IMG/VR virus record: IMGVR_UViG_3300042330_000433
Coordinates: 1 to 64,000 of that record
Source of the DNA: a virus
Length of the DNA: 64,000 nt
Strand: one strand, 5' to 3'
Part shown: positions 1-64,000 of the stretch, one piece after another
How positions within the stretch are numbered: position 1 is the stretch's first letter
How the letters are laid out: every line of letters starts with the position of its first letter
Position numbers and translations under genes: made by a program
The notes under the pieces: generated by a model
Databases searched by the model: none
What the model was told of the DNA's origin: nothing
The model's input: the letters and a program-made list of their open reading frames with translations, nothing else

Positions 1-295
1 CATAATATTATTAATTAGTTAAAATAATCAGTCAACCCAGCATTACCTGTAATTGACTGACTAAAGTGTTGTTAAAGTTTGTTATGAGTTTTATATAATA
101 CACCTTCTGAAGACCAGCACATGTAATACATACTCCATACAGTTAATTTTATATCTTCTTAAACTATGACTAGGTCTGTAAATAAGGAAAACCATTTTAC
201 TATACAAAATGGCAAGGCGATTAATAAATAAAAATAAAGGCTGTTTATCCATCATGTATCCATTCACATGATATAACACTTTGTAGCACCTAAGT

Positions 296-541
296 TTATG
301 CACTTAATGCATATTTATCTTTGTCCATAACAGTTTTAAGCTGTTTTTGTAACAAATACATTTGATATTGTAATTGTTCTTCAGTTTGTGTTATTGTTAA
401 CACACCATTAGATATGCTTTTTAAATTACATATCTTTATAATACCACTCTTTAATACAATTTTATTTTCAATTGTACAATCATCAAATGATATTTCATTC
501 ATTGTATCTATATCACATAGATTAATTTCTTCTTTTAACAT
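296..541 (-). CDS. hypothetical protein (leftward/early region)
   Basis: 81-aa ORF with ATG and an AT-rich leader; no recognisable motif. Confidence 0.55.
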   Translation of the reverse strand: MLKEEINLCDIDTMNEISFDDCTIENKIVLKSGIIKICNLKSISNGVLTITQTEEQLQYQMYLLQKQLKTVMDKDKYALSA

Positions 542-1331
542 AATGTTAGTTTTAGTCAGTTAGTATTATTGAGGACTCGCAGATTGGTATCTTACTTGTA
601 GAGATTTACTACCATTTAATTAAATTTTATATTAATGAAGATTCATATAATTACCAGTTATATTTCGTGTAGTCTAATACACATATTCTTCAAATTAGCT
701 TGGATTCTCACACCAATAGACAACATAACAGAGAGATTATTTGTTATGTAATTACATATCACGAATCATGTGAAATAGTATAAAGTTATGTAACTTCTAC
801 AACATATTAGGTTGTTTGAAACTGTATGGTTTTATAGTCTGCACTAACTTACAATTACACTTTAACAGAGTGTTTAGTATCTACATTTGCAAAATATTGC
901 TATTATCTGTTAAATAATTGTAGAAATTGTATAGTAGCCCCACATACTTGTCAAGGTTTACTAACCTTAAAGAATGAATAAAAATGCTATTAATATCATT
1001 TGATAATGATGAATGAATGAATGATGATGTGTGTGAATATGTTTGAGTTGGTATAAGCTCACATTTACACTATTAAAATACACAGACAATACGATAAGTT
1101 AATAAAAACAATAGTATAACTCTCTCACAATCAACAATTTAAATCATTTACCAAATGATATTATAAAATAAACTCCAATTAAGTGTATTACCACTCCACA
1201 ATAATTTGTGTTGTATCGAATTAAAGTTTATTAACTAAAAGGTATATTTATACTTTTTTTATATATAGATACGAAATGATCTACCGAGATGTAGACATAT
1301 TGACTACACGCAAAGTAGTCCGCAATAAATT

Positions 1332-1359
1332 AAAAAGAAAGGACACCGAAGTGTCCTTT
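1332..1359 (-). terminator. intrinsic terminator
   Basis: On the - strand AAAGGACAC-TTCG-GTGTCCTTT followed by CTTTTT, just after the stop of 1368..1814. Confidence 0.9.
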
Positions 1360-1367
1360 AGTTAGGT

Positions 1368-1814
1368 TTAAGCACCAATTTTAGGTTGAGTTTCTTCTTT
1401 TTCCTCAACAGCAGGTTTAGCTGAAGCAACAGTTGGAACTACATATTGTCTATGTAAATCTGCATGTTTATCAGCAGGACATAATCTTACTTGGCTGTAA
1501 CGACCTAATGGTTCTTCAGTAGTTGGATTAATGTCTTCTTCTTGACCCTCATAGAATGGAGTTTCAGAGAAAGCTCTGTAAGGCTTAATTTGACCTTTGT
1601 TGATGGCTTTGATTACAGCGTCTTGTTGTTTTAATACAACAGCCTCATCAGAACCTTTCAACCACACCATTGATTTCTCAACTTGTGTGAATAGTGTGTT
1701 CATGTTAAGCACTTCATCAGTAACTTCAACACAAACAGAAGTGATAGTTCTACCGTCTTCTAAGTCTTTAGACCATACTGATTGGTCGTCTTTAACGAAT
1801 TTAATTGCATTCAT
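1368..1814 (-). CDS. hypothetical phage protein (PFYEGQxxxINP motif; possibly ssDNA-binding)
   Basis: 148-aa ORF, beta-rich N-terminus, acidic/Pro tail, own strong terminator; function is inference only. Confidence 0.7.
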   Translation of the reverse strand: MNAIKFVKDDQSVWSKDLEDGRTITSVCVEVTDEVLNMNTLFTQVEKSMVWLKGSDEAVVLKQQDAVIKAINKGQIKPYRAFSETPFYEGQEEDINPTTEEPLGRYSQVRLCPADKHADLHRQYVVPTVASAKPAVEEKEETQPKIGA

Positions 1815-2006
1815 GGCGTCTTGTGGTATTATGTGTTAGTCTGACATTATTTAAGACAGTACTAACACGATTAGTAATATATTTTGGCATATCCGTAACA
1901 ACAGTACGGGTATAACCCAAAATTTTGTTGAAGTCGGGGTATGATGTTGGCTTAGTCCGCATTTACATTAATAAAAAACATTTTCAAAAAAATTTTAAAA
2001 AAAAAA

Positions 2007-2038
2007 TTTGGAATTGTCAATTATTTGTTGTATCTTTG
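2007..2038 (+). promoter_or_regulatory. Bacteroidetes housekeeping-sigma promoter (-33/-7)
   Basis: TTTG(2007)-N20-TATCTTTG(2031). Confidence 0.8.
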
Positions 2039-2055
2039 TAATATTAATAACGAAA

Positions 2056-2072
2056 TAGCTATTAGTAAATAA
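2056..2072 (+). promoter_or_regulatory. 17-bp upstream box, copy 1
   Basis: TAGCTATTAGTAAATAA, 28 bp before the -33 TTTG at 2101. Confidence 0.8.
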
Positions 2073-2100
2073 GAATTTTTTAAAAATAATTGCAAAAACA

Positions 2101-2132
2101 TTTGGAATTTACAAATAAATGTTGTATATTTG
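2101..2132 (+). promoter_or_regulatory. Bacteroidetes sigma promoter
   Basis: TTTG(2101)-N20-TATATTTG(2125). Confidence 0.85.
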
Positions 2133-2136
2133 CACT

Positions 2137-2404
2137 TATTAAAATAAACAGCAACTAGTTTAGGATGCAGTTGCCTTAATTAACAGTGGACACGGCACTG
2201 ACGTATAGTTTTAAGGGGATGGGTTTTGCGAGGTATGACAACTTCTGTAACACTGGCTAGCCAAGAGGACATGATTTAACAAAATCGTGGAAACCTCGTT
2301 GTATCTATTAATTAAATAATTATATAAACTATAATATACGTTATAGTTATAGGAAACTTATATACTTTACCCACTATTTCTTATGATTTAGTGGGTTTTT
2401 TTTT
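2137..2404 (+). ncRNA. candidate structured non-coding RNA, family unknown
   Basis: Bounded by two promoters and a terminator; no convincing ORF; 53/120 GC at 2161-2280; multiple nested stems. Confidence 0.6.
2369..2404 (+). terminator. intrinsic terminator
   Basis: ACCCACTA...TAGTGGGT stem followed by a T run. Confidence 0.85.
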
Positions 2405-2453
2405 GTGTCTAATAATTTATTTTAGGATATTTGTGAAAATAATTGGTAAAAAA

Positions 2454-2485
2454 CTTGTATAATTAAAATATATTTTGTATATTTG
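2454..2485 (+). promoter_or_regulatory. Bacteroidetes sigma promoter
   Basis: CTTG(2454)-N20-TATATTTG(2478), upstream of the endonuclease VII-like gene. Confidence 0.7.
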
Positions 2486-2500
2486 TAAAAAATTATTGAT

Positions 2501-2866
2501 ATGAGAATTTGTAGTTGTTGTAAACAAGAAAAAGAAACAAGTTATTTTAATAAACGTAAAAATGGTTATTATGCTTCTGTATGTACACCATGTTCTGTTG
2601 AAAATTATAGAGAAAAACATTTAATGTCTAAATATGGAATAACATTAGATTATTATGATAAATTATTAGAAAAACAAAATTATTGTTGTGAGATATGTAA
2701 ACATCCAAATAAATCAAAAAGAAGATTATCTGTAGACCATTGTCATATTACAGGAAATGTTAGAGGTTTATTATGTGACACTTGTAATACAGCATTAGGA
2801 AAATTTAGAGATAGTGTTGACTTATTAAATGAAGCTATAAAATATTTAAAAAAATATGAAAAATAA
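2501..2866 (+). CDS. endonuclease VII-family (HNH) homing endonuclease with N-terminal Zn ribbon
   Basis: CxxC...CxxC, KYGITLDYY, QNYCCEIC, LSVDHCHITGNVRGLLCDTCNTALG. Confidence 0.9.
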   Translation: MRICSCCKQEKETSYFNKRKNGYYASVCTPCSVENYREKHLMSKYGITLDYYDKLLEKQNYCCEICKHPNKSKRRLSVDHCHITGNVRGLLCDTCNTALGKFRDSVDLLNEAIKYLKKYEK

Positions 2867-2877
2867 ATCACTTTTTA

Positions 2878-2909
2878 TTAGGATATATCAAAAATATGTT
2901 GTATCTTTG
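2878..2909 (+). promoter_or_regulatory. Bacteroidetes sigma promoter
   Basis: TTAG(2878)-N20-TATCTTTG(2902). Confidence 0.75.
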
Positions 2910-2932
2910 TATAAGATTTAAAATTAGAAGTT

Positions 2933-3124
2933 ATGACATACCAAGAATGGTTCAAACAAATACAATGGTTAAAAGATAAAATAATATTACCTAATAACCA
3001 AACAATATCTAAATCAGATTATATAACTAAAGATGGTTTTGATATAAATAGATTTAACACAATGTTGTTTAAAACATATAATATGTTATACCCAGTTAAA
3101 GATGGAAGAAGATATAAGAAGTAA
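2933..3124 (+). CDS. hypothetical protein
   Basis: 63-aa ORF directly after a promoter. Confidence 0.6.
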   Translation: MTYQEWFKQIQWLKDKIILPNNQTISKSDYITKDGFDINRFNTMLFKTYNMLYPVKDGRRYKK

Positions 3125-3215
3125 TTTATTTACTAAATTACAAAATGGAAAAATAGATTTATATACATTAATACAGATATTAACAAATGATAGAATATAT
3201 ACACGAAAAGATTAG
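3102..3215 (+). CDS. small hypothetical protein (37 aa, not in ORF track)
   Basis: MEEDIRSNLFTKLQNGKIDLYTLIQILTNDRIYTRKD*; overlaps both neighbours and fills the gap between them. Confidence 0.45.
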   Translation: MEEDIRSNLFTKLQNGKIDLYTLIQILTNDRIYTRKD

Positions 3216-3453
3216 ACAAGATTTAATTGTCAACCAAAAAGATTTATTTAACATGCGTCATTACTATACACATAAACATAGAAGTAATGATAGATTATTA
3301 GATGTTAATGTAGGGTTATTTAGAAATGACCAACAAGTATTAACAGCTCAAATATATGTAGCTGATAAGAATACTAAAATAAGAGAACAATTATTTTTAG
3401 ATGAAAACTTTAATATGATTGATAGTAATATAATAATTAAAAGATTAAACTAA
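3187..3453 (+). CDS. hypothetical protein
   Basis: 88-aa ORF in a tightly packed operon. Confidence 0.65.
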   Translation: MIEYIHEKIRQDLIVNQKDLFNMRHYYTHKHRSNDRLLDVNVGLFRNDQQVLTAQIYVADKNTKIREQLFLDENFNMIDSNIIIKRLN

Positions 3454-3755
3454 TGAAAGATTATTTTTTATATAAAAAACAAACCCATAGTATTAATACC
3501 TTAAATGGTATTTTAAATGAAAGCAACTTAGAGTTTGCTAAAAAAACAATGTTATTTGATGTAATTAGAGATTACACAGAACTTGTTAAAACTAAACAAC
3601 ATTATCCACATAATGATATCTCTGATGTAGATATGACAATTGATTGTGTTATAATGACTAGAGATAATTATAATAAGATGATTAAACTTATTCCTGAATT
3701 ACCAGAAGAAAATAAAATTAATGAATTATTAAACTTTCCTAAATTAGACGTATAA
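3453..3755 (+). CDS. hypothetical protein
   Basis: TAATG overlaps at both ends. Confidence 0.7.
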   Translation: MKDYFLYKKQTHSINTLNGILNESNLEFAKKTMLFDVIRDYTELVKTKQHYPHNDISDVDMTIDCVIMTRDNYNKMIKLIPELPEENKINELLNFPKLDV

Positions 3756-4018
3756 TGAGTACATATAAAAAGAATGGTAAAAGGCAACTAGTTGTTAATA
3801 ATAAAAAACAAACTAAGTTACATGTTAAGAAGTTTTATGGTATATTAGCTCAAATGGAAACTATATCTAAAGAGTTAGATCAAACTATAGAATATACAGA
3901 AGATAATATTAATGATTACGTAAAACCTATCTTAGGTAGAGATTTAGACTCTATGGAAAAGTTTTTAGTATTAGGTAAATTACATCATGGAAAAGAAGCC
4001 ACAGATCAACCTTCATAA
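3755..4018 (+). CDS. hypothetical protein
   Basis: TAATG-coupled ORF. Confidence 0.7.
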   Translation: MSTYKKNGKRQLVVNNKKQTKLHVKKFYGILAQMETISKELDQTIEYTEDNINDYVKPILGRDLDSMEKFLVLGKLHHGKEATDQPS

Positions 4019-4277
4019 TATTAAATCTTTTTTAGAAGGAAACGGGCAAAGAGTTTTAGAAGAATTAAAGTTACAACCTAAACATATACAAGAACAAATA
4101 GCATATCGTAGATTACTATGTAAAAATGATTGTGCTGTTCAAAACAAATGTATAAAATGTGGATGTGACTTTAAAGGTAAAACTTCAGTACAACAATCTT
4201 GTAATCCTGAAAGATTTCCTGATTTAATGAGTAAAATAGAATGGGATAAATATAAAGACACAAATGGAATTAATTAA
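3987..4277 (+). CDS. Cys-rich Zn-binding protein
   Basis: RRLLCKNDC...CIKCGC...SC, FPDLMSKIEW. Confidence 0.7.
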   Translation: MEKKPQINLHNIKSFLEGNGQRVLEELKLQPKHIQEQIAYRRLLCKNDCAVQNKCIKCGCDFKGKTSVQQSCNPERFPDLMSKIEWDKYKDTNGIN

Positions 4278-4470
4278 CACATATGTTATAGAAAATAAAC
4301 CTCTTAAAGAGTTACTTGATAATATTGATAAAATAAGTTCTAATATAGAAGTATTTAAAGAAAAACATAAAGGATATAATTATGACATAAAAATTATAAA
4401 TAATGCACAGGATAGTGACTATTTTGATGCTGAAATAAATATAATGTATGAAAAGCAAGAAAACGCTTAG
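4264..4470 (+). CDS. hypothetical protein
   Basis: Overlapping operon ORF. Confidence 0.6.
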   Translation: MELINTYVIENKPLKELLDNIDKISSNIEVFKEKHKGYNYDIKIINNAQDSDYFDAEINIMYEKQENA

Positions 4471-4759
4471 AAACTATACAGAGCTTCTTAAGCATATGAA
4501 ATATTATAATAATCTAGCACCATTCCCTGTGTATGATACAGATTATGTAAATGATGTAGAAAATAAAATTAAAGAAATAATGAATGATAAACTAAAAGAA
4601 TACGATGAAGAGCCAGTGTGGGCATGTAGATTTTGTAAAAAATTACACATTGAATCAGATGAAGTAGGTAATGATGTTTGTATGATATGTGGATCTATTA
4701 ATGAACTACAAGAATATAAAACAATTTTTGAATGGCAAAAAAATAAAAATAATGACTAA
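4448..4759 (+). CDS. Zn-ribbon protein
   Basis: EPVWACRFC...CMICGS. Confidence 0.7.
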   Translation: MKSKKTLRNYTELLKHMKYYNNLAPFPVYDTDYVNDVENKIKEIMNDKLKEYDEEPVWACRFCKKLHIESDEVGNDVCMICGSINELQEYKTIFEWQKNKNND

Positions 4760-5147
4760 TAATAAAGTTGCTAATATTAATGTTAAACTTAAAACTTTAT
4801 TTTTTAAATGGTTAGAACTATTAAAGCCTTGGCATTCATTAAATAATCAACAACAACAAGTATTAGCTCTTTTATTGTATTATCATTATTTATATAAAAA
4901 AGATACAACTAATAATAAAATACTTTGGAAAATTGTATTTGATTATGATACAAGATTAAAAATTGTAGAAGATGAAGTTTTTGAAAAAGGTATGACTACA
5001 AATACTCTAAATAATATATTTACTATATTAAGAAAGAAAGGTGTTATTATAGATAACCAAGTAGCTAGTGTTTATATTCCTGAACTTGAAATAAACAGTA
5101 AAAACTTTAAAGTATTATTCAATTTTAATATAGTTGATAATGAGTAA
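4752..5147 (+). CDS. putative winged-helix DNA-binding protein
   Basis: TNTLNNIFTILRKKGVI recognition-helix/wing pattern; ATG at 4752 preferred over 4689 because of the overlap pattern. Confidence 0.55.
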   Translation: MTNNKVANINVKLKTLFFKWLELLKPWHSLNNQQQQVLALLLYYHYLYKKDTTNNKILWKIVFDYDTRLKIVEDEVFEKGMTTNTLNNIFTILRKKGVIIDNQVASVYIPELEINSKNFKVLFNFNIVDNE

Positions 5148-5424
5148 ACCAGATGATGATAAAGTTAAAGCACTTATACATAGTATAGGTTTAAAACATA
5201 ATTTACAAGATGATGTTATTAAAAAGATAATAGGATCACCTTATAAGTTTACAAGAGATAAAATGGTTGAGTTATCAATTAATGATGACATGACAGAAGA
5301 AGAATATAATAAATTAAAAACAAACTTCATATATCTTTATATAGGAAAGTTATATACTACCTACGATATATGTACTAAATTTTATAAAATAAGAAAAGAA
5401 AGATGGAAGAAAGAAGAAATTTAA
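5134..5424 (+). CDS. HU/IHF-like small DNA-binding protein
   Basis: Two helices followed by FIYLYIGKLY strand; position typical of crAss-like head modules. Confidence 0.5.
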   Translation: MIMSKPDDDKVKALIHSIGLKHNLQDDVIKKIIGSPYKFTRDKMVELSINDDMTEEEYNKLKTNFIYLYIGKLYTTYDICTKFYKIRKERWKKEEI

Positions 5425-5762
5425 ATCAAGATGACGTATTAGACTTAATGCTAAATTTTCCTTTAGAACCAATGTTTAATGGTATTTATATTACAACAAA
5501 TAGAATTGAAGAAGAAGGATTAGAACTAAGTGATTCAGTATTATCAGATGTTCAATATGTAGTAGCTGCAGGTCCTACATCACAAGTCCCAGCAGGACAA
5601 AAAGTATTAATTGATATTGAAAAATTAATGGTTAATTCAAAAGCTGAACAAACTAATGCTTATGAGGCAGTTAAAGAAGTTAAAATTGATTTAATTGAAC
5701 TTAGTAATAATATGTTTGCTCTTGTAACAGATAGAGTAGTTAAAGCTAAAGATAACAGATAA
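5403..5762 (+). CDS. groES: co-chaperonin GroES-like
   Basis: LEPMFNGIYIT, VVAAGP and VPAGQKVL match GroES strands; close to groEL. Confidence 0.7.
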   Translation: MEERRNLNQDDVLDLMLNFPLEPMFNGIYITTNRIEEEGLELSDSVLSDVQYVVAAGPTSQVPAGQKVLIDIEKLMVNSKAEQTNAYEAVKEVKIDLIELSNNMFALVTDRVVKAKDNR

Positions 5763-6328
5763 TGAAATTATTTGAGATGAAAGACTTCTCGCTATTTGTA
5801 ACAGAAGAAGCGTGGGGTCTTTTGCCTTTCAAGGCAATATTAAAACGAGATAAAAGTAGAACTAAAGAAACGGCATTTAAAGAAATGTTATTTATTTATT
5901 ACTTTACAGATATCAGATCTGATTATGTTTATTTAGTAAACGATGCTGAAAGGACTAAAGAAATTATTAAAGATATTGGTTTACCATCAGATTGGAAAAT
6001 AGACCAAGTAATGAAAGATGCTATTGCTTTTTATAACTCAAGATCATTAAGTCCTATTGCTAAGTTATATAAATCATCTTTAAAAGCTGCTGATGATATA
6101 TCTAAGTATTTAGAAATGACAGATGTTTTATTAGCTGAAAGAACAGATAAAGGTGCTACAGTAACTACATTAGCTGTTATTACAGGATCACTTAAATCAG
6201 TTCCTATTATTATGAAAGATTTAAAAGCTGCTTATAAAGAAGTATTAGCTGAACAAAAAGAATTAGAAGGAAGAACTAAAGGAAGTAGAACAATGTCACT
6301 TTTTGAAGATGGTTTAGGAGAACTATAA
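5762..6328 (+). CDS. conserved crAss-like protein upstream of terminase (possible small terminase)
   Basis: RDKSRTKETAFKEMLFIYY motif, helical, located before TerL. Confidence 0.5.
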   Translation: MKLFEMKDFSLFVTEEAWGLLPFKAILKRDKSRTKETAFKEMLFIYYFTDIRSDYVYLVNDAERTKEIIKDIGLPSDWKIDQVMKDAIAFYNSRSLSPIAKLYKSSLKAADDISKYLEMTDVLLAERTDKGATVTTLAVITGSLKSVPIIMKDLKAAYKEVLAEQKELEGRTKGSRTMSLFEDGLGEL

Positions 6329-6870
6329 TGAGGAAAACTAATAATAAATGTGTTTATTTACATAAACGATTAGATAATAATATTATATTTTATGTAGGTA
6401 TGGGTACATTAAAAAGACCTTATAAAACTACAGGTAGAAATATATATTGGAAAAGAATAGTTAGCAAAGTAGGATATTATATTGAAATAATAAAGGAAAA
6501 TTTATCTTGGTCTGAAGCATGTAAATTAGAATGTGATTTAATAAATAAATATCGTTCTGATAATCTGTGTAATATGACCGATGGTGGTGATGGATCAAAA
6601 GGAACTTCACCATCTAAAGAAACAAGATTAAAAATTAGTGAATTTCATAAAAATAAATCAAAATCTAATGAAGCTAAATTAAAAATGTCAAAAGCTAAAA
6701 AAGGATTATATTTATTAGAAAATAATCCTAATTCTAAAAAAGTAATAAACATTAATACAAATATAATTTTTAATACATTAAAAGAAGCCTCTATTTATGA
6801 AAATATGAATTATGGTACTTTTAAGTGGGCAATTAAAAATAAAATAAATTTTAATTACAAATACATATAA
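6328..6870 (+). CDS. GIY-YIG-like homing endonuclease with NUMOD3/NUMOD1 motifs
   Basis: VYLH...FYVGMG, NMTDGGDG, SKETRLKIS, C-terminal HTH. Confidence 0.85.
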   Translation: MRKTNNKCVYLHKRLDNNIIFYVGMGTLKRPYKTTGRNIYWKRIVSKVGYYIEIIKENLSWSEACKLECDLINKYRSDNLCNMTDGGDGSKGTSPSKETRLKISEFHKNKSKSNEAKLKMSKAKKGLYLLENNPNSKKVININTNIIFNTLKEASIYENMNYGTFKWAIKNKINFNYKYI

Positions 6871-8327
6871 TGAAAGAAATATATTTTAAAAATGAAGCTG
6901 AAGAATTATTATTTGGTGGAATACAAAAATTTACAGATGCTATTGCATGTACTTTAGGACCTAATGGTAAAACAGTTATTATAACTGATGAATATGGTAA
7001 ACCTAAAGTTACTAAAGATGGTGTATCAGTAGCAAGAGAAATATCATTTAAAAATGCTGTTGAAAACATTGGAGCACAACTCGTAAAAGAAGTTTGTGAA
7101 TTACAAGTTAAGCAAGCAGGTGATGGAACAACTACAGCTATTGTATTAGCTAATGCTTTTATTCAAAATTTAAAAGGTTTTGAATCTAAAGATATTAACA
7201 AAGCTTTTGATGAAATTATTCCAAAAGTTATTGAACAATTAAAACTTAATTCAAAAGAATTAAAACGTGAAGATATTAAACATGTTGCTACTATATCTGC
7301 TAATAATGACGTACAGATTGGTGACATTATACAACAGGCTTATAACTTTTCTAATATAGTTAAAGCTGAAGAATCTAATAATTTAGAAGATACTCTAGAA
7401 ACTATAGAGGGAATGAAATTAGATGTATCATATATGTCTAAACTGTTTAGTAATACTAGCAAAGAAACCTGCGAGTTTACAAATCCTTATGTTCTTTTAT
7501 TAGATGGAAAACTAGAAGACCTTTTATTATTTAGACAAATACTTGAAAAAATTAGTTCTGAAAAAGAAAATTTACTTATCATTACAGAGTATATTGCTCC
7601 TAAAGAATTACGTAAGTTAGAAACATTAGTTCTTAATAAAAACATTAATGCTTGTGTTATTAAGACACCAGGATTTGGGCCTGTAAGAAAAGATTATCTT
7701 AGAGATTTATCTGACTTTACTGGAGCTGATATTATTGCTGTACAGTCAAACAAATCATACTTACCATCATGTTTAGGTAAGCTTGGTTCATGTGTTATTA
7801 ATAAAAACAATAGTTTACTAATAAAACATGAAGATGTTAATGTAGAAGATATTGTAGATAGTTTAACAAAGCTTTCTAAAAATAAAGAATTAACTGATTA
7901 TGATATAGAAATACTTAATAAACGTATTGCTAATCTTACAGCTAAAGCATCTATTATTAAAGTAGGTGGTGGTTCTGAAATAGAAATGAAAGAACGTAAG
8001 GATAGATATGATGATGCTATATTAGCTGTTGCATGTGCATTAGAAGAAGGAATTGTACAAGGTGGTGGTGAAGCATTAAGATCTATTGTAAATAATCTTT
8101 CAATTTTTAAAAGTGATCTTAATAATAGTATTAGAATATCTTTAACAGCTCCTGTTAATAGAATTATTGCAAATGGTGCAGTATTTAAAAATTCTGATAA
8201 TATGTTTGATGAAAATATTATAGATCCACTTAAAGTAACTAGATGTGCATTATTAAATGCAGTGTCTATAGCTAAAACAGTATTATCAACTGAAACAATT
8301 ATACTTAATGAACGACAATGGAATTAA
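6870..8327 (+). CDS. groEL: phage chaperonin GroEL-like
   Basis: TLGPNG, TKDGVSVA, AGDGTTT, KTPGFG, IKVGG, EEGIVQGGG, IIDPLKV. Confidence 0.95.
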   Translation: MKEIYFKNEAEELLFGGIQKFTDAIACTLGPNGKTVIITDEYGKPKVTKDGVSVAREISFKNAVENIGAQLVKEVCELQVKQAGDGTTTAIVLANAFIQNLKGFESKDINKAFDEIIPKVIEQLKLNSKELKREDIKHVATISANNDVQIGDIIQQAYNFSNIVKAEESNNLEDTLETIEGMKLDVSYMSKLFSNTSKETCEFTNPYVLLLDGKLEDLLLFRQILEKISSEKENLLIITEYIAPKELRKLETLVLNKNINACVIKTPGFGPVRKDYLRDLSDFTGADIIAVQSNKSYLPSCLGKLGSCVINKNNSLLIKHEDVNVEDIVDSLTKLSKNKELTDYDIEILNKRIANLTAKASIIKVGGGSEIEMKERKDRYDDAILAVACALEEGIVQGGGEALRSIVNNLSIFKSDLNNSIRISLTAPVNRIIANGAVFKNSDNMFDENIIDPLKVTRCALLNAVSIAKTVLSTETIILNERQWN

Positions 8328-10564
8328 ACAGGTATCAAACAAAGATAACACCTGAACTAAAAGAAAAGTTACCTAAAGAAGTATATGAAAATTTAATTGA
8401 ATATACATCAACTATTAAGTTTATTAAAAATTTAATAGCACCTGAACATATAAGAGGATTTGCTAAAGATAAACCTAAATCAGATTTATATGATGATGGT
8501 AGAATCCATGTAGATATAACTAATCCTCATATATTAGAGGATATGGATTATTTTAGACAACCTGCTATATTTTTTGAAAAGAATGGTAAGTATACTAATA
8601 TACCACCAAACAGTAATCCTAAATCTGAATATGCTGAATATTGGAAAGAAGAATTACGTAAATGGAAATATGGTATGGTACGTGAATCAGATGGTGAATG
8701 GATTCCTGGAGAGTTATATTTCTATTGGAATTATTCACCTATATGGTTAGTACAAACTATAGCAGTTAGTGGTGCAGGTGAAAGATCTCAAGGTGAACGT
8801 GTTAAGAAATTTGCTAAACCATGGTTAGGTGATTATTTATATTTTCATTATACAGCTAGAGCTAAACGTTTAGGTAAACATGGTAAAGTTCTTAAAACAA
8901 GGGGTATTGGATTTAGTTTTAAAAATGCATCTGAGTCACCTAGAAATATGTATGTGTTTCCAGGTTCAGGTAATCCTAATTTTCATTTAGCATCTGATAA
9001 AGGATTCTTATCTGGAGATAAAGGAATATGGGGTAAAGTACTAGATACTTTAGACTGGATTGCAGAACATACACCATTACCTCGTATGAGAACAATTGAT
9101 GCTACTAAAGAGATGAATATCCAGTTAGGATATAAAGATGAATACGGCTCACGTAAGGGCTTATTATCTTCAGTCTTTGGTATATCATTAAAAGATAATC
9201 CTGATAAAGCTAGGGGTATTAGAGGACCTTTAATTCACTATGAAGAAGATGGTTTGTTTCCTAACTTAGAAAAAGCATGGAACGTTAATAGAAAAGCTGT
9301 GGAAGATGGTGGTGTATCATTTGGATTTATGTTGGCAGGTGGAACAGGTGGTGTTGAAGGAGCTTCATTTGCAGGTTCTGAAAAACTATTTTATAAACCT
9401 GGAGCATATAACATATATGGTATACCTAATATATTTGATAAAGGAGCTAGTGGTGAAAATGAATGTGGTTTCTTTTGGGGAGCGTATTTAAATAGAAATG
9501 AATGTTATGATGAATCATGTGGTGAACCAGATGTTATTAAATCTTTAATAGAAATATTATTAGATAGGCACGAAGTTAAATACAATTCATCTGATGCAAG
9601 AGCTATTACTCAAAAGAAAGCTGAGGAACCTATTACACCTCAAGAAGCTATTATGCGTACTGAAGGTACAGTGTTTCCTGTAGCTGATATAAAAGATTAC
9701 TTAGAAAGTATTGGTCCTAAAAAAGAATCATTTCTTGCAGAACATTATGTTGGAGATATAGTTTATGACAATGCTGGTAATACTAAATGGGAAATGACAA
9801 CTGATAAATATCCACTTAGAGCTTATGATAGTTCTGATACAGATAGAACAGGTTGTTTAGAGATATTTGAAATGCCTAAAAAGAATGCTAATGGTGAAAT
9901 TGCTAGAGGAAGATACATATTTGGTATTGACCCTATTGATGCAGATACAGGAACTTCGTTATTTAGTATAATTGGTATGGATACTTTTACTGACAGAATA
10001 GTTTGTGAGTATACAGGTAGACCTAGATTAGCTAATGATGCTTATGAAACTGCATTACGTATACTAAAATTTTATAATGGTGAAGCTAACTATGAATCTA
10101 ACTTAAAAGGATTATTTAGTTATTTTGATGCTAGAAATTGTTTACATTATTTATGTGATGTACCACAGATATTAAAAGATATGGAATTAGTTAAAGCAAC
10201 TAATTTATATGGTAATAAAGCTAAAGGTACTCATGCTAATAAAGAAATAAATAAATGGGGTAGATTACTTCAAGCACAATATATGTTAACTCAATATAAT
10301 GAAAATGATGAAGAAGATAATAGCTTAAAACTACATCATATTAGAAGTATTCCTTATTTAGAAGAATGTATAGCTTGGAATAGTGATGGTAACTTTGATA
10401 GGGTTTCTGCCGCAGGTATGTTATTTTTATTAAGAGAAGATAGAGTTAAAAGAACTAACTCTATGATAGCTAATCAAAATAATAAAATTAAACAAGCTTC
10501 ACAAGATTCTTTTTTTGAAAAAAATTGGAATAATAATAAACTTAATAACAACTCAATGTACTAA
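8318..10564 (+). CDS. terL: terminase large subunit
   Basis: LKTRGIGFS Walker A-like, YEEDG Walker B, GIDPID and GNFDRVSA RNase H-like nuclease motifs. Confidence 0.95.
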   Translation: MELNRYQTKITPELKEKLPKEVYENLIEYTSTIKFIKNLIAPEHIRGFAKDKPKSDLYDDGRIHVDITNPHILEDMDYFRQPAIFFEKNGKYTNIPPNSNPKSEYAEYWKEELRKWKYGMVRESDGEWIPGELYFYWNYSPIWLVQTIAVSGAGERSQGERVKKFAKPWLGDYLYFHYTARAKRLGKHGKVLKTRGIGFSFKNASESPRNMYVFPGSGNPNFHLASDKGFLSGDKGIWGKVLDTLDWIAEHTPLPRMRTIDATKEMNIQLGYKDEYGSRKGLLSSVFGISLKDNPDKARGIRGPLIHYEEDGLFPNLEKAWNVNRKAVEDGGVSFGFMLAGGTGGVEGASFAGSEKLFYKPGAYNIYGIPNIFDKGASGENECGFFWGAYLNRNECYDESCGEPDVIKSLIEILLDRHEVKYNSSDARAITQKKAEEPITPQEAIMRTEGTVFPVADIKDYLESIGPKKESFLAEHYVGDIVYDNAGNTKWEMTTDKYPLRAYDSSDTDRTGCLEIFEMPKKNANGEIARGRYIFGIDPIDADTGTSLFSIIGMDTFTDRIVCEYTGRPRLANDAYETALRILKFYNGEANYESNLKGLFSYFDARNCLHYLCDVPQILKDMELVKATNLYGNKAKGTHANKEINKWGRLLQAQYMLTQYNENDEEDNSLKLHHIRSIPYLEECIAWNSDGNFDRVSAAGMLFLLREDRVKRTNSMIANQNNKIKQASQDSFFEKNWNNNKLNNNSMY

Positions 10565-10566
10565 AT

Positions 10567-10583
10567 TAGCTATTAGTAAATAA
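10567..10583 (+). promoter_or_regulatory. 17-bp upstream box, copy 2
   Basis: TAGCTATTAGTAAATAA, 28 bp before TTTG at 10612. Confidence 0.8.
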
Positions 10584-10611
10584 AAAAAATTGTGTTATTT
10601 CTTATAAATTA

Positions 10612-10643
10612 TTTGGAATAACACAATTAATTTTGTATATTAG
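10612..10643 (+). promoter_or_regulatory. Bacteroidetes sigma promoter (portal)
   Basis: TTTG(10612)-N20-TATATTAG(10636). Confidence 0.75.
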
Positions 10644-10675
10644 TAAGTTATTAATAAATTTAATATAAATTATAT

Positions 10676-13078
10676 ATGCCAACACCAAGAATAAATAGTA
10701 TTATAATGCCTAGACAGCGTTTGAAATACAGCCAAAAAAATAAAGAATGGCGAAAAGATAATGTGGATCATGCAGATAAACATTCATTCTATAATAATGA
10801 GTATGTTAGGAAAAGTCTTCAAAACAAAGTTATAAATTTAAATTTATATAATGGTATTGTAGATATTAGAGATTTAACAAACGTAGTAAATCCACATCAA
10901 GTAGATGCTTCATTTGTACCTAACAATATTCCACATCACCCTATAATGGTACCAAAGATTGATTTGTTGGTAGGAGAAGAAATTAAACGTAGATTTGATT
11001 GGTCTGTAATTGTTACCAATGCTGATGCTATTAGTAAAAAAGAAGAAGATAAAAAAGCTTTTCTTCAACAAAAACTTACTGAATTTTTAGAGGCTAATTA
11101 TAAAGAAGATGAATTAAAAGTTAAAATGGATGAACTTGCTAAACATATGAAATATAGTTGGCAAGACATTCGTGAAAAAATGGCTAATCAAATTCTTAAA
11201 CATTATAGCCAAGAACAAAGATTTGATAGATTATTTAACGATGGATTTAAAGAAGCTTTAATTTTAGCTGAAGAAATTTATCAGTGTGATATTGTACATG
11301 ATGAACCATATTTAACTAAATTAAATCCACTAAAAGTACATAGTATTAGAAGTGGTAATTCAGATAGAATTGAAGATTCATCTATTATAATTATACAAGA
11401 TCACTGGAGTCCTAATAAAATTGTTGATGTTTATCACGATGAATTAAAACCTGAAGATATTGATTATATTATGGAATATACTCAAACATCATCTAAAGGC
11501 TCTTACTCCGATGATCAAAATAATCACGTTCTTTTACGTGATGCTTTGAACACTGGGGTTGAAGGAATGTATGATACAATCTTTAATTTAGCTGAAATTA
11601 ATGGTCACTTCTTTGGCTCTAACTTTACAGATGATACAGGTAATATACGTGTATTAAAAGTATTTTGGAAATCATTGAAACAAGTATACAAAGTTAAATA
11701 TTATGATGAATATGGAGAAGAACAATATAAAATTGCTTCTGAAGAATATATTCCTAATAAAGATTTAGGTGAAGAATTAACTTCTATGTGGGTTAATGAA
11801 TGGTGGGAAGGTGTTAAGATAGGTAAAGATGTTTATTTAAATATTAAACCTAGAAGAATACAATATAATAAAATTAATAATCCATCATTATGTCATCCAG
11901 GTATTATTGGACAAATATATAATACTACTCAATCTAAAGCAGTATCATTAGTTGATAGATGTAAAAACTATCAATATATGTATGATGTTATTTGGGATAG
12001 ACTTAATAAAGCTATATCTACTAATTATGGTAAAATATTTGAATTAGATTTAGCTAAAGTTCCTGAAAATTGGGAAATAGAAAAATGGTTACACTTTGCA
12101 GTAGTAAATAAGATTGCTGTAATAGATTCATTTAAAGAAGGTAATCAAGGTGCAGCAACTGGTAAATTAGCTGGTGGTTTTTCTGGACAAGGTGGTAGAG
12201 TTATGGATATGGAAACAGGTTCATATATTCAACAACATATCCAGTTACTTGAGTTTATTAAAATGGAAATGGGTGAGATTGCAGGAGTATCTGCACAACG
12301 TCAAGGACAAATTTCTAATAGAGAAACTGTTGGTGGTGTAGAAAGATCTGTTAATCAATCATCTCATATTACAGAGTATTGGTTTATGTTACATGAACAA
12401 TGTAAAATTAGAGTATTAGAATGTTTTCTAGAAACTGCTAAGATTGCACTAAAAGGTAATAATAAAAAAGTACAATATATATTAGATGATCAATCTATTG
12501 AAATTTTAAATTTAGATGCTGATGAATTTTGTGAAAATGATTATGGATTAGTATTAACTTCTAGTTCTAAAACACAAGAGTTAGAATCTATGATTAAACA
12601 AAATGCTCAAGCTTTCTTACAGAATGGTGGAAGTATGTCAACTATTATGGATATATATTTTAGTCCATCTTTATCAGATATGAGAAGAAGACTTGAAGAA
12701 GCTGAAGAACAAACACATCAAAGAAATTCTGAAGCATCTCAACAACAATCTAAAGATGCTCAAGCTGCAATGGCTCAAACAATGGAATTAGAAAATAGAA
12801 AATTAGAACTTGAAGATATAAAAAATCAAAGAGATAATGAAACTAAACGCTATATTGCTGAGTTATCAAATGAGTTAAATGGTGAAGAAGTTTCAGATGA
12901 TGGTATTGTTAATCCTTTAGATGAAGCAAAGTTTCAATTAGATAGTCAAAAAAGAAAAGATGATTATTTACTAAAAATAAAAGCTTTAGATCAAGACATG
13001 ATTAAACATAAAGATCAAATGGAGGCTAAAAAAATAGATCAAAGTATAAATAGAATAAAAAAGAAAAGTACGAATTAG
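10676..13078 (+). CDS. portal protein
   Basis: 800 aa after TerL; PKIDLLVGEE, EWWEGVKIG, GVSAQRQGQI and C-terminal coiled coil, typical of crAss-like portals. Confidence 0.9.
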   Translation: MPTPRINSIIMPRQRLKYSQKNKEWRKDNVDHADKHSFYNNEYVRKSLQNKVINLNLYNGIVDIRDLTNVVNPHQVDASFVPNNIPHHPIMVPKIDLLVGEEIKRRFDWSVIVTNADAISKKEEDKKAFLQQKLTEFLEANYKEDELKVKMDELAKHMKYSWQDIREKMANQILKHYSQEQRFDRLFNDGFKEALILAEEIYQCDIVHDEPYLTKLNPLKVHSIRSGNSDRIEDSSIIIIQDHWSPNKIVDVYHDELKPEDIDYIMEYTQTSSKGSYSDDQNNHVLLRDALNTGVEGMYDTIFNLAEINGHFFGSNFTDDTGNIRVLKVFWKSLKQVYKVKYYDEYGEEQYKIASEEYIPNKDLGEELTSMWVNEWWEGVKIGKDVYLNIKPRRIQYNKINNPSLCHPGIIGQIYNTTQSKAVSLVDRCKNYQYMYDVIWDRLNKAISTNYGKIFELDLAKVPENWEIEKWLHFAVVNKIAVIDSFKEGNQGAATGKLAGGFSGQGGRVMDMETGSYIQQHIQLLEFIKMEMGEIAGVSAQRQGQISNRETVGGVERSVNQSSHITEYWFMLHEQCKIRVLECFLETAKIALKGNNKKVQYILDDQSIEILNLDADEFCENDYGLVLTSSSKTQELESMIKQNAQAFLQNGGSMSTIMDIYFSPSLSDMRRRLEEAEEQTHQRNSEASQQQSKDAQAAMAQTMELENRKLELEDIKNQRDNETKRYIAELSNELNGEEVSDDGIVNPLDEAKFQLDSQKRKDDYLLKIKALDQDMIKHKDQMEAKKIDQSINRIKKKSTN

Positions 13079-13092
13079 CTATTAGCAAATAA
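13076..13092 (+). promoter_or_regulatory. 17-bp upstream box, copy 3
   Basis: TAGCTATTAGCAAATAA (its TAG is the portal stop), 28 bp before TTTG at 13121. Confidence 0.8.
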
Positions 13093-13120
13093 CAAAAAAT
13101 TGAATATTTTTTAATATTTA

Positions 13121-13152
13121 TTTGGAATTATTTATAAAATAGTTTATATTTG
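13121..13152 (+). promoter_or_regulatory. Bacteroidetes sigma promoter (scaffold/MCP)
   Basis: TTTG(13121)-N20-TATATTTG(13145). Confidence 0.85.
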
Positions 13153-13179
13153 CAAACTTTATATAACACGGGAGAAATT

Positions 13180-14256
13180 ATGGAAGAAAATGAAGATTTA
13201 ACATCAATCTTTAGTTCAGCAATGGATTTAAATTTTGATAGTACATATTTTGAATCTGATGAAGATCAAAATGATGAAAACAACAATGATGATTTGGATG
13301 AAGATCCAGAAAAAAATAAAGCTATTGAGGGTGAAGATCCAGAGGACGTAGATAGTGAAGAAGACGATAATAATGAAGGTGATGATTCAGGTGATGAATC
13401 TTCTCCCAACTTATATTCTTCCATCTCTAACGTTCTATTTGAACAAGGTCTATTACCTTCATTAGAGTCTTCTGAAAATATTAAAACAGTAGATGATTTT
13501 ACAAATGCTTTAAAAGTTGAAATTGACACTCAAGCTAAACTAAAAATTGAAGAGCATTTAAATAATTTAGATTTAGAAACAATTGCTACTTCTAAAAAGC
13601 AAATTCTAGATTTAGATAAAATTGATGAAGATTATTTAAAAGATAATCTTGAAGTTGCAAAAGATATTATTTTTAGAGATTATGTAAATCAAGGACTATC
13701 TGAAGATAGAGCTAAAAAAATGTTAAGAAAGACTATTGATTTAGGTGAAGACATTTTATTAGAAGATGCTTTAGAATCTAAAGAAAGTTTAAAAGCATTT
13801 GAAAATAAACAAATAGCTCTTGAATTACAACGAGTAGAGCAAAACAAAATTAATCAAGCTAGAGAACAAGAAAAAATTGATAATTCAATTAAACAATTTA
13901 TTTTTGAATCTAAAGAAGTAATTAAAGGAATACCTAATACTAAAGCAATTAGTGATAAAGTATTCAAGACAATGACTGAAGTTGTTAGTAAGAATCCTGA
14001 AACAGGTGAATTAGAAAACAAATTCATGAATGAAAGATCTAAAGACCCAATTCGATTTGATACAAAAATGTATTACTTATATGAATTAACAAATGGTTTT
14101 ACAGATTTAAGTAAAATAAAAACAACAGTTAAATCAAGTGCTACTAGAGATCTAGAAAAAGCATTAAGAAAAACTAAGTTTGAAGATAATGGACAACCAG
14201 GTTATTTAACAGATCCTAATAGTTACTCAGGTGGATTTGGAAGTGAGTTGGTTTAA
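13180..14256 (+). CDS. putative capsid scaffolding protein
   Basis: Very acidic N-terminus, coiled coil, between portal and MCP; the track's TTG start at 13150 lies inside the -7 box, so ATG 13180 is used. Confidence 0.75.
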   Translation: MEENEDLTSIFSSAMDLNFDSTYFESDEDQNDENNNDDLDEDPEKNKAIEGEDPEDVDSEEDDNNEGDDSGDESSPNLYSSISNVLFEQGLLPSLESSENIKTVDDFTNALKVEIDTQAKLKIEEHLNNLDLETIATSKKQILDLDKIDEDYLKDNLEVAKDIIFRDYVNQGLSEDRAKKMLRKTIDLGEDILLEDALESKESLKAFENKQIALELQRVEQNKINQAREQEKIDNSIKQFIFESKEVIKGIPNTKAISDKVFKTMTEVVSKNPETGELENKFMNERSKDPIRFDTKMYYLYELTNGFTDLSKIKTTVKSSATRDLEKALRKTKFEDNGQPGYLTDPNSYSGGFGSELV

Positions 14257-14297
14257 ATAAATGAATGACAAATAAAAACAATTAAAAATTAAATTAA

Positions 14298-15803
14298 ATG
14301 AGTTTAGGAAAGTATGTAATGACCAAAGGTAAAGCATGGTCAGGTTTAACACTAAAAAATCACATCGGTGCAATTTTTGGATTACAACCACAATTAGTTT
14401 CACCATTAACAACTGTGTTGTTACAAAGCTCTGGAATGAAAAATTTAGATACAACATTATCTATGTTCCCAGAAAAAGTTTTAAACAGTGCGGATGATTT
14501 TGTATGGAAAGTAGTAGGTAGTGATGAAAGAAATATACCACTTGTTGAAGCAAGATTTCAAGGCGCAGTAGTTACTTCAAGTACAACTGGTGTTGGTCAA
14601 GCTAGAACACAATTCCAAATGGTATTTGGAGAAAAATGGTTTACTAAAATGCATGTTATTGCAGGTCCTAGACCAGATGTATATCAAATTAGAATTTTAG
14701 AAGATGCTTTTGAAGAAGGATCATTGTATGTTTATAACTGTGAAGTATGGGGTGGTCAAGAATCACTTGCTGGTATTCCTGGAGATGAACTTGTAGGTGG
14801 AAATAGATTTAGTATTGAATCTGCATATTCTGAAGATGAACTTTCTATTCAAGGTGCTGGAATTCAATTTACTTCACCTTACTTAATGAGAAACTCAGTT
14901 TCTACATTACGTATGGAACATAAAGTTTCTGGTGCAATGATTGATTGTAAAGTAGAACCAGTTTATTTTGCTGGTATTGAAACAAGAGATCCTAACACAG
15001 GTAAAGTACATAAGTCTACAACTTGGATGCAAGAAGTTTACTGGCAGTTTGAAAAATCATTTTCACGAATTAAATCTCGTACAATCATGTTTGGTAAAAC
15101 AAACCGTGATGAAAATGGTGGATATTTAAACGTTGGTGCATCAGGTATCAAAATTAAAGCAGGTTCTGGTATTAGAGAACAAATGGAAGTTTCAAATACA
15201 ATTACGTATAACTTCTTCTCAATGCGTTTACTTGAAGATGCTCTTTCAGAATTATCAGAAGGTAAATTAGATTTCTCTGAACGTAAATTTATGTTACGTA
15301 CAGGTGAAAGAGGAGCTGCTCAATTTAATAGAGCTGCTACTGCTGCTGCTTCTGGTTGGAAATCATTATTTGATAATACCAATCAAAATGCAATCAATAA
15401 AGTACAATCTAAATTCCATGAAAATGCATTTAAAGGTGGATTCCAATTCACTGAATGGTTAGCACCTAATAACATTCATATTATGTTAGAGGTAGATCCA
15501 GCTTATGATGATAAAGTTCGTAACAAAATTTTACATCCAGATGGTGGAGTTGCTGAATCTTACAGATATGATATTCTTTACATTGGTTCAATGGAAGAGC
15601 CTAACATCCAAAAAATCAAAGTTAAAGGCGATGATGAATTGAGAGGTTATATGGCAGGTATTAGAGATCCATTTTCTGGACGTAGAGGTGGAATCATGCA
15701 ATTAATGGAAGATAGTGCTACTATGACAGCTATGTGTGGTACAGGAGCGATGGTTAAAGATCCTTCTAGAACACTAACTTTCAAACCAGCATTGTTAGAT
15801 TAA
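14298..15803 (+). CDS. major capsid protein
   Basis: 501 aa, position after scaffold, GSGIREQ and LRTGERG motifs, followed by a terminator. Confidence 0.9.
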   Translation: MSLGKYVMTKGKAWSGLTLKNHIGAIFGLQPQLVSPLTTVLLQSSGMKNLDTTLSMFPEKVLNSADDFVWKVVGSDERNIPLVEARFQGAVVTSSTTGVGQARTQFQMVFGEKWFTKMHVIAGPRPDVYQIRILEDAFEEGSLYVYNCEVWGGQESLAGIPGDELVGGNRFSIESAYSEDELSIQGAGIQFTSPYLMRNSVSTLRMEHKVSGAMIDCKVEPVYFAGIETRDPNTGKVHKSTTWMQEVYWQFEKSFSRIKSRTIMFGKTNRDENGGYLNVGASGIKIKAGSGIREQMEVSNTITYNFFSMRLLEDALSELSEGKLDFSERKFMLRTGERGAAQFNRAATAAASGWKSLFDNTNQNAINKVQSKFHENAFKGGFQFTEWLAPNNIHIMLEVDPAYDDKVRNKILHPDGGVAESYRYDILYIGSMEEPNIQKIKVKGDDELRGYMAGIRDPFSGRRGGIMQLMEDSATMTAMCGTGAMVKDPSRTLTFKPALLD

Positions 15804-15818
15804 TTATATTAAGGCTTT

Positions 15819-15850
15819 TAAAGGTTGTGCCACAACAACCTTTATTTTTA
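15819..15850 (+). terminator. intrinsic terminator after MCP
   Basis: TAAAGGTTGT-gccaca-ACAACCTTTA followed by a T run. Confidence 0.8.
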
Positions 15851-15876
15851 TAAACTAATAAGAAGAATAAAATACA

Positions 15877-16734
15877 ATGGGAGAAGTATTAGAAAATAAA
15901 TTTACATTACCAAATGAAACAGTAATTGTAAAATATATTAAAAGAAAAAAAGGAATGGCTTCGGGTGGTCACATTGGTGAAGATCACGTTATTGCAGGGG
16001 GAATGTTAAGTGGTTCTGTTAAGAAATATTCAACGCCTCGTTTAAGAAATGGTGGTTTAGCAAATGTATTAACTAAAGATGAAAAAGATTATCTTGAAAA
16101 TGCAACAGGTTTAAAACTTTCAATTTATGAAGACTTTTGGAAAGAACATCAAGTTTCTTTATTTAAAGATGATAATAAATTGGATCTTAGTAATCCTTTA
16201 GATTACATTTCATATAAAATATTATCATGTTTAAAAGATGATATTTGTTTAAATTGGAATGAAAGAACTCAGAAACAAAGTTATGATTTTGTTATTGTAA
16301 AAGGTGATGAAGAATTTAATGATAAAAAAGTTAAATTTGATGATAAAAAAGAAGCTTTTAAACTGTATGGTAAAATTGAAGATGATAGAGATAAATTGTT
16401 AGGTATATTAAAACTTTTAAGTAACCAAGCAATTTCACCTGATACTCCATTAAACTGGATACAAGGTAAAGTTGAAGAATTCATTGATAGTAAACCAAAA
16501 GCATTTGTTGAATTAATTAAAGATAAACAAATTGAAACTAAATTATTAGTTAAGAATGCAGAAGATAAAGGTGTTATCCTTAAAAAAGGTAATAAGTATT
16601 CTACTGTTGATGGTTTAGATTTATGTGAAAACAGTCAAATTCCAACTTTTGAAAATACAATTGCTTATTTAGATAATCCTAAACATCAAGATGTAAGGGA
16701 TATTATTGAAGCTAAACTTTTAAAACTAAAATAA
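15877..16734 (+). CDS. conserved crAss-like protein following MCP
   Basis: LDLSNPLDYISYKIL motif and synteny. Confidence 0.7.
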   Translation: MGEVLENKFTLPNETVIVKYIKRKKGMASGGHIGEDHVIAGGMLSGSVKKYSTPRLRNGGLANVLTKDEKDYLENATGLKLSIYEDFWKEHQVSLFKDDNKLDLSNPLDYISYKILSCLKDDICLNWNERTQKQSYDFVIVKGDEEFNDKKVKFDDKKEAFKLYGKIEDDRDKLLGILKLLSNQAISPDTPLNWIQGKVEEFIDSKPKAFVELIKDKQIETKLLVKNAEDKGVILKKGNKYSTVDGLDLCENSQIPTFENTIAYLDNPKHQDVRDIIEAKLLKLK

Positions 16735-16739
16735 TATAA

Positions 16740-17477
16740 ATGACCGTACAAGAATTTAGAAATGAATTTCAGATCCTCTATGATTCAATAGCAACACAGA
16801 GTGCTCCTAATATAGATGATTATGAATTATCTGTCTATCTTACTAAAGCACAATTAGAAATAGTTAAAAATTATTATGATCCTGCTAGTAATAAAAAACA
16901 GAAAGGTTTTGAAAATTCTGAAAAAAGACGGATTGATTTAAAAGAATTAATTAAAGATTTTGAAACCGATACTGTAATAACTACAGAATTAGGATTGACA
17001 AATGATTCTAAATTTTATAAAATTCCAGACGAAGTATTTTTAATTATATATGAGGCTGTAAAAAGTAAAGTTGGAAGTTGTAATAATTCTAGCAAATTAA
17101 ATGTAATACCTAAAACATACGATGAATTTAATGTTCAGTATGATAATCCATTCAAAAGACCAAATGATTCTAAAGTATGGAGATTAGATATTTCTAAAAT
17201 AGGTGTTGATAAAGTGGTTGAATTAATTACTCCTTATGAAATTGAAGAGTATAAAATGAGATATATAAAATATCCTAAACCAATCATTGTATCAAATTTA
17301 GCAACTACTTTCCCTGGGGAAGGTTTAACCATAGATGGTATTTCTACTTTAACTCAATGTGAATTAGATCAAGAAATACATCGTGAAATATTAGATAGAG
17401 CTGTTGAATTAGCACTAAGAGATTATAAACCATCTAACTTAGAATCAAAAATTCTGTTAGATAATAGAAATGAATAA
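16740..17477 (+). CDS. tail ring/adaptor protein
   Basis: EISVYLTKAQ-like, YIKYPKPI and CELDQEIHREILDRAV motifs. Confidence 0.7.
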   Translation: MTVQEFRNEFQILYDSIATQSAPNIDDYELSVYLTKAQLEIVKNYYDPASNKKQKGFENSEKRRIDLKELIKDFETDTVITTELGLTNDSKFYKIPDEVFLIIYEAVKSKVGSCNNSSKLNVIPKTYDEFNVQYDNPFKRPNDSKVWRLDISKIGVDKVVELITPYEIEEYKMRYIKYPKPIIVSNLATTFPGEGLTIDGISTLTQCELDQEIHREILDRAVELALRDYKPSNLESKILLDNRNE

Positions 17478-17503
17478 ATTAAAAATTAAAATTAAAATAA
17501 ATT

Positions 17504-18526
17504 ATGTACGGACCAAATCAGGTAGGTGAATTAATTATAGGTAACACTGCTGCTAGTGAAGCAACTATTCAAACATTTATTGCTACAGCTGCTGACAAGT
17601 CGCTAAAAGTATTAAGTGATAGTGGAGTTGCAGTTGCAGCAAATGTACCATTTAAATTACTTCAAAAAACAGCAGGTGATGCTGGAAAAGGATTAAACTA
17701 TGAATTTTCAGATGTTATCGATCCAAAATATGTTGATAAAGTAACATTAAAAGCATACGCTCCAGAAGTTCAAAAAACAGTAGCTGTTGTTGGATTTACA
17801 GGAAATGTATTACCTAATACTACTTATGCAGTAAGTATTAGATTATATAATGAAAGTGGCTCATTATCAACTGAAAACTTTGCAATTATTACAGGTTATT
17901 ATGCAACAGGTTCAAGTGTTGCAGGTATTACAGATGTAATCATTAGAGATGGAGTTTTAAACTCATTACGTAAAAATCTTATTCGTAGAGGAGATTTTGA
18001 ATTTGTAACTGCTACTACTGCAGGACCAGTTGGTTTTACAATTGCAGGTAAAGTTCAAAATTACAATCCTGGTAAAATTGATGGTAGAATGATTGAGTTT
18101 GATGTTACTCCAAAAACATATCAAACTTATCAAGACTTAGCACAACCACAACAAAACTTAAATTTGCTTACATCTAGTGTGACTGTTGTTCCATCTATTG
18201 GTTCAGGTACTGCTAAGCAAATAGCTAACTATGAATGGTTTGTTAAAGGAAATAAATATGAAGTTTATAGAACTACTGGTTATCCTGTAGATTTTAATAC
18301 TCCATATTATACAGATCGTAATGGAGTGTATAATGTTATTAACGTAATTTATTACAGTCCACGTAAAGAAACATCTGTTGAAAGACAATACAAAGTATTA
18401 ACTATTGCAGTTAATAAAGGTACAGATACATTAGCAAACAATGCTGCTACAAATACTATTCTAACAAGTATTAGAACAGCTGTTGGTACAAATGCAGTAG
18501 TTCCTGCTAACTTACCAGTAGCATAA
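17504..18526 (+). CDS. abundant structural protein (auxiliary capsid-like)
   Basis: A/T/V/G-rich, GSGTAKQIANYEWF, followed by a terminator. Confidence 0.65.
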   Translation: MYGPNQVGELIIGNTAASEATIQTFIATAADKSLKVLSDSGVAVAANVPFKLLQKTAGDAGKGLNYEFSDVIDPKYVDKVTLKAYAPEVQKTVAVVGFTGNVLPNTTYAVSIRLYNESGSLSTENFAIITGYYATGSSVAGITDVIIRDGVLNSLRKNLIRRGDFEFVTATTAGPVGFTIAGKVQNYNPGKIDGRMIEFDVTPKTYQTYQDLAQPQQNLNLLTSSVTVVPSIGSGTAKQIANYEWFVKGNKYEVYRTTGYPVDFNTPYYTDRNGVYNVINVIYYSPRKETSVERQYKVLTIAVNKGTDTLANNAATNTILTSIRTAVGTNAVVPANLPVA

Positions 18527-18546
18527 TATTAAAATAAAATTAACCC

Positions 18547-18583
18547 AAAAGAGGACGAGGATTTTTCCTTTTCCTCTTTTTTT
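18547..18583 (+). terminator. intrinsic terminator
   Basis: AAAAGAGGA...TCCTCTTTT followed by T run. Confidence 0.75.
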
Positions 18584-18597
18584 ATATCAAAAAATAA

Positions 18598-19176
18598 ATG
18601 GCAATAGTGTATCAACATTTAAAACCAAATGGTCAAGTTTTTTATGTGGGAATAGGTAAAGAAAAATCTAGAGCTTATTCAAAATGTAATAGAAGTAAAT
18701 ATTGGAAAAATTATATAAAAAATTGTGAGTATGAAGTTCAAATATTAAAATCTGATTTAAATTGGAATGATGCTTGTGAATTAGAAAAAATATTAATTTC
18801 ACATTATGGTCGTAAAGATTTAGGAACAGGTTTTTTAATAAATATGACAAATGGTGGTGATGGTACTTATGGTTTAATAATGTCAGAAGAATCAAATATA
18901 AAAAGAAAACTTGCAATGTCAGGTAGAACTTTTACAAAAGAACATGTTCAAAAATTACGAAATAAAAAATTAGGAACTATTCAAACAAAAGAACAAAAAA
19001 TAAATAGAGGTATTTATAAAAGTAAACAAATAATAAATACTAAAACTAATGAAATTTATAATTCAGTATTAGAACTTTCAATAATTTTAAATGTTAAAGT
19101 TAAAACATTACAAAAAAAACTTAATGGACAATTAAAAAATAATACTAATTTTAAATATACTGGAATATGGCTATAA
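18598..19176 (+). CDS. GIY-YIG-like homing endonuclease
   Basis: VYQH...FYVGIG, RAY, NMTNGGDG, NUMOD-like C-terminus. Confidence 0.85.
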   Translation: MAIVYQHLKPNGQVFYVGIGKEKSRAYSKCNRSKYWKNYIKNCEYEVQILKSDLNWNDACELEKILISHYGRKDLGTGFLINMTNGGDGTYGLIMSEESNIKRKLAMSGRTFTKEHVQKLRNKKLGTIQTKEQKINRGIYKSKQIINTKTNEIYNSVLELSIILNVKVKTLQKKLNGQLKNNTNFKYTGIWL

Positions 19177-19748
19177 TAATAAATAATTTTTCTATAATTA
19201 ATAATGGAGAAAATTTAGCAATTGATGTTGAAACAAATGTAGGATTTGAAATTTCTCATATTAATTTATGGAAAATGGATGACTTTAAAGACTATTCTTT
19301 AAAAATTAATTTAGATTATAAATTAGAACAAATAAACAACAGAGAGGTTTTTATTGTATCTGCATCAGAATTAAATATTTCTAAATTTGAAGATATATTA
19401 TTTATTGAAATAGAAAGTACTTATATCGATGAAGAAAGTAATTGTAGTACTTGTCAAGATCCTGCATTAGGAATTACTTATAATTTAGGTGGTTATATTC
19501 AATGCCTTTTAGCTTATTTTTTAGAATCCGGAATTGGAATATGTAAAGATTGTAATGACAATCCTAATAAAAATATTATGATTACAATCAATCTTTTATT
19601 AGATATGGTTGAACATGCTATTGAAGTAGGTTATTATGCACAAGCTATTCAAATGATTCATCAACTAAAAAAATTATGTTCTACTAAACAATGTAAAAAT
19701 TGTGAAACTTTAGAATGTAATTCTTGTAATAAATTTAAACAATATTAA
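19167..19748 (+). CDS. Cys-rich tail structural protein
   Basis: Tail module position; several CxxC pairs. Confidence 0.55.
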   Translation: MAIIINNFSIINNGENLAIDVETNVGFEISHINLWKMDDFKDYSLKINLDYKLEQINNREVFIVSASELNISKFEDILFIEIESTYIDEESNCSTCQDPALGITYNLGGYIQCLLAYFLESGIGICKDCNDNPNKNIMITINLLLDMVEHAIEVGYYAQAIQMIHQLKKLCSTKQCKNCETLECNSCNKFKQY

Positions 19749-19749
19749 T

Positions 19750-20457
19750 ATGTATATAAATGATAAAACACATATTTCTGTTATTATTAAATCACTTAAC
19801 AATATTTATAATCAATCTAAAATATATGGTAAATTAAATGTTGAAGATATTAATTATTTAAATATAATTTATAAATTATTAAATACATGTTATTTAGATT
19901 TATCTGTAGATGAAATTAATACTTTATCAAATTTATATGAAAATATACAATTTCATTCTAAATACATATGTCCTGTTTTAAAATATCCAAAACATATTCA
20001 AACTAAACCAACATTTGTACAAGCTGAAACAAATGATTGTAATAATAATCCTATTACAGATAGAATTTTTTATTGGGAAGATAGAAGATTTTTTGATACT
20101 GATTATAATTTAACAATTGCAACACAAGCTTCAAATACTACATTTTTGTTTGCTCAAGATTCTGAAACGTATGATTTTTTTAATGCGGGTTATGAATGGC
20201 CTCTTGAATCAGGTGATACTAGAGTAATGTGTATTAACATTTATGATATACCACAAACTAATCAATATAAGCTATATAATGAATTTGAGCAAGATGTAAC
20301 AAATTCATTTTATTATCATTATATAACACAAACAAATTCTATACTTTACATTGGTAAAATTGATGTAAATGCTTTAGAATATATTAAAATAAAAAAAATA
20401 GAATCAATTCAACCTCAAAGTATTTTTAATAATACTTTTAATAACATATTTATATAA
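19750..20457 (+). CDS. tail/fibre adaptor protein
   Basis: Tail module; C-terminal IFNNTFNNIF motif. Confidence 0.5.
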   Translation: MYINDKTHISVIIKSLNNIYNQSKIYGKLNVEDINYLNIIYKLLNTCYLDLSVDEINTLSNLYENIQFHSKYICPVLKYPKHIQTKPTFVQAETNDCNNNPITDRIFYWEDRRFFDTDYNLTIATQASNTTFLFAQDSETYDFFNAGYEWPLESGDTRVMCINIYDIPQTNQYKLYNEFEQDVTNSFYYHYITQTNSILYIGKIDVNALEYIKIKKIESIQPQSIFNNTFNNIFI

Positions 20458-21095
20458 TGCCTACAAACATTCAATTAAAACAAAGTATTGATACAGATGT
20501 GACAAATAAAACATCACCTGCTAGTATTAGTCCTACAAATGTTGGAATATCTATTAAATCAGCAATAGATTATACAGATCAACAAGATTTATTAAAAGAA
20601 GCATTGTTAAATAAATCAATTAATGTAATAACAGACGGTGCCAGTAATACTAAATATCCTAGTGTAAAAGCAATAAAAGATTATGTTGATAATAATTTAA
20701 GTACTGTTAAAGTATTAAAAACAACTATAACAAGTGCTGAAATATTAAATATATTTTCAGCACCTAAAGTTATAGTACCAGCTATTGCTGGAAAAATAAT
20801 TATTCCTACTCATATATGTATTGTTATTGATTTTAACAATACTCAATACTCAGATGTAGGAGGTTCTTGGAAAATTAGATATGGTAGTGGAAATACTGCA
20901 ATATCTACAGTAATTAATTATTTAGGTTCTGCAACATATGATCAAGAAGTATTACAAACTTTATTTTATTCATCTTTTACAACAAGTGGTTCTTTTATTA
21001 ATTCGCCAATATTATTAACTACAACAGGTAATAATCCAATAGGAGGAAACAGCGGAATTAATGTTTATGTAACTTACACAGAAATAACCTTATAA
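20457..21095 (+). CDS. short tail fibre-like protein
   Basis: ITDGASNTKYPSVKAIKDYVD fibre repeat; beta-sandwich C-terminus. Confidence 0.65.
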   Translation: MPTNIQLKQSIDTDVTNKTSPASISPTNVGISIKSAIDYTDQQDLLKEALLNKSINVITDGASNTKYPSVKAIKDYVDNNLSTVKVLKTTITSAEILNIFSAPKVIVPAIAGKIIIPTHICIVIDFNNTQYSDVGGSWKIRYGSGNTAISTVINYLGSATYDQEVLQTLFYSSFTTSGSFINSPILLTTTGNNPIGGNSGINVYVTYTEITL

Positions 21096-21115
21096 TTAAA
21101 AAAAATATTTAAATA

Positions 21116-21670
21116 ATGATAAATTGCAACGAAATACAATCTATTGTATTATATCAACACATAAGATTAGATAAAAATAAAGTATTTTATATTGGTATTG
21201 GTAAGAAAAAAAGAGCATACGATAAAATAACTAGAAATAAATATTGGAAAAATATTGTTAATAAAACTCAATATGAAGTTCAAATATTAAAATCTGATTT
21301 AACTTGGAATGATGCTTGTGAATTAGAAAAAATATTAATTGATTATTATGGTCGTAAAGATTTAAATACTGGAATCTTGTGTAATATGACAAATGGTGGA
21401 GAAGGACGATTTAATTCAAGAAATTCAAATGAATCTATAGAAAAAACTAGATTATCACATGTTGGTAAAATAGTTTCAGAAGAAACAAAATTAAAAATGT
21501 CTAAATCCAGTTATAAAAATAAAAAAGTTATAGATACTATTACTAATATAGAATATAGATCTGCAAAAGAAGTGTCTGATTTGTTTAATATAAATCAAAA
21601 TACATTAAGATGTTATTTAATAGGCACTAGAAAAAATAAAACAACCTTTAAATATATAAACAATGATTAA
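21116..21670 (+). CDS. GIY-YIG-like homing endonuclease
   Basis: LYQH...FYIGIG, RAY, NMTNGGEG, SEETKLKMS. Confidence 0.85.
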   Translation: MINCNEIQSIVLYQHIRLDKNKVFYIGIGKKKRAYDKITRNKYWKNIVNKTQYEVQILKSDLTWNDACELEKILIDYYGRKDLNTGILCNMTNGGEGRFNSRNSNESIEKTRLSHVGKIVSEETKLKMSKSSYKNKKVIDTITNIEYRSAKEVSDLFNINQNTLRCYLIGTRKNKTTFKYINND

Positions 21671-24341
21671 TTGTTCAGAAATACAACAAAATATAAATGC
21701 ATTACTGATAGCATTTGCAGATTGTAACAAAATAAAAAATTCAGATTTAACTACTTTAGTAGAATTAATACAAGCTTTAAATGACTGTGATTCTTCAGGG
21801 AGTTTAGAACAAGATAATAAATTTGTAATAATTAATTATACATTAGCTCAAATAGGAGCTACTTCTTTTGAAGATGATATTGAAACATTATTAGCTGAAT
21901 ATATTGTATTACAAAACATTGAAGTTAATGAAATACAATTATATATATTTAAAATACAAGATGGTTTAAATAACCAAATATATATTTTAAATAATAAAGG
22001 TAAAGGTGAACTTAATGATATTAATAATGATGATTTGTTTTTATTAGTAAACGACACTAATAGAAGTAATTATATCAAATCTAATGAAAGTTTAGCTTTA
22101 GCTCAAAGAGTAGATAATACTTTATATGGTATTTTAGACCAATACACAGGAGAAGAAATTACTTTAGAAAAAACCACTAATACTAATGACGCTGATGGTA
22201 TTATTTATTTTGATTTAGGAGCTGAAAAATTTAAAAGAGTTTTTACTTTTTTAAATGTAAAATGGTTTGGTGCAAAAGGAGATGGTGTTACTGATGATAC
22301 AATTGCTTTTAGAAATGCTAATTCAACAGCCTACAATTTTAATGGAGTAAATTCAAATCAAAATCCAAATATTGTAGTTAGGACTTCAATTAGTTTAATT
22401 ATACCTAGTGGAGTTTATATTGTAAAAGGAGATAGGATATTAGGTTCTCCTTTAGAAAAAGATGATACCGCTATTTTTGATAATAGAATTGCATTTAACT
22501 TAATATCTGATTCAGCTACTATAAAATGGGATATTTTAAATTCTTCGGATGTATTATTTAATTTTGATGGAACAATAGATAATCCATTTGTAAAAGGATT
22601 AAATATACTAACAACATCTGAAAGCAATACAATTGAAGTTGGAGGTACTATTTTTAATTTTTATAGCAATACATCTCCAGGAGAAAGCGGAGCTTCTAAA
22701 AGTCATTTTGAGGATGTTTACGTTTTGAGTGGTTTAGCAACATCTAATCCTAGTTTTGCTACTAAACCAGAAGTGATTTTTAATATTACAGGAAACACTC
22801 AAGCCGACCAGGGTTTGATTTTAAACTGTAGGTTTTCTTATTTTAAAACTTTTTTTAAGTGCGAAAATCAAGAAGCTGTTAGTTGGAGTGTTTATAATTC
22901 TGGTTTTTTTGGAGGTGGAGTTCCTAATTGCATTTATTTTGATTTTGAAGCAATGGGAGATAGCTTTAATGTTTCTAATTGTTCTTTTAGTGTTTCTACA
23001 GATGAAATATTGTTAAAAACAAGAGCTAAAATTGTAGGAGGTATTTCTACTCAAACAGGAGGTTTTGGATTTAATTTTGATAATAATAGAATTGAGATAT
23101 ATGGGGATGCTGATGATTCTTGGTTTTTAACTGACATGGATTTTGGTAGATTGAATTTTAGAAATACCAATTTTCTTTTAGGTTCTGGAACGGCTGTTAA
23201 AACAATAATTTCTACTTTTGGACAAGCAAGTGTTAATTTTGAAAATACAATATTTAACGAGGCTGAATTTAGAATGCCTATATTAACAACGCCTTATATA
23301 ACTGGAAATTCTTTATCTTATGGTGGTGTTTTTCAAAATTGTGCTTTTTTAAATGATTTGGTAGAATTTAAGTATTATGATGGAACAACTATTTATCCTT
23401 TAAAAGATATTTTAATATCAGATTTATTATATAGAAGTGTATTAGTTAAAAATTGTCATTATTATAGCGGAAATGGTTTTTTAAATTTTGAAATATCAAA
23501 TAACAATGAATTTTTAGACATTGCACCAAAAAATAATGAAATTATTTCTTTATCTAAAAACGGAGTGGCACTTACTAATACTTTTATTTTACCTCCTTAT
23601 CAAATATTAAAAAATATAAGCATTTCAATAGGAATACTCCCTTCTACTTTTGACAAGTTTAGAATTTATTTTGGAGATAAGACTATTTATAATAATTATA
23701 TAGATGTGGATAATCCAAGACCAGGAGAAGTTAAGTCTAATTTAGTTTTGTTTTCGGGGATGGCTACAGTTTTTACGAAAAACTTAAATCACCAATCTAT
23801 AACTGTTTATGCTTTAGATTCAGGAGTAGAAGCAGGTGCGTTAATATCGTCTTTAACAATTGAATACGAAGCTATTGATTGTAATTTATTAGGAATAGCA
23901 GATAACGATGATGTTATAATAGTTAATCAAAACACAAAAGAATTTTCAATACCTTTATTCTCAAAAGGATTTACAGCAACAGGTTCAAATAGCTATAATG
24001 GTAGTTTAAACTTTAATTTTTTTAATTTTATAACTGATGATTTAGCTTACTATGGAGGTGGAGCTGTAAGACAGTTTTCCGTAGATCCTAACGGTAATGG
24101 AATGTTTAATGGAAAAGTTTCTGGAGCAGCCGCAACTGCTTCAAATGATTTTATAAATTTAGGTCAACTAACTGCTGTAAACACAACTACTTCTTTATTG
24201 AGTTTAGCTACATTAAACGCTACTTATCCAGCAGCATTTTCAGGATTTGAAGTGCATTGTAGATTGATTTCTACTGGTCCAATAATTTATAAAAAAGATG
24301 TAAGTGGATGGTTAGAAATAAAACCAACTATTGTTGTGTAA
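21663..24341 (+). CDS. tailspike / receptor-binding protein with beta-helix (pectate-lyase-like) depolymerase domain
   Basis: LNVKWFGAKGDGVTDDTIAF followed by N/F/G-rich beta-helix repeats. Confidence 0.8.
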   Translation: MINCSEIQQNINALLIAFADCNKIKNSDLTTLVELIQALNDCDSSGSLEQDNKFVIINYTLAQIGATSFEDDIETLLAEYIVLQNIEVNEIQLYIFKIQDGLNNQIYILNNKGKGELNDINNDDLFLLVNDTNRSNYIKSNESLALAQRVDNTLYGILDQYTGEEITLEKTTNTNDADGIIYFDLGAEKFKRVFTFLNVKWFGAKGDGVTDDTIAFRNANSTAYNFNGVNSNQNPNIVVRTSISLIIPSGVYIVKGDRILGSPLEKDDTAIFDNRIAFNLISDSATIKWDILNSSDVLFNFDGTIDNPFVKGLNILTTSESNTIEVGGTIFNFYSNTSPGESGASKSHFEDVYVLSGLATSNPSFATKPEVIFNITGNTQADQGLILNCRFSYFKTFFKCENQEAVSWSVYNSGFFGGGVPNCIYFDFEAMGDSFNVSNCSFSVSTDEILLKTRAKIVGGISTQTGGFGFNFDNNRIEIYGDADDSWFLTDMDFGRLNFRNTNFLLGSGTAVKTIISTFGQASVNFENTIFNEAEFRMPILTTPYITGNSLSYGGVFQNCAFLNDLVEFKYYDGTTIYPLKDILISDLLYRSVLVKNCHYYSGNGFLNFEISNNNEFLDIAPKNNEIISLSKNGVALTNTFILPPYQILKNISISIGILPSTFDKFRIYFGDKTIYNNYIDVDNPRPGEVKSNLVLFSGMATVFTKNLNHQSITVYALDSGVEAGALISSLTIEYEAIDCNLLGIADNDDVIIVNQNTKEFSIPLFSKGFTATGSNSYNGSLNFNFFNFITDDLAYYGGGAVRQFSVDPNGNGMFNGKVSGAAATASNDFINLGQLTAVNTTTSLLSLATLNATYPAAFSGFEVHCRLISTGPIIYKKDVSGWLEIKPTIVV

Positions 24342-24363
24342 TTAATTATTAATAAATATAAAA

Positions 24364-24477
24364 ATGGCAAATGCAATTTTCAACTTTTTTAAAACTAAAA
24401 TAATAGATGAAAATAATTTAGTATCTATTGGTAAACCATCTATAATAAATGTATTAGTGCAAGAAATAACACTATAA
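24364..24477 (+). CDS. 37-aa mini-ORF, possible remnant paralogue of 20457..21095
   Basis: MANAIFNFFKTK...INVLVQEITL* versus ...INVYVTYTEITL*. Confidence 0.4.
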   Translation: MANAIFNFFKTKIIDENNLVSIGKPSIINVLVQEITL

Positions 24478-24508
24478 AATAATTAATAAACTAACTAAAA
24501 CAATAAGA

Positions 24509-24880
24509 ATGATAGATAGCGGAGATGCTAAGGATATCGCAATTAAAGTTATTGATACAGAACCTAAGAATAGATCTTGGGTTCTGTCTTTAATATTAAT
24601 GGTAATAATGGCTACAGGTAATTTCTTTTTTTATTCAAGAGCTAATAAAGCTGAAGAAAGAGAAAATGAAGTAAAAAGAGAATTATCAATCCAAAAAGCA
24701 TTAAACCTTTCAGATAGTAAAGATTGTTTAAAAGCAATCAGAGAAGCTGAAAAAAATAAAGAAATTGAAAACAAAGCTGAATTAGATAATCTTAGAGATA
24801 ACTACAATAAAGAACTAAAAGAAAAAGCTGATAAATTAGAAAAAGATTTAAATAGAATACGTAAAAAATTAGAAGAATGA
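24509..24880 (+). CDS. membrane-anchored coiled-coil lysis protein (holin- or i-spanin-like)
   Basis: One TM segment plus coiled coil, just upstream of the endolysin. Confidence 0.55.
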   Translation: MIDSGDAKDIAIKVIDTEPKNRSWVLSLILMVIMATGNFFFYSRANKAEERENEVKRELSIQKALNLSDSKDCLKAIREAEKNKEIENKAELDNLRDNYNKELKEKADKLEKDLNRIRKKLEE

Positions 24881-25065
24881 AGAAATTAGAATTAATATTT
24901 GTTTCATTTATTTTTTTAATATGTACAAGTTATAATCAAGATACTAAATTAACACTAGATGAAGAAACTTTACAAATTAAAGAAAGTTTAGATAAAACAG
25001 AAAAAGGATTAATTGAAATTGAAAAAATTTTAAATGATCCTTATTACAAACATAAAATTAAATAA
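24877..25065 (+). CDS. small exported/lipoprotein-like lysis protein
   Basis: MKK, hydrophobic stretch, Cys17; ATGA overlap with the previous gene. Confidence 0.45.
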
Positions 25066-25067
25066 TT

Positions 25068-25532
25068 ATGATTACTACAAAAGAAGCAATTACTAAATAT
25101 GGAAAACCAACTCAAGAAGGAAAATATTTAGTATCGATTGATTTACCATATCCAATGAGATTAGCATGGGATTTAAAAACTACAGTTAATAAAATGAGAT
25201 GTCATAAATTAGTTGCTGATAATTTTAAAAAAGTATTTTTAGAATTAAAAGAAGTATATGGTTATGAAAAATTAAAAGAATTAGGAATTGATTTATTTGG
25301 TGGTTGTTTTAATTTTAGAGCAATGCGTGGAGGTTCAGATTATTCTCGTCATAGTTGGGGAATAGCAATTGATTTAGATCCTGAAAGAAATTTATTAAAA
25401 GAAACTTCAAAAACAGCAAGATTTGCACGTCCAGAATATAAAGCAATGATAGATATTTTCTACAAACATGGATTTGTTTCTTTAGGACGTGAAAAAAATT
25501 ATGATTGGATGCATTTTGAAATAAAAAATTAA
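25068..25532 (+). CDS. endolysin, M15-family Zn peptidase
   Basis: [21 protein letters not shown]. Confidence 0.9.
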
Positions 25533-25534
25533 AT

Positions 25535-26137
25535 ATGAATACAAATATAAAATATATTATAATTGGAATAGCAATTTTACTGTTATCTTTTTTTATAGGT
25601 AGATGGACTAGTCCAAAAGAAATTAAAAATATCAAAGTAACTGTACCTGAAATATCAGGTAAATCACCTATTATAATCAATCCTAAGCCACTTATTCAAG
25701 TAAAAGATAGTTTGATATACAAAGACAGTTTAATTGTCACAGAAAACCCTTTTAATAAAGAATTAGCTGATAAATATATTAGTTTAGAATCTGAAACAGC
25801 ACGTTTAAAAGAATATATAAATTCAATTCAAATTAGAAAATATCAAATTCCTTTTGAAAATGATACTATTAAAATTGTTGGTGATGTTGAAGTACAAGGT
25901 ACATTAAATTCTTTAAAATATAATTGGACAATTAAAGAAAGAAAATTAGATGTTCCTGTAAAAATTAATAAATCAACTTTTAAAGTATTAGTTGGTGGTG
26001 GTATATCTAACACTAAAGAATTAGATAAATTTAACTTTACTGGTAATGCAGGTATTCAAACAACAAATGGTAATGTTATATTAGGTGGTTATAGTTTTGA
26101 TCAATCTATATCATTAACATATTTAATAAAATTATAA
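25535..26137 (+). CDS. putative spanin-like protein
   Basis: N-terminal TM anchor, C-terminal amphipathic beta strands, directly after the endolysin. Confidence 0.5.
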   Translation: MNTNIKYIIIGIAILLLSFFIGRWTSPKEIKNIKVTVPEISGKSPIIINPKPLIQVKDSLIYKDSLIVTENPFNKELADKYISLESETARLKEYINSIQIRKYQIPFENDTIKIVGDVEVQGTLNSLKYNWTIKERKLDVPVKINKSTFKVLVGGGISNTKELDKFNFTGNAGIQTTNGNVILGGYSFDQSISLTYLIKL

Positions 26138-26379
26138 TGAAAATAAGTACACTAGATGGTGAATTTTTTATACTTAATGGTTTACCATACAAAATAAATG
26201 ATCATTCATATACTTTTTTAAGTGAAAGATTTGATATAGTTAATAAATATACAGGTATATCATTGTTAACAAGAGGTTCACATTATTCAAATGTGGAAGT
26301 TAACACAATATTTTATAATACAATTGAAGATTTTGGTCTTGCAATAATACCTGTTTTTACAACTAGAAAAGTTGTTTAA
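26137..26379 (+). CDS. hypothetical protein
   Basis: TAATG-coupled 80-aa ORF. Confidence 0.6.
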   Translation: MKISTLDGEFFILNGLPYKINDHSYTFLSERFDIVNKYTGISLLTRGSHYSNVEVNTIFYNTIEDFGLAIIPVFTTRKVV

Positions 26380-26408
26380 AATATTTATATAAAATAATTA
26401 CAAAAAAA

Positions 26409-26440
26409 TTAGGATATGTTAAATATTTTTTGTATATTTG
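26409..26440 (+). promoter_or_regulatory. Bacteroidetes sigma promoter
   Basis: TTAG(26409)-N20-TATATTTG(26433). Confidence 0.8.
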
Positions 26441-26465
26441 CATATAAATTATTAAAAAATAAAAT

Positions 26466-27398
26466 ATGAATTTATTAGAAATTAAAGAATTTTTACGAAA
26501 TCGTCCAGGATATATTAAAGAAGGTGGTAAAAGATTAAGAGATCATTTAAGAAATAAAGGTTTTGAAACTACAATAAAAGATTGTAAAGAAGCTTTAAGA
26601 CAATGTAGACAAGAAAATACAAACATTACAAATAAAGTTAAAACAAAAACAGCAAGAGTATTAATTTATGATTTAGAAACATCACCTAATATTGGTTGGT
26701 TTTGGAGAGCTGGTTATAAACAAAATATAATGCCTAATCAAATTACAAAAGAAAGAGCTATTATATGTGTATCATATAAATGGTTAGGTGAAGATCAAGT
26801 TTATAATTTATCTTGGGATAAAAATCAAAATGATAAATTTTTAATTGAACAATTTGTAGAAGTATTAAATGAAGCAGATTTAATTGTAGCTCACAACGGA
26901 GATAATTTTGATATTAAATGGTTAAAAACTAGAGCTTTATATCATAGAATTCCAATGCTTCCAAATTATAAACAATTTGATACTTTAAAATTAGCTAAAT
27001 CTAAATTATATTTAAATTCAAATAGATTAGATTATATATCTAAATTTTTAGGATTTGAAGGTAAAATACAAACTACACCTGATTTATGGAATAAAGTAGT
27101 TATGTTAAATGATAGATCTGCAATGAAAGATATGTTAGATTATTGTGATGAAGATGTTAGACAACTTGAAAAAGTATATAATGAATTACAATATTTAGAT
27201 AACCCTAGAGTTCATGCAGGTGTTTTAAATGGTGAAGTTAAATACAGTTCACCAATTAGTGGTAATTACAATTTAGAATTAGTTAAATCAGTAACTACTA
27301 ATACAGGAACTATTAAAAGAATAATGAAAGATTTAGACAATGATAGAATATTTGAAATGTCTAATACAAACTATTTAAAATATAAATTAAATAAATAA
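26466..27398 (+). CDS. DEDD 3'-5' exonuclease (PolB-exo/RNase H-like)
   Basis: YDLETS (ExoI), AHNGDNFD (ExoII), YCDEDV (ExoIII). Confidence 0.85.
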   Translation: MNLLEIKEFLRNRPGYIKEGGKRLRDHLRNKGFETTIKDCKEALRQCRQENTNITNKVKTKTARVLIYDLETSPNIGWFWRAGYKQNIMPNQITKERAIICVSYKWLGEDQVYNLSWDKNQNDKFLIEQFVEVLNEADLIVAHNGDNFDIKWLKTRALYHRIPMLPNYKQFDTLKLAKSKLYLNSNRLDYISKFLGFEGKIQTTPDLWNKVVMLNDRSAMKDMLDYCDEDVRQLEKVYNELQYLDNPRVHAGVLNGEVKYSSPISGNYNLELVKSVTTNTGTIKRIMKDLDNDRIFEMSNTNYLKYKLNK

Positions 27399-27406
27399 AT
27401 ATTAAC

Positions 27407-27445
27407 GAAGCCTCTTGACTCATTGTTGAGAGGCTTCTGTTTTTT
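27407..27445 (+). terminator. intrinsic terminator
   Basis: GAAGCCTCTT...GAGAGGCTTC followed by TGTTTTTT. Confidence 0.85.
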
Positions 27446-27453
27446 ATAGATAT

Positions 27454-27939
27454 ATGAAAATTTGTAATAAATGTAAATTGGAAAAAGACTTTATAGAATT
27501 TTATAAAAATAATGCAACTAAAGATAATTATACTTATTATTGTAAAGATTGTATAAAAAAATATAAAGAGGATAATAAAGATAAAATTAATAAAAAAAGA
27601 AGAGAATATAAATTAAAACAAAAATTAATTAATCCTAAGTTTAATTTAATAAAAAATTTAAGACATAGAATAGGAATGGCTTTTAAAGCTAAATATTGGA
27701 GAAAAGATAATACAACTCAATATATATTAGGTTCTGATTTTAATACTGTTAAAGAATATTTAGAATCTAAATTTTTAGAAAATATGTCTTGGGAAAATAG
27801 AAATTTATGGCATATAGATCATATCATTCCTTTATCTTTAGCAAATACTGAAGAAGAATTAATAAAATTATGCCATTACACAAATCTTCAACCACTTTGG
27901 GCAGAAGATAATATTAAAAAATCAAATAAATTAATATGA
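27454..27939 (+). CDS. HNH homing endonuclease with Zn ribbon
   Basis: CNKC...CKDC, MSWEN, WHIDHIIPL, HYTNLQPLWAEDNIKK. Confidence 0.9.
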   Translation: MKICNKCKLEKDFIEFYKNNATKDNYTYYCKDCIKKYKEDNKDKINKKRREYKLKQKLINPKFNLIKNLRHRIGMAFKAKYWRKDNTTQYILGSDFNTVKEYLESKFLENMSWENRNLWHIDHIIPLSLANTEEELIKLCHYTNLQPLWAEDNIKKSNKLI

Positions 27940-28625
27940 TATTAGAAAAAATTATTTATGACGTAAGAGAGTCATTAAAACAGTATACTGATGATTCAGA
28001 ATTATCAAATGAATATATTACATATTTGTATGGTATTAAACGCGCAAAATATCTTCGCCAAGATTTGAACAATTATCAAAGAACTACAGATTTATCTATC
28101 ACCCAAACATTATGTTTAGGATTAGAGGAAGTTTCAGTTAATGAATGTGGTTTAGATTTTGATTGTGAAACTATATTAAGAACTAAAAAACAAATACCTC
28201 AACCATTAGAATTACATATTAAATCAGCTTTAACAACTGTTAAACCAACTGTTAGAACAGCTATACCTTTTAATTTTGTAAGTAAGCAACGTGCTATATA
28301 TAGTAAAAATTCACCTTTTAATAAAGCTGTATTTGCTTTTTTAGATAATGATAGATATATTTACATATTGAGTACAAATAATGCTCATAAATTAATAGAG
28401 TGTTTAACAATTACTGGTATATTTGAAGATCCATTAGAATTATTAAATTATACAAATTGTTGTGATTGTAATGATGCTATACCTTGTTTTAATAAAATGA
28501 CAAGTAATTATCCATTACAACCTCATTATATTGATTTAATTAAAAATGAAATTGTAAGTGAAGAACTTAAAAAATTAAGAATTTCAGAAGATGAAATAAA
28601 TAATAGTGTAGATGACAAGCAATAA
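27936..28625 (+). CDS. tail ring protein
   Basis: ITGIFEDP and YPL motifs; tail module synteny. Confidence 0.65.
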   Translation: MILEKIIYDVRESLKQYTDDSELSNEYITYLYGIKRAKYLRQDLNNYQRTTDLSITQTLCLGLEEVSVNECGLDFDCETILRTKKQIPQPLELHIKSALTTVKPTVRTAIPFNFVSKQRAIYSKNSPFNKAVFAFLDNDRYIYILSTNNAHKLIECLTITGIFEDPLELLNYTNCCDCNDAIPCFNKMTSNYPLQPHYIDLIKNEIVSEELKKLRISEDEINNSVDDKQ

Positions 28626-29136
28626 AAATCCTAGAACTGAAGGCAAAATTAAAACACATTTTGGAATGAAAGATTATTTTAAATATTTTAAAAAAGAATA
28701 TCCTACTATAGATATTACCAATAAAAAATATTATGACATAATTGCAGATTTTAATGAAAAAATATGTGAATTAATTATTAATGATAATGTTGAATATAAC
28801 TTACCAAATTTAGGTTCTTCATTATGTGTTAAAAAAACTAAAAAAGTACCTAAGATTGTAGATGGTAAATTACTAAATACAACTCCTGTAGATTGGGTAG
28901 CTACAAATAAATTATGGAATGAAGATGAAGAAGCTAAAGAAAAGAAACTTTTAGTTAGATATAGTAATTATCATACTTCAAAATATGTTTTTAGAATTTA
29001 TTTTAAAAAATATGTTTATCCATTTAAAAACAAAAAATATTTCAAATTTAAATCTAATAGAACATTCGCAAGATTATTAGCTAAAAGAATTAAAGATGAA
29101 GAACAAGACAAATATGATGCATTTTTATTATACTAA
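28612..29136 (+). CDS. IHF-like protein of the crAss tail module
   Basis: LPNLGSSLCVKK, PVDWVATNKLW, NYHT. Confidence 0.65.
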   Translation: MTSNKNPRTEGKIKTHFGMKDYFKYFKKEYPTIDITNKKYYDIIADFNEKICELIINDNVEYNLPNLGSSLCVKKTKKVPKIVDGKLLNTTPVDWVATNKLWNEDEEAKEKKLLVRYSNYHTSKYVFRIYFKKYVYPFKNKKYFKFKSNRTFARLLAKRIKDEEQDKYDAFLLY

Positions 29137-29139
29137 AAT

Positions 29140-29853
29140 ATGACAAATTCAAATTACAAATCGTTAGGTTCAATTATATGGTCTTTATTAAAGAATCCAT
29201 TAGCTGAACAATTAACATACGAAGAAGCTGCTGAGTATGCTTTAGAAGGAATTAAATTACTTGGTGCGCCAGTTATATATTTATCTAAAGTAGAACGGAA
29301 AGTTTTACAATTACATAAAACAGATATACCTTGTGATTTATTATACATAGAAGGTGTTAAATATTTTGGAAATAACAGTGAAGGTGTAGCTATGAGAGAA
29401 GCTACAAATTCTTTTCATATTGATTCAAATCAATTAGAATCAAATGATTATGGAAATAATGAGTTTACTTATAAAATACAAAAAGGTATTTTGTTTAGTT
29501 CAATGGCTGAAGGGTGTGTAGATATTGCTTATAAAGGTATTGCTACAGATGATGAAGGTTATCCTTTAATACCAGATAATCAAAAAGTTCAATTAGCTTT
29601 AGAATACTATATTTTAAGTAGATATTTAGAACCACTATGGTTAATGGGTAAAGTAACAGATAAAGCTTTTGAATATATTCAACAAAAAAGATTTTTCTAT
29701 ATGGCTAGTGCACAAACAGGTGTAATGATGCCTAGTATAGATAAAATGGAAAGTTTAATGAATGGTATTAATAGATTGATTGTAAATACAACTTCTCACA
29801 AAGATAGCTTTAAAAAATTAGGAGAAAAAGAATATATAAAAAAATATAATTAA
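29140..29853 (+). CDS. tail tubular/ring protein
   Basis: AYKGIATDDEGYPLIPD motif; precedes the stabilisation protein. Confidence 0.75.
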   Translation: MTNSNYKSLGSIIWSLLKNPLAEQLTYEEAAEYALEGIKLLGAPVIYLSKVERKVLQLHKTDIPCDLLYIEGVKYFGNNSEGVAMREATNSFHIDSNQLESNDYGNNEFTYKIQKGILFSSMAEGCVDIAYKGIATDDEGYPLIPDNQKVQLALEYYILSRYLEPLWLMGKVTDKAFEYIQQKRFFYMASAQTGVMMPSIDKMESLMNGINRLIVNTTSHKDSFKKLGEKEYIKKYN

Positions 29854-29855
29854 CA

Positions 29856-32800
29856 ATGAATAAATCCGTAACTCAGACTTATAATGGAATGCAACAAGAC
29901 CTTACTAAGTCTAAATTCTCAAATAATTTTTATTTTGAAGGTAAAAATATTAGAATTGTTACAACTGATTCACAAAGTACAAATTCTGTAACTAATGAAA
30001 AAGGTAATTCTTTAATACTTTCTATACCTACTCCTATAATAAATTATACTACAAAAATTATAACTTATGGTTTAAACACTTTAAGTTATACAACTGATGA
30101 AATTAATAATACTTATTTTATATCTGGATTTTCATATGGACAATCTGGAAATCAAGTAATTGTTGGTCATTGTACAATAAGAAATAATATTATTTTATTT
30201 ACAACTGATAATAATGGTTTTGATTGTATTTGGAAAGTAAATGATACTACTTATAATATAGAATTATTATATTTAAGAAATTTAGGTTTTAGTACAAATA
30301 ATCCTATACAATGTATTAATAATTATGAAAATGAAATAATTGATAAAATATATTGGGTAGATGGTAAACATCAAACAAGATTTTTAAATATATATAATTC
30401 AATTGCAAATTTAGATGCTGAAAATTTAATAGATTTAAGTATTAATAATATTCAATTTGTTGGAACTTTTAATTTAGATCAACCTGAAATAATTGATGTA
30501 TTACAAGGTAGTATTCATACTGCAGGTGTTATACAATATGCTTATAATTTATATAGAATAAATGGAACTCAAACTAAAATTAGTCCGCTAAGTGAACAAG
30601 TTGCTTTAGATAAAGGAACTGATAGTGGAGGCGGTGGTGTTAATGAAATTGTAGGTTCATTACCTGTTATAAAAATTGATAATATTGATCCAACTTATAC
30701 TAATATAAGATTATATGCTGTAAAATACACTTCATTCAATGAAACACCTGAAATATCTCTAATATTAGATAGAAGTATAAATGATGTAAGTGAGATTATA
30801 TATTATGATGATGGTAATATTATAAATACAATTAGTTTAGAAGAATTTTTATTTTTAGGTTCTGATATAATTATACCTAAACATATTAATACTAAAGAAA
30901 ACAGATTATTTTTTGCAAATTATAAAGAAAATAATTTTGATATAAATACATATGGTGAAGTAAATAGTATTGATACTAGAGCATATTCTTTTCCAACAAG
31001 TTCAACAACAGTTAATGTTTATAATTCATTATATGATAACTCTGGTATACTAGATTCATTAGAAGCACCAATAACAATTAATTCTTCCGTAATATCTGGA
31101 GCAACAATTGTACCTTATGAAAATTCTACTATTAATATTAATTATGATGTTAATAATAAACAATTTAATAATAATATTATTGGTGGTGAAGGTGCTTATT
31201 TAAAATATAAACTTGTAAGAAATCAAGTTGGCGGTATCAATTTTACAACTGAAGATACTAAAGGTAAGTTTTTAAAAGATAATGAGATATACAGATTAGG
31301 TATTCAATTTTATAATAAATATGGTCAAAATAGTTTACCTAAATGGATTGCTGATTTTAAAACAATTGTTGTAGGAAACCAATCTAATTTAAATGGATAT
31401 TATGCTTCTATTGAAATTACATTAAAACCTTTATTTTATACATGGTTAGCTAATAATAATAATTTTTTAGATGAAAATGGTAATTATGATGATGCTTTAA
31501 AACCAGTAGGTTATAAATTATTAAGAGCTGAAAGAACATTATTAGATAAAACTATTATTTGTCAAGGTTTAATTAACGGTATGTTATCTCAAGTTATTGG
31601 TGATGATACTGGTGGTTCTGGTGGAATTGATGCAGCGGCTATTATACGAGCAAACAATGGTTTAAAAATACCGTCAATGATGCGTAGATTTGATGAATAT
31701 TTATGTCCAATGTGGAGAAATGAATGTTATTCTAGACTTGATAAATTTACAGGTGATCATCCTGAATTTGTTAATAATTTTATACCTTTTGAAGTAAATG
31801 GAGATGCTGCTAATGAAGTTTATAAAGCTACAGAAGCTGATCGATGGACTGCTGGTACATATCAATTTACTAAATTAATGCAATTATTTTCACCTGAAGT
31901 AATGTTTAATAGTTTACAATCACTTGGGGATTGCACTTTAGTTAATATAGGTGGATTTGAAAATGATTTTAATTCTTCTTGGGCTCAAGTAAGACAAGTA
32001 AAAACTAAAGAAGTTACAACAGATGGTAAAACTTTTAATGCAATATCTCCACATGATATTAAAGCTTATGATACTGGAAACTTTCAATTAAATTTTGGTG
32101 AAAGAGATCAAATTCAATTTCATGGTTTTTTTGGACACGGTCAAGATGATGAAATAAATTTTGTTCAAACATTTAGAAAATATACTGGTAATTTTATAAA
32201 TTCAAATACATTAAACACTCATAAAAATATTTATGGTATACCTTTACTTGTTGAAAAAGGTCAAGGTAGAACTAGTTATAATAATGACCCAGATATGGTT
32301 TTCTATAATTCTTTAGAAAATTTATCAGCAGATAGAGTTTTAAACTTTGTAAATACTTGGGGTGCTAAAAATATTACATTTGCTTTAGGTAATGATACTT
32401 TAGATACTGAAAATAGAGAAGGTATGGAAGAATTATATACAAATTCTGGTATAATGGATAGTGGTACAGGTTTAATATGTGAATTTAGAATACCTCAAGC
32501 ATTAGTATATCTTGGAAATATATACGGTGGTAATTCTTATGAGTCTAAAAAAAGAACTAATTATATTGAAATTGGAACATATAATGATATTATCAATAAT
32601 ATATATAATTGTAAACACGCAGGTGATACTTTTATATCTAATTTTAAATTTACAAAATTAGTAAAAACAGATACTGAAGTTTATTCAAAAAATTCTTTTC
32701 AATTTACAGAAATTGTAGAATTTAGAGTTGAAACAACTGTTGATTTAAAAAATAGAAATGATCTTTCAATAGAAGAATGGGATGCTAGATTTCAACCAAG

Positions 32801-33944
32801 ATATGAAGAATATCAAAAATATAATAAAGTGTATTCACAAGAACCTACTTTAATATTAAGAAGAGATTTGGATTATAAATTTAAAAGAGTAGATTCTTTT
32901 GACACTAATGTAATATGTAGTAAATTAAAATCTCCAGGTGAAGTAATTGATAATTGGACAGATATTGAAGTTAATAATATATTAACATTAAAAGGACAGT
33001 TTGGACCAATCAATTGTTTACATTCTCATAAAGATGAATTATATACTTTACAAGATACAGGTTTTGCAAGATTATCAATTAATCCTAGAGTTCAAGTTCA
33101 AGGTGATGATGGTTTAGCTTTACAATTAGGAACTGGTCAAGTATTAGATGATTACAATTATATTTCTACAGAATCAGGAACTTTAAATAAATGGTCAGTA
33201 ATTAGCTCACCATCTACACTATATTACTACGATACTTTAAATAAGTCATTAAATAGTTTTACAGGTGGTTTAAAAGGATTGTCTGATGAAAAAGGTATGC
33301 ATATATACTTTACAAATAATACTGTCTTAAATAGTCTTAAAATAGATAATCCATTAATTGGTACAGGTGTAAGTGCAGGATATGATTATATTAATAATGA
33401 ATTATTTATGAGTTTTCATCAACCTAATCCATTTACAATATGTTACAATGAAAGTAAACAATATTTTACAAGTTTTTATGATTATATTCCTAATAGATAT
33501 ATTTCAAAAGGTCATTATTTAATTACTACAAATCCTGCTAATAATAGTATTTACTTACAATATGCAGGAGAATATAATACTTTTTATGGTGTTAAATATC
33601 CTTCTAGTGTTACATTTAATGTTAATCCAGAACCAACTAAAGATTGTGTATTTAACAATATTAATTTTAAATCTGATGTTACTTTAAATAATGTAGATCA
33701 AGTAAATAGAACATTAACTCATATACAAGCTTATAATGACTATCAAGATAGTGGTTTAATACCATTAATTGTTGGTAGAAATAATAATCTTAGACGTAAG
33801 TTTAGAGATTGGAATGCTTTAATACCTAGACAAAGTAGAAATAGAATTAGATCTCCTTATATGAAACTTAAAGTTCAGTTTACAAATCCTGATAATTTAA
33901 AAATGATATTACACGATTTAAACATTTATTATACAACATATTAA
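29856..33944 (+). CDS. tail stabilisation / muzzle protein
   Basis: 1362 aa, beta-propeller-like; GMQQD, NIRI, IYWVDG, YRLGIQF, SFYDYIP, RNRIR. Confidence 0.85.
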   Translation: MNKSVTQTYNGMQQDLTKSKFSNNFYFEGKNIRIVTTDSQSTNSVTNEKGNSLILSIPTPIINYTTKIITYGLNTLSYTTDEINNTYFISGFSYGQSGNQVIVGHCTIRNNIILFTTDNNGFDCIWKVNDTTYNIELLYLRNLGFSTNNPIQCINNYENEIIDKIYWVDGKHQTRFLNIYNSIANLDAENLIDLSINNIQFVGTFNLDQPEIIDVLQGSIHTAGVIQYAYNLYRINGTQTKISPLSEQVALDKGTDSGGGGVNEIVGSLPVIKIDNIDPTYTNIRLYAVKYTSFNETPEISLILDRSINDVSEIIYYDDGNIINTISLEEFLFLGSDIIIPKHINTKENRLFFANYKENNFDINTYGEVNSIDTRAYSFPTSSTTVNVYNSLYDNSGILDSLEAPITINSSVISGATIVPYENSTININYDVNNKQFNNNIIGGEGAYLKYKLVRNQVGGINFTTEDTKGKFLKDNEIYRLGIQFYNKYGQNSLPKWIADFKTIVVGNQSNLNGYYASIEITLKPLFYTWLANNNNFLDENGNYDDALKPVGYKLLRAERTLLDKTIICQGLINGMLSQVIGDDTGGSGGIDAAAIIRANNGLKIPSMMRRFDEYLCPMWRNECYSRLDKFTGDHPEFVNNFIPFEVNGDAANEVYKATEADRWTAGTYQFTKLMQLFSPEVMFNSLQSLGDCTLVNIGGFENDFNSSWAQVRQVKTKEVTTDGKTFNAISPHDIKAYDTGNFQLNFGERDQIQFHGFFGHGQDDEINFVQTFRKYTGNFINSNTLNTHKNIYGIPLLVEKGQGRTSYNNDPDMVFYNSLENLSADRVLNFVNTWGAKNITFALGNDTLDTENREGMEELYTNSGIMDSGTGLICEFRIPQALVYLGNIYGGNSYESKKRTNYIEIGTYNDIINNIYNCKHAGDTFISNFKFTKLVKTDTEVYSKNSFQFTEIVEFRVETTVDLKNRNDLSIEEWDARFQPRYEEYQKYNKVYSQEPTLILRRDLDYKFKRVDSFDTNVICSKLKSPGEVIDNWTDIEVNNILTLKGQFGPINCLHSHKDELYTLQDTGFARLSINPRVQVQGDDGLALQLGTGQVLDDYNYISTESGTLNKWSVISSPSTLYYYDTLNKSLNSFTGGLKGLSDEKGMHIYFTNNTVLNSLKIDNPLIGTGVSAGYDYINNELFMSFHQPNPFTICYNESKQYFTSFYDYIPNRYISKGHYLITTNPANNSIYLQYAGEYNTFYGVKYPSSVTFNVNPEPTKDCVFNNINFKSDVTLNNVDQVNRTLTHIQAYNDYQDSGLIPLIVGRNNNLRRKFRDWNALIPRQSRNRIRSPYMKLKVQFTNPDNLKMILHDLNIYYTTY

Positions 33945-33972
33945 AATATAATATAAAATAAATAATAAAAAA

Positions 33973-34004
33973 CTTGTTTTATATATAAATATTTTGTATA
34001 TTTG
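33973..34004 (+). promoter_or_regulatory. Bacteroidetes sigma promoter
   Basis: CTTG(33973)-N20-TATATTTG(33997). Confidence 0.75.
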
Positions 34005-34032
34005 TATATAACTCATTTAATAATAAATAACT

Positions 34033-34065
34033 AAGGAGAAGAATTAATTTTCTTCTCCTTTTTTT
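34033..34065 (+). terminator. intrinsic terminator / attenuator
   Basis: AAGGAGAAGA-attaattt-TCTTCTCCTT followed by a T run. Confidence 0.8.
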
Positions 34066-34081
34066 ATAACTAATAAATAAT

Positions 34082-34666
34082 ATGATAGGTATTTATAAAA
34101 TAACTTCTCCAACTAATAGAATTTATATAGGTCAAAGTAATAATATAGAACTTAGATTTAAATTTTATAAAAATTTAAGATGTAAATCTCAAATACGATT
34201 ATATCGTTCATTTTTAAAACATAATGTTGATCAACACAAATTTGAAATAATTGAAGAATGTGATATTAAAGAATTAAATAATAAAGAACGATATTGGCAA
34301 GATTATTATGATGTAATATCTAACAAAGGTATGAATTGTATATTAACTAATGCAGATAATAAATCTGGAAAATTATCAAAATTTACAAAAAATAAATTAA
34401 GTAAATCTACAAAAGGTGTTAAAAAATCTCCAGAACATTGTAAAAAATTAGGTTTAGCTAAAAAAGGTATTAAATTATCAGAAAACCATAAATTAAAAGT
34501 AAGTTTAAATAGTAAACAATCTAAAAAAGTAATAAATTTAGAAACAAATACGATATATAATTCAATAAAAGAAGCTTCTATTAAATTAAATATAAATTAT
34601 AGAACGTTATCTTGGAGAATAAATAATAATCATAAAACATTAAAATTTTTAAATAATGAACAATAA
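34082..34666 (+). CDS. GIY-YIG homing endonuclease
   Basis: GIYKIT...IYIGQS, R and E catalytic pattern, NUMOD3/NUMOD1 tail. Confidence 0.9.
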   Translation: MIGIYKITSPTNRIYIGQSNNIELRFKFYKNLRCKSQIRLYRSFLKHNVDQHKFEIIEECDIKELNNKERYWQDYYDVISNKGMNCILTNADNKSGKLSKFTKNKLSKSTKGVKKSPEHCKKLGLAKKGIKLSENHKLKVSLNSKQSKKVINLETNTIYNSIKEASIKLNINYRTLSWRINNNHKTLKFLNNEQ

Positions 34667-36314
34667 ATTAACAGAATTTAATACTGGAGGAACACATTCA
34701 GAAAACAAATATGGTGGAATACCAATTGGATCAAATACTACTGTTGAAGAAAATGAAAGTAAAAAAGATAATTTTATTTATAGTGACAGAATTCCTATAA
34801 ATGAAGATACAATTAAACAATTTAATCTTCCAAATTATATAAAAAATAAAAGTATTTCTGGAGCTGCAAAAAGTATCAATGATAAATTTAAAGATAGGCA
34901 AGATAAATATGCAACAGAAACTAAAAATACTTTATTAGATAGATTAGCTCAAGCACAAGAATCTATTAAAGCACAAGAAGCTCAAATGAATCAGTCTATG
35001 ATGGCTAATTCACAACAAGTTCCAGATATGATGAATGGTGAAATACCAGCAGGTATGGAAGAATTTACACAAACAGAACAAATGTTTATGGGTGGTGAAG
35101 TTCCTACAGAAGGTGTTGCTGGAGCAGAAGGAATGGATCCTATGTTATCTGCAGGTACTAAAATGTTACCTAGTTTACTTAGTGGAGATAAAAATCAAAT
35201 GATCACATCAGGTGTTGAAACAGGTTTTGGTTTAGCAGGTACAGCTATTGGTGGTCCTGTAGGTGGTATGATTGGTAGCACTGTAGGTAAAGCTGTATCT
35301 CCAATGATTTCTAAATTACTAAATGATAAGAAACAACAAAAAATGTTAAACCAACAAGCTATTAAAGCAAGTTCTACTTTTTCTAGTGATTTTGCATTAG
35401 GTGGACCAATTTATCCTAATTTTACTAAAGTTAATCCATATGAAGGAGAACTTGGTAGTTCTAAATTTGATTATCCATTTACAAAATTTCCTAAACCAGA
35501 TTTACCAGCAATTGAAGCACCTAATTTAGAAGGTTTAGATCCTGGTATTGAAATAAATGATTTGTCTGAAAGAAATGGATATTCTAATCCTAATTTAGCA
35601 CCAGATCCTAAAACTACTAATATGGGTAAAATGTATCCTAAAGCAGATTTATCAAAAGTAGGTGATTATTTAGATAAAAATGGTGGTAAATTTTTAAAAT
35701 ATGCACCAGTTGCTATGAATGCTTATCAACTATCTAAATTAAAACCTGCTGAAAATAAAAGATTAGATAGAATGTCTGGTAGATATAATCCAGAATATGT
35801 TGATGAAAAAACATTACAAAATATTGCAGGTAATGATATGGATAATACTGTTAATGCAATTACTCAAAGTGGTGGTTCACAAGGTGCTGTTAGAAATGCA
35901 ATTCTTGGAGCAGGATTAAATAGAACTAAAGGTTTATCAAATGCTTACATTTCAGCTAATGCTCAAAATAGAGCTACTAATGATAAAGCTCAAAGTTTTA
36001 ATAGTAATATTGATCAGTTTAATGCACAAACACAACATCAAGAACAACAAAACTGGGAACAAAATGAAGCTGCTGTTAGAAATGAAAAATCTAAATATTT
36101 AGCTGCTATTGGAAATGATCTTGGTGAAGTTGGTAAAGAAGAAGTTAATAAAAATCAAATTGCTGAATCTTTAGGTTACTCTTGGGATGGTAAATATATG
36201 GTTGATAAAAAAACTGGAGAAAAAATAGCATATGAAGATGCAATTGCACAATCAAAAATGCAAACAAAAGCATATGGTGGATTTATAAAAATGAATAAAA
36301 TAGGAAGAAAATAA
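34656..36314 (+). CDS. internal virion cargo protein
   Basis: GGTHSENKYGG motif, Gly-rich hydrophobic segment, Q/N/A-rich, no Cys. Confidence 0.7.
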   Translation: MNNKLTEFNTGGTHSENKYGGIPIGSNTTVEENESKKDNFIYSDRIPINEDTIKQFNLPNYIKNKSISGAAKSINDKFKDRQDKYATETKNTLLDRLAQAQESIKAQEAQMNQSMMANSQQVPDMMNGEIPAGMEEFTQTEQMFMGGEVPTEGVAGAEGMDPMLSAGTKMLPSLLSGDKNQMITSGVETGFGLAGTAIGGPVGGMIGSTVGKAVSPMISKLLNDKKQQKMLNQQAIKASSTFSSDFALGGPIYPNFTKVNPYEGELGSSKFDYPFTKFPKPDLPAIEAPNLEGLDPGIEINDLSERNGYSNPNLAPDPKTTNMGKMYPKADLSKVGDYLDKNGGKFLKYAPVAMNAYQLSKLKPAENKRLDRMSGRYNPEYVDEKTLQNIAGNDMDNTVNAITQSGGSQGAVRNAILGAGLNRTKGLSNAYISANAQNRATNDKAQSFNSNIDQFNAQTQHQEQQNWEQNEAAVRNEKSKYLAAIGNDLGEVGKEEVNKNQIAESLGYSWDGKYMVDKKTGEKIAYEDAIAQSKMQTKAYGGFIKMNKIGRK

Positions 36315-38299
36315 TGGCAAATAGATTTGATAATGGTTCAGTTTCAGCATATAAACCTCAAAGTTTTCAAGAACTGGCGTTTGTTCCTATGATGAAACGT
36401 AAACAACATGATGAATTAGAAGCAGCTTATATAAATGCTAAAGTTAATACGGATCCTTTAGATGTACATAAAGATGAAGCACTTCGTCTTAAAAATGAAA
36501 TTGAAGGTAAAGTAAGTTCTTTATCAGAACAACTTTCTACAAAAGGTATTACACCAGAAGCTAGAAGTTCATTTTTAAAATTTAATAAAGAATATCAAGA
36601 CTTAATTTCACCAACTGGTAGAATAGGTCAAATAAATAATGCTAAAAAAGTATATGCTGAAGAATTTAAAGAATATTTAGAAGATGCTACTAAAAATAAA
36701 GGATTTTCAAGAGAAGATGCTTTATATAATTGGCAAACACAACATCATCCTAAATATACAGGATATAATGATGCTAGAGAAATTAAAAATATTGATTCAT
36801 ATGGTGCACCAAAAAGACATATTTTACAAGAAGATTTAAAATTAGTTAAATCTTTATTAGGAGAAAACACACAAACTATTATGAAAAATAATGGTTTCAG
36901 TTTTGGAGAAGGACCAAATGGTAGTATAATTATACAAGATGGTAAAGGAAGACTTGTTGAAACTAGCAATTATCCTCAATTAAAAGAAGCTCAAGAATAT
37001 TTAACTAGTAGATGGATTCAACCTACAGGTGAAGGAACAATATCTGCTAGATTTGAAAGACAAGATCCTAAAAGAATTATTGATGAAATTAATAATGGTT
37101 TAGGTATGATGAAATCTTACAAATTAGATGACACTAGAGAAACTGATTATTCAATTCAAGGATATACTGCTCCAGAGAAAAATGTAGATCCAACAGGAGT
37201 TATTATTAGTAATGATAGTACTTTAACTTCAGATGCTGTAGCACAACCTACTTATACTAATGCTTTAGATGAAATTAAAAGATTAAGTTCTTCAAAAAGT
37301 AGAAATTCAGCAGATCAAGCTAAATTAGAAGATTTAATTGAATTAAGACAAAATGCTGATAAAAAATTAAATGCTAATCCTAAATATAATGAATTAACAA
37401 AATCTTATAATAATGCTCAAAAAGCTTATGAAGATTATGCTAATAAAATGGGAACATTTAAAGATGGTAAATGGCAAAGAGATCCTAATAAAAAAGATCC
37501 AACTACATCAAATGTTGCTTTTAAATTATCACAATTAAAAGTAAAAGCTGATGAAATTAATACTCAAAGAAGTAAAATAAAAGATAAAGCTTGGGCAAAA
37601 TCTTCTTCATTAAGACATAATTATTCATATATGCCATCTACTCCAAAAGAAGAATCTAATTGGAATTTACATAATGAAAATATATTCAATGTAATGAAAG
37701 GTGTTGATTTAGGTAATGTATTAGATTTAACAAGTATTCATACAGCAAGTGGTAGTAAGAAAAATATTGAAGATGTTGATGTTCAAAATATTCAAGAATT
37801 ATTAAAACATGGTGATCCAAAATCATTTAAAATTAATAATATTAAAACATATGGTAATAGTAAAACACCTGAAATAACAATGACTTTTAATACTACAGAA
37901 AAAGCTTCAGGATATGATTTAAAAGGTACAACTGGTTTATTTTCATCAGGTGATGATAATTATGGTGGAGCTAACAAACCAGTTACTGTTACTTTTAAAT
38001 TGAAAAAATTAACTAACTCACCAGATACTGGTTCTGCAGTAGGTTATAAAAATTTAAGTGGTGCTATTGCAGATGCTTGGAAAGATAAAGGTAGAATAAA
38101 TCAAGTTACTGGAAATTTCCAAGGAGCGGAAATTTCAACAGCTTTAATTAGTAATAGTTATGCTGATTTAACTAATGATCAATTAGCTCAACGTGCTAGT
38201 AGAGATTCTGATGCATTAACAGCTTTATATTTAAGAGCTTCAAAAAAAGGAGTTACACCAAAAGTATTACTTCAAAAATACAAAAATAATAAAAGATAA
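36314..38299 (+). CDS. internal virion cargo protein
   Basis: MANRFD...YKPQSFQEL N-terminus; precedes the giant genes; no Cys. Confidence 0.65.
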   Translation: MANRFDNGSVSAYKPQSFQELAFVPMMKRKQHDELEAAYINAKVNTDPLDVHKDEALRLKNEIEGKVSSLSEQLSTKGITPEARSSFLKFNKEYQDLISPTGRIGQINNAKKVYAEEFKEYLEDATKNKGFSREDALYNWQTQHHPKYTGYNDAREIKNIDSYGAPKRHILQEDLKLVKSLLGENTQTIMKNNGFSFGEGPNGSIIIQDGKGRLVETSNYPQLKEAQEYLTSRWIQPTGEGTISARFERQDPKRIIDEINNGLGMMKSYKLDDTRETDYSIQGYTAPEKNVDPTGVIISNDSTLTSDAVAQPTYTNALDEIKRLSSSKSRNSADQAKLEDLIELRQNADKKLNANPKYNELTKSYNNAQKAYEDYANKMGTFKDGKWQRDPNKKDPTTSNVAFKLSQLKVKADEINTQRSKIKDKAWAKSSSLRHNYSYMPSTPKEESNWNLHNENIFNVMKGVDLGNVLDLTSIHTASGSKKNIEDVDVQNIQELLKHGDPKSFKINNIKTYGNSKTPEITMTFNTTEKASGYDLKGTTGLFSSGDDNYGGANKPVTVTFKLKKLTNSPDTGSAVGYKNLSGAIADAWKDKGRINQVTGNFQGAEISTALISNSYADLTNDQLAQRASRDSDALTALYLRASKKGVTPKVLLQKYKNNKR

Positions 38300-38302
38300 A
38301 AA

Positions 38303-41300
38303 ATGGAAGATGAAGAATTAAATAGTTATGATAAGAATTTTTTAGATTCTTTAGATGCTGGATATAAAAAATTTAATACTCCTAAAAATAAAAAATTAGC
38401 AACTAGAAATGCTTTTGATTCAGAAATACATCGTGTTAATTTTGATAGTTCTAATCAAGATGAATTAAGAGAAGGAATTAATCCTTTTCTTAATCAATTT
38501 GTAGATTTAAATGCTGAAGATCCATACAATGAAATAAGAGCTTCTAATCAATCAGGTGGTGAGCAATTAATGAAAGGTTTTGGTAGAGCTACTTCTAAAG
38601 CATTAACTGAAGTAGCTAAATTACCAGGGGTTGTAGCAGGTTCACTTGCAGCTCCATTTGTGGAAGATGGTAAAGGAATGGATATGGCATTTAATAATGC
38701 TTGGATAAGATCTTTGGATGAAATACATGAAAAAATAAATACTGATTTATTACCTGTGTATACTGCAAAAGCAGTTTCAGAAGGTAATTTATGGGATAAT
38801 ATATCTTCTACTTCATTTTGGGCAACTGATGGAGCTGATGGTATTGGTTTCGTTGCTGCAATGTTTGTTCCTGGAGCAATATTTCAATATGCAGGTTTAG
38901 GTGGTAAATTAATTAACACCTTAGCTAATTCTTCTAAATTAGCTAAATATACATCAATGGTTGGTAAAGCTGAAGATGCTGTAAACACTTTAAAGTTTAT
39001 GGGTGTTAGTGGTAGAAATATTGATAGTGGTATGGCTATCTTTGGAAATACTATATTTGAAGCAGGTGCTGAAGCAAAAGGTGTGGGTGATGATTTAGAT
39101 TCTAAAAAAGAAGATTTTTTAAATACTTATATTAATAAAGGTTATAGTCCTGAAGAAGCTGAAGAATTATTTAATGAACAAAGAGCTCTTGCAATGAAAG
39201 ATACTTTTATAGCAAATGTTGGAATATTACTTGGACCAAATGCTATAATGCATAAAGCTATTTGGGGCAAAGCTGCTCAAAAATATGAAAAAACTACAGA
39301 ACAAGGTATAAAAAGTATTGCAGAAAGAACAGGAACTAGTCTTGGTAGAGTAGGTGGTGCGTTTGCTTCTGAAGGTTTTTGGGAAGAAGGTTCTCAAACT
39401 ACTGTTGAAAATATGTATGTTGATAAAGCAATGCGTGGTGAACTTGGTAAAAATTTTACAAGTGATGCTTCTATTGGTGATTTTACTAAAGAATATATAA
39501 ATACTATAAGTAGTACAGATGGTCAAAAAGCAATATTCTTAGGTGGAGCAATTGGTGGACCAATGATGTCATATCAAGGTAGGAAACAAGATGTAGCTAA
39601 TAGAAAAAGTACAAATTTAATTTTAGATAATATTGATAAACAAATTACTAATTTTAATACAACTTTTGATAATGATATTTATTTAAAAAATGAAGATGGT
39701 ACATTTCAATTTGAAGTTGATGAAAATAATGAACCAACTACTAAAAGAAAATTAAATTATAAAAAAGTAAGAGAAGTAGCAAAAGCTTTAAACTATACAG
39801 AACAACAATCTGAATTATTAGATTTAGCAATTGAATCAGGTAATATAGATGTAGTTGAACAAATAAAACAAGATGCTATTTTTAATTTAATTATACCTGC
39901 AATATTTAATGGTGAAGCAGGATTAACTGCTTTAGAACAAAAACTTACTGCAGATAGTAAATTTAATGAACTAGTTGAAAGAGATAATATTTCAGATGAA
40001 AAGAATAAAACAAAAACTTTTGTTAAAGAAACTTTAGAAACTGCAAAATATCTTCAAAAACAAAATGAAAAATTTACAGATTTTAGTAAAGATGTAATTC
40101 AATTAGAAAATGAAAAAGCAACTTTTGAACAAAAAACTGATTTTTTAAATAAATTAAATACAAGTTATTTAAATACAAAACATGTTTTAAGACAACTTGA
40201 AAAAAACTTAAAAACTGAAGAAACTAAAAGAAGTAATATTTTAGAAGAACTTGGTTTAGAAACTAATTTACAAACTGAAGATGAATTATTAGTTAATGCT
40301 GAAACAAATAATGAATTACTAAAACAAACTAATGATAAAATTAGAGAAATAGAATCTAACATAAAAGATAATAAAAAATCTATTTCTGAAATTTGGCAAA
40401 GTAAATTAATTAATAAAAGTTTTAATGATTATATAAAAGCAGATGAAGCTGAAACTAAAGAAGCATCTGAAGAAAAAGTTTTAGAAGCTCAAGAAGTTTT
40501 AGATACAATTAAATCATTTGAAGATGAAGAAGATTTAAAAAATTACTTTTCTAAATTACCTCAAATTCAAAAAGATAATCATATTATTAGTGAAGAAGTT
40601 CAAGAACAATTTAGAAAAATTAAAGAAGCTCAAGCTTTACAAAAACAAATTAATGAAGTTGAAGCTTTAGATAAAGATAAAGAAAAGTTTGAAAAAGATT
40701 CATTTATACCAACTGATACAACACCTGAAACTAAAGAATCTATAGTAGAAACAACAGTACAAGGTTTAGAAACATTACAAACTTCTGATAATCCAGAAGT
40801 TGATAAGTCTGATAATATTATAGATAAAAGTGCAAATGGTATTCAGTCAGTAAATGAAGCTACTAATCCAACAAATGTTGCTAAAAATCAAGGTGCTGCT
40901 AGAATTATAAGTACAAATCTTACTACTGGTAAAGCATTATTTCCTAATTTAGAAAGTTTTGTAACTTATGAAAAAGAACCTAGAGATAAAACTAAAGATA
41001 GAGTAACTTTTGATGTAGGTGATATTAATCCTAAAAATGAATCTTTTACTGCAAATGAAATTTTTAAAAGAATTAAAAATGGTGAAATTTTAACTAAAGA
41101 TGAAATTGAATATGCTGCTAAGTATTTACCAATTAGTGTTACTTTATCTAATAAAGGTAATTCAGCAACATCATTTATTGATTCTATGTCAAGTCAATCA
41201 CCAAAAATTGTAGAAATAGAAACGTTACCACTTCGTAGAAGTATTATAAATGCTTTAATTGAAAACAAAGGTTCTTTTGATGGTATTATAGGTAAAGTTA

Positions 41301-42529
41301 ATAAACAATTCACAGGAGCTCTTAAATTAGGTGAACAAAATTCTAATATATTAGAGTTAGATGTATTTAAAAATATGTCTGAAGAAGATAAAATTAAATA
41401 TTTTAAAAAAAATACCGTATATGTTACTAATAAAGGAGAAGTTAAATATACTTCTAATAATGTAACTGATAATACTAAAGTTTTATCAAGTAGTAATAAA
41501 GGTGAAGTGTTTCTTAAAATACCAATGGTTAATGGTGAAATATTTTATTTAAAATTAAATACTAGTAGATTAAGTGATGAAAAAGCTGAATCTGTATTAG
41601 ATTTAATTATACTACGTTCTAATATATTAAATAAACAACAAGAATTTAATATAGATGAATTAGAAAAATATATTACAGATAACTTACCAAGTTTATTAAC
41701 TGAATTTAATTTTGTTAAAAATAATAATGATAGCATTGATGTTACTTTAGAAAAAGTAATTAATTTTGTAGTGTTTTCTCAAAATACAAATGCTAAAACT
41801 AAATTAATTTTAGGTAATGACGGTAAATTAGTATTAGGAGAATTATTACATAAAGTTAATTCACAAATTCCAGAATGGAGTGGTCAATTAGAAAGTTATA
41901 CTTATACTACCGATAGTTTAAATAATTTAGACAGTAATCAAAAACAAGCAATTGTAGAGTATCTTAAATATAAAAGACATAATGTTTTAATTACTAAAGA
42001 TAGCTCTGCTACATTTAATAATGATGATTATATTAAATATTTATTAGGTATTAATTCAGATTATGCTGTATTAACAACTAATGCTGTAGTGAATGAACCA
42101 ACATTTCAAGGTTATTCTAATATATATTTAGATCAAACTGTTGTAAATAAAAAAGCTAAAAAACAAGTTGTAGCTGAAGAAACTAAAGAAGTTAAACTGG
42201 ATACTACTGAAGATTTATTAGGTTCATTAGAAGGTATGTTTGGTGATGATGTTGTTCAAACAGTTAAACCAATAGCACCACCAGAAGTTGTTGCTCAACA
42301 AGAATTAGATTTTGAAACTAAAAAAATTAAATCTAATAAACTAAATGATATATTTAAAAATGCAGATGCTAAAACTAAAGCTAAAATAGTTGCTGTAATA
42401 GCTAAACAATTAGGAATGATGGATAAAGTTAATCCTAAAGATATGAATAGTAGTTTTAATGAATTATTTAAAGAACTTAAAGATAACGAAACTTTACAAC
42501 AAGAAATTAAAAAAATATGTGGATTATAA
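38303..42529 (+). CDS. giant internal virion (ejection) protein
   Basis: 1408 aa; Gly-rich hydrophobic N-terminal region with EGFWEEGSQ, long coiled coil. Confidence 0.7.
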   Translation: MEDEELNSYDKNFLDSLDAGYKKFNTPKNKKLATRNAFDSEIHRVNFDSSNQDELREGINPFLNQFVDLNAEDPYNEIRASNQSGGEQLMKGFGRATSKALTEVAKLPGVVAGSLAAPFVEDGKGMDMAFNNAWIRSLDEIHEKINTDLLPVYTAKAVSEGNLWDNISSTSFWATDGADGIGFVAAMFVPGAIFQYAGLGGKLINTLANSSKLAKYTSMVGKAEDAVNTLKFMGVSGRNIDSGMAIFGNTIFEAGAEAKGVGDDLDSKKEDFLNTYINKGYSPEEAEELFNEQRALAMKDTFIANVGILLGPNAIMHKAIWGKAAQKYEKTTEQGIKSIAERTGTSLGRVGGAFASEGFWEEGSQTTVENMYVDKAMRGELGKNFTSDASIGDFTKEYINTISSTDGQKAIFLGGAIGGPMMSYQGRKQDVANRKSTNLILDNIDKQITNFNTTFDNDIYLKNEDGTFQFEVDENNEPTTKRKLNYKKVREVAKALNYTEQQSELLDLAIESGNIDVVEQIKQDAIFNLIIPAIFNGEAGLTALEQKLTADSKFNELVERDNISDEKNKTKTFVKETLETAKYLQKQNEKFTDFSKDVIQLENEKATFEQKTDFLNKLNTSYLNTKHVLRQLEKNLKTEETKRSNILEELGLETNLQTEDELLVNAETNNELLKQTNDKIREIESNIKDNKKSISEIWQSKLINKSFNDYIKADEAETKEASEEKVLEAQEVLDTIKSFEDEEDLKNYFSKLPQIQKDNHIISEEVQEQFRKIKEAQALQKQINEVEALDKDKEKFEKDSFIPTDTTPETKESIVETTVQGLETLQTSDNPEVDKSDNIIDKSANGIQSVNEATNPTNVAKNQGAARIISTNLTTGKALFPNLESFVTYEKEPRDKTKDRVTFDVGDINPKNESFTANEIFKRIKNGEILTKDEIEYAAKYLPISVTLSNKGNSATSFIDSMSSQSPKIVEIETLPLRRSIINALIENKGSFDGIIGKVNKQFTGALKLGEQNSNILELDVFKNMSEEDKIKYFKKNTVYVTNKGEVKYTSNNVTDNTKVLSSSNKGEVFLKIPMVNGEIFYLKLNTSRLSDEKAESVLDLIILRSNILNKQQEFNIDELEKYITDNLPSLLTEFNFVKNNNDSIDVTLEKVINFVVFSQNTNAKTKLILGNDGKLVLGELLHKVNSQIPEWSGQLESYTYTTDSLNNLDSNQKQAIVEYLKYKRHNVLITKDSSATFNNDDYIKYLLGINSDYAVLTTNAVVNEPTFQGYSNIYLDQTVVNKKAKKQVVAEETKEVKLDTTEDLLGSLEGMFGDDVVQTVKPIAPPEVVAQQELDFETKKIKSNKLNDIFKNADAKTKAKIVAVIAKQLGMMDKVNPKDMNSSFNELFKELKDNETLQQEIKKICGL

Positions 42530-42561
42530 TTTGGTTATATCAAATTAATTTCGTATATTTG
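42530..42561 (+). promoter_or_regulatory. Bacteroidetes sigma promoter (vRNAP gene)
   Basis: TTTG(42530)-N20-TATATTTG(42554). Confidence 0.8.
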
Positions 42562-42576
42562 TATAAATTATAAAAT

Positions 42577-45500
42577 ATGGCATGTACAAGAGTATCAATT
42601 ACAGGTAAATCCGAATCAATATTATTTGATACAATCTATAATAATTTAGCAAATCAAAATGAACAGCTTGCTGATGAAATGTTTAGTCATTTTAAAAGTG
42701 AGCTTTTTAAAAAAGATTTTGGTAATTTTATTGAAGATTATAATAATAATATTATATCTGATAGAACAGACGAAAATGGTGAACCAAAACTGTTTTATAA
42801 TGAAACAGCTAAAAAATATTATTATCTAAATAAAGATAATGAAACAATATATTTTCCTTTAGTTAATAGAGGACTTCGTTCTATTTGGAATTATGACCAA
42901 ATTAATAAAATTAAATCTAGATTAGCATTAGCTTATTTTAGTAAATCTAAATTAGATTTTAATAATATTAATTTTGATAAAGCTTCACCATTACCTAAAT
43001 TAAAAGATTTTATTCTTAAAGAAATTCAAGATAAAATTAATTCTTTAGAAGAAGAAGGTGAATACTTTTCAGCAATGTCATTAGAAGAGTCTTTAAATAA
43101 TTTAGATGAATTAGTTTCAAATGTAGAAAGTTTCTTTAAAGAAATGAATCTTGAAATTAAAGAAGATGAAGAAAATGGTGAATGGATAGTTGAAGAAGAA
43201 GGTAAAGATCCAGTATTTAATCAACATTCTGCTGAAAGAAATACTAAAAAAAGTGTAAGTACAAATGTGAAACTAAGATTAAGTTTACTTAAAGATAATG
43301 AAAACTTAGATCCTATTTGGAATGAACCTACTTTTCTTAACAGAGATATGGTTTATGCTGCATTACAGGGTGTTTTATGTGAAGAAATTCCACTTCCTGG
43401 TGAAGATATATTTGAATTGCATAAAAGTGCTTTAAATCGCATATTAGCAAAGAAACCATTTCTTAAAGAATTACATAGTTATTTAAATAGTCCTGACATT
43501 ACTGAAAATCAAAAAAGTGAATTTAGTCAAGCTTTTAATTTAATTAAAAATAATCATATTGTTAGTCAGTATATTACTGATAAAAATAATGTAGTTACAC
43601 ATAAAAATTTACAAATTTCAGATACAGGTTCTAAAACTACAAAAGTTAAAGAACAATGGGATGAAAATTTTCAAAATATATTTTTATCTAAAACTAATAA
43701 ATTAAAAGATGATTCTGTAAAAAGAATAATTAATGCAGGTAAAGTTATTAAATCTAATATTGATAATATTCAAGAATTTAATAAATCTATTAAAACTGGT
43801 GTTGAATCTGAATTACAACCTAAATTTACTAAATTAGTTGAAGATATAAATTTATTTTTAAAAGCATTAGGTATTGAAACTACTCAAGAAGGTTTACAAA
43901 TATATTTAGATAATTATGGTAAAGATATTTCTTTACAAGATATGACTAATAATTTACTTACATTAGCTATTCAAACAGAATATGTAGTTAAAGGACTTAG
44001 TTCTAAATATGAAAAAGAAACTAAAGATTATAGTAGCTTTTTAACATTATCTCAAACATTTAATAAATTAGCAGCTGCTGAAGCATTTATGTTAACTGAA
44101 GGTTCTGATGCAACTATATTAACAGGTGGTAAACAAAAATGGATTTATTCTTATCCATCTTATTTATCTAGTACTATTAATCAATGGAAGAGAAATCCTC
44201 AAATATTATTAGATTTATATAAATCAGGTCAATATCAATTAGGTTCTTATTATATGGGAGTTTTAACAGCTTCTACTGATGTTAATGGTAATAAACTAGG
44301 ATATAATTCAAATGCTGAACAAATTGAAGCATCTCGTAAATTACTTGATAAAATTGATTTAGGTATCATGAATCAAATGAGTACTGAAACTGATTTTAAA
44401 AAGACTACTGATTTATCATATAAAGATTATCTTACAGATTATATTAATAAAGTAATTATTGGAGAATTTTCAAGAACGACTACACCTGCTGATAAAACTA
44501 CAGATTTACAGATTAAATTTAATTTACCTGTATCTTCTTATAATGGAATAGTAGATGGTCAGTTACAATTAAAAAAACAAACTAAAGATATATTCTTTAA
44601 TTATTTTGCATCTGAATATCATAGAATGTTAGAAGCAAGTAATGAAGTTGATAATGCTAATAATGGAGTAAGTAATGATAAATTAACACCTCATTATCAT
44701 TATCAGTATCAAGTTAAAAATTCTAAAGGTGAATCAATAGTTAATCCAAATCCTTATGATAAATCAGGTAATGCTTTTAAATCTCAATACTTTGAAAATT
44801 TATCACCTAATTCTAAAAATCAAACTGAATTAGAAAAACAATTAACTGATCGTTTATATACAGGTAGTAAATTTAATTATAGTTTGTTAGAAAGAGGATT
44901 AGATCCTGAATTAGATCAATTATTTGATTCATATCTTCAAGAAAACTTTCATAAAAGATTTACTGAAACTTTAAATTATTTACAAAGTTCTGATATTTTT
45001 ATTAGAAATGCTAAAGGATTTATTGTTCCTAATAAAATAGATAAAAATACATTAGATACTCAATATAAAAACATATCTGAATTACAAAAAGCTTATGCTA
45101 TTACTTCAGATTTTATGGTTAATGGATTAATTAACAATATTGAATTTTCTAAAATGTTTAGTGGTGATGTTGCTTACTATAAAAATATGGTAGATTATAA
45201 AAAACGTGTACCTGCAACATATACTGATGGATTACAATTAAGAATAAATAAAGATAATGAAACATTTAAAATTGCTACAATTGAAAGTGTTAATCGTAAA
45301 TCACCATTTTATGATTTATTAGTTGAATCTTTAGGTAAAAATGAAGCTAAACCATATGAATCTATAAATAGTGCTGATGCACAAGCTTGGATTACTCCTG
45401 CAAGATGGAAATTTTTAATTAAAGCTTTAGGTAAATGGACTACAGGTGCAGACAGTCATGAATCTGTATATCATAAAATGATGGATACTAGTGGTAAAAA

Positions 45501-48500
45501 TTTAATTTATACTCAAAAAGAACTTAAATTAGCTGCTCAACCATTAAAAGGTGTATATTTTTATAGAGATGCTTCTGGTAAACCTGTTTATTTAAAATAT
45601 TCGCAAGCTGTTTTATCACAAGCATTAGTTAAAAATTCTGATTTAGAAAAGTTATTCAATAAAATGAATGCTGATAAAATTGATGAAGTTATTACATTTG
45701 ATGGTGTAAAAGTAGGATCTATTGAACCAACTAAAATACATGATGATAATGGAAATATTAAAGATGAATTTGAGTTAAATAGTCAAACTTTATTTAATAG
45801 AGGGTGGAAACTTCAACAAGATTTACCAACTAAAACATTTAAAGATTTAGATGTTGGTTCACAAATTCAGAAAAATATATTTGCAGGTTTATTACATAAT
45901 AAAACTCTTGAAGGATTTGAATTAGATGGTAATCTATATAATGGTCAACAAATTATTACTGAAATAGTAAAAGCTGTCACAGGTTTAACTAATGAAGGTT
46001 TGAATTCACTTAAAAAAGAATTTAAAATTGATGATAATTTTAAAATTGGTAATATATCAGGTTTTTATAAATCATTAATTGCTGAATTAGTTAAAAGAGG
46101 TGGTTCTGAGAATGTAGTAACTGCTTTAAATGCAGAAACAACTATTGTAGGTATTCCACAATCAGCAGGTAAATTATTTAATATATTTGCTTCAGTGATG
46201 AATAGCAGACTTATTAAAATTAAAACTAATGGTGGTTCATTTATTCAAATGAGTAACTTTGGTTTAAATAAAATTGAAGCTGAATCACAAGGAGTTAGAT
46301 GGTCGCCATTAGCAGATAATACTACTAATGAACCTTATATTTATGTAAATCCAGATACAAATAGACCAACTGTTAAACCAGGTGGAATATTATTGTCAGG
46401 ATCATTTTTATCAAAACATGTTCCTAATTGGAGAAAATATTCTAATGAAGAATTATTTGTTAGTTATGATGGTGGTGAACCTATTATTAATAAAAAAATA
46501 CAAGAAACTATAATTGGTTATAGAATTCCTAATCAAGGTCTTGCATCCAATGATGCATTAAGAATTGTAGGAATACTTCCAGAAGCATCTGGAGATACTG
46601 TTGTAGCTTATACAGGTATTACTACTAAAACAGGTTCAGATTTTGACGTTGATAAAATGTATGTAATGTTTCCATCTTATAGTAAAAACTCTGAAACTGA
46701 TAGATTAGAATATAATAATTATGATGAAAACAATATTACTAAAAAAGGATTACAAAATAGATTAATTGAATTATATAAATCTGTATTAACACATCTTGAA
46801 GTATATAAATCTGTAATGAAACCAATTGATATTGATTTTATACAGAATGAACTTAATGCTTTATTTCCAGGTACATCTACTATATTTATGAATCATTTTG
46901 ATCCAGAAGTAGATCTTAAATTAAGATATTCTTTTTTAGGTGGTAAAGCTGGAGTTGGTCAAGAGGCTAATGCAATGGTTGATATTAGTAGAGAAGGTAA
47001 TCTATCTTTATTAGGAGTTAAAAATATATTATGGGGTCATCACAATGAATTAAATGAATCTAAATTTGATGAAGAATTTTCAGAAGAATTATCTGAAGAA
47101 GAATTAGATTATTATGCAGCTCAAATGCTTAAACCTAATAGTTCTACAGAACGTATTAATGAATTTAAAGATGAACTACGTAAAGTAAAAATTGGTGATT
47201 CATTAACAGCTATTTTGAATGCATTTGTAGATATTGCAAAAGATCCTTATATTTCAAAAGGTAACTGGATTATGTCAACAACTAATGTTGGTAATATGTT
47301 ACTTAGATTAGGAGCACATCCATTATATGTAGTTAACTTTTTAGCAAATCCAATTATTAAACAATATGTAGATTTTCAAAAATCTAAAGAGGGTTTAACA
47401 GATGTTCAAGATAGTGGTGATACAATTGAAAAATTTAAAAAAGAAATTGTAATTAATGCACTTGATAAAGTAGAAGGTTATACAATTAGTCTTGGTAATA
47501 TATATAAAGATTACTTTAGTCAATTAAATATAGATTATAAAAAAGAAAGATTAGCTTATCAATTAGATAATAAAATTATTACATTGCAAGAATATAATAG
47601 TTCTATTGAAAGTATAGATAAAAGTTTTAAAAATGTATCTGAAGTTTTATTAAAAAAATTAAAAATTCCTGTTGAAGAATTAACAAGGGTTATTGATAAT
47701 ATGAAACAACAACATGATATAGCTTTTAATCCTAATAAATTAAATATATTTGATAGAAAAACTAATCAATGGGATAAATATAAATTAAATTTAGAATATT
47801 TTAGAAATCAAAATACTACTAAAACACCAGATATTAACTTTCAAATTAATTTACTTAATGCTTTTAAAGAATTACAAGAGTATAGTAAAAATGTAAGAGA
47901 AAATGTTGTTGTATCTAAACTAGATACTGATGGTATGGGTAAAAGTCATAATGATTTATTTGCATTATTTAATCAAAAAGAACAAATAATGACTAAAGTT
48001 AATAATGAAGTAATAGGAGCTATAAAAGGCTTTAATACTAAGTTTGAAGGTACAACATTAGAAGCTTATTATAATAGCTTAAAATGGGTTAAAAACGTAG
48101 TAGAAAACAATGCTTTGTTATTTCCTACAGGTACATCTCAAATACAATCTATATTTAATGAAGTTTCTAATGATTTATACGGTACTAATTTAGTTAACTC
48201 TGAATTAGTAACAAAGTTATCTAAAGATTATAATACATATTTGTTAAACAAAGTATTTGATATATCTATTGAAGAAAATGATGATATACTTACTAATTTA
48301 CCTAAAAGATTACATGATTTTAATGAAGAAAATAAAGGTAAGTACTTTTTATTAGATGAATTAAATATTAAAATTTCTAAATCTAAAAAATATCAATCTA
48401 GTATTGAATTAAATAATAGAAAGAAATCTACAACATATGAAACATTATTTACTAATTCATGGAAAGATTTAATGATAGATAATCCATCATTAGCTGAAGA

Positions 48501-50058
48501 TTTAATTAAATATTCTTTTATTACTTCTGGGTTTCAAATGAATACTACTCAATTTTTTACTTATATTCCAGCTGAATATTTTATTCAAAAAGATATAAAT
48601 AATAGAGTTAATGAAATTAATAATCAAAATCAATATGATTTTTTAGATAAATTTTATTTAAATAATTTAACTGATAAAAAATTAGTAAGAAAGGTATTTA
48701 AAGATAATATTGTAGCTGATGGTGTAAATATAAATAATGGTTTTGTTAATTTATATGACAAAAAAGGAAATTATTATGTAGAATTACATACTGCACCTTC
48801 AGTAGATGCTGATCCAACTGTTAAAATTAAACCTAGATATTATAAATTAATAGGTTATGATACAGAACAAAAAGGTGTTTATGCTAGAATTCAAGAATTA
48901 GATAAAAAGTTAAATAACAAAATTTTATATAACTTTAATGACTATACAGAATTAATTAATGATGATATTATAAAACTTCAAAAATTAGTATCATTTGATA
49001 GAAATATGCAAAGTATTGATAATGAAATTGAAACTAATAATATTAAAGTTGAACAAGTATCTGAAGTTAAAGAAGTTGTTAAATCTGAAGTTATTGAATC
49101 TGATCTTTATAAAAAATATGGTATAAAAGGAATTGAAATTGTAAACAGATATTCTATTGAAGATACTAAAAATAATCTAGATAAAATTTATGTTTTTGGT
49201 GATAATACTAAAAGAGTAGGTACTGCAGGACAAGCTTCTATAAGAAATAGTGTAAATGCTGTAGGAATTGCTACAAAATTAATACCATCAAATAATGAAA
49301 GTTCATTTATGTCTGATAATGATTTTGAATCAAATAAACAATTTATAGATAGTGATATAAATAAATTAATAGAAAAATCAGATGAAAAAATAATTGTATT
49401 TCCAAAAGATGGTTTAGGTACAGGTTTAGCTAAATTGAAAGAAAAAGCTCCTCAAACTTATCAATATTTAAAAGATCAATTATTAGAAAATTTTGGTTTT
49501 GATAATGATACTGGAGAAATAACTAATTTAATAAAAACAGAATCTATTAAAAAAGAAATAGTAAATAAATCTGAAATATTAAAACCATTATTTATTAAAG
49601 ATACCACTGCTAATGTAGTTAAAGGTTCTGTTGTAAATTATAATGGTAAAAAATGGATTGTTTGGAATATAACAGACAAAGATAAAGCTCAGCTAATAGA
49701 TACTGAAGGTAATAAATTTAGTGGTACACCTAATTTAGATAAATTAAGTCCAATTGGTAATTATATTACTACTGAATTTAATGGTACTGATTATATTGTA
49801 ACACAAAATGAAAATATTTATTCATTAGATACTGGTAAGCAAGTATTTACTAATTTAGATGGTTCAACTAAATCTAAAAAAGAAAAAATTATTAATCAGA
49901 TAATTGAAGAAAATAATTTAATGCCAGAAGATAATACATCAGAAGAAGAATTTGATTTAGATTCTTTAGATTATGGTGAGATTACTGAAAGTGAATTAAA
50001 TACTTTAACAGAAGAAGAAAAAGCTACAATAGCTTGGCAAAAATTAAATTGTAAATAA
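42577..50058 (+). CDS. virion-packaged single-chain RNA polymerase (phi14:2 gp66-like)
   Basis: GYRIPNQ and GSDFDVDK (46639-46653) double-psi-barrel motifs; DAQ, QPLKG, LKYS, AFVDIAKDP. Confidence 0.92.
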   Translation: MACTRVSITGKSESILFDTIYNNLANQNEQLADEMFSHFKSELFKKDFGNFIEDYNNNIISDRTDENGEPKLFYNETAKKYYYLNKDNETIYFPLVNRGLRSIWNYDQINKIKSRLALAYFSKSKLDFNNINFDKASPLPKLKDFILKEIQDKINSLEEEGEYFSAMSLEESLNNLDELVSNVESFFKEMNLEIKEDEENGEWIVEEEGKDPVFNQHSAERNTKKSVSTNVKLRLSLLKDNENLDPIWNEPTFLNRDMVYAALQGVLCEEIPLPGEDIFELHKSALNRILAKKPFLKELHSYLNSPDITENQKSEFSQAFNLIKNNHIVSQYITDKNNVVTHKNLQISDTGSKTTKVKEQWDENFQNIFLSKTNKLKDDSVKRIINAGKVIKSNIDNIQEFNKSIKTGVESELQPKFTKLVEDINLFLKALGIETTQEGLQIYLDNYGKDISLQDMTNNLLTLAIQTEYVVKGLSSKYEKETKDYSSFLTLSQTFNKLAAAEAFMLTEGSDATILTGGKQKWIYSYPSYLSSTINQWKRNPQILLDLYKSGQYQLGSYYMGVLTASTDVNGNKLGYNSNAEQIEASRKLLDKIDLGIMNQMSTETDFKKTTDLSYKDYLTDYINKVIIGEFSRTTTPADKTTDLQIKFNLPVSSYNGIVDGQLQLKKQTKDIFFNYFASEYHRMLEASNEVDNANNGVSNDKLTPHYHYQYQVKNSKGESIVNPNPYDKSGNAFKSQYFENLSPNSKNQTELEKQLTDRLYTGSKFNYSLLERGLDPELDQLFDSYLQENFHKRFTETLNYLQSSDIFIRNAKGFIVPNKIDKNTLDTQYKNISELQKAYAITSDFMVNGLINNIEFSKMFSGDVAYYKNMVDYKKRVPATYTDGLQLRINKDNETFKIATIESVNRKSPFYDLLVESLGKNEAKPYESINSADAQAWITPARWKFLIKALGKWTTGADSHESVYHKMMDTSGKNLIYTQKELKLAAQPLKGVYFYRDASGKPVYLKYSQAVLSQALVKNSDLEKLFNKMNADKIDEVITFDGVKVGSIEPTKIHDDNGNIKDEFELNSQTLFNRGWKLQQDLPTKTFKDLDVGSQIQKNIFAGLLHNKTLEGFELDGNLYNGQQIITEIVKAVTGLTNEGLNSLKKEFKIDDNFKIGNISGFYKSLIAELVKRGGSENVVTALNAETTIVGIPQSAGKLFNIFASVMNSRLIKIKTNGGSFIQMSNFGLNKIEAESQGVRWSPLADNTTNEPYIYVNPDTNRPTVKPGGILLSGSFLSKHVPNWRKYSNEELFVSYDGGEPIINKKIQETIIGYRIPNQGLASNDALRIVGILPEASGDTVVAYTGITTKTGSDFDVDKMYVMFPSYSKNSETDRLEYNNYDENNITKKGLQNRLIELYKSVLTHLEVYKSVMKPIDIDFIQNELNALFPGTSTIFMNHFDPEVDLKLRYSFLGGKAGVGQEANAMVDISREGNLSLLGVKNILWGHHNELNESKFDEEFSEELSEEELDYYAAQMLKPNSSTERINEFKDELRKVKIGDSLTAILNAFVDIAKDPYISKGNWIMSTTNVGNMLLRLGAHPLYVVNFLANPIIKQYVDFQKSKEGLTDVQDSGDTIEKFKKEIVINALDKVEGYTISLGNIYKDYFSQLNIDYKKERLAYQLDNKIITLQEYNSSIESIDKSFKNVSEVLLKKLKIPVEELTRVIDNMKQQHDIAFNPNKLNIFDRKTNQWDKYKLNLEYFRNQNTTKTPDINFQINLLNAFKELQEYSKNVRENVVVSKLDTDGMGKSHNDLFALFNQKEQIMTKVNNEVIGAIKGFNTKFEGTTLEAYYNSLKWVKNVVENNALLFPTGTSQIQSIFNEVSNDLYGTNLVNSELVTKLSKDYNTYLLNKVFDISIEENDDILTNLPKRLHDFNEENKGKYFLLDELNIKISKSKKYQSSIELNNRKKSTTYETLFTNSWKDLMIDNPSLAEDLIKYSFITSGFQMNTTQFFTYIPAEYFIQKDINNRVNEINNQNQYDFLDKFYLNNLTDKKLVRKVFKDNIVADGVNINNGFVNLYDKKGNYYVELHTAPSVDADPTVKIKPRYYKLIGYDTEQKGVYARIQELDKKLNNKILYNFNDYTELINDDIIKLQKLVSFDRNMQSIDNEIETNNIKVEQVSEVKEVVKSEVIESDLYKKYGIKGIEIVNRYSIEDTKNNLDKIYVFGDNTKRVGTAGQASIRNSVNAVGIATKLIPSNNESSFMSDNDFESNKQFIDSDINKLIEKSDEKIIVFPKDGLGTGLAKLKEKAPQTYQYLKDQLLENFGFDNDTGEITNLIKTESIKKEIVNKSEILKPLFIKDTTANVVKGSVVNYNGKKWIVWNITDKDKAQLIDTEGNKFSGTPNLDKLSPIGNYITTEFNGTDYIVTQNENIYSLDTGKQVFTNLDGSTKSKKEKIINQIIEENNLMPEDNTSEEEFDLDSLDYGEITESELNTLTEEEKATIAWQKLNCK

Positions 50059-53000
50059 ATGGCAAATTGCATAAATACAAGCTCAAAAGAATATATTGAG
50101 TTATTAGAACAATCAAAATTAAATCCATTAATCCTGAAGGCTAGAATTTCTATCTTTCAGGATAAAAATGGTTTAGATTCATATCCTAAATTAGAAGATA
50201 TTTTAAAATCCAATCAAGTTAATACAACTTTAAAAGCTGTAGATATTTTACAATCTGATAAAGCTAAACAAATATTTGAAAAAGGTAAAAAAGCTGGTTG
50301 GGATTTAAATAAAATTCTTACAGAACTTCAAATACCTAAAGAACAGAAGCAATTACTTTTAGATTTAAATATTACTGATAGAGAACAATTAGCTGTAGAA
50401 TTAGCTTTTAAATATAGCTACAGTGTTGAAGTTAATACTACTAAAAGTAAAGGTAATGAAGATGGTTTTAGTTTAGATGATCATTATGATTTAGATTTTA
50501 AAGATCAATACAGAGAAAGTAATGGTAAGTATTATGAAATAAATATTTACGGTGATAATGAAGCTCAAGAAATAAGTAAAGAAGTTTATGATATAGCTAA
50601 ACAAAATTATAAAAATAATGAATTAGAAAAAGAAAATAATAAACCTAATAGTTCATATTATTCTAACCTAACAGTTCCAGGTGGTACTAATTATACAGAA
50701 AATGAAATAGCTACACCATTAATTACACCTAGTATTAAAGGTCATGCTCAATTTAGCACAGATAATGGAATAGGATGGTTTAGAAGTGATGATGCTTTAG
50801 TTAATAATGGTTTAACACAAGAAGAATTAGATAATATTCCACAAGAATATTTAGAAGAAGCTTTACATACAACTAAAACTAGAAGAATACTTGAAGTACA
50901 ATCTGATTTATTTCAGAAAGGTAGAGATAAAGAATGGTTATCTAGAGAAATGAATAGTTTAACTCCAGAAGAAGTAGCTAATGAACCTGAATGGCTTAGA
51001 CCTATTGGAACAATTGTTAAAAGTGATAGTAAAAAAAATGCATTTTTAAATCTATTAATAAAAGATTCTAACTGGGTTACATTCTTTGTTAAATCTATTA
51101 TACAAGATAGTGCTAAAAAAGGATATGAGAAAGTGTTATTTCCAAGTGGAGATACAGCTAGTAAAGTTGAAGGTCATACAACATTAGAAGAGTTTAAAAA
51201 ACAGAAAGAAGATAGAATTAAAGAACTTGAAAAAACAAAAAATAAAGTTAAAAATTCTAATAAAGATGAATATGCTGATGCTGCTTACGGTGAAGTTTTA
51301 GGAAAAAATGATTATTTAAATAGTGTAAATAATGAAATAAATCAACTTAAACAAGAACTTGAAAGAGTTGAAGGACCAGAAGGATTTGGTGCTTTAAAAC
51401 CTATTTATAGCTTCTATGAAAATACTGTAACTAATATTCTTAATAAAACTTACGGTAAAGATAATGTAAATGTTATTACTGATGAATATGGTAATACTTG
51501 GAATGAAATTACTTTAGATAATAAAAGAGATACTTCTACTATTTTTATGAAACAAGATTTATCTGAATTTGTAAATGAAACAGGTGAAAATTTATTTCAA
51601 GATAATCAAAGTCAAGGTATCCAATCTAATAAAATTTATAAATCTAATGAATTATTATTTGGTAATAAATCTAAAATTACAGTTGATGAAGTATTAGATA
51701 ATATTATTACTAATTTTCCTAATTTAGATAGTACAACTAAAGAATTAATTAAAAGATCAAAAAAATTACTTAACAAATCTAAAGCGACTGTTAAGTTTAT
51801 TAATGAATCTGAATTATCTGATGATTTAACTATTATGCAATATGAATCAGATAATAATGAAATTCAAATTAGTAAAGCTAGATTATCTAAATATAATGAA
51901 AAAGAATCTGTAATTGCATTTTTACATGAAGTAGTACATGGTCAAACTGTACAAGCTATGTTAAAACCTGCAAATGAAAGAACTTTTGCGGAACAAGACT
52001 TAGTTGATGTAATTGAAGCATTTTTATCTAAATATAAAAATAGTGATATAAAATCAGAATATGGTTTTACTGATAAATTTGAATTTGTAGCTGAATTTTA
52101 TGCTAATCCTGATTTTAGAAATAAAGTTAAAGAAACTTCAGAAGTTTGGTGGCAAAAAATAATGAATGCTATTAGAAGATTATTTGATATTCCAGCTAAT
52201 CCTGAATATAAAAAGTTATTTGATACAATTATTAATTATGTTGAATTAGAATCTCAAGATTATGTTGGTATTAAAAGATATGATAATATTTTTCAAAAAC
52301 AAGTTCAACCTGAAAATATTGAATTAGATACTATTGAAAAACAATTACAACATACAGTTAATCAAGCTAAAGATAGGATTACTCAATTAATTAAAAGAAC
52401 TAAAGCTGCAGCTAATGTTAAAAATAAAGAAGAACATAAAAACTTTATTAAATTATTTGAAGCTTTATTAGATGAAATTGTTTTAGCTGAAAGAAATAAT
52501 AAATGGAAATCTATTACTTCATATGCTAAATCATTTTCTAGTGCTGTAAGTAAGCTTAATAATAGTTTAAATAAAGCATTACGTATTGGAGTAGTAACTC
52601 ATAATAATATAATTTATCATAAAGAACAATTTGATTTATTTAGACCTGTAAGTGTTGCTGGTAAATATATAATTGCTGAAGATATATATGAATTATATAA
52701 AAATGATCCTTTTATTGAAAATTTAGTTAAAGCTGATAATTTAGATATTAATGATGATTTATATAATACTTTAGATAATTTATCTACAAAAGATTTAGAT
52801 ACTTTTGAAATGTTAAAACTTGTTGATAGTTATGAAGAATATTTATCAGCATATGATTTATTAGATGAAATTAATTCTTTAATTACTAGAAGTCAAAATG
52901 ATAAAACATTAGAAAGAAAAGATAAAGTTCAAATTGAAGAAATTAAAAAAGTATTACATAATTTAAAAGATGGTCATCAAAATTTAACAGATTCATTTAT

Positions 53001-55674
53001 AAATATTAAAAAAGCATATGCTGTTACAGAATTTTCTAAGCCTGAAAATAACACTAAAGTTGTTACAGAATGGAAAAATAAATTGTTTGCAGAACATACT
53101 AAATTAAATATTAAATCTGAAACTAAAGAAGAATATTTTGGTAGAATGATTCAAACAAAACATAAATCTGATTATCAAAATGCTTTAAGAGAAAGTGCTC
53201 GTAAAATTGTATATGATCCTTACTTTGATATTTCAACATTTGATAGAAATACTACAGATATTTTAAATATAAATTCTCCATTAATCAATCTTATATCAAA
53301 TACTATTGGTAAAATGAGAGATAATATTATAAATGCTTATCATGATAAACAATTTCAACTAAATAAAATATTTAAAAAATATTCTAAAGAAAAAGGACAA
53401 AATAAGCAATCTGAAATGTATGGAAATATTATTGAATTAAGTCAAAATGATCAATATTATTTAAAAGGAGAATACTCTACTAAATTTTTAGATTCTGTTC
53501 AAAATGAATTATATCCTATATTAGATAAAATAACTGAATTAAAAGAAAAATATAGTTCACAATTTGATACTAAAAAAGAAGCTTTAAAAGCATTAAATAA
53601 AGATGTAGAATATAAAGCTTTAAAATCTAAAAGAAAAGCTTGGTTTAGTGCTAATACTATTTCTATTAATGAAGAAACTGTTCCACATCCTAAATACAAG
53701 AATGCTGAAGTTACAGGTGTTGAAAAAGAATTATTAGATTATTTTAAATCTGAAACAGATAATAATAATGTAACTGTTTATAATAATCATGTTAGTTTAG
53801 TTAAATCTGTATATGGTGCTAAATTTTACAAAATTCCTTCTGTTACTAAATCTAATTTAGAAAGAACACTTGAGGGTGATGTTAAAGGTCAACTAAAAGA
53901 TAAATGGACTGATTTAACAGAAGTTAAAGTTGATGATGTAAATTATGGTGAAGCGGTAGATAGTAAAAACAAAGAAAAAAGAACTGTTAAAATTGGATTT
54001 AGAGGTAAGCTTGATTCAAAAGATCAATCTTTAGATTTATTTACTGTATATAGAAAAGAAGCTTTAAATGCAATTAATTATAAAGAAAAAAAATCTAATG
54101 AAATAAAACTTAAATTATTTGTAAATATAGCTTCATCTAAAGAATATAAAAAACGTTCTATTCAAACTGGTAAATGGTTACAAAATAAATATGCAACACA
54201 TGCTCCAGGAACTACATTTAGTGGTGAATTTTCTCAAGAACTTAAAAAAATTGAAGGTCTTTTAGAAACTCATTTATATGATGTGTTATCTTATAGTGGT
54301 GGTAAAATATTTGGTTCAAAATTAGAAGCAACTAAATTAGCATCTATGGTAAATGGATTTGCTGCAAATATTGCAATGACTGCTAACTTAGGTTCAGGAG
54401 TTGTCAATGTGTTAAATGGTGTTACTCAAATGTTTTTAACTTCTGCTGGTGGATATACATTTAATAAAACAGACTTATTAAAAGCTGAAGCTCATTATAG
54501 TAAAAATATAATGAATATATTAGCTGATTTAAATCAACCTGTTAAACAATCATTTCATAACCAAATGTTAGATATGTTTGATATATTTGGTGGATTTGAT
54601 ACTGCTACTCAAGAATTTATACGCAATAGTTATGCTAAAAAAATCATTTCAACTCATTCAATGAATGGATTAAATGAAATGGGTGAGCATATGATGAATG
54701 CTATATTAACTGAATCTATCTTAAGAGGTATTAAAGTTATGAATTCTGAAAGAAAATATATTAATAAAGAAGGAACTATAGTTGAAGAATCAAATGCAGC
54801 TTCATTATTTGATATGTTATCATTAAATTCTGATGGTAAACTTGTTATGAGTGATAAAGTTGTTTATACTAAAAAGAATATTGATTCTAAATATCATGAA
54901 GGTGGTAAACAACATATTAATTATGTAATTAAAAAGAAAGCTCATGATATATTTGGTGTATACGACCCATTAATGAAAGCTGAAATTGCTAAAACATGGT
55001 GGGGTAAAACACTAATGATGTTTAAAAACTTCTTTTTATCTTCTTTAAAACATAGATATAAAGGAATTCAAACTTCATTAACAGCTAAAGAAGATTTAAC
55101 TGAAGATGATATGTCATTTAATAATGCAGAACAAGAGTTTACAGAAGGTATTTATACTACATTCATACGTTTTATAAGACAAGGTGTTATACCTAACTTA
55201 AATGGTTTTAAATTAGCTTATATGAGAGATAATTATAATGCTTTATCTGATTATGAAAAAGCTAATTTAAAAAATACTACATTAGAGGTTTGTTTAACTA
55301 TGGTTATACTTCCTTTATTAGGTATGCTTTTAGGTGCAGCTGCAGGAGATGATGATGATGAATTATTTTTTGCAATGTATGCTTTTAGAAGACTTGAATC
55401 AGAACTTTCACAATTTAGAAATCCAATGGAGTTACAAAGAATGATTGCTAATCCAGTTGCAGCTAACAGATTTATTCAAAACTGTGCAAACGTAGTAAAT
55501 GATGTTGTAACACCTATTAATTTTAATCCTCAAAGAAATGAAACTTTCTTTGATTATTTTAGTGAAGATTCAAAACATAACAATGTATTAGTAAAACATG
55601 TTAAAAAAATAACTCCTTTCTACGCTCAATTAGACAAAGAATATAAAAATCTCTACAATCTATTGAATAAATAA
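50059..55674 (+). CDS. giant polyvalent virion protein with zincin metallopeptidase domain
   Basis: FLHEVVH...EFVAE, EVQSD domain, C-terminal hydrophobic helix. Confidence 0.8.
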   Translation: MANCINTSSKEYIELLEQSKLNPLILKARISIFQDKNGLDSYPKLEDILKSNQVNTTLKAVDILQSDKAKQIFEKGKKAGWDLNKILTELQIPKEQKQLLLDLNITDREQLAVELAFKYSYSVEVNTTKSKGNEDGFSLDDHYDLDFKDQYRESNGKYYEINIYGDNEAQEISKEVYDIAKQNYKNNELEKENNKPNSSYYSNLTVPGGTNYTENEIATPLITPSIKGHAQFSTDNGIGWFRSDDALVNNGLTQEELDNIPQEYLEEALHTTKTRRILEVQSDLFQKGRDKEWLSREMNSLTPEEVANEPEWLRPIGTIVKSDSKKNAFLNLLIKDSNWVTFFVKSIIQDSAKKGYEKVLFPSGDTASKVEGHTTLEEFKKQKEDRIKELEKTKNKVKNSNKDEYADAAYGEVLGKNDYLNSVNNEINQLKQELERVEGPEGFGALKPIYSFYENTVTNILNKTYGKDNVNVITDEYGNTWNEITLDNKRDTSTIFMKQDLSEFVNETGENLFQDNQSQGIQSNKIYKSNELLFGNKSKITVDEVLDNIITNFPNLDSTTKELIKRSKKLLNKSKATVKFINESELSDDLTIMQYESDNNEIQISKARLSKYNEKESVIAFLHEVVHGQTVQAMLKPANERTFAEQDLVDVIEAFLSKYKNSDIKSEYGFTDKFEFVAEFYANPDFRNKVKETSEVWWQKIMNAIRRLFDIPANPEYKKLFDTIINYVELESQDYVGIKRYDNIFQKQVQPENIELDTIEKQLQHTVNQAKDRITQLIKRTKAAANVKNKEEHKNFIKLFEALLDEIVLAERNNKWKSITSYAKSFSSAVSKLNNSLNKALRIGVVTHNNIIYHKEQFDLFRPVSVAGKYIIAEDIYELYKNDPFIENLVKADNLDINDDLYNTLDNLSTKDLDTFEMLKLVDSYEEYLSAYDLLDEINSLITRSQNDKTLERKDKVQIEEIKKVLHNLKDGHQNLTDSFINIKKAYAVTEFSKPENNTKVVTEWKNKLFAEHTKLNIKSETKEEYFGRMIQTKHKSDYQNALRESARKIVYDPYFDISTFDRNTTDILNINSPLINLISNTIGKMRDNIINAYHDKQFQLNKIFKKYSKEKGQNKQSEMYGNIIELSQNDQYYLKGEYSTKFLDSVQNELYPILDKITELKEKYSSQFDTKKEALKALNKDVEYKALKSKRKAWFSANTISINEETVPHPKYKNAEVTGVEKELLDYFKSETDNNNVTVYNNHVSLVKSVYGAKFYKIPSVTKSNLERTLEGDVKGQLKDKWTDLTEVKVDDVNYGEAVDSKNKEKRTVKIGFRGKLDSKDQSLDLFTVYRKEALNAINYKEKKSNEIKLKLFVNIASSKEYKKRSIQTGKWLQNKYATHAPGTTFSGEFSQELKKIEGLLETHLYDVLSYSGGKIFGSKLEATKLASMVNGFAANIAMTANLGSGVVNVLNGVTQMFLTSAGGYTFNKTDLLKAEAHYSKNIMNILADLNQPVKQSFHNQMLDMFDIFGGFDTATQEFIRNSYAKKIISTHSMNGLNEMGEHMMNAILTESILRGIKVMNSERKYINKEGTIVEESNAASLFDMLSLNSDGKLVMSDKVVYTKKNIDSKYHEGGKQHINYVIKKKAHDIFGVYDPLMKAEIAKTWWGKTLMMFKNFFLSSLKHRYKGIQTSLTAKEDLTEDDMSFNNAEQEFTEGIYTTFIRFIRQGVIPNLNGFKLAYMRDNYNALSDYEKANLKNTTLEVCLTMVILPLLGMLLGAAAGDDDDELFFAMYAFRRLESELSQFRNPMELQRMIANPVAANRFIQNCANVVNDVVTPINFNPQRNETFFDYFSEDSKHNNVLVKHVKKITPFYAQLDKEYKNLYNLLNK

Positions 55675-55680
55675 AAGGTA

Positions 55681-55717
55681 AAAAAAAAGGCACATACTTA
55701 ATTGTATGTGCCTTTTT
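55681..55717. terminator. bidirectional terminator between convergent gene blocks
   Basis: AAAAAGGCACATAC-ttaatt-GTATGTGCCTTTTT. Confidence 0.9.
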
Positions 55718-55731
55718 GCATTTATAATAAT

Positions 55732-55947
55732 TTATTCTACATGAAATTGAAGAGGTTTTACTAACTTACCATTTTCAATTTCAATTTCAATTTCTTCCAT
55801 GTAACCATGTTCATAAAAATTACCACTTTCAACTTCTTCTTTAGTACTACCTAATTGTTTTAATGCATCTTCTTCAGTGTTTTGCATTGTTACAAAATAA
55901 GAACCATCTTGTCCATCACTATATGTTAAAAATACTTTTAATTTCAT
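55732..55947 (-). CDS. small acidic hypothetical protein
   Basis: 71-aa ORF in a packed operon. Confidence 0.7.
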   Translation of the reverse strand: MKLKVFLTYSDGQDGSYFVTMQNTEEDALKQLGSTKEEVESGNFYEHGYMEEIEIEIENGKLVKPLQFHVE

Positions 55948-55948
55948 A

Positions 55949-56134
55949 TTAATTTAATTTTGTAATGTCATATGTTTCATGAACAATAGTATCATTATTA
56001 TCTTCTAATTCTTCAAGAGTTATACCTCTTTCATCAGCAATATGTTGTAAAACTTGTTCTTCATTATCTGCTTCATAAATAGTTCCACTGACACAATCCC
56101 ATCCGTTTTGTGGATTTGTTACAACAAACAACAT
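55949..56134 (-). CDS. small acidic hypothetical protein
   Basis: 61 aa, PQNGWDCV. Confidence 0.7.
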   Translation of the reverse strand: MLFVVTNPQNGWDCVSGTIYEADNEEQVLQHIADERGITLEELEDNNDTIVHETYDITKLN

Positions 56135-56367
56135 TATTTAATTAATTTTAAACAAGTTAATGCTTCATTTTTTTTAATATGTAAATTAAAGAAACTACCT
56201 TTACTTTCAGCTTTATTTAACTTATTAAAAAATTGTTGTGATACGGGTGTGTAAACATATTGTTTACCTGATTTAAAATCTACAGTTAAATCTTTTCTAC
56301 CTTTATCATATGTCAAACTCTTAATTACAGAGCTTTTTGGTGTATTTATTTTATTATTCATAATCAA
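56134..56367 (-). CDS. KTSC domain protein
   Basis: SSVIKSLTYD...LTVDFKSGKQYVY...AESKGSFFN. Confidence 0.9.
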   Translation of the reverse strand: MIMNNKINTPKSSVIKSLTYDKGRKDLTVDFKSGKQYVYTPVSQQFFNKLNKAESKGSFFNLHIKKNEALTCLKLIK

Positions 56368-56659
56368 TTATTTCTATTTTTTTAGGTTTAACTTCTTTCC
56401 AAGTTTGTTTAGCATTAAATTCTTCTTGCATATACCAAGGACTTTTACCAAGATGTGCAGAATAGCATTTACCAGTTTCAACATCTTTAATTACATATTT
56501 AAGAGTAACTGAGGATTTCTCTTGGTCAAATTCAACTTGTTTTTCACTTACAGTTTCATATAACATTTCTTCAGTATCATAATCTTTATAAACACCACCT
56601 TCATACATTATATCACTTATTTCTTCTTCTGTAAATTTTCTTTCTAAAGTATTACTCAT
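56354..56659 (-). CDS. hypothetical protein
   Basis: 101 aa, C-terminal EVKPKKIEIIDYE. Confidence 0.7.
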   Translation of the reverse strand: MSNTLERKFTEEEISDIMYEGGVYKDYDTEEMLYETVSEKQVEFDQEKSSVTLKYVIKDVETGKCYSAHLGKSPWYMQEEFNAKQTWKEVKPKKIEIIDYE

Positions 56660-56660
56660 A

Positions 56661-56838
56661 TTATTTTATTTGTATATTTAATTCATTAACAACCATTCAT
56701 TGACAATTACTTATATCTAAGTCTATTTCTTCAGATGTTAAAAAATGTTCAACATCTTCCCACATATTCATATCATATTCATAAACTAAAACTTCTTGAG
56801 TACTTGAACATAATATTATTATTTTTTTTTATAAACAT
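56661..56838 (-). pseudogene. disrupted small gene (A9 frameshift plus in-frame TGA)
   Basis: ATG coupled to the thyX stop; removing one A gives MFIKKIIIICSSTQEVLVYEYDMNMWEDVEHFLTSEEIDLDISNCQ*MVVNELNIQIK*, which fills the gap exactly. Confidence 0.6.
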
Positions 56839-57575
56839 TATTCTAATGACATTATTAATTCTTTGTATTTTTCACATTTTTCTTCAAACTTAATTCTATC
56901 ATCAATAACTTTAAGTACATTATCAAATTTACCTTTAGTTTCAGTTTGAACTAAATTCCACATTTGTTGTGCAATTTCTCTAATTTCTAATTGAGCATGT
57001 TCACTATTTCTTAATTTAATAAAATTAGCAAAACTTCTCATATTAAAAGTTACATCAGCTTGAATTTGTGAATTATATGTTTTAAAAAATCTAGCACTTT
57101 CTTTAGCTCTTTTACGACCTAATACTGGTGTAATTTGTTCTAAAGAGGCATGATATAATTTATTACCTAATTCATTATATCTTTCTAAAAGTTGTTTCCA
57201 AGTTTCATAACCTGAAGTAAATTTTTTAGTAAACTTATTAAATTTAGAATCATCAAATTCAATTCCAATCCAATCTTCAGGTAAATAAAATTTATCTTCT
57301 TTTAATTCTTTATATCTAGCTGATTCACCATTGATATTAGCCATTCTATGTTTTAATAAATGAATATGACTAGCTATTTCAGTATCAACTAAAAAGTGTA
57401 CTGAAACTTTCTCGAATGGTGTTTCGTGATGATTAGACCAAAGCATTTCTAATAAATTAGGAATTCTTTCTCTTTTAGCATCTGTAATATCTCTTGATGT
57501 ACTAGTCCAAGCAGATTGTGCTACAACTTCATCACTTCCATAGAATCCTAATAATTCTACTTTATTGTTATTCAT
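56838..57575 (-). CDS. thyX: flavin-dependent thymidylate synthase
   Basis: HETPFE, KHRxxxxNGESARY, KESAR, LRNSEHAQLEIR. Confidence 0.9.
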   Translation of the reverse strand: MNNNKVELLGFYGSDEVVAQSAWTSTSRDITDAKRERIPNLLEMLWSNHHETPFEKVSVHFLVDTEIASHIHLLKHRMANINGESARYKELKEDKFYLPEDWIGIEFDDSKFNKFTKKFTSGYETWKQLLERYNELGNKLYHASLEQITPVLGRKRAKESARFFKTYNSQIQADVTFNMRSFANFIKLRNSEHAQLEIREIAQQMWNLVQTETKGKFDNVLKVIDDRIKFEEKCEKYKELIMSLE

Positions 57576-57891
57576 TCTTTATATTTTTATCAACATATCT
57601 ATCATCCATATCTTTTTTAAAAAGATACATATAAGATAAAAACATTGCATTACACAATATATGACCTACATGTGAAAGTTTACTTTCAGGGTCATCATTT
57701 TCTCCTTCCATAAAAGCATTTAAATGTCTTTGTAAACTTTCTGTTACTTCAGAGTATTTAAGTCCTTTTTTCCAATTATTAGCTGAATATTTATTAGCAC
57801 CAAACATTAATACTTTAACCATTGGTTCTAATGATTTCCAACTAACTAAACTCCATTTTATTTTTCCTTCATTATATCTCTCTGCATTCAT
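57568..57891 (-). CDS. dATP/dGTP diphosphohydrolase (DUF5664-like)
   Basis: GKIKWSL, FGANKYSANNWKKG, SLQRH, DPESKLSHVGHILCN. Confidence 0.85.
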   Translation of the reverse strand: MNAERYNEGKIKWSLVSWKSLEPMVKVLMFGANKYSANNWKKGLKYSEVTESLQRHLNAFMEGENDDPESKLSHVGHILCNAMFLSYMYLFKKDMDDRYVDKNIKNE

Positions 57892-57900
57892 ATTTTAAAT

Positions 57901-57934
57901 AAAGCCACTACCTAATTGATAGTGGCTTTTTTTT
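57901..57934. terminator. intrinsic terminator, probably bidirectional
   Basis: AAAGCCACTA-cctaattga-TAGTGGCTTT with T-rich tails in both directions. Confidence 0.75.
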
Positions 57935-57945
57935 GTTTCTATTTA

Positions 57946-58692
57946 TTAACCTTGTACTTCAACATGGTTATTATTAATAACAGTTGCATCATCTTCATTT
58001 ACAACAAATGTCCAAGTGCTAATTCTGTTTCCACTATTAGGATTATTTGCAGTAATAACTGAACTAGACAATTCATTTAATACATCACGAAATACAGGTA
58101 ATTCATTAAAAACATTTGTAGTAGTTGACATAATAAATACAGCACATCTACTACCTTGGTTACCTTGAAAACTTGCAATAATATCTTGAATAATAGATAC
58201 ATAAATATCTCTAAAAGTTTCATCAATATTAATTTCAGGATTTAAAGTAAATGCAGTAGTGTGTTGTCTTAAATAGTTAGTAAAATTTTCCTTCATTGCT
58301 AGTAAATGATCAACTATATTATTTAATCCTAAAAAAGAAAATACTCCACAACTTGCTGCAATTCTACTAAAATTTACAATTTGTCTTGAATCGTAATTAA
58401 ATACATTCCTTCCAATAAATGGACAACTAACTGTAAAACCAAAAGTATCATTTTCTTTTACCACAGCTGTAGTAATGTTTAATTCATTAATTACTGGAAT
58501 TACTGGTGTTGGTGGTGGAACTGGTCGAGCAGGTCTTTCAGCAATTACTCTAAATAAATTTTTAGCATAATTTTTTTGAACACCATTATCATTTATTAAA
58601 GTGTATCTAGTTTCTGATTCTTCAATTAAATCGTAATCTTCATTTACACTAATTGATTTATTATTTCCAGTTTTTAAACATTTTAATCTCAT
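57946..58692 (-). CDS. two-domain hypothetical protein with Pro-rich linker
   Basis: SH3-like N-terminus, PARPVPPPTPVIP, SCG...NPNSGN C-terminal domain. Confidence 0.7.
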   Translation of the reverse strand: MRLKCLKTGNNKSISVNEDYDLIEESETRYTLINDNGVQKNYAKNLFRVIAERPARPVPPPTPVIPVINELNITTAVVKENDTFGFTVSCPFIGRNVFNYDSRQIVNFSRIAASCGVFSFLGLNNIVDHLLAMKENFTNYLRQHTTAFTLNPEINIDETFRDIYVSIIQDIIASFQGNQGSRCAVFIMSTTTNVFNELPVFRDVLNELSSSVITANNPNSGNRISTWTFVVNEDDATVINNNHVEVQG

Positions 58693-58693
58693 A

Positions 58694-58996
58694 TTATATA
58701 TTTTTGTATTTTTTTGTTGTTATGTATTTGTAAAATTTCTTTAGTTTGAAATTAATACGTTCTTTAATTAATTCATTAGAAAATATTTCAGTAATAACTT
58801 TTAGTCTTATTTTAACATCTCCTATTTCTTCTATAATTTTTAAATCTGATACTAAATCAGGTTTATTTTGTTTTTGTTTTAAAATTAAAGCTAATTCTAA
58901 TAACTCTTCTATTGTTTTAGAAATTGTATAATCTCTATCATTAACATTAAGTAAATGATCATATACAATGTCTTTTTCATTTTGTTCCATTAGCAA
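58694..58996 (-). CDS. MazG-like NTP pyrophosphohydrolase
   Basis: KTIEELLEL...IIEEIGDV. Confidence 0.75.
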   Translation of the reverse strand: MLMEQNEKDIVYDHLLNVNDRDYTISKTIEELLELALILKQKQNKPDLVSDLKIIEEIGDVKIRLKVITEIFSNELIKERINFKLKKFYKYITTKKYKNI

Positions 58997-59259
58997 TAAT
59001 TATTTTTTAGTAACCATTCATATTCTTCAACATTCCAAATATAATTTTCGATATCAATATCTGGAATTAATCTTAAATTGCACAATAATTGACCAAATCT
59101 TAAGTCTGGATTATTATTCCACATTTTTTCAATATCATCCCAAGTATCATAAATATTATGAATTATTTCAGGATTGTTTGTATTTAAAAAATGAGATAAT
59201 ATTTTATCATTATTTTCAAATAAATACAAACAAATTGGTATTCTTGTTTTACTTCGCAT
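58990..59259 (-). CDS. DUF1040/YihD-like protein
   Basis: MRxxxRI...WNNNPDLRFGQLL. Confidence 0.65.
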   Translation of the reverse strand: MRSKTRIPICLYLFENNDKILSHFLNTNNPEIIHNIYDTWDDIEKMWNNNPDLRFGQLLCNLRLIPDIDIENYIWNVEEYEWLLKNNYC

Positions 59260-60520
59260 TATCTCTATATTTTGTTAAACAATCTTGAACTCCATCACAA
59301 TAAATTATATTGTAATCAGTTACATCTTGAATCATTTTATTAAACCACACAACTTCTTGTGTACCTTGTGTTACAATAATAAATACATTGCCAACTTTAT
59401 CTTTATTTTGTCTTAATCTACCCATCATTTGAATAAGTTTCACTTGTGAGCTATAATAAGACATTATAAAGCAATTATCTAAATCTGGTAAGTTAGCACC
59501 TTGAACTAATTTTTTAAAAGATCCAATTACAGTAATTATATCTTTTTCAAAATTATTTAAAATTACATTATTTACACTATCTGAATTTAAAGATGATACT
59601 ATATTTGGTGTAATTTTTTTTAAAGATTCTAAACTTGTTCCAAAAACAATACTTTTAGTTTTAATATTAGCTAATAAAACTTTAATAATACAAACTTTAC
59701 TTAATAAATTATAAAGTATATTACTTCTTTTATTAGAAGCTTGAATTATTTTTAATTGTCTTTTTTCTTCAAATCTAACCCAATCTTCATTTTCTTTAGG
59801 TTCTAAATTTACAGCTTCATTAAATAGTTTAGTTGCATATGAATAAGCACTAGCTTCAGTTTGATAAAAAGGTGAATGTTTTGCACCACCTAATACATTC
59901 TTATTAACACTATCCAATTTATTTTGTATAACATAAATATTTAATTTACGAGAAGTGTTATCTAGTTGTCCTTGATTAACTGTGTATTTAAAGCAAATAG
60001 GAGCGATTTTAGCAATCATTTCATATTTGTTAATCATATCTTTACCAAAGAAATTTCGAAGCGGCAAATCCTTTTTAATTGTATAATATTGTTCACTTTT
60101 TAATAATGCTGTTAATCCAATAACTGCATCATATTTATTATAAATGTGAAATTTAATATATTCAGGTGTTAATTGTTCGTGAATTTCATCACAACCAACT
60201 AAACCAAATTTATAATTTTTCCATTTATAAACTTCTTGATAGCAATGAAACTGTAAATTATACATTGCTAGAACGTCAACATTATAAATTTTATTAAAAA
60301 CTTTAATTTGTTCTTGTAAATCTCTATCTCTGGCAGTTGTTTCAGCTAAAAATAAATGTACAGTATCTTGTTGATGTTTTGGCATAGTCATTAATGCTTT
60401 TAAAAATATAAACATTTTTCCAATACCTGTAATAGCTTCAACTGTACCTCTTTTACCTAAATAAATCCATTTTTCTATCGCATCATCTTGTATTCTATTT
60501 TTCTTTTCGTTTAATTCCAT
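59249..60520 (-). CDS. superfamily 2 DNA helicase (DExH)
   Basis: TGIGK, DEIH, GLTA, GANLP, QMMGRLR. Confidence 0.9.
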   Translation of the reverse strand: MELNEKKNRIQDDAIEKWIYLGKRGTVEAITGIGKMFIFLKALMTMPKHQQDTVHLFLAETTARDRDLQEQIKVFNKIYNVDVLAMYNLQFHCYQEVYKWKNYKFGLVGCDEIHEQLTPEYIKFHIYNKYDAVIGLTALLKSEQYYTIKKDLPLRNFFGKDMINKYEMIAKIAPICFKYTVNQGQLDNTSRKLNIYVIQNKLDSVNKNVLGGAKHSPFYQTEASAYSYATKLFNEAVNLEPKENEDWVRFEEKRQLKIIQASNKRSNILYNLLSKVCIIKVLLANIKTKSIVFGTSLESLKKITPNIVSSLNSDSVNNVILNNFEKDIITVIGSFKKLVQGANLPDLDNCFIMSYYSSQVKLIQMMGRLRQNKDKVGNVFIIVTQGTQEVVWFNKMIQDVTDYNIIYCDGVQDCLTKYRDNAK

Positions 60521-60534
60521 TTATGTTAAAATAA

Positions 60535-60606
60535 AGAGAGAAGTTGGGATTTGAACCCTTTTTTCCTGGAAATTTACCATGTGGTGAACGTTACACCCTT
60601 CTCTCT
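60535..60606 (-). ncRNA. degenerate tRNA-like cloverleaf (pseudo-tRNA)
   Basis: 72 nt; AGAGAGAAG/CTTCTCTCT closing stem, GGTG/CACC arm, TGG-N7-CCA arm, GGG-TTCAAAT-CCC T-loop; no U33, no CCA end. Confidence 0.55.
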
Positions 60607-60655
60607 ATTATTAATTAATTATTTATAACAATTTTTTATTAGATATTAATATCAT

Positions 60656-61222
60656 TTATTCACATGATTTACATTCGTTAATCTTATTGTAAACATTTTT
60701 AATCCAAGTTTTAAATTGATCTAAAGTCATATCTGATTTACATCTATTACATATTCTACAACATGGTACAACATTATTTTCAATATAACCTTTTGTATTA
60801 TCAATTCTATCTACTCCATTATAAATGTAAGTTCCAGTTTTATTTTGATTTTTTGCTTTATTTGAAGGTACTTGATCACAATAATGACAATTTTTATTTA
60901 CAATTTCTAAAAACTTTTCTTTTGATATTTTAAATTCGTAATTTCTATTTCTAGCATGTCTAAGATATTGTGTGAAAACACCATTGATAGCAGATTCACC
61001 ATTAGGTAATGTTTTTAATAATTTTTTACAATTATTACACATTTTACCTTTTAAAGATCTTAATGTCCATAATCCAATAATTGATTCTTTATCACATTTA
61101 CAAAGACATTTATAAAAAGGTTGTCTAGATTTATTATAGTTTTTAAGATATTCAAAAGATATTATTTGATAATTATTATAAATTTTACCAATATAACTTT
61201 CAATATTAATTACCCCTGACAT
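60656..61222 (-). CDS. HNH homing endonuclease
   Basis: CLCKC, CHYC, NGVDRIDNTKGYIENNVVPCCRICNRCK. Confidence 0.88.
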   Translation of the reverse strand: MSGVINIESYIGKIYNNYQIISFEYLKNYNKSRQPFYKCLCKCDKESIIGLWTLRSLKGKMCNNCKKLLKTLPNGESAINGVFTQYLRHARNRNYEFKISKEKFLEIVNKNCHYCDQVPSNKAKNQNKTGTYIYNGVDRIDNTKGYIENNVVPCCRICNRCKSDMTLDQFKTWIKNVYNKINECKSCE

Positions 61223-62835
61223 GAATCACAATTATTAATATCTCTTGCAAATGATTGAGCTGCATTTTGACTAAATTGATAATACAAAGTTTTAACACCT
61301 TCTTCCCAAGCATAAATATAAAGTTTATTTATATCTTTAGCTGATACAGAAGGGTGAATTGTTAAATTAACACTTTGTGATTGATCAATAAATTGTTGTC
61401 TTTGAGCAGCTTGTAAAATTACTTCTTTAGGTGTTATTTCAATAAATGATTTAAATACTTCTTTAGTTGGAAAATCTAAATGTTGAACAGATCCATCATT
61501 TTTTAAAATAGATTCCCAAACTTCTGTTGTATTTAAATTATATTTATCTAATTCCTCAATTAATTTAGGATTTTTATAAACACTCTTAATTTTAGCTAAA
61601 TCTTTTACAAAATAATTAGATTTGATTGGTTCAATACCCATAGAAACTTGTCCTAAAATATATGAACTTGACTTAGTTGGAGCAATTGCTAATAATGTTG
61701 TATTAGCAAAACCTTTTCTAAGTGATTTCATACCTAAATATTCACAACAAAATTGCGATGCTAAATCACTTTTTTCTTTTAAAGTTTTAAAGATTTTATA
61801 ATTTTTTTGTTTAGCTTCTAAAGATTCAAAAGGTATTAAATTTTCTTGTAAATAACTATGATAACCTAATACACCTAAACCAATGGCTCTATGTTCTTTA
61901 GCAAATCTCCATGCTCTTTTCATTCCAGGTAATGTTTCAGATTTAGTAATAAAATCTGACATAACTGCATTTAAAAATAAAACATAAGTTTCAATAGCTT
62001 CAGTTTTTTCTATTTCATCCCAATGAAGTAAATTAATAGAACCTAAACAACATACAAATGAATTGTAAGTATCATTAGGTAAAGCTATTTCTGAACATAA
62101 ATTACTATGATTGATAGTTAATCCTAATTCTTTATAAGGAGTATTATTATTAACATTATCTTTAAAGAATAAATATGGAAAACCAAATTCACTTCTTCTT
62201 TGAATAACTTTTGCCCAAATAATTCTTTTATCAGAATCACCTGCAATCATAGATTTCATCCATTCATCTGTAATGGTAATACCATACTGTAAATTTTGGA
62301 TTGGATTACCTTCTGTACCAATATCTAATAATTCATTAATATCAGCATGTTCAATTGGTAAATATACTGCACATGAACCACGTCTTGTATCAGATTGCTT
62401 AAATACATCAACTACTGTATCATATATTCTTGCATAATGAACTGGTCCATCAGCTTGTCCACCAATTGATATTTTAGAACCTCTTTTTCTAATATTTCCC
62501 AAATATGCAGATGTACCTCCGCCATATTTAGACATCATACCAATTTCTCTACCAGCATTTAAAATACTATCAGATGAATCATCAATATTAGTTCCAAAAC
62601 AACTAATTGCAAGACCTTTTTCTTTTCCAAAATTAACCCATACTGGTGTAGATAAAGAATAAAATCCTTTTTTCATATATCCTAAAAATTTCATGGCATA
62701 ATCTTTTATACCTAATATTTTTTCAGCATGGTTTGCAATTTCTATTAATCTTTCTTCTGGACTTTGTCCTTCACTTAAATAACCACGAGATAAAAATTTT
62801 CTCGAGTCATCATTTAACCACTTATATTCACTCAT
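61210..62835 (-). CDS. nrdA: ribonucleotide reductase class Ia alpha subunit (no ATP cone)
   Basis: ISCF, GGGT, SNLCSEI, AIAPTKSSS, IDQSQS, KTLYY, C-terminal CDSC. Confidence 0.95.
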   Translation of the reverse strand: MSEYKWLNDDSRKFLSRGYLSEGQSPEERLIEIANHAEKILGIKDYAMKFLGYMKKGFYSLSTPVWVNFGKEKGLAISCFGTNIDDSSDSILNAGREIGMMSKYGGGTSAYLGNIRKRGSKISIGGQADGPVHYARIYDTVVDVFKQSDTRRGSCAVYLPIEHADINELLDIGTEGNPIQNLQYGITITDEWMKSMIAGDSDKRIIWAKVIQRRSEFGFPYLFFKDNVNNNTPYKELGLTINHSNLCSEIALPNDTYNSFVCCLGSINLLHWDEIEKTEAIETYVLFLNAVMSDFITKSETLPGMKRAWRFAKEHRAIGLGVLGYHSYLQENLIPFESLEAKQKNYKIFKTLKEKSDLASQFCCEYLGMKSLRKGFANTTLLAIAPTKSSSYILGQVSMGIEPIKSNYFVKDLAKIKSVYKNPKLIEELDKYNLNTTEVWESILKNDGSVQHLDFPTKEVFKSFIEITPKEVILQAAQRQQFIDQSQSVNLTIHPSVSAKDINKLYIYAWEEGVKTLYYQFSQNAAQSFARDINNCDSCQG

Positions 62836-63809
62836 TAAAACAAATCATTTTCAGTTATACTCTTACTTTTTTTATTGTAATCAATGGATTTCTTATAAAA
62901 GAAGTCACCTTCTTTTGTTGAACTGATTTCCACATCAAACCATAATGTTGGTTCAAGTAATTCTATGTTTGTTTCAAATGCGTTTTTTAAGTTAATTTTA
63001 TTTAGTGAATTATTAAACCTATTTTTTATAAATTCTTTAATTTGAGCTTTAGATATAAAATCTAATTCTCCTTTTTCAAATATCCAATCTAATATTTCAC
63101 ATTCTGCAGTATAAGCTTTCTTACAAGCAGAATATATTAAATCTTCAAATTCTTTGTCGAACCATTCAGGAAATTCAGACTGAATAATGTTAATTATTTC
63201 AGCACCAAAATTACCATGAATATCTTCTTCTTTACTAGTAGATTCTACTACATTTGATATACCTTTAAATAAATTTTTATCTTTATTAAAAGACATCATT
63301 ATTAAAAATTGACTAAATAAAGATACGTGTTCAATAAATAATGAAAATAACAATACTGATTTAGTATACATTTTATTATCACCACTTCTAGCACCGCTTA
63401 AATATTTTTCAAGATATTTAATTCTATTCTTTATTGCAGGAATTTCAACAACTGTTTCAAATTCTTTTTGTAGACCTAATATAGTTAACAATTTTGCATA
63501 AGCATCTTTATGTCTAACTTCTGATTCTGCAAATGTCATACCAACATCACCAATTTCAGGAATTGGCATATGTTTGTACATATCTGCCCAAAAAGTTTTA
63601 ACATTAACTTCTATTTGTGCAATAGCTAACATTGTTTTTTTTATTACATCTTTTTCTACATCAGTAGTTTTAACATAATAATCTGAGATATCTGTAGTAA
63701 AATTATACTCAGTATCTATCCAATATGAATGTCTGATTGCATCTTTGTATTTGAGCAATTCAGGATACTCATAGGGCATTATATTTATTCTCTTATCGAA
63801 TATACTCAT
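62835..63809 (-). CDS. nrdB: ribonucleotide reductase class Ia beta subunit
   Basis: ESEVRHKDAY, EHVSLFSQF, EEDIH, DFF. Confidence 0.95.
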   Translation of the reverse strand: MSIFDKRINIMPYEYPELLKYKDAIRHSYWIDTEYNFTTDISDYYVKTTDVEKDVIKKTMLAIAQIEVNVKTFWADMYKHMPIPEIGDVGMTFAESEVRHKDAYAKLLTILGLQKEFETVVEIPAIKNRIKYLEKYLSGARSGDNKMYTKSVLLFSLFIEHVSLFSQFLIMMSFNKDKNLFKGISNVVESTSKEEDIHGNFGAEIINIIQSEFPEWFDKEFEDLIYSACKKAYTAECEILDWIFEKGELDFISKAQIKEFIKNRFNNSLNKINLKNAFETNIELLEPTLWFDVEISSTKEGDFFYKKSIDYNKKSKSITENDLF

Positions 63810-64000
63810 TAATTATTTTTATCATTCAACATTTGTGCTGTTGCACTCTCTTTCAACTTTAAAGTTTCGTTACTAACTTCAACTTTTTCTCCGAGTTCTG
63901 AATGTAAATCTAATTTTATTTTTAGTTTTTCTTCGAGTTGTTTTTTTAATTTTTCATCCTTATAAAGGATTTGTTTGATCTTTAAAATCAGATTTATTCC
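63809..64000 (-). CDS. 3' end of a hypothetical protein (truncated by the window edge)
   Basis: Open frame ...ILYKDEKLKKQLEEKLKIKLDLHSELGEK...* with TAATG coupling to nrdB. Confidence 0.6.
   Translation of the reverse strand, partial: GINLILKIKQILYKDEKLKKQLEEKLKIKLDLHSELGEKVEVSNETLKLKESATAQMLNDKNN

Follow-up and report, generated by a model that had tools for sequence, protein, structure and literature searches.

The question raised by this locus is whether a segment of about 265 nt, 2137-2404 on the + strand, placed between two gene arms of a phage and bounded by its own promoter and terminator, encodes an RNA that works as such and, if so, in which process. The DNA analyzed (the window, 64,000 nucleotides) is the first 64 kb of a viral record totalling 92,212 bp. 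The nearest cultured relative of the phage is Cellulophaga phage phi14:2 (crAss-like, Steigviridae), and the major head protein has 62.7% identity to the phi14:2 homologue. The leftward gene block stops at 1814, a rightward arm of 53 kb extends from ~2500, and the RNA locus sits inside the divergent gap separating the two. Farther along the rightward arm, a GroEL-like chaperonin gene (6870-8327; phrog_5725, E 9e-115) lies directly ahead of the terminase gene (cf. phi14:2 g105). A sequence-only reading of the window had proposed a stand-alone structured RNA sharing a promoter box with the portal and capsid genes, possibly a prohead or packaging RNA.

The two tandem promoters in that reading were recovered: a 27-nt promoter pattern occurs at 2007-2033 and 2101-2127 (two matches versus 0.00 expected), and both copies end in the Bacteroidota -7 motif TAnnTTTG. 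A sigma-70 consensus scan (46 sites versus 52 expected) is uninformative for promoters of this Bacteroidota type. The promoter core TTACAAATAAATGTTGTAT is identical across 12 viral contigs, with the RNA described here (type A) downstream in seven and a different RNA of ~300 nt (type B) in five. The 17-bp box upstream of the promoter is, as had been claimed, common to the RNA (copy at 2056), the portal gene (10567), and the operon encoding the g092-like protein and the major head protein (13076), and the identities given to the portal and major head protein genes were confirmed. Elsewhere in the 92-kb genome, the box has only one match, at 6709, with two mismatches. Each of the three copies starts 45 nt upstream of TTTGGAAT. 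Upstream of the RNA, the distance from the GCTATTAG box to the -33 element is a fixed 43 nt in all members read. The same box stands, at 43 to 44 nt, ahead of the operon for the g092-like and major head proteins in two other complete type A genomes, so that the link of the RNA with the capsid genes is conserved. This link is the strongest clue to function. The portal and capsid promoters that carry the 17-bp box have no such RNA downstream.

The hairpin and T9 run that had been taken for a terminator do close the unit (Table 1). A run of at least six T lies 70 to 220 nt past the core in 22 of 23 distinct tails, preceded by a hairpin in those read, and a new TAnnTTTG promoter follows the terminator, ahead of the next ORF, in about 21 of the 23. 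The new full promoter comes within 60 to 80 nt of the terminator in nearly all members, which share the order promoter, RNA, terminator, new promoter; one member, L034, lacks a terminator and reads directly into an ORF. Members differ in both the sequence and the length of the tail that joins core to terminator, some having a P5-type hairpin and others different hairpins. Four members (L026, L030, L035, and L039) have extra inserts of ~100 nt that separate the type A tail from the terminator and may be a second RNA module within the RNA-only unit. In a single lineage (L014:2076-2149 and L136), a tRNA-Thr (UGU) stands after the promoter and ahead of the type A RNA, and the tRNA and the RNA are therefore predicted to form one transcript; association with a tRNA gene was found in this lineage only. 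In three contigs of members (L036:4160-4540, L068:2736-3128, and L158:4749-5063), ARAGORN also called tmRNA-like genes whose tag peptides are unusual; the calls could be genuine phage tmRNA-like RNAs or false positives.

Table 1. Features of the RNA unit, its fold, and its genomic surroundings (window positions unless a contig is named)
Feature	Position	Strand or arm	Remarks
Upstream tandem promoter copy, TTTGGAAT...TATCTTTG	2007-2038	+	Only in the window and the closest relative
17-bp box TAGCTATTAGTAAATAA, core GCTATTAG	2056-2072	+	Core 43 nt ahead of the -33 element
RNA promoter, TTTGGAAT (-33-like) and TATATTTG (-7, TAnnTTTG)	2101-2132	+	Pattern scan
Predicted primary transcript, ~265 nt	2139-2404	+	5' end placed from the promoter
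Conserved core, 165 nt	2145-2311	+	R1 match
P1 hairpin, CAAC/GUUG	2152-2155/2170-2173 (whole, 2152-2173)	+	14-nt loop, 2156-2169; invariant
PK2, UAGUU (P1 loop)/GGCUA	2156-2160/2255-2259	+	4/6 pairs change on both sides
PK1, UGCA (last four P1-loop bases)/UGUA	2166-2169/2246-2249	+	3/4 pairs change on both sides
P2 closing helix, CCUUAA/UUAAGG	2174-2179/2211-2216	+	All 6 pairs change on both sides
P2 inner hairpin, CAGUG/CACUG	2184-2188/2196-2200	+	Compensatory changes in relatives
P3a, GGGU/AUCU	2221-2224/2303-2306	+	One-sided changes only
P3, GCGAGG/CCUCGU	2228-2233/2294-2299	+	Four pairs covary
Junction: UAUGACAACUUC, PK1 3' strand, ACAC, PK2 3' strand, AGCCAAG (2259-2265)	2234-2265	+	
P4 hairpin, CAUGAUUU/AAAUCGUG	2270-2277/2282-2289	+	6/7 pairs change on both sides
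P5 tail hairpin, AACUAUAA/UUAUAGUU	2327-2348	+	Subset of members
Intrinsic terminator, ACCCACTA/TAGTGGGT	2369-2404	+	Hairpin with 8-bp stem, then U9 (T9)
Endonuclease VII	2501-2866		Directly after the RNA
phrog_314 endonuclease	6328-6870		
Large terminase, 748 aa	8318-10564	Rightward arm	phrog_6681 match, E 5.9e-99; canonical type
Portal	10676-13078	Rightward arm	Identity confirmed
g092-like protein, 368 aa	13150-14256	Rightward arm	Position as phi14:2 g092
Major head protein	14298-15803	Rightward arm	Identity confirmed
GCTATTAG box ahead of capsid operon	L225 (G001:37079-37126); L231 (G002:1628-1639)		
GIY-YIG with NUMOD1	L031:4865-5575		Directly upstream of the RNA; L038 too by blastp clustering
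Type B loci	L205-L207, L200, L202, L166, L168, L177, L192, L193		

Composition and folding set the segment apart. Its G+C content is 44.2% at 2161-2280, compared with 16 to 17% in the flanks, as had been noticed, and 25.6% in the window. The + strand folds at -65 kcal/mol (z -3.7), which none of 200 shuffles equals; the z score of the - strand is -2.3. The statement that ATG frames are 14 aa or shorter holds on the + strand, and the - strand has one ATG frame of 30 aa, which is not conserved. The sequence-only reading had recognized no tRNA, tmRNA, or ribozyme core, and the searches agree: ARAGORN found 0 tRNA or tmRNA genes in the window, and a permissive Rfam scan of 1850-2500 had its best match at E 0.16, well below threshold. 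At the gathering thresholds of Rfam 15, the sole match in the window is a Hatchet ribozyme at 824-974 on the - strand (RF02678, 75.1 bits versus a threshold of 51), inside a gene-free stretch of 780 nt downstream of the leftward gene at 1368-1814 and 1.2 kb from the RNA. The RNA matches no model of the self-cleaving classes (hatchet, pistol, twister, twister-sister, hammerhead, and HDV-like), and the pRNA covariance model RF00044 has no match even up to E 10. Rfam scans of nine other loci (six type A and three type B) returned tRNAs alone and no known ribozyme nearby. No target complementary to the invariant segments was found within the 64-kb window, and no publication describing the RNA was found in the literature.

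Homologues were collected with an invariant-core motif, which gave 28 viral loci with 23 distinct cores, and a metagenome scan added 23 further loci. The covariance model R1 has 48 matches, 40 of them distinct, at 91 to 178 bits in viral and metagenome contigs, and its sole match in the genome under study scores 163.5 bits (2145-2311). A looser scan of viral contigs with a 15-base motif returned mostly chance matches in coding DNA, and its sole new member was L068. R1 found no match in type B loci. With filters off, its best match in the corresponding region of phi14:2 scored only 12.6 bits, so the RNA is absent from the phi14:2 slot, and blastn of three diverged members against 50,697 GenBank phage records gave no match. 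Among 185,579 prokaryote species genomes, the one match is a 104-kb phage-like contig binned into a MAG, and the RNA is therefore a phage RNA rather than a copy of a host RNA; the RNA region read in that contig shows no difference from the one in the phage contig behind L014. Each genome has a single copy in a constant slot, where the RNA opens the rightward arm in one orientation, ahead of an unchanging series of small conserved genes. Phages whose neighboring proteins share only 38 to 47% identity have RNAs that are 85% identical. Judged from these contigs, at least 40 different environmental crAss-like phages keep the predicted RNA as the first unit of the structural-gene arm.

For the first structure test, 23 sequences were aligned with MAFFT without fitting to any structure, and pairing partners slid by one to three columns served as controls. 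In this alignment, 89.8% of cells pair, compared with 37 to 48% when slid, and 18 pairs change on both sides, with a covariation score of 0.476 versus 0.227 or less in the controls. Across the 40 distinct sequences, 93.2% of cells pair (35 to 50% when slid), two-sided changes occur in 21 of the 31 tested pairs, and none of 500 shuffles attains the covariation score; covariation in a covariance model was the check that the sequence-only reading had asked of its proposal. A close relative, 88% identical over the region, has compensatory changes in CCUUAA/UUAAGG and CAGUG/CACUG. The P2 domain (2174-2216) differs in length and sequence among members. P1 has its CG and AU pairs in 38 to 40 of the 40 rows, the exceptions coming from one misaligned, truncated row; because its CAAC/GUUG never varies, covariation is silent on this helix.

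A mutual-information scan showed that the 14-nt loop of P1 pairs with one downstream strand in two blocks, PK2 and PK1. In the pseudoknot columns, 92.9% of cells pair versus 21 to 47% when slid, and seven of the 10 pairs change on both sides, versus none or one in the controls. These columns are unpaired in the model, and the alignment was therefore not fitted to PK1 or PK2. About 50 unpaired or junction bases are invariant. The invariant or near-invariant stretches common to all members are the loop center AGG, GGUAUGACRACUUC (one A/G site), AGCCAAG, and GGAAACC. Within the junction, UAUGACAACUUC is invariant except for one A/G position, and AGCCAAG at 2259-2265 is the same in 39 of 40 sequences, the remaining one having a G-to-A change. 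GAAA at 2290-2293, between P4 and the 3' strand of P3, is also invariant. A possible GGUUU/AAACC pairing never varies and competes with P3, which covaries. The window contains all elements of the proposed type A definition: P1 with a 14-nt loop, P2, P3a/P3, P4, PK1, PK2, and the conserved stretches.

The helices drawn from the single sequence fared unevenly. CCTTAA/TTAAGG, CAGTG/CACTG, CATGATTT/AAATCGTG, and AACTATAA/TTATAGTT stand, and GCAACT/AGTTGC retains an invariant CAAC/GTTG core, on which covariation is neutral. As drawn, ACAAC/GTTGT and GAGG/CCTC do not: the former is broken in the nearest relative, and the CCTC supposed to pair with GAGG (2267) pairs instead with GCGAGG at 2228-2233. 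The palindrome TGGCTAGCCA, which it had been suggested could drive oligomerization, is not kept in relatives (CTATATAAGCCA and CTGGTAAGCCA) and was rejected as a conserved feature, its left half being the PK2 strand and its right half belonging to AGCCAAG. PK1, PK2, and helix P3a were absent from the earlier set of stems. The wider proposal of a stand-alone structured RNA is upheld by the homologues, the covariation, the promoter and terminator of its own, and the folding of the + strand. Comparison of homologues thus establishes a conserved, separately bounded non-coding RNA of no catalogued family, with a predicted fold containing two pseudoknots. The comparative support is unusually clean, with 40 distinct sequences, two-sided changes in 21 of 31 pairs, and two pseudoknots on unfitted columns. 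Phages have few stand-alone structured RNAs, hardly any of them with a known function.

With regard to function, the reading that we hold on balance, and with moderate confidence, is that the RNA would act through its fold, in trans, at the time of head building, either bound to protein or as a catalyst. The unit is started by the Bacteroidota-type promoter with its upstream box, which the portal gene and the capsid operon also have, and closed by its own terminator, with a separate promoter serving the next gene. In the predicted core, P1 stacks beside the variable P2, and the long P3a/P3 helix encloses P4; both halves of the P1 loop pair with one downstream strand (PK2 and PK1) and tie the halves of the molecule together in a compact form. 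The product would be part of a protein complex or a catalytic RNA and probably neither an antisense RNA, an mRNA leader, nor a source of peptide.

The likely producer and timing can be proposed by analogy with phi14:2. Primer extension in that phage mapped "middle" promoters ahead of g070, g075, g108, and g110; these promoters have -35-like and -10-like blocks, are rifampicin sensitive, and are used by the host RNA polymerase (bioRxiv 10.1101/2020.03.07.982082). The RNA promoter belongs to the class of these middle promoters, so the RNA would be synthesized by the host polymerase in the middle-to-late phase, alongside the head components. The corresponding arm of phi14:2 opens with g110, and the promoter before this gene is at the same genome position as that of the RNA (cf. 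bioRxiv 10.1101/2020.03.07.982082). Several observations weigh against the preferred reading: no member comes from a cultured phage, with none among GenBank phage records or in the phi14:2 slot, the RNA is dispensable to the clade (33 of 63 anchored loci have it), and its fixed place at the arm head is also compatible with a cis-acting role. No partner protein was found; the adjacent genes vary among members and are mostly homing endonucleases or unknowns. The defined promoter and terminator, together with a regulatory tie to capsid genes that is retained in diverged genomes, make the RNA suited to bench work.

A cis-acting role would make the RNA a transcription element heading the 53-kb arm, in which nascent RNA modifies the polymerase, in processive antitermination of the HK022 put or Bacillus EAR kind, or gates read-through of its own terminator into the arm. 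It is consistent with a unit that is always the first rightward one, in one orientation and just past the promoter, with a terminator downstream and further terminators in the arm, and with the retention of some other RNA in the slot of relatives; the member L034, running into an ORF without a terminator, fits as well. The new full promoter 60 to 80 nt past the terminator in nearly all members argues against it, as do the other box-bearing promoters (portal and capsid), which lack such an RNA, and a 165-nt, two-pseudoknot core far larger than put or nut elements. The tail is also variable, and in the sequences read by eye no conserved alternative pairing between core and terminator was seen, which argues against a riboswitch-like switch. 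A riboswitch or attenuator is disfavored on the same reading, tails and terminators differing among near-identical cores with no conserved competing helix, and a put or EAR element, which supposes no separate downstream promoter, is disfavored by the new TAnnTTTG promoter in about 21 of the 23 tails. A cis-acting element is thus possible but unlikely.

The slot itself suggests another explanation. When 63 loci, some of them cut short, were anchored on a nearby conserved gene, 33 were type A, and in most of the others the slot held type B, type C (short and purine rich), or another non-coding gap. The neighboring c2 protein is 76 to 78% identical to that of the window in phages with type B, type C, or no clear RNA, and its identity to the window is as low as 38% in type A phages. 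Phages with another RNA or none can therefore be nearer the window than most type A phages are, which indicates that the slot exchanges cassettes. Type B is an unrelated conserved non-coding stretch of ~300 nt with no Rfam match (e.g., L006:2410-2710, - strand). In the type B loci L006/L016/L017/L020, L012, and L022, the same promoter and box lie upstream and a T5orf172/MUG113 gene lies downstream in the unit. Type C is a purine-rich hairpin RNA of ~90 nt (AAAGGUA...GGGGGAUGGAG...UACCUUU) in the slot of close relatives (L165:2820-2910, L172, and L187). A G+C-rich element of ~45 nt (1908-1950; GGGTATAACCC...GTCGGGGTATGATGTTGG) is kept in at least 12 distinct variants and was found next to slots of types A, B, and C. 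In the loci read, its place is between the leftward gene and the rightward promoters, and it could serve the leftward genes, possibly early ones, as a leader or promoter.

The RNA might accordingly be selfish or accessory cargo in a recombination or homing hot spot, for example an anti-defense decoy or a homing-endonuclease target. The occupation of the slot by unrelated RNAs, or no clear RNA, in phages near the window points this way, and so do the endonuclease VII, GIY-YIG, and T5orf172 genes that flank it. Strong purifying selection on ~50 unpaired bases and on the fold implies instead that the RNA is useful to the phage, and the conserved box ties it to the capsid promoters. As a full account, cargo is decidedly unlikely, but cargo and functional roles are mutually compatible. 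The first structural-arm slot of phi14:2-related crAss-like phages is in any case a swap site ringed by homing endonucleases, which bears on how phage non-coding RNA genes spread.

A further candidate is a new self-cleaving or other catalytic small ribozyme that processes the transcript, for instance by freeing the RNA or an adjacent tRNA. Small ribozymes have invariant junction bases flanked by freely covarying helices, and the RNA is likewise pseudoknotted with many invariant junction bases beside freely covarying helices; the hatchet lies 1.2 kb away, and in one lineage the RNA directly follows a tRNA. HDV-like theta ribozymes are reported to adjoin phage tRNAs (PMC10879173). Against a ribozyme, the RNA has one copy per genome at a fixed position, unlike the scattered, multicopy habit of phage ribozymes. 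There is, in addition, no family match, no known ribozyme near the nine other member or relative loci scanned, and no conserved cleavage-site signature was identified, which makes a processing ribozyme quite improbable.

The prohead or packaging RNA of the sequence-only reading found no direct support, the palindrome being unconserved, the terminase canonical, and pRNA-like Rfam matches absent. In its revised form, PK1/PK2 pairing between molecules would build a phi29 pRNA-like ring on the portal. The loop-to-strand complementarity of 9 to 12 bp does covary, covariation is blind to whether pairing is intra- or intermolecular, and the promoter box is common to the portal and capsid genes. Packaging of the phi29 kind uses a small pRNA-dependent ATPase in place of a canonical terminase, and this phage has the 748-aa large terminase, which makes a phi29 pRNA-like role unlikely; about half of the close relatives, moreover, lack the RNA, and we know of no RNA reported in the published crAss001 virion structure. 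A packaging RNA of the phi29 kind is hardly credible. Very improbable, too, is intermolecular pairing of the P1 loop and junction strand in a head-to-tail dimer or ring that acts on the procapsid or portal of a phage also equipped with a canonical terminase; were this true, a prohead RNA would have arisen independently for a second time, or the assembly would be RNA-only in the manner of ROOL and GOLLD.

Just as poor a fit is a translated micro-ORF, MTTSxTLxSQ, read from the invariant AUG at 2235 as a leader peptide or dual-function RNA: the AUG and ten open codons are kept in 40 of 40 members, two codons vary, both through synonymous changes alone (ACA/ACG and TCA/TCT/TCC), and the frame is Thr rich with a tRNA-Thr upstream in one lineage, but beyond codon 10 both length (11 to at least 29 aa) and sequence are unrelated among members, codons 3, 5, and 10 have invariant third positions and codon 9 shows no variation at its own, unlike coding drift, all variable sites but one are PK1/PK2 partners covarying with the P1 loop, and the AUG abuts the G+C-rich helix P3, with conservation reaching upstream of it, so the frame is read as a by-product of the invariant RNA core. 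A small protein gene was rejected, as only the ten codons are common to members and variation is not concentrated as coding predicts.

The structured, trans-acting RNA preferred here resembles several known systems in part. HK022 put and Bacillus EAR are likewise promoter-proximal folded RNAs opening a long, terminator-containing operon, but the RNA has its own terminator and a fresh promoter after it and is much larger and pseudoknotted. With pistol, twister, hatchet, and HDV-like/theta ribozymes it has in common loop-to-downstream-strand pairing, invariant junctions, covarying helices, and occurrence in phages; unlike them, it has a larger core (165 nt), a single fixed copy, and no family match. 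phi29 pRNA (RF00044) is likewise small, phage encoded, and marked by covarying loop pairing of 4 bp, whereas the RNA is optional in its clade, coexists with a canonical terminase, and has no Rfam match. The long non-coding RNAs of phi14:2, in the g004-g005 and g005-g006 gaps, are highly expressed with no known function (bioRxiv 10.1101/2020.03.07.982082). They differ in being early, rightward transcripts at another locus, the corresponding phi14:2 slot having no R1 match. Species 1 (rnaC) and species 2 (rnaD) of phage T4 are stable, structured small RNAs with no known function. The RNA is similarly a phage-encoded, stand-alone structured RNA of the 120- to 260-nt range, with tRNA cotranscription predicted in one lineage. 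It probably has no sequence or fold relation to the T4 RNAs, from which it is distinguished by a normal position outside tRNA clusters, two covarying pseudoknots, and a constant location where the structural arm begins.

Follow-up and report, generated by a model that had tools for sequence, protein, structure and literature searches.

Cysteines at the facing termini of three giant Crassvirales cargo proteins point to probable end-to-end disulfide links

In the human gut, the phages of greatest abundance are Crassvirales. The structure of one of them, crAss001, raised the question of how about 0.7 MDa of folded enzymes, an RNA polymerase included, cross a narrow tail. The crAss001 proteins gp47, gp49 and gp50 were detected in virions by mass spectrometry, and the cargo zone is unresolved in the maps (PMC10172136). 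The tail contains many inter-subunit disulfides, and the paper lists such bonds only for the tail and the portal vertex (PMC10172136). The RNA polymerase of phi14:2, gp66 of Drobysheva et al. (PDB 6VR4) and gp077 in GenBank, is annotated in its record as 'structural protein, MS/MS'.

A covalent link between ejection proteins has been described in cyanopodophage A4 (Anabaena phage A-4L), where cryo-EM revealed a disulfide between gp27 Cys1715 and gp26 Cys5 inside the capsid (PNAS 2025, PMC12002296). Cys1715 is the sole cysteine of the 1717-residue gp27, Cys5 is that of the 1114-residue gp26, and the neighbouring ejection protein gp29 is cysteine-free. In the A4 paper the bond receives passing mention, and neither a sole-cysteine rule nor its conservation is stated (PMC12002296). 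An earlier reading of the present locus (hereafter the sequence-only reading) had known of no description of such a system; A4 amends that statement. For Crassvirales, we found no paper describing the terminal-cysteine pattern. The words cysteine and disulfide are likewise absent from the phi14:2 RNA polymerase preprint. In the Schitoviridae ejection operon (N4 gp50; DEV gp71, gp72 and gp73) cysteine is strongly suppressed, for which the authors invoke passage through the periplasm (PMC11445570). As in the crassviruses described below, the ejected proteins of these N4-like phages are poor in cysteine and include a giant virion RNA polymerase that enters the host. However, the N4-like proteins are essentially cysteine-free, termini included, whereas the crassvirus trio keeps a cysteine at every facing terminus.

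The window, by which we mean the whole 64,000-nucleotide stretch analysed, shares with its relatives the crassvirus block order muzzle, cargo protein 1, cargo protein 2, P1, RNA polymerase (RNAP, P2) and P3; the five cargo genes lie on the plus strand. Upstream of RNAP, the muzzle gene matches crAss_MUZ (E 6e-203) and the gene for cargo protein 1 (34656..36314; 552 aa) matches Pfam crAss_CARG1 (E 3.8e-14). Cargo protein 2 (36314..38299; 661 aa) occupies the C2 position and has the MANRFDN/MNRY N-terminus common to relatives. The giant cargo protein P1 (38303..42529; 1408 aa, 157.8 kDa) corresponds to crAss001 gp47 and phi14:2 GenBank gp078. P3 (50059..55674; 1871 aa, 215.5 kDa), the counterpart of crAss001 gp49 and phi14:2 GenBank gp076, carries the zincin HExxH motif as HEVVH at residues 623-627 (51925..51939), within the family consensus FLHEVxH. 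The RNAP and P3 genes abut in one frame, reading TGT AAA TAA ATG GCA AAT TGC across the boundary.

RNAP (42577..50058; 2493 aa, 285.3 kDa) matches phi14:2 gp66 (6vr4_A) over query residues 32-1391 with E 1.4e-195, and in tblastn against phi14:2 it is 78% covered at 28% identity. The DFDxD catalytic motif is present as DFDVD at residue 1355 (46639..46653), inside an invariant TKTGSDFD(I/V)DKM block. Judged from its sequence and gene context, the protein is a Crassvirales virion RNA polymerase of the phi14:2 gp66 type; its presence in the virion would follow by analogy with relatives. The phi14:2 trio gp078-gp077-gp076 and the crAss001 trio gp47-gp50-gp49 are homologous to the window proteins and stand in the same context. 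All four cysteines of the phi14:2 trio lie at facing termini: gp078 ends in NTIC, gp077 starts with (M)ACK and ends in ECK, and gp076 starts with (M)SCK. In the crAss001 trio, whose masses of 262.5, 276.9 and 154.5 kDa add up to about 690 kDa, gp47 ends in RCNS, gp50 starts with MSKRC and ends in ICGANTLYEL, and gp49 starts with MAKKC. The window phage differs from phi14:2, at about 28% identity, in having three internal cysteines and a DUF7831 passenger domain (RNAP residues 2190-2301, 49144..49479; Pfam PF25176, E 3.5e-36; phrog_2072), which is placed between the RNAP core and the cysteine tail.

The trio P1, RNAP and P3 contains 7 cysteines in 5772 residues, 4 of them at the facing termini. 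P1 has a single cysteine, Cys1406, third from its C-terminus (KKICGL*; codon TGT, 42518..42520). RNAP has Cys3 in its N-terminal MAC (42583..42585), Cys2492 as the second residue from its C-terminus (LNCK*; 50050..50052) and the internal Cys268. P3 has Cys4 in its N-terminal MANC (50068..50070) and the internal Cys1745 and Cys1809. The sequence-only reading had counted 7 cysteines, with coordinates and end sequences for the four facing ones, none in the two preceding cargo proteins and none at the two outer ends (the P1 N-terminus and the P3 C-terminus), and every count was reproduced. At the frequency of the other window proteins (1.30%; 143 cysteines in 11,028 residues), about 75 cysteines would be expected in the trio, and as few as 3 internal ones or less would occur with a probability of 2e-28. 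Random placement of 7 cysteines over the 5772 positions would hit all four facing 4-residue windows with a probability of 1.9e-10, which from this window alone excludes chance. All four termini agree with the family consensus termini, so the terminal cysteines are not gene-calling artefacts.

The pattern recurs in every complete relative surveyed. In a conservation survey of 354 cluster representatives, with the rule scored on complete proteins, 114/114 P1 proteins had a C-terminal and no N-terminal cysteine, 105/105 RNAPs had one at both termini, and 113/113 P3 proteins had an N-terminal cysteine only. None was found at the outer termini (0/120 P1 N-termini, 0/114 P3 C-termini). All survey exceptions were truncated or intron-cut fragments; six P1 and one P3 exceptions were aligned to full-length relatives, and all proved truncated. 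P1 Cys1406, RNAP Cys3, RNAP Cys2492 and P3 Cys4 each occupy an invariant alignment column, in alignments whose identity to the window protein was 35-60% for the RNAP set and reached down to 19% for P1 and 23% for P3. Across more than 300 lineages the cysteine stands 0-3 residues from the C-terminus or at position 3-5 of the N-terminus, mostly preceded by I, K, R or N and followed by G or K. At 66 non-redundant IMG/VR loci the cysteine pairs face each other, the exceptions being mis-assignments, a frameshift or a 31-residue stub. The terminal-cysteine pattern is therefore a family rule and not chance: as tabulated in orthologues, the terminal cysteines are invariant in three families and co-occur at the junctions.

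Elsewhere in these proteins cysteine has been largely removed. Internal cysteines over the three families numbered 9 in 192,032, 14 in 282,625 and 25 in 169,001 residues, 100-275 times rarer than the 1.30% background. The 23 RNAPs of at least 2750 residues, most of which are listed with helicase or other passenger domains, contain exactly 2 cysteines each, or 1 where the N-terminus is truncated. The purging is incomplete, which counts against the disulfide reading given below: the window trio keeps three internal cysteines, and fusions in Intestiviridae hold 5-14.

The pattern could also arise secondarily from signals for ribosome binding or reinitiation in the nucleotide sequence where genes meet, and the abutment of the RNAP and P3 genes in one frame would suit this explanation. 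This explanation, like chance, is refuted. The spacing between the genes varies from an overlap to a gap of about 600 nt, and L018 has other genes in between; the cysteine moves by 0-6 residues, and its codon may be TGT or TGC. Moreover, crAss001 and its relatives follow the terminal-cysteine rule although gp47, their P1, lies on the opposite strand and does not adjoin gp50, so the rule is independent of gene adjacency. The same observation amends the proposal of the sequence-only reading that the proteins are chained in gene order: the order P1-RNAP-P3 fits, but the pattern persists where P1 is encoded on the other strand.

Fused genes indicate which cysteines belong together. Wherever two of the genes are fused, both cysteines of that junction vanish together and the pair at the other junction is retained, as expected if the pairs track the junctions. 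P1+RNAP fusions occur in Flavobacterium phage FPSV-F12, L077-L079, cr50_1 and cr53_1, and RNAP+P3 fusions in L042/L044, crAss002-like phages and cr271_1. The most economical reading of these losses is a head-to-tail pairing P1-RNAP-P3. Split RNAPs lacking junction cysteines were considered as counter-examples and rejected; the breaks fall inside the catalytic motif, and the gaps match a group I intron model (E about 1e-6, below the Rfam gathering score), indicating that these are interrupted genes and not split proteins. A 'CGAN' likeness between an internal cysteine of the crAss002 fusion and the C-terminus of crAss001 gp50 was also set aside, since blastp offsets place the true junction 500-900 residues beyond that cysteine, in a cysteine-free stretch.

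Alternatively, each terminal cysteine could bind some other partner (the portal, the capsid interior or other cargo) or serve as a packaging or secretion tag, with no mutual pairing. The case for pairing is indirect, which leaves room for such a role, but the joint loss of junction cysteines in at least two kinds of fusion and several lineages, with the other junction intact, speaks against it. The number of C-terminal cysteines equals the number of N-terminal ones in every genome, cysteine never occurs at the outer termini, and cargo proteins 1 and 2, which would stand outside the chain, are cysteine-free and have nothing to offer as partners. We regard this alternative as highly improbable.

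From the alignments, a complex model and the A4 analogy, we consider it probable that two inter-protein disulfides, P1 Cys1406-RNAP Cys3 and RNAP Cys2492-P3 Cys4, join P1, RNAP and P3 head to tail in the particle. The resemblance to A4 is close: the upstream protein has a sole or nearly sole cysteine near its C-terminus (P1 1406/1408; RNAP 2492/2493), the downstream protein has one within its first five or so residues (RNAP Cys3, P3 Cys4), and the proteins are consecutive virion-internal ejection proteins. The A4 bond was observed, whereas that of the crassviruses is proposed from sequence. The A4 system also differs from the crassvirus trio in having one link between two proteins, no RNA polymerase and no middle protein, and its proteins appear in the cryo-EM structure as a folded five-fold pre-ejectosome, in contrast to the unresolved crassvirus cargo. 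Searches of the A4 proteins against the window proteins gave nothing in phmmer at E up to 10 and only chance-level blastp matches (E at least 0.2); the likeness is one of design, without demonstrable descent. The Crassvirales pattern points to probable end-to-end disulfide links like that of A4, and together with A4 it suggests a recurring, perhaps convergent, design in podophage ejection systems.

The two thiols of a junction might also be joined otherwise than by a disulfide, for example through a metal ion held between them or some different thiol-based cross-link, and the sequences indicate only that the two belong together, not the chemistry. Each junction, however, has just two cysteines, with no conserved His, Asp or second Cys adjoining the terminal one, and in A4, the solved case that carries this signature, the bond is a plain disulfide. 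A linkage other than a disulfide seems very unlikely. Against a disulfide weigh the reducing host cytoplasm and the fact that many of the hosts are anaerobes. In addition, a search for a phage-encoded thiol oxidoreductase yielded no thioredoxin-fold match in the 92-kb virus record to which the window belongs, a record about 91% complete by CheckV.

With respect to assembly, the upstream protein's C-terminal tail region would first dock non-covalently on the downstream protein's N-terminal region. The near-terminal thiols would then oxidise, either inside the capsid or after the particle exits the reducing cytoplasm, and the resulting 1:1:1 hetero-trimer of about 659 kDa would be packed and delivered as a single unit. 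As no cysteine lies more than about five residues from a terminus, the joined chains would remain nearly linear and could pass portal, tail and envelope in a partly unfolded state. The removal of all other cysteines, those of acquired passenger enzyme domains included, would keep wrong or branching bonds from forming. We infer the crassvirus bond, its timing, and its role in stoichiometry, co-ejection and reductive release. A few residues at each end of phi14:2 gp66 are untraced in the crystal (phi14:2 RNAP preprint), indicating flexible, exposed ends, and the recombinant protein is active on its own (phi14:2 RNAP preprint), so that a link would be dispensable for catalysis.

The first of these steps was modelled for P1 residues 1300-1408 with RNAP residues 1-450 in three runs, of which the median score was used. 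The median was 0.65, against 0.01 for the best control; one run scored 0.02. The 0.65 mark is attained by 58/80 solved complexes and 2/110 mismatched pairs. Contact agreement between the runs is at least 23%, and partner pLDDT is at least 63. In the model, P1 residues 1356-1384 (42368..42454), a helix 22-50 residues upstream of the P1 cysteine, are predicted to dock on a domain surface formed by RNAP residues 101-171 (42877..43089) with 246-247. Cys1406 and Cys3 are absent from the confident contacts. The model supports binding of the P1 tail to the N-terminal region of RNAP, a support limited by the low-scoring run and by the place of the cysteines outside the confident contacts.

The predicted helix-on-domain dock would suit disulfides that act as structural staples of a folded capsid cargo core, the proteins being separated or reduced before or during ejection, with no linear thread. 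In A4 a cleft of gp26 receives the C-terminal helix of gp27, the disulfide stabilises a folded assembly, and the authors read theirs as a 'mortise-and-tenon' pre-ejectosome (PMC12002296). The crAss001 tail-barrel constrictions are narrower than 50 Å, and that study accordingly calls for the cargo to unfold in part, not fully (PMC10172136). A staple, however, would need neither cysteines so close to the chain ends in more than 300 lineages nor the extreme purging that includes passenger domains, and we regard this explanation as unlikely.

The opposite extension of the disulfide-linked chain, also put forward in the sequence-only reading, is that after translation the cargo is joined into one linear hetero-polymer of about 5800 residues, a 'protein train' that is threaded through the tail in fixed order and cut by the reducing host cytoplasm. 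P1, with its C-terminal cysteine, would be the starter, RNAP, with one at both ends, the extender, and P3, with its N-terminal cysteine, the terminator; the 659-kDa train would measure about 2 µm when stretched, and the redox state would be the delivery signal. This picture is possible but doubtful. What stands of the sequence-only reading is that the facing cysteines belong in pairs, on the strength of their invariance, their co-occurrence and their paired loss in fusions; its gene-order part is amended as described above.

The ends themselves were also compared. The C-tail motifs are common to P1 and RNAP, which leaves pairing specificity unexplained and weighs against the chain. Profile comparison of the P1 and RNAP tails gave no match. 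No common N-terminal domain of RNAP and P3 was detected by hhalign of full alignments (probability 0.6%), and with the first 120 residues of 36 pairs only an 8-column 'MsC' motif was aligned (probability 19%). Across the junctions, cognate flavours of tail and head motifs are visible by eye. When controlled for RNAP-core identity, tail/head co-variation left weak partial correlations of 0.10-0.14; the RNAP tail and P3 head alone stood out among distant cores (5.64 vs 2.48, 11 pairs). As these ends are neighbours in the DNA, linkage would explain the signal no less well than co-adaptation, and co-variation was dropped as evidence.

If true, a covalent tether kept throughout the family would account for the giant proteins' equal copy numbers, their joint packaging and the order of their delivery, and also for how little cysteine they contain. 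Sole cysteines at facing termini provide a sequence signature for recognising injected cargo proteins. The same signature corrects the starts of cargo genes, as in crAss002 gp33.

The window is part of a virus record of 92,212 bases and carries a crassvirus gene block on its plus strand. The first gene of this block encodes the muzzle protein (29856-33944); further along lie cargo protein 1 (34656-36314; Pfam crAss_CARG1), cargo protein 2 (36314-38299), and three giant ORFs: P1 (1408 aa; 38303-42529), P2, which is the virion RNA polymerase (RNAP; 2493 aa; 42577-50058), and P3 (1871 aa; 50059-55674). The RNAP matches the solved phi14:2 gp66 structure (PDB 6VR4) with an E-value of 1.4e-195 and carries the catalytic motif DFDVD at residue 1355. 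P3 carries a zincin motif, HEVVH, at residue 623, in agreement with the zincin-like protease domain assigned to phi14:2 gp65 in the phi14:2 preprint. Cellulophaga phage phi14:2 is the closest named phage, at about 28% identity. A plus-strand GIY-YIG/NUMOD1 homing-endonuclease ORF (34082-34666; 194 aa, 4 Cys) separates the muzzle and cargo protein 1 genes; it overlaps the start of the latter by 11 nt and is absent from this position in relatives. Downstream of P3 (~55700-56350), coding strand and GC skew switch at about 56 kb, where the structural and cargo genes of the plus strand give way to small genes on the minus strand. The window contains no identified tRNA gene.

P1, RNAP, and P3 together contain 7 Cys in 5772 aa, and cargo proteins 1 and 2 contain none. 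The sole Cys of P1 is residue 1406 (KKICGL*); the RNAP has Cys3 (MAC), Cys268, and Cys2492 (LNCK*); and P3 has Cys4 (MANC), Cys1745, and Cys1809. The two outer ends, the P1 N-terminus and the P3 C-terminus, are without Cys. These counts and positions reproduce every number of the sequence-only reading, which had proposed a covalent head-to-tail chain of the three proteins. At the Cys background of the other window proteins (1.30%), about 75 would be expected where 7 are observed, and 7 Cys placed at random would occupy all four of the facing 4-residue windows with P = 1.9e-10. Some relatives (RNAP homologues P0004, P0008, P0046, P0053, and P0056, and locus L007) share RNAP Cys268 (43378), at positions 267-270; it is thus not a chance leftover but an internal Cys that this group tolerates or uses.

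The pattern is conserved among 354 cluster representatives obtained from three protein searches (120 P1, 120 RNAP, and 114 P3 homologues). P1 homologues carry a Cys within the last 12 residues in 114/120 cases and near the N-terminus in 0/120; both ends of the RNAP carry Cys in 105/120; and P3 homologues have an N-terminal Cys in 113/114 and a C-terminal Cys in 0/114. All exceptions are fragments: the six P1 outliers end 130-730 residues early, without the conserved C-proximal motif, the single P3 outlier is missing 165 residues at the N-terminus, and the RNAP outliers are N-truncated or end at the catalytic motif. In the family alignments, all four terminal Cys are invariant columns, placed at position 3-5 from the N-terminus or 0-3, rarely as many as 6, residues short of the C-terminus. 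Internal Cys make up 0.005% of P1, 0.005% of RNAP, and 0.015% of P3, 100-275x below background. The 23 RNAPs of at least 2750 aa, the majority of which are listed as carrying helicase or other passenger domains, have exactly two Cys each, or one if the N-terminus is truncated. The phi14:2 trio has four Cys in 5398 aa, namely the last residue of GenBank gp078, RNAP residues 3 and 2179 (of 2180), and gp076 residue 3. The window is one more clean instance of this pattern.

The sequence-only reading had further predicted that Cys pairs should track gene junctions, and this was borne out: facing pairs occur at split junctions, and the junction pair is gone in fusions. Two facing pairs recur across 66 non-redundant IMG/VR loci: the Cys at the C-terminus of P1 with that at the N-terminus of the RNAP, and the Cys at the C-terminus of the RNAP with that at the N-terminus of P3. 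The apparent exceptions are all accounted for: P1 is frameshifted in L054, unrelated genes are inserted before P3 in L018, the sole Cys of P1 lies 31 residues from the end in L032, and the remainder are intron-cut RNAPs. P1+RNAP fusions (Flavobacterium phage FPSV-F12, 4419 aa; L077-L079, 3593-4720 aa; Suoliviridae cr50_1 and cr53_1) have no Cys at the old junction, retain the C-terminal Cys, and precede a P3 that still starts M-x-C. RNAP+P3 fusions (L042/L044, 3516-3525 aa with one Cys in total; crAss002-like phages, with a Cys-free old junction region in crAss002; cr271_1) retain only the N-terminal Cys, and P1 keeps its C-terminal Cys. The three-part pattern is also kept in crAss001 and relatives, where gp47 (P1) is encoded on the strand opposite to gp50 (RNAP) and gp49 (P3), so the rule is a property of the proteins and not of the boundaries between their genes.

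In the window, the RNAP and P3 genes share a frame with TAA alone between them (TGT AAA TAA ATG GCA AAT TGC, 50050-50070), an arrangement also seen in L014, L020, L023, L025, and L035, so that the split and fused forms differ by one stop codon. In the relatives L009 (11654-12597), L030 (14059-14990), L010, L038, L072, L118, and L128, RNAP genes are interrupted by inserts of ~0.9 kb, after TKTGSD of the catalytic motif TKTGSDFDIDK or a few dozen residues beyond. We rejected apparently split RNAPs as protein splits, since they are broken within the catalytic motif and a group I intron model matches the gaps (E ~1e-6 for L009 and L030, below Rfam's gathering score). Annotation of crAss002 gp33 (L002:13538-13636) probably sets the start 32 codons too early: Met33-Ser-Cys35 yields the MSC N-terminus of the family, and its IMG/VR relatives L138, L150, and L169 begin at this point. 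Under table 11, L184 (cr53_1) has many in-frame stops in its cargo genes, 40 of them in the P1+RNAP fusion; these fit the reassignment of stop codons that some crassviruses are known to have, and the terminal Cys rule is still obeyed (KECK* / MQC).

With each fusion a C-terminal and an N-terminal Cys disappear jointly while the remaining two stay in place, as expected if both Cys of a junction are mutual partners. Alternative pairings, such as a cyclised RNAP with a P1-P3 link, would instead leave an orphan Cys after each fusion. We also modeled P1 residues 1300-1408 in complex with RNAP residues 1-450. The model scored 0.65 (three runs: 0.70, 0.02, and 0.65) versus 0.01 for the best control, a mark attained by 58/80 solved complexes and 2/110 mismatched pairs, counts that are only rough here because our own alignments were used. 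Contact agreement among runs was at least 23%, and partner pLDDT at least 63. Contacts predicted with confidence link P1 1356-1384 with RNAP 101-108, 161-171, and 246-247, and both Cys lie outside them. The model supports, short of demonstration, binding of the P1 tail to the RNAP N-terminal region.

A related link is known from the unrelated cyanopodophage A4, in whose pre-ejectosome gp27 Cys1715 and gp26 Cys5 form a disulfide, with the gp27 C-terminal helix in a gp26 cleft (PMC12002296). In the A-4L genome, gp27 (1717 aa) and gp26 (1114 aa) have one Cys each, the disulfide pair, and gp29 is Cys-free; in one solved structure, then, this signature marks a genuine disulfide inside the capsid. 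No sequence similarity was seen between the A4 proteins and those of the window, and A4 has one documented link, whereas the crassvirus proposal comprises two links among three proteins, around a virion RNA polymerase. Cys suppression in ejected proteins has been described in N4-like phages, which have no Cys there at all (PMC11445570). The crAss001 cryo-EM study reports that virions contain gp47, gp49, and gp50 and that the tail has many disulfides, and nowhere mentions cargo cysteines (PMC10172136); the words cysteine and disulfide are absent from the phi14:2 preprint. In the literature searched on crAss/Crassvirales cysteine/disulfide or phage ejection proteins, we found no description of the terminal-Cys pattern in Crassvirales; a single link is already known from A4, and the two-link, three-protein version and its order-wide conservation were not found there.

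In the reading that we favor, P1, RNAP, and P3 would be tied head to tail in the particle by two inter-protein disulfides, and we consider the existence of these putative bonds fairly likely. A further idea, in which the trimer would move as a single, almost linear thread and be freed by reduction, is made plausible by such short stubs and such strict Cys purging, and we hold it as a tentative and rather doubtful extension. Surviving internal Cys (three in the window, up to 14 in Intestiviridae fusions) count against bonds and thread, as do the tail motifs common to P1 and RNAP, which leave pairing specificity without account.

The RNAP C-terminal extension is a hotspot for passenger enzymes (homologues P0005, P0015-P0045, P0070/71/86/117, and P0091), including AlkB (PF13532), RecD-like helicase (PF13604/PF13245), PF08719, and PF18760 domains. 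Among these homologues, RNAPs of at least 2750 aa, mostly with helicase domains, have no Cys between the terminal two, and the Cys tail stays at the extreme end. In the window, the RNAP core is separated from the Cys tail by an inserted DUF7831/phrog_2072 domain (aa 2190-2301; 49144-49479, plus strand); phiCbK-like Caulobacter phages and phages of Brevundimonas, Rhizobium, and Rhodobacter encode this domain as a small protein, at 39-45% identity. Some marine relatives encode, upstream of the cargo block, a smaller protein (none in the window) with just one C-x7-8-C pair, as in the 420-aa protein of L051/L001 (Cys369/Cys378), L065 (299/307 and 558/567), and L069 (188/196).
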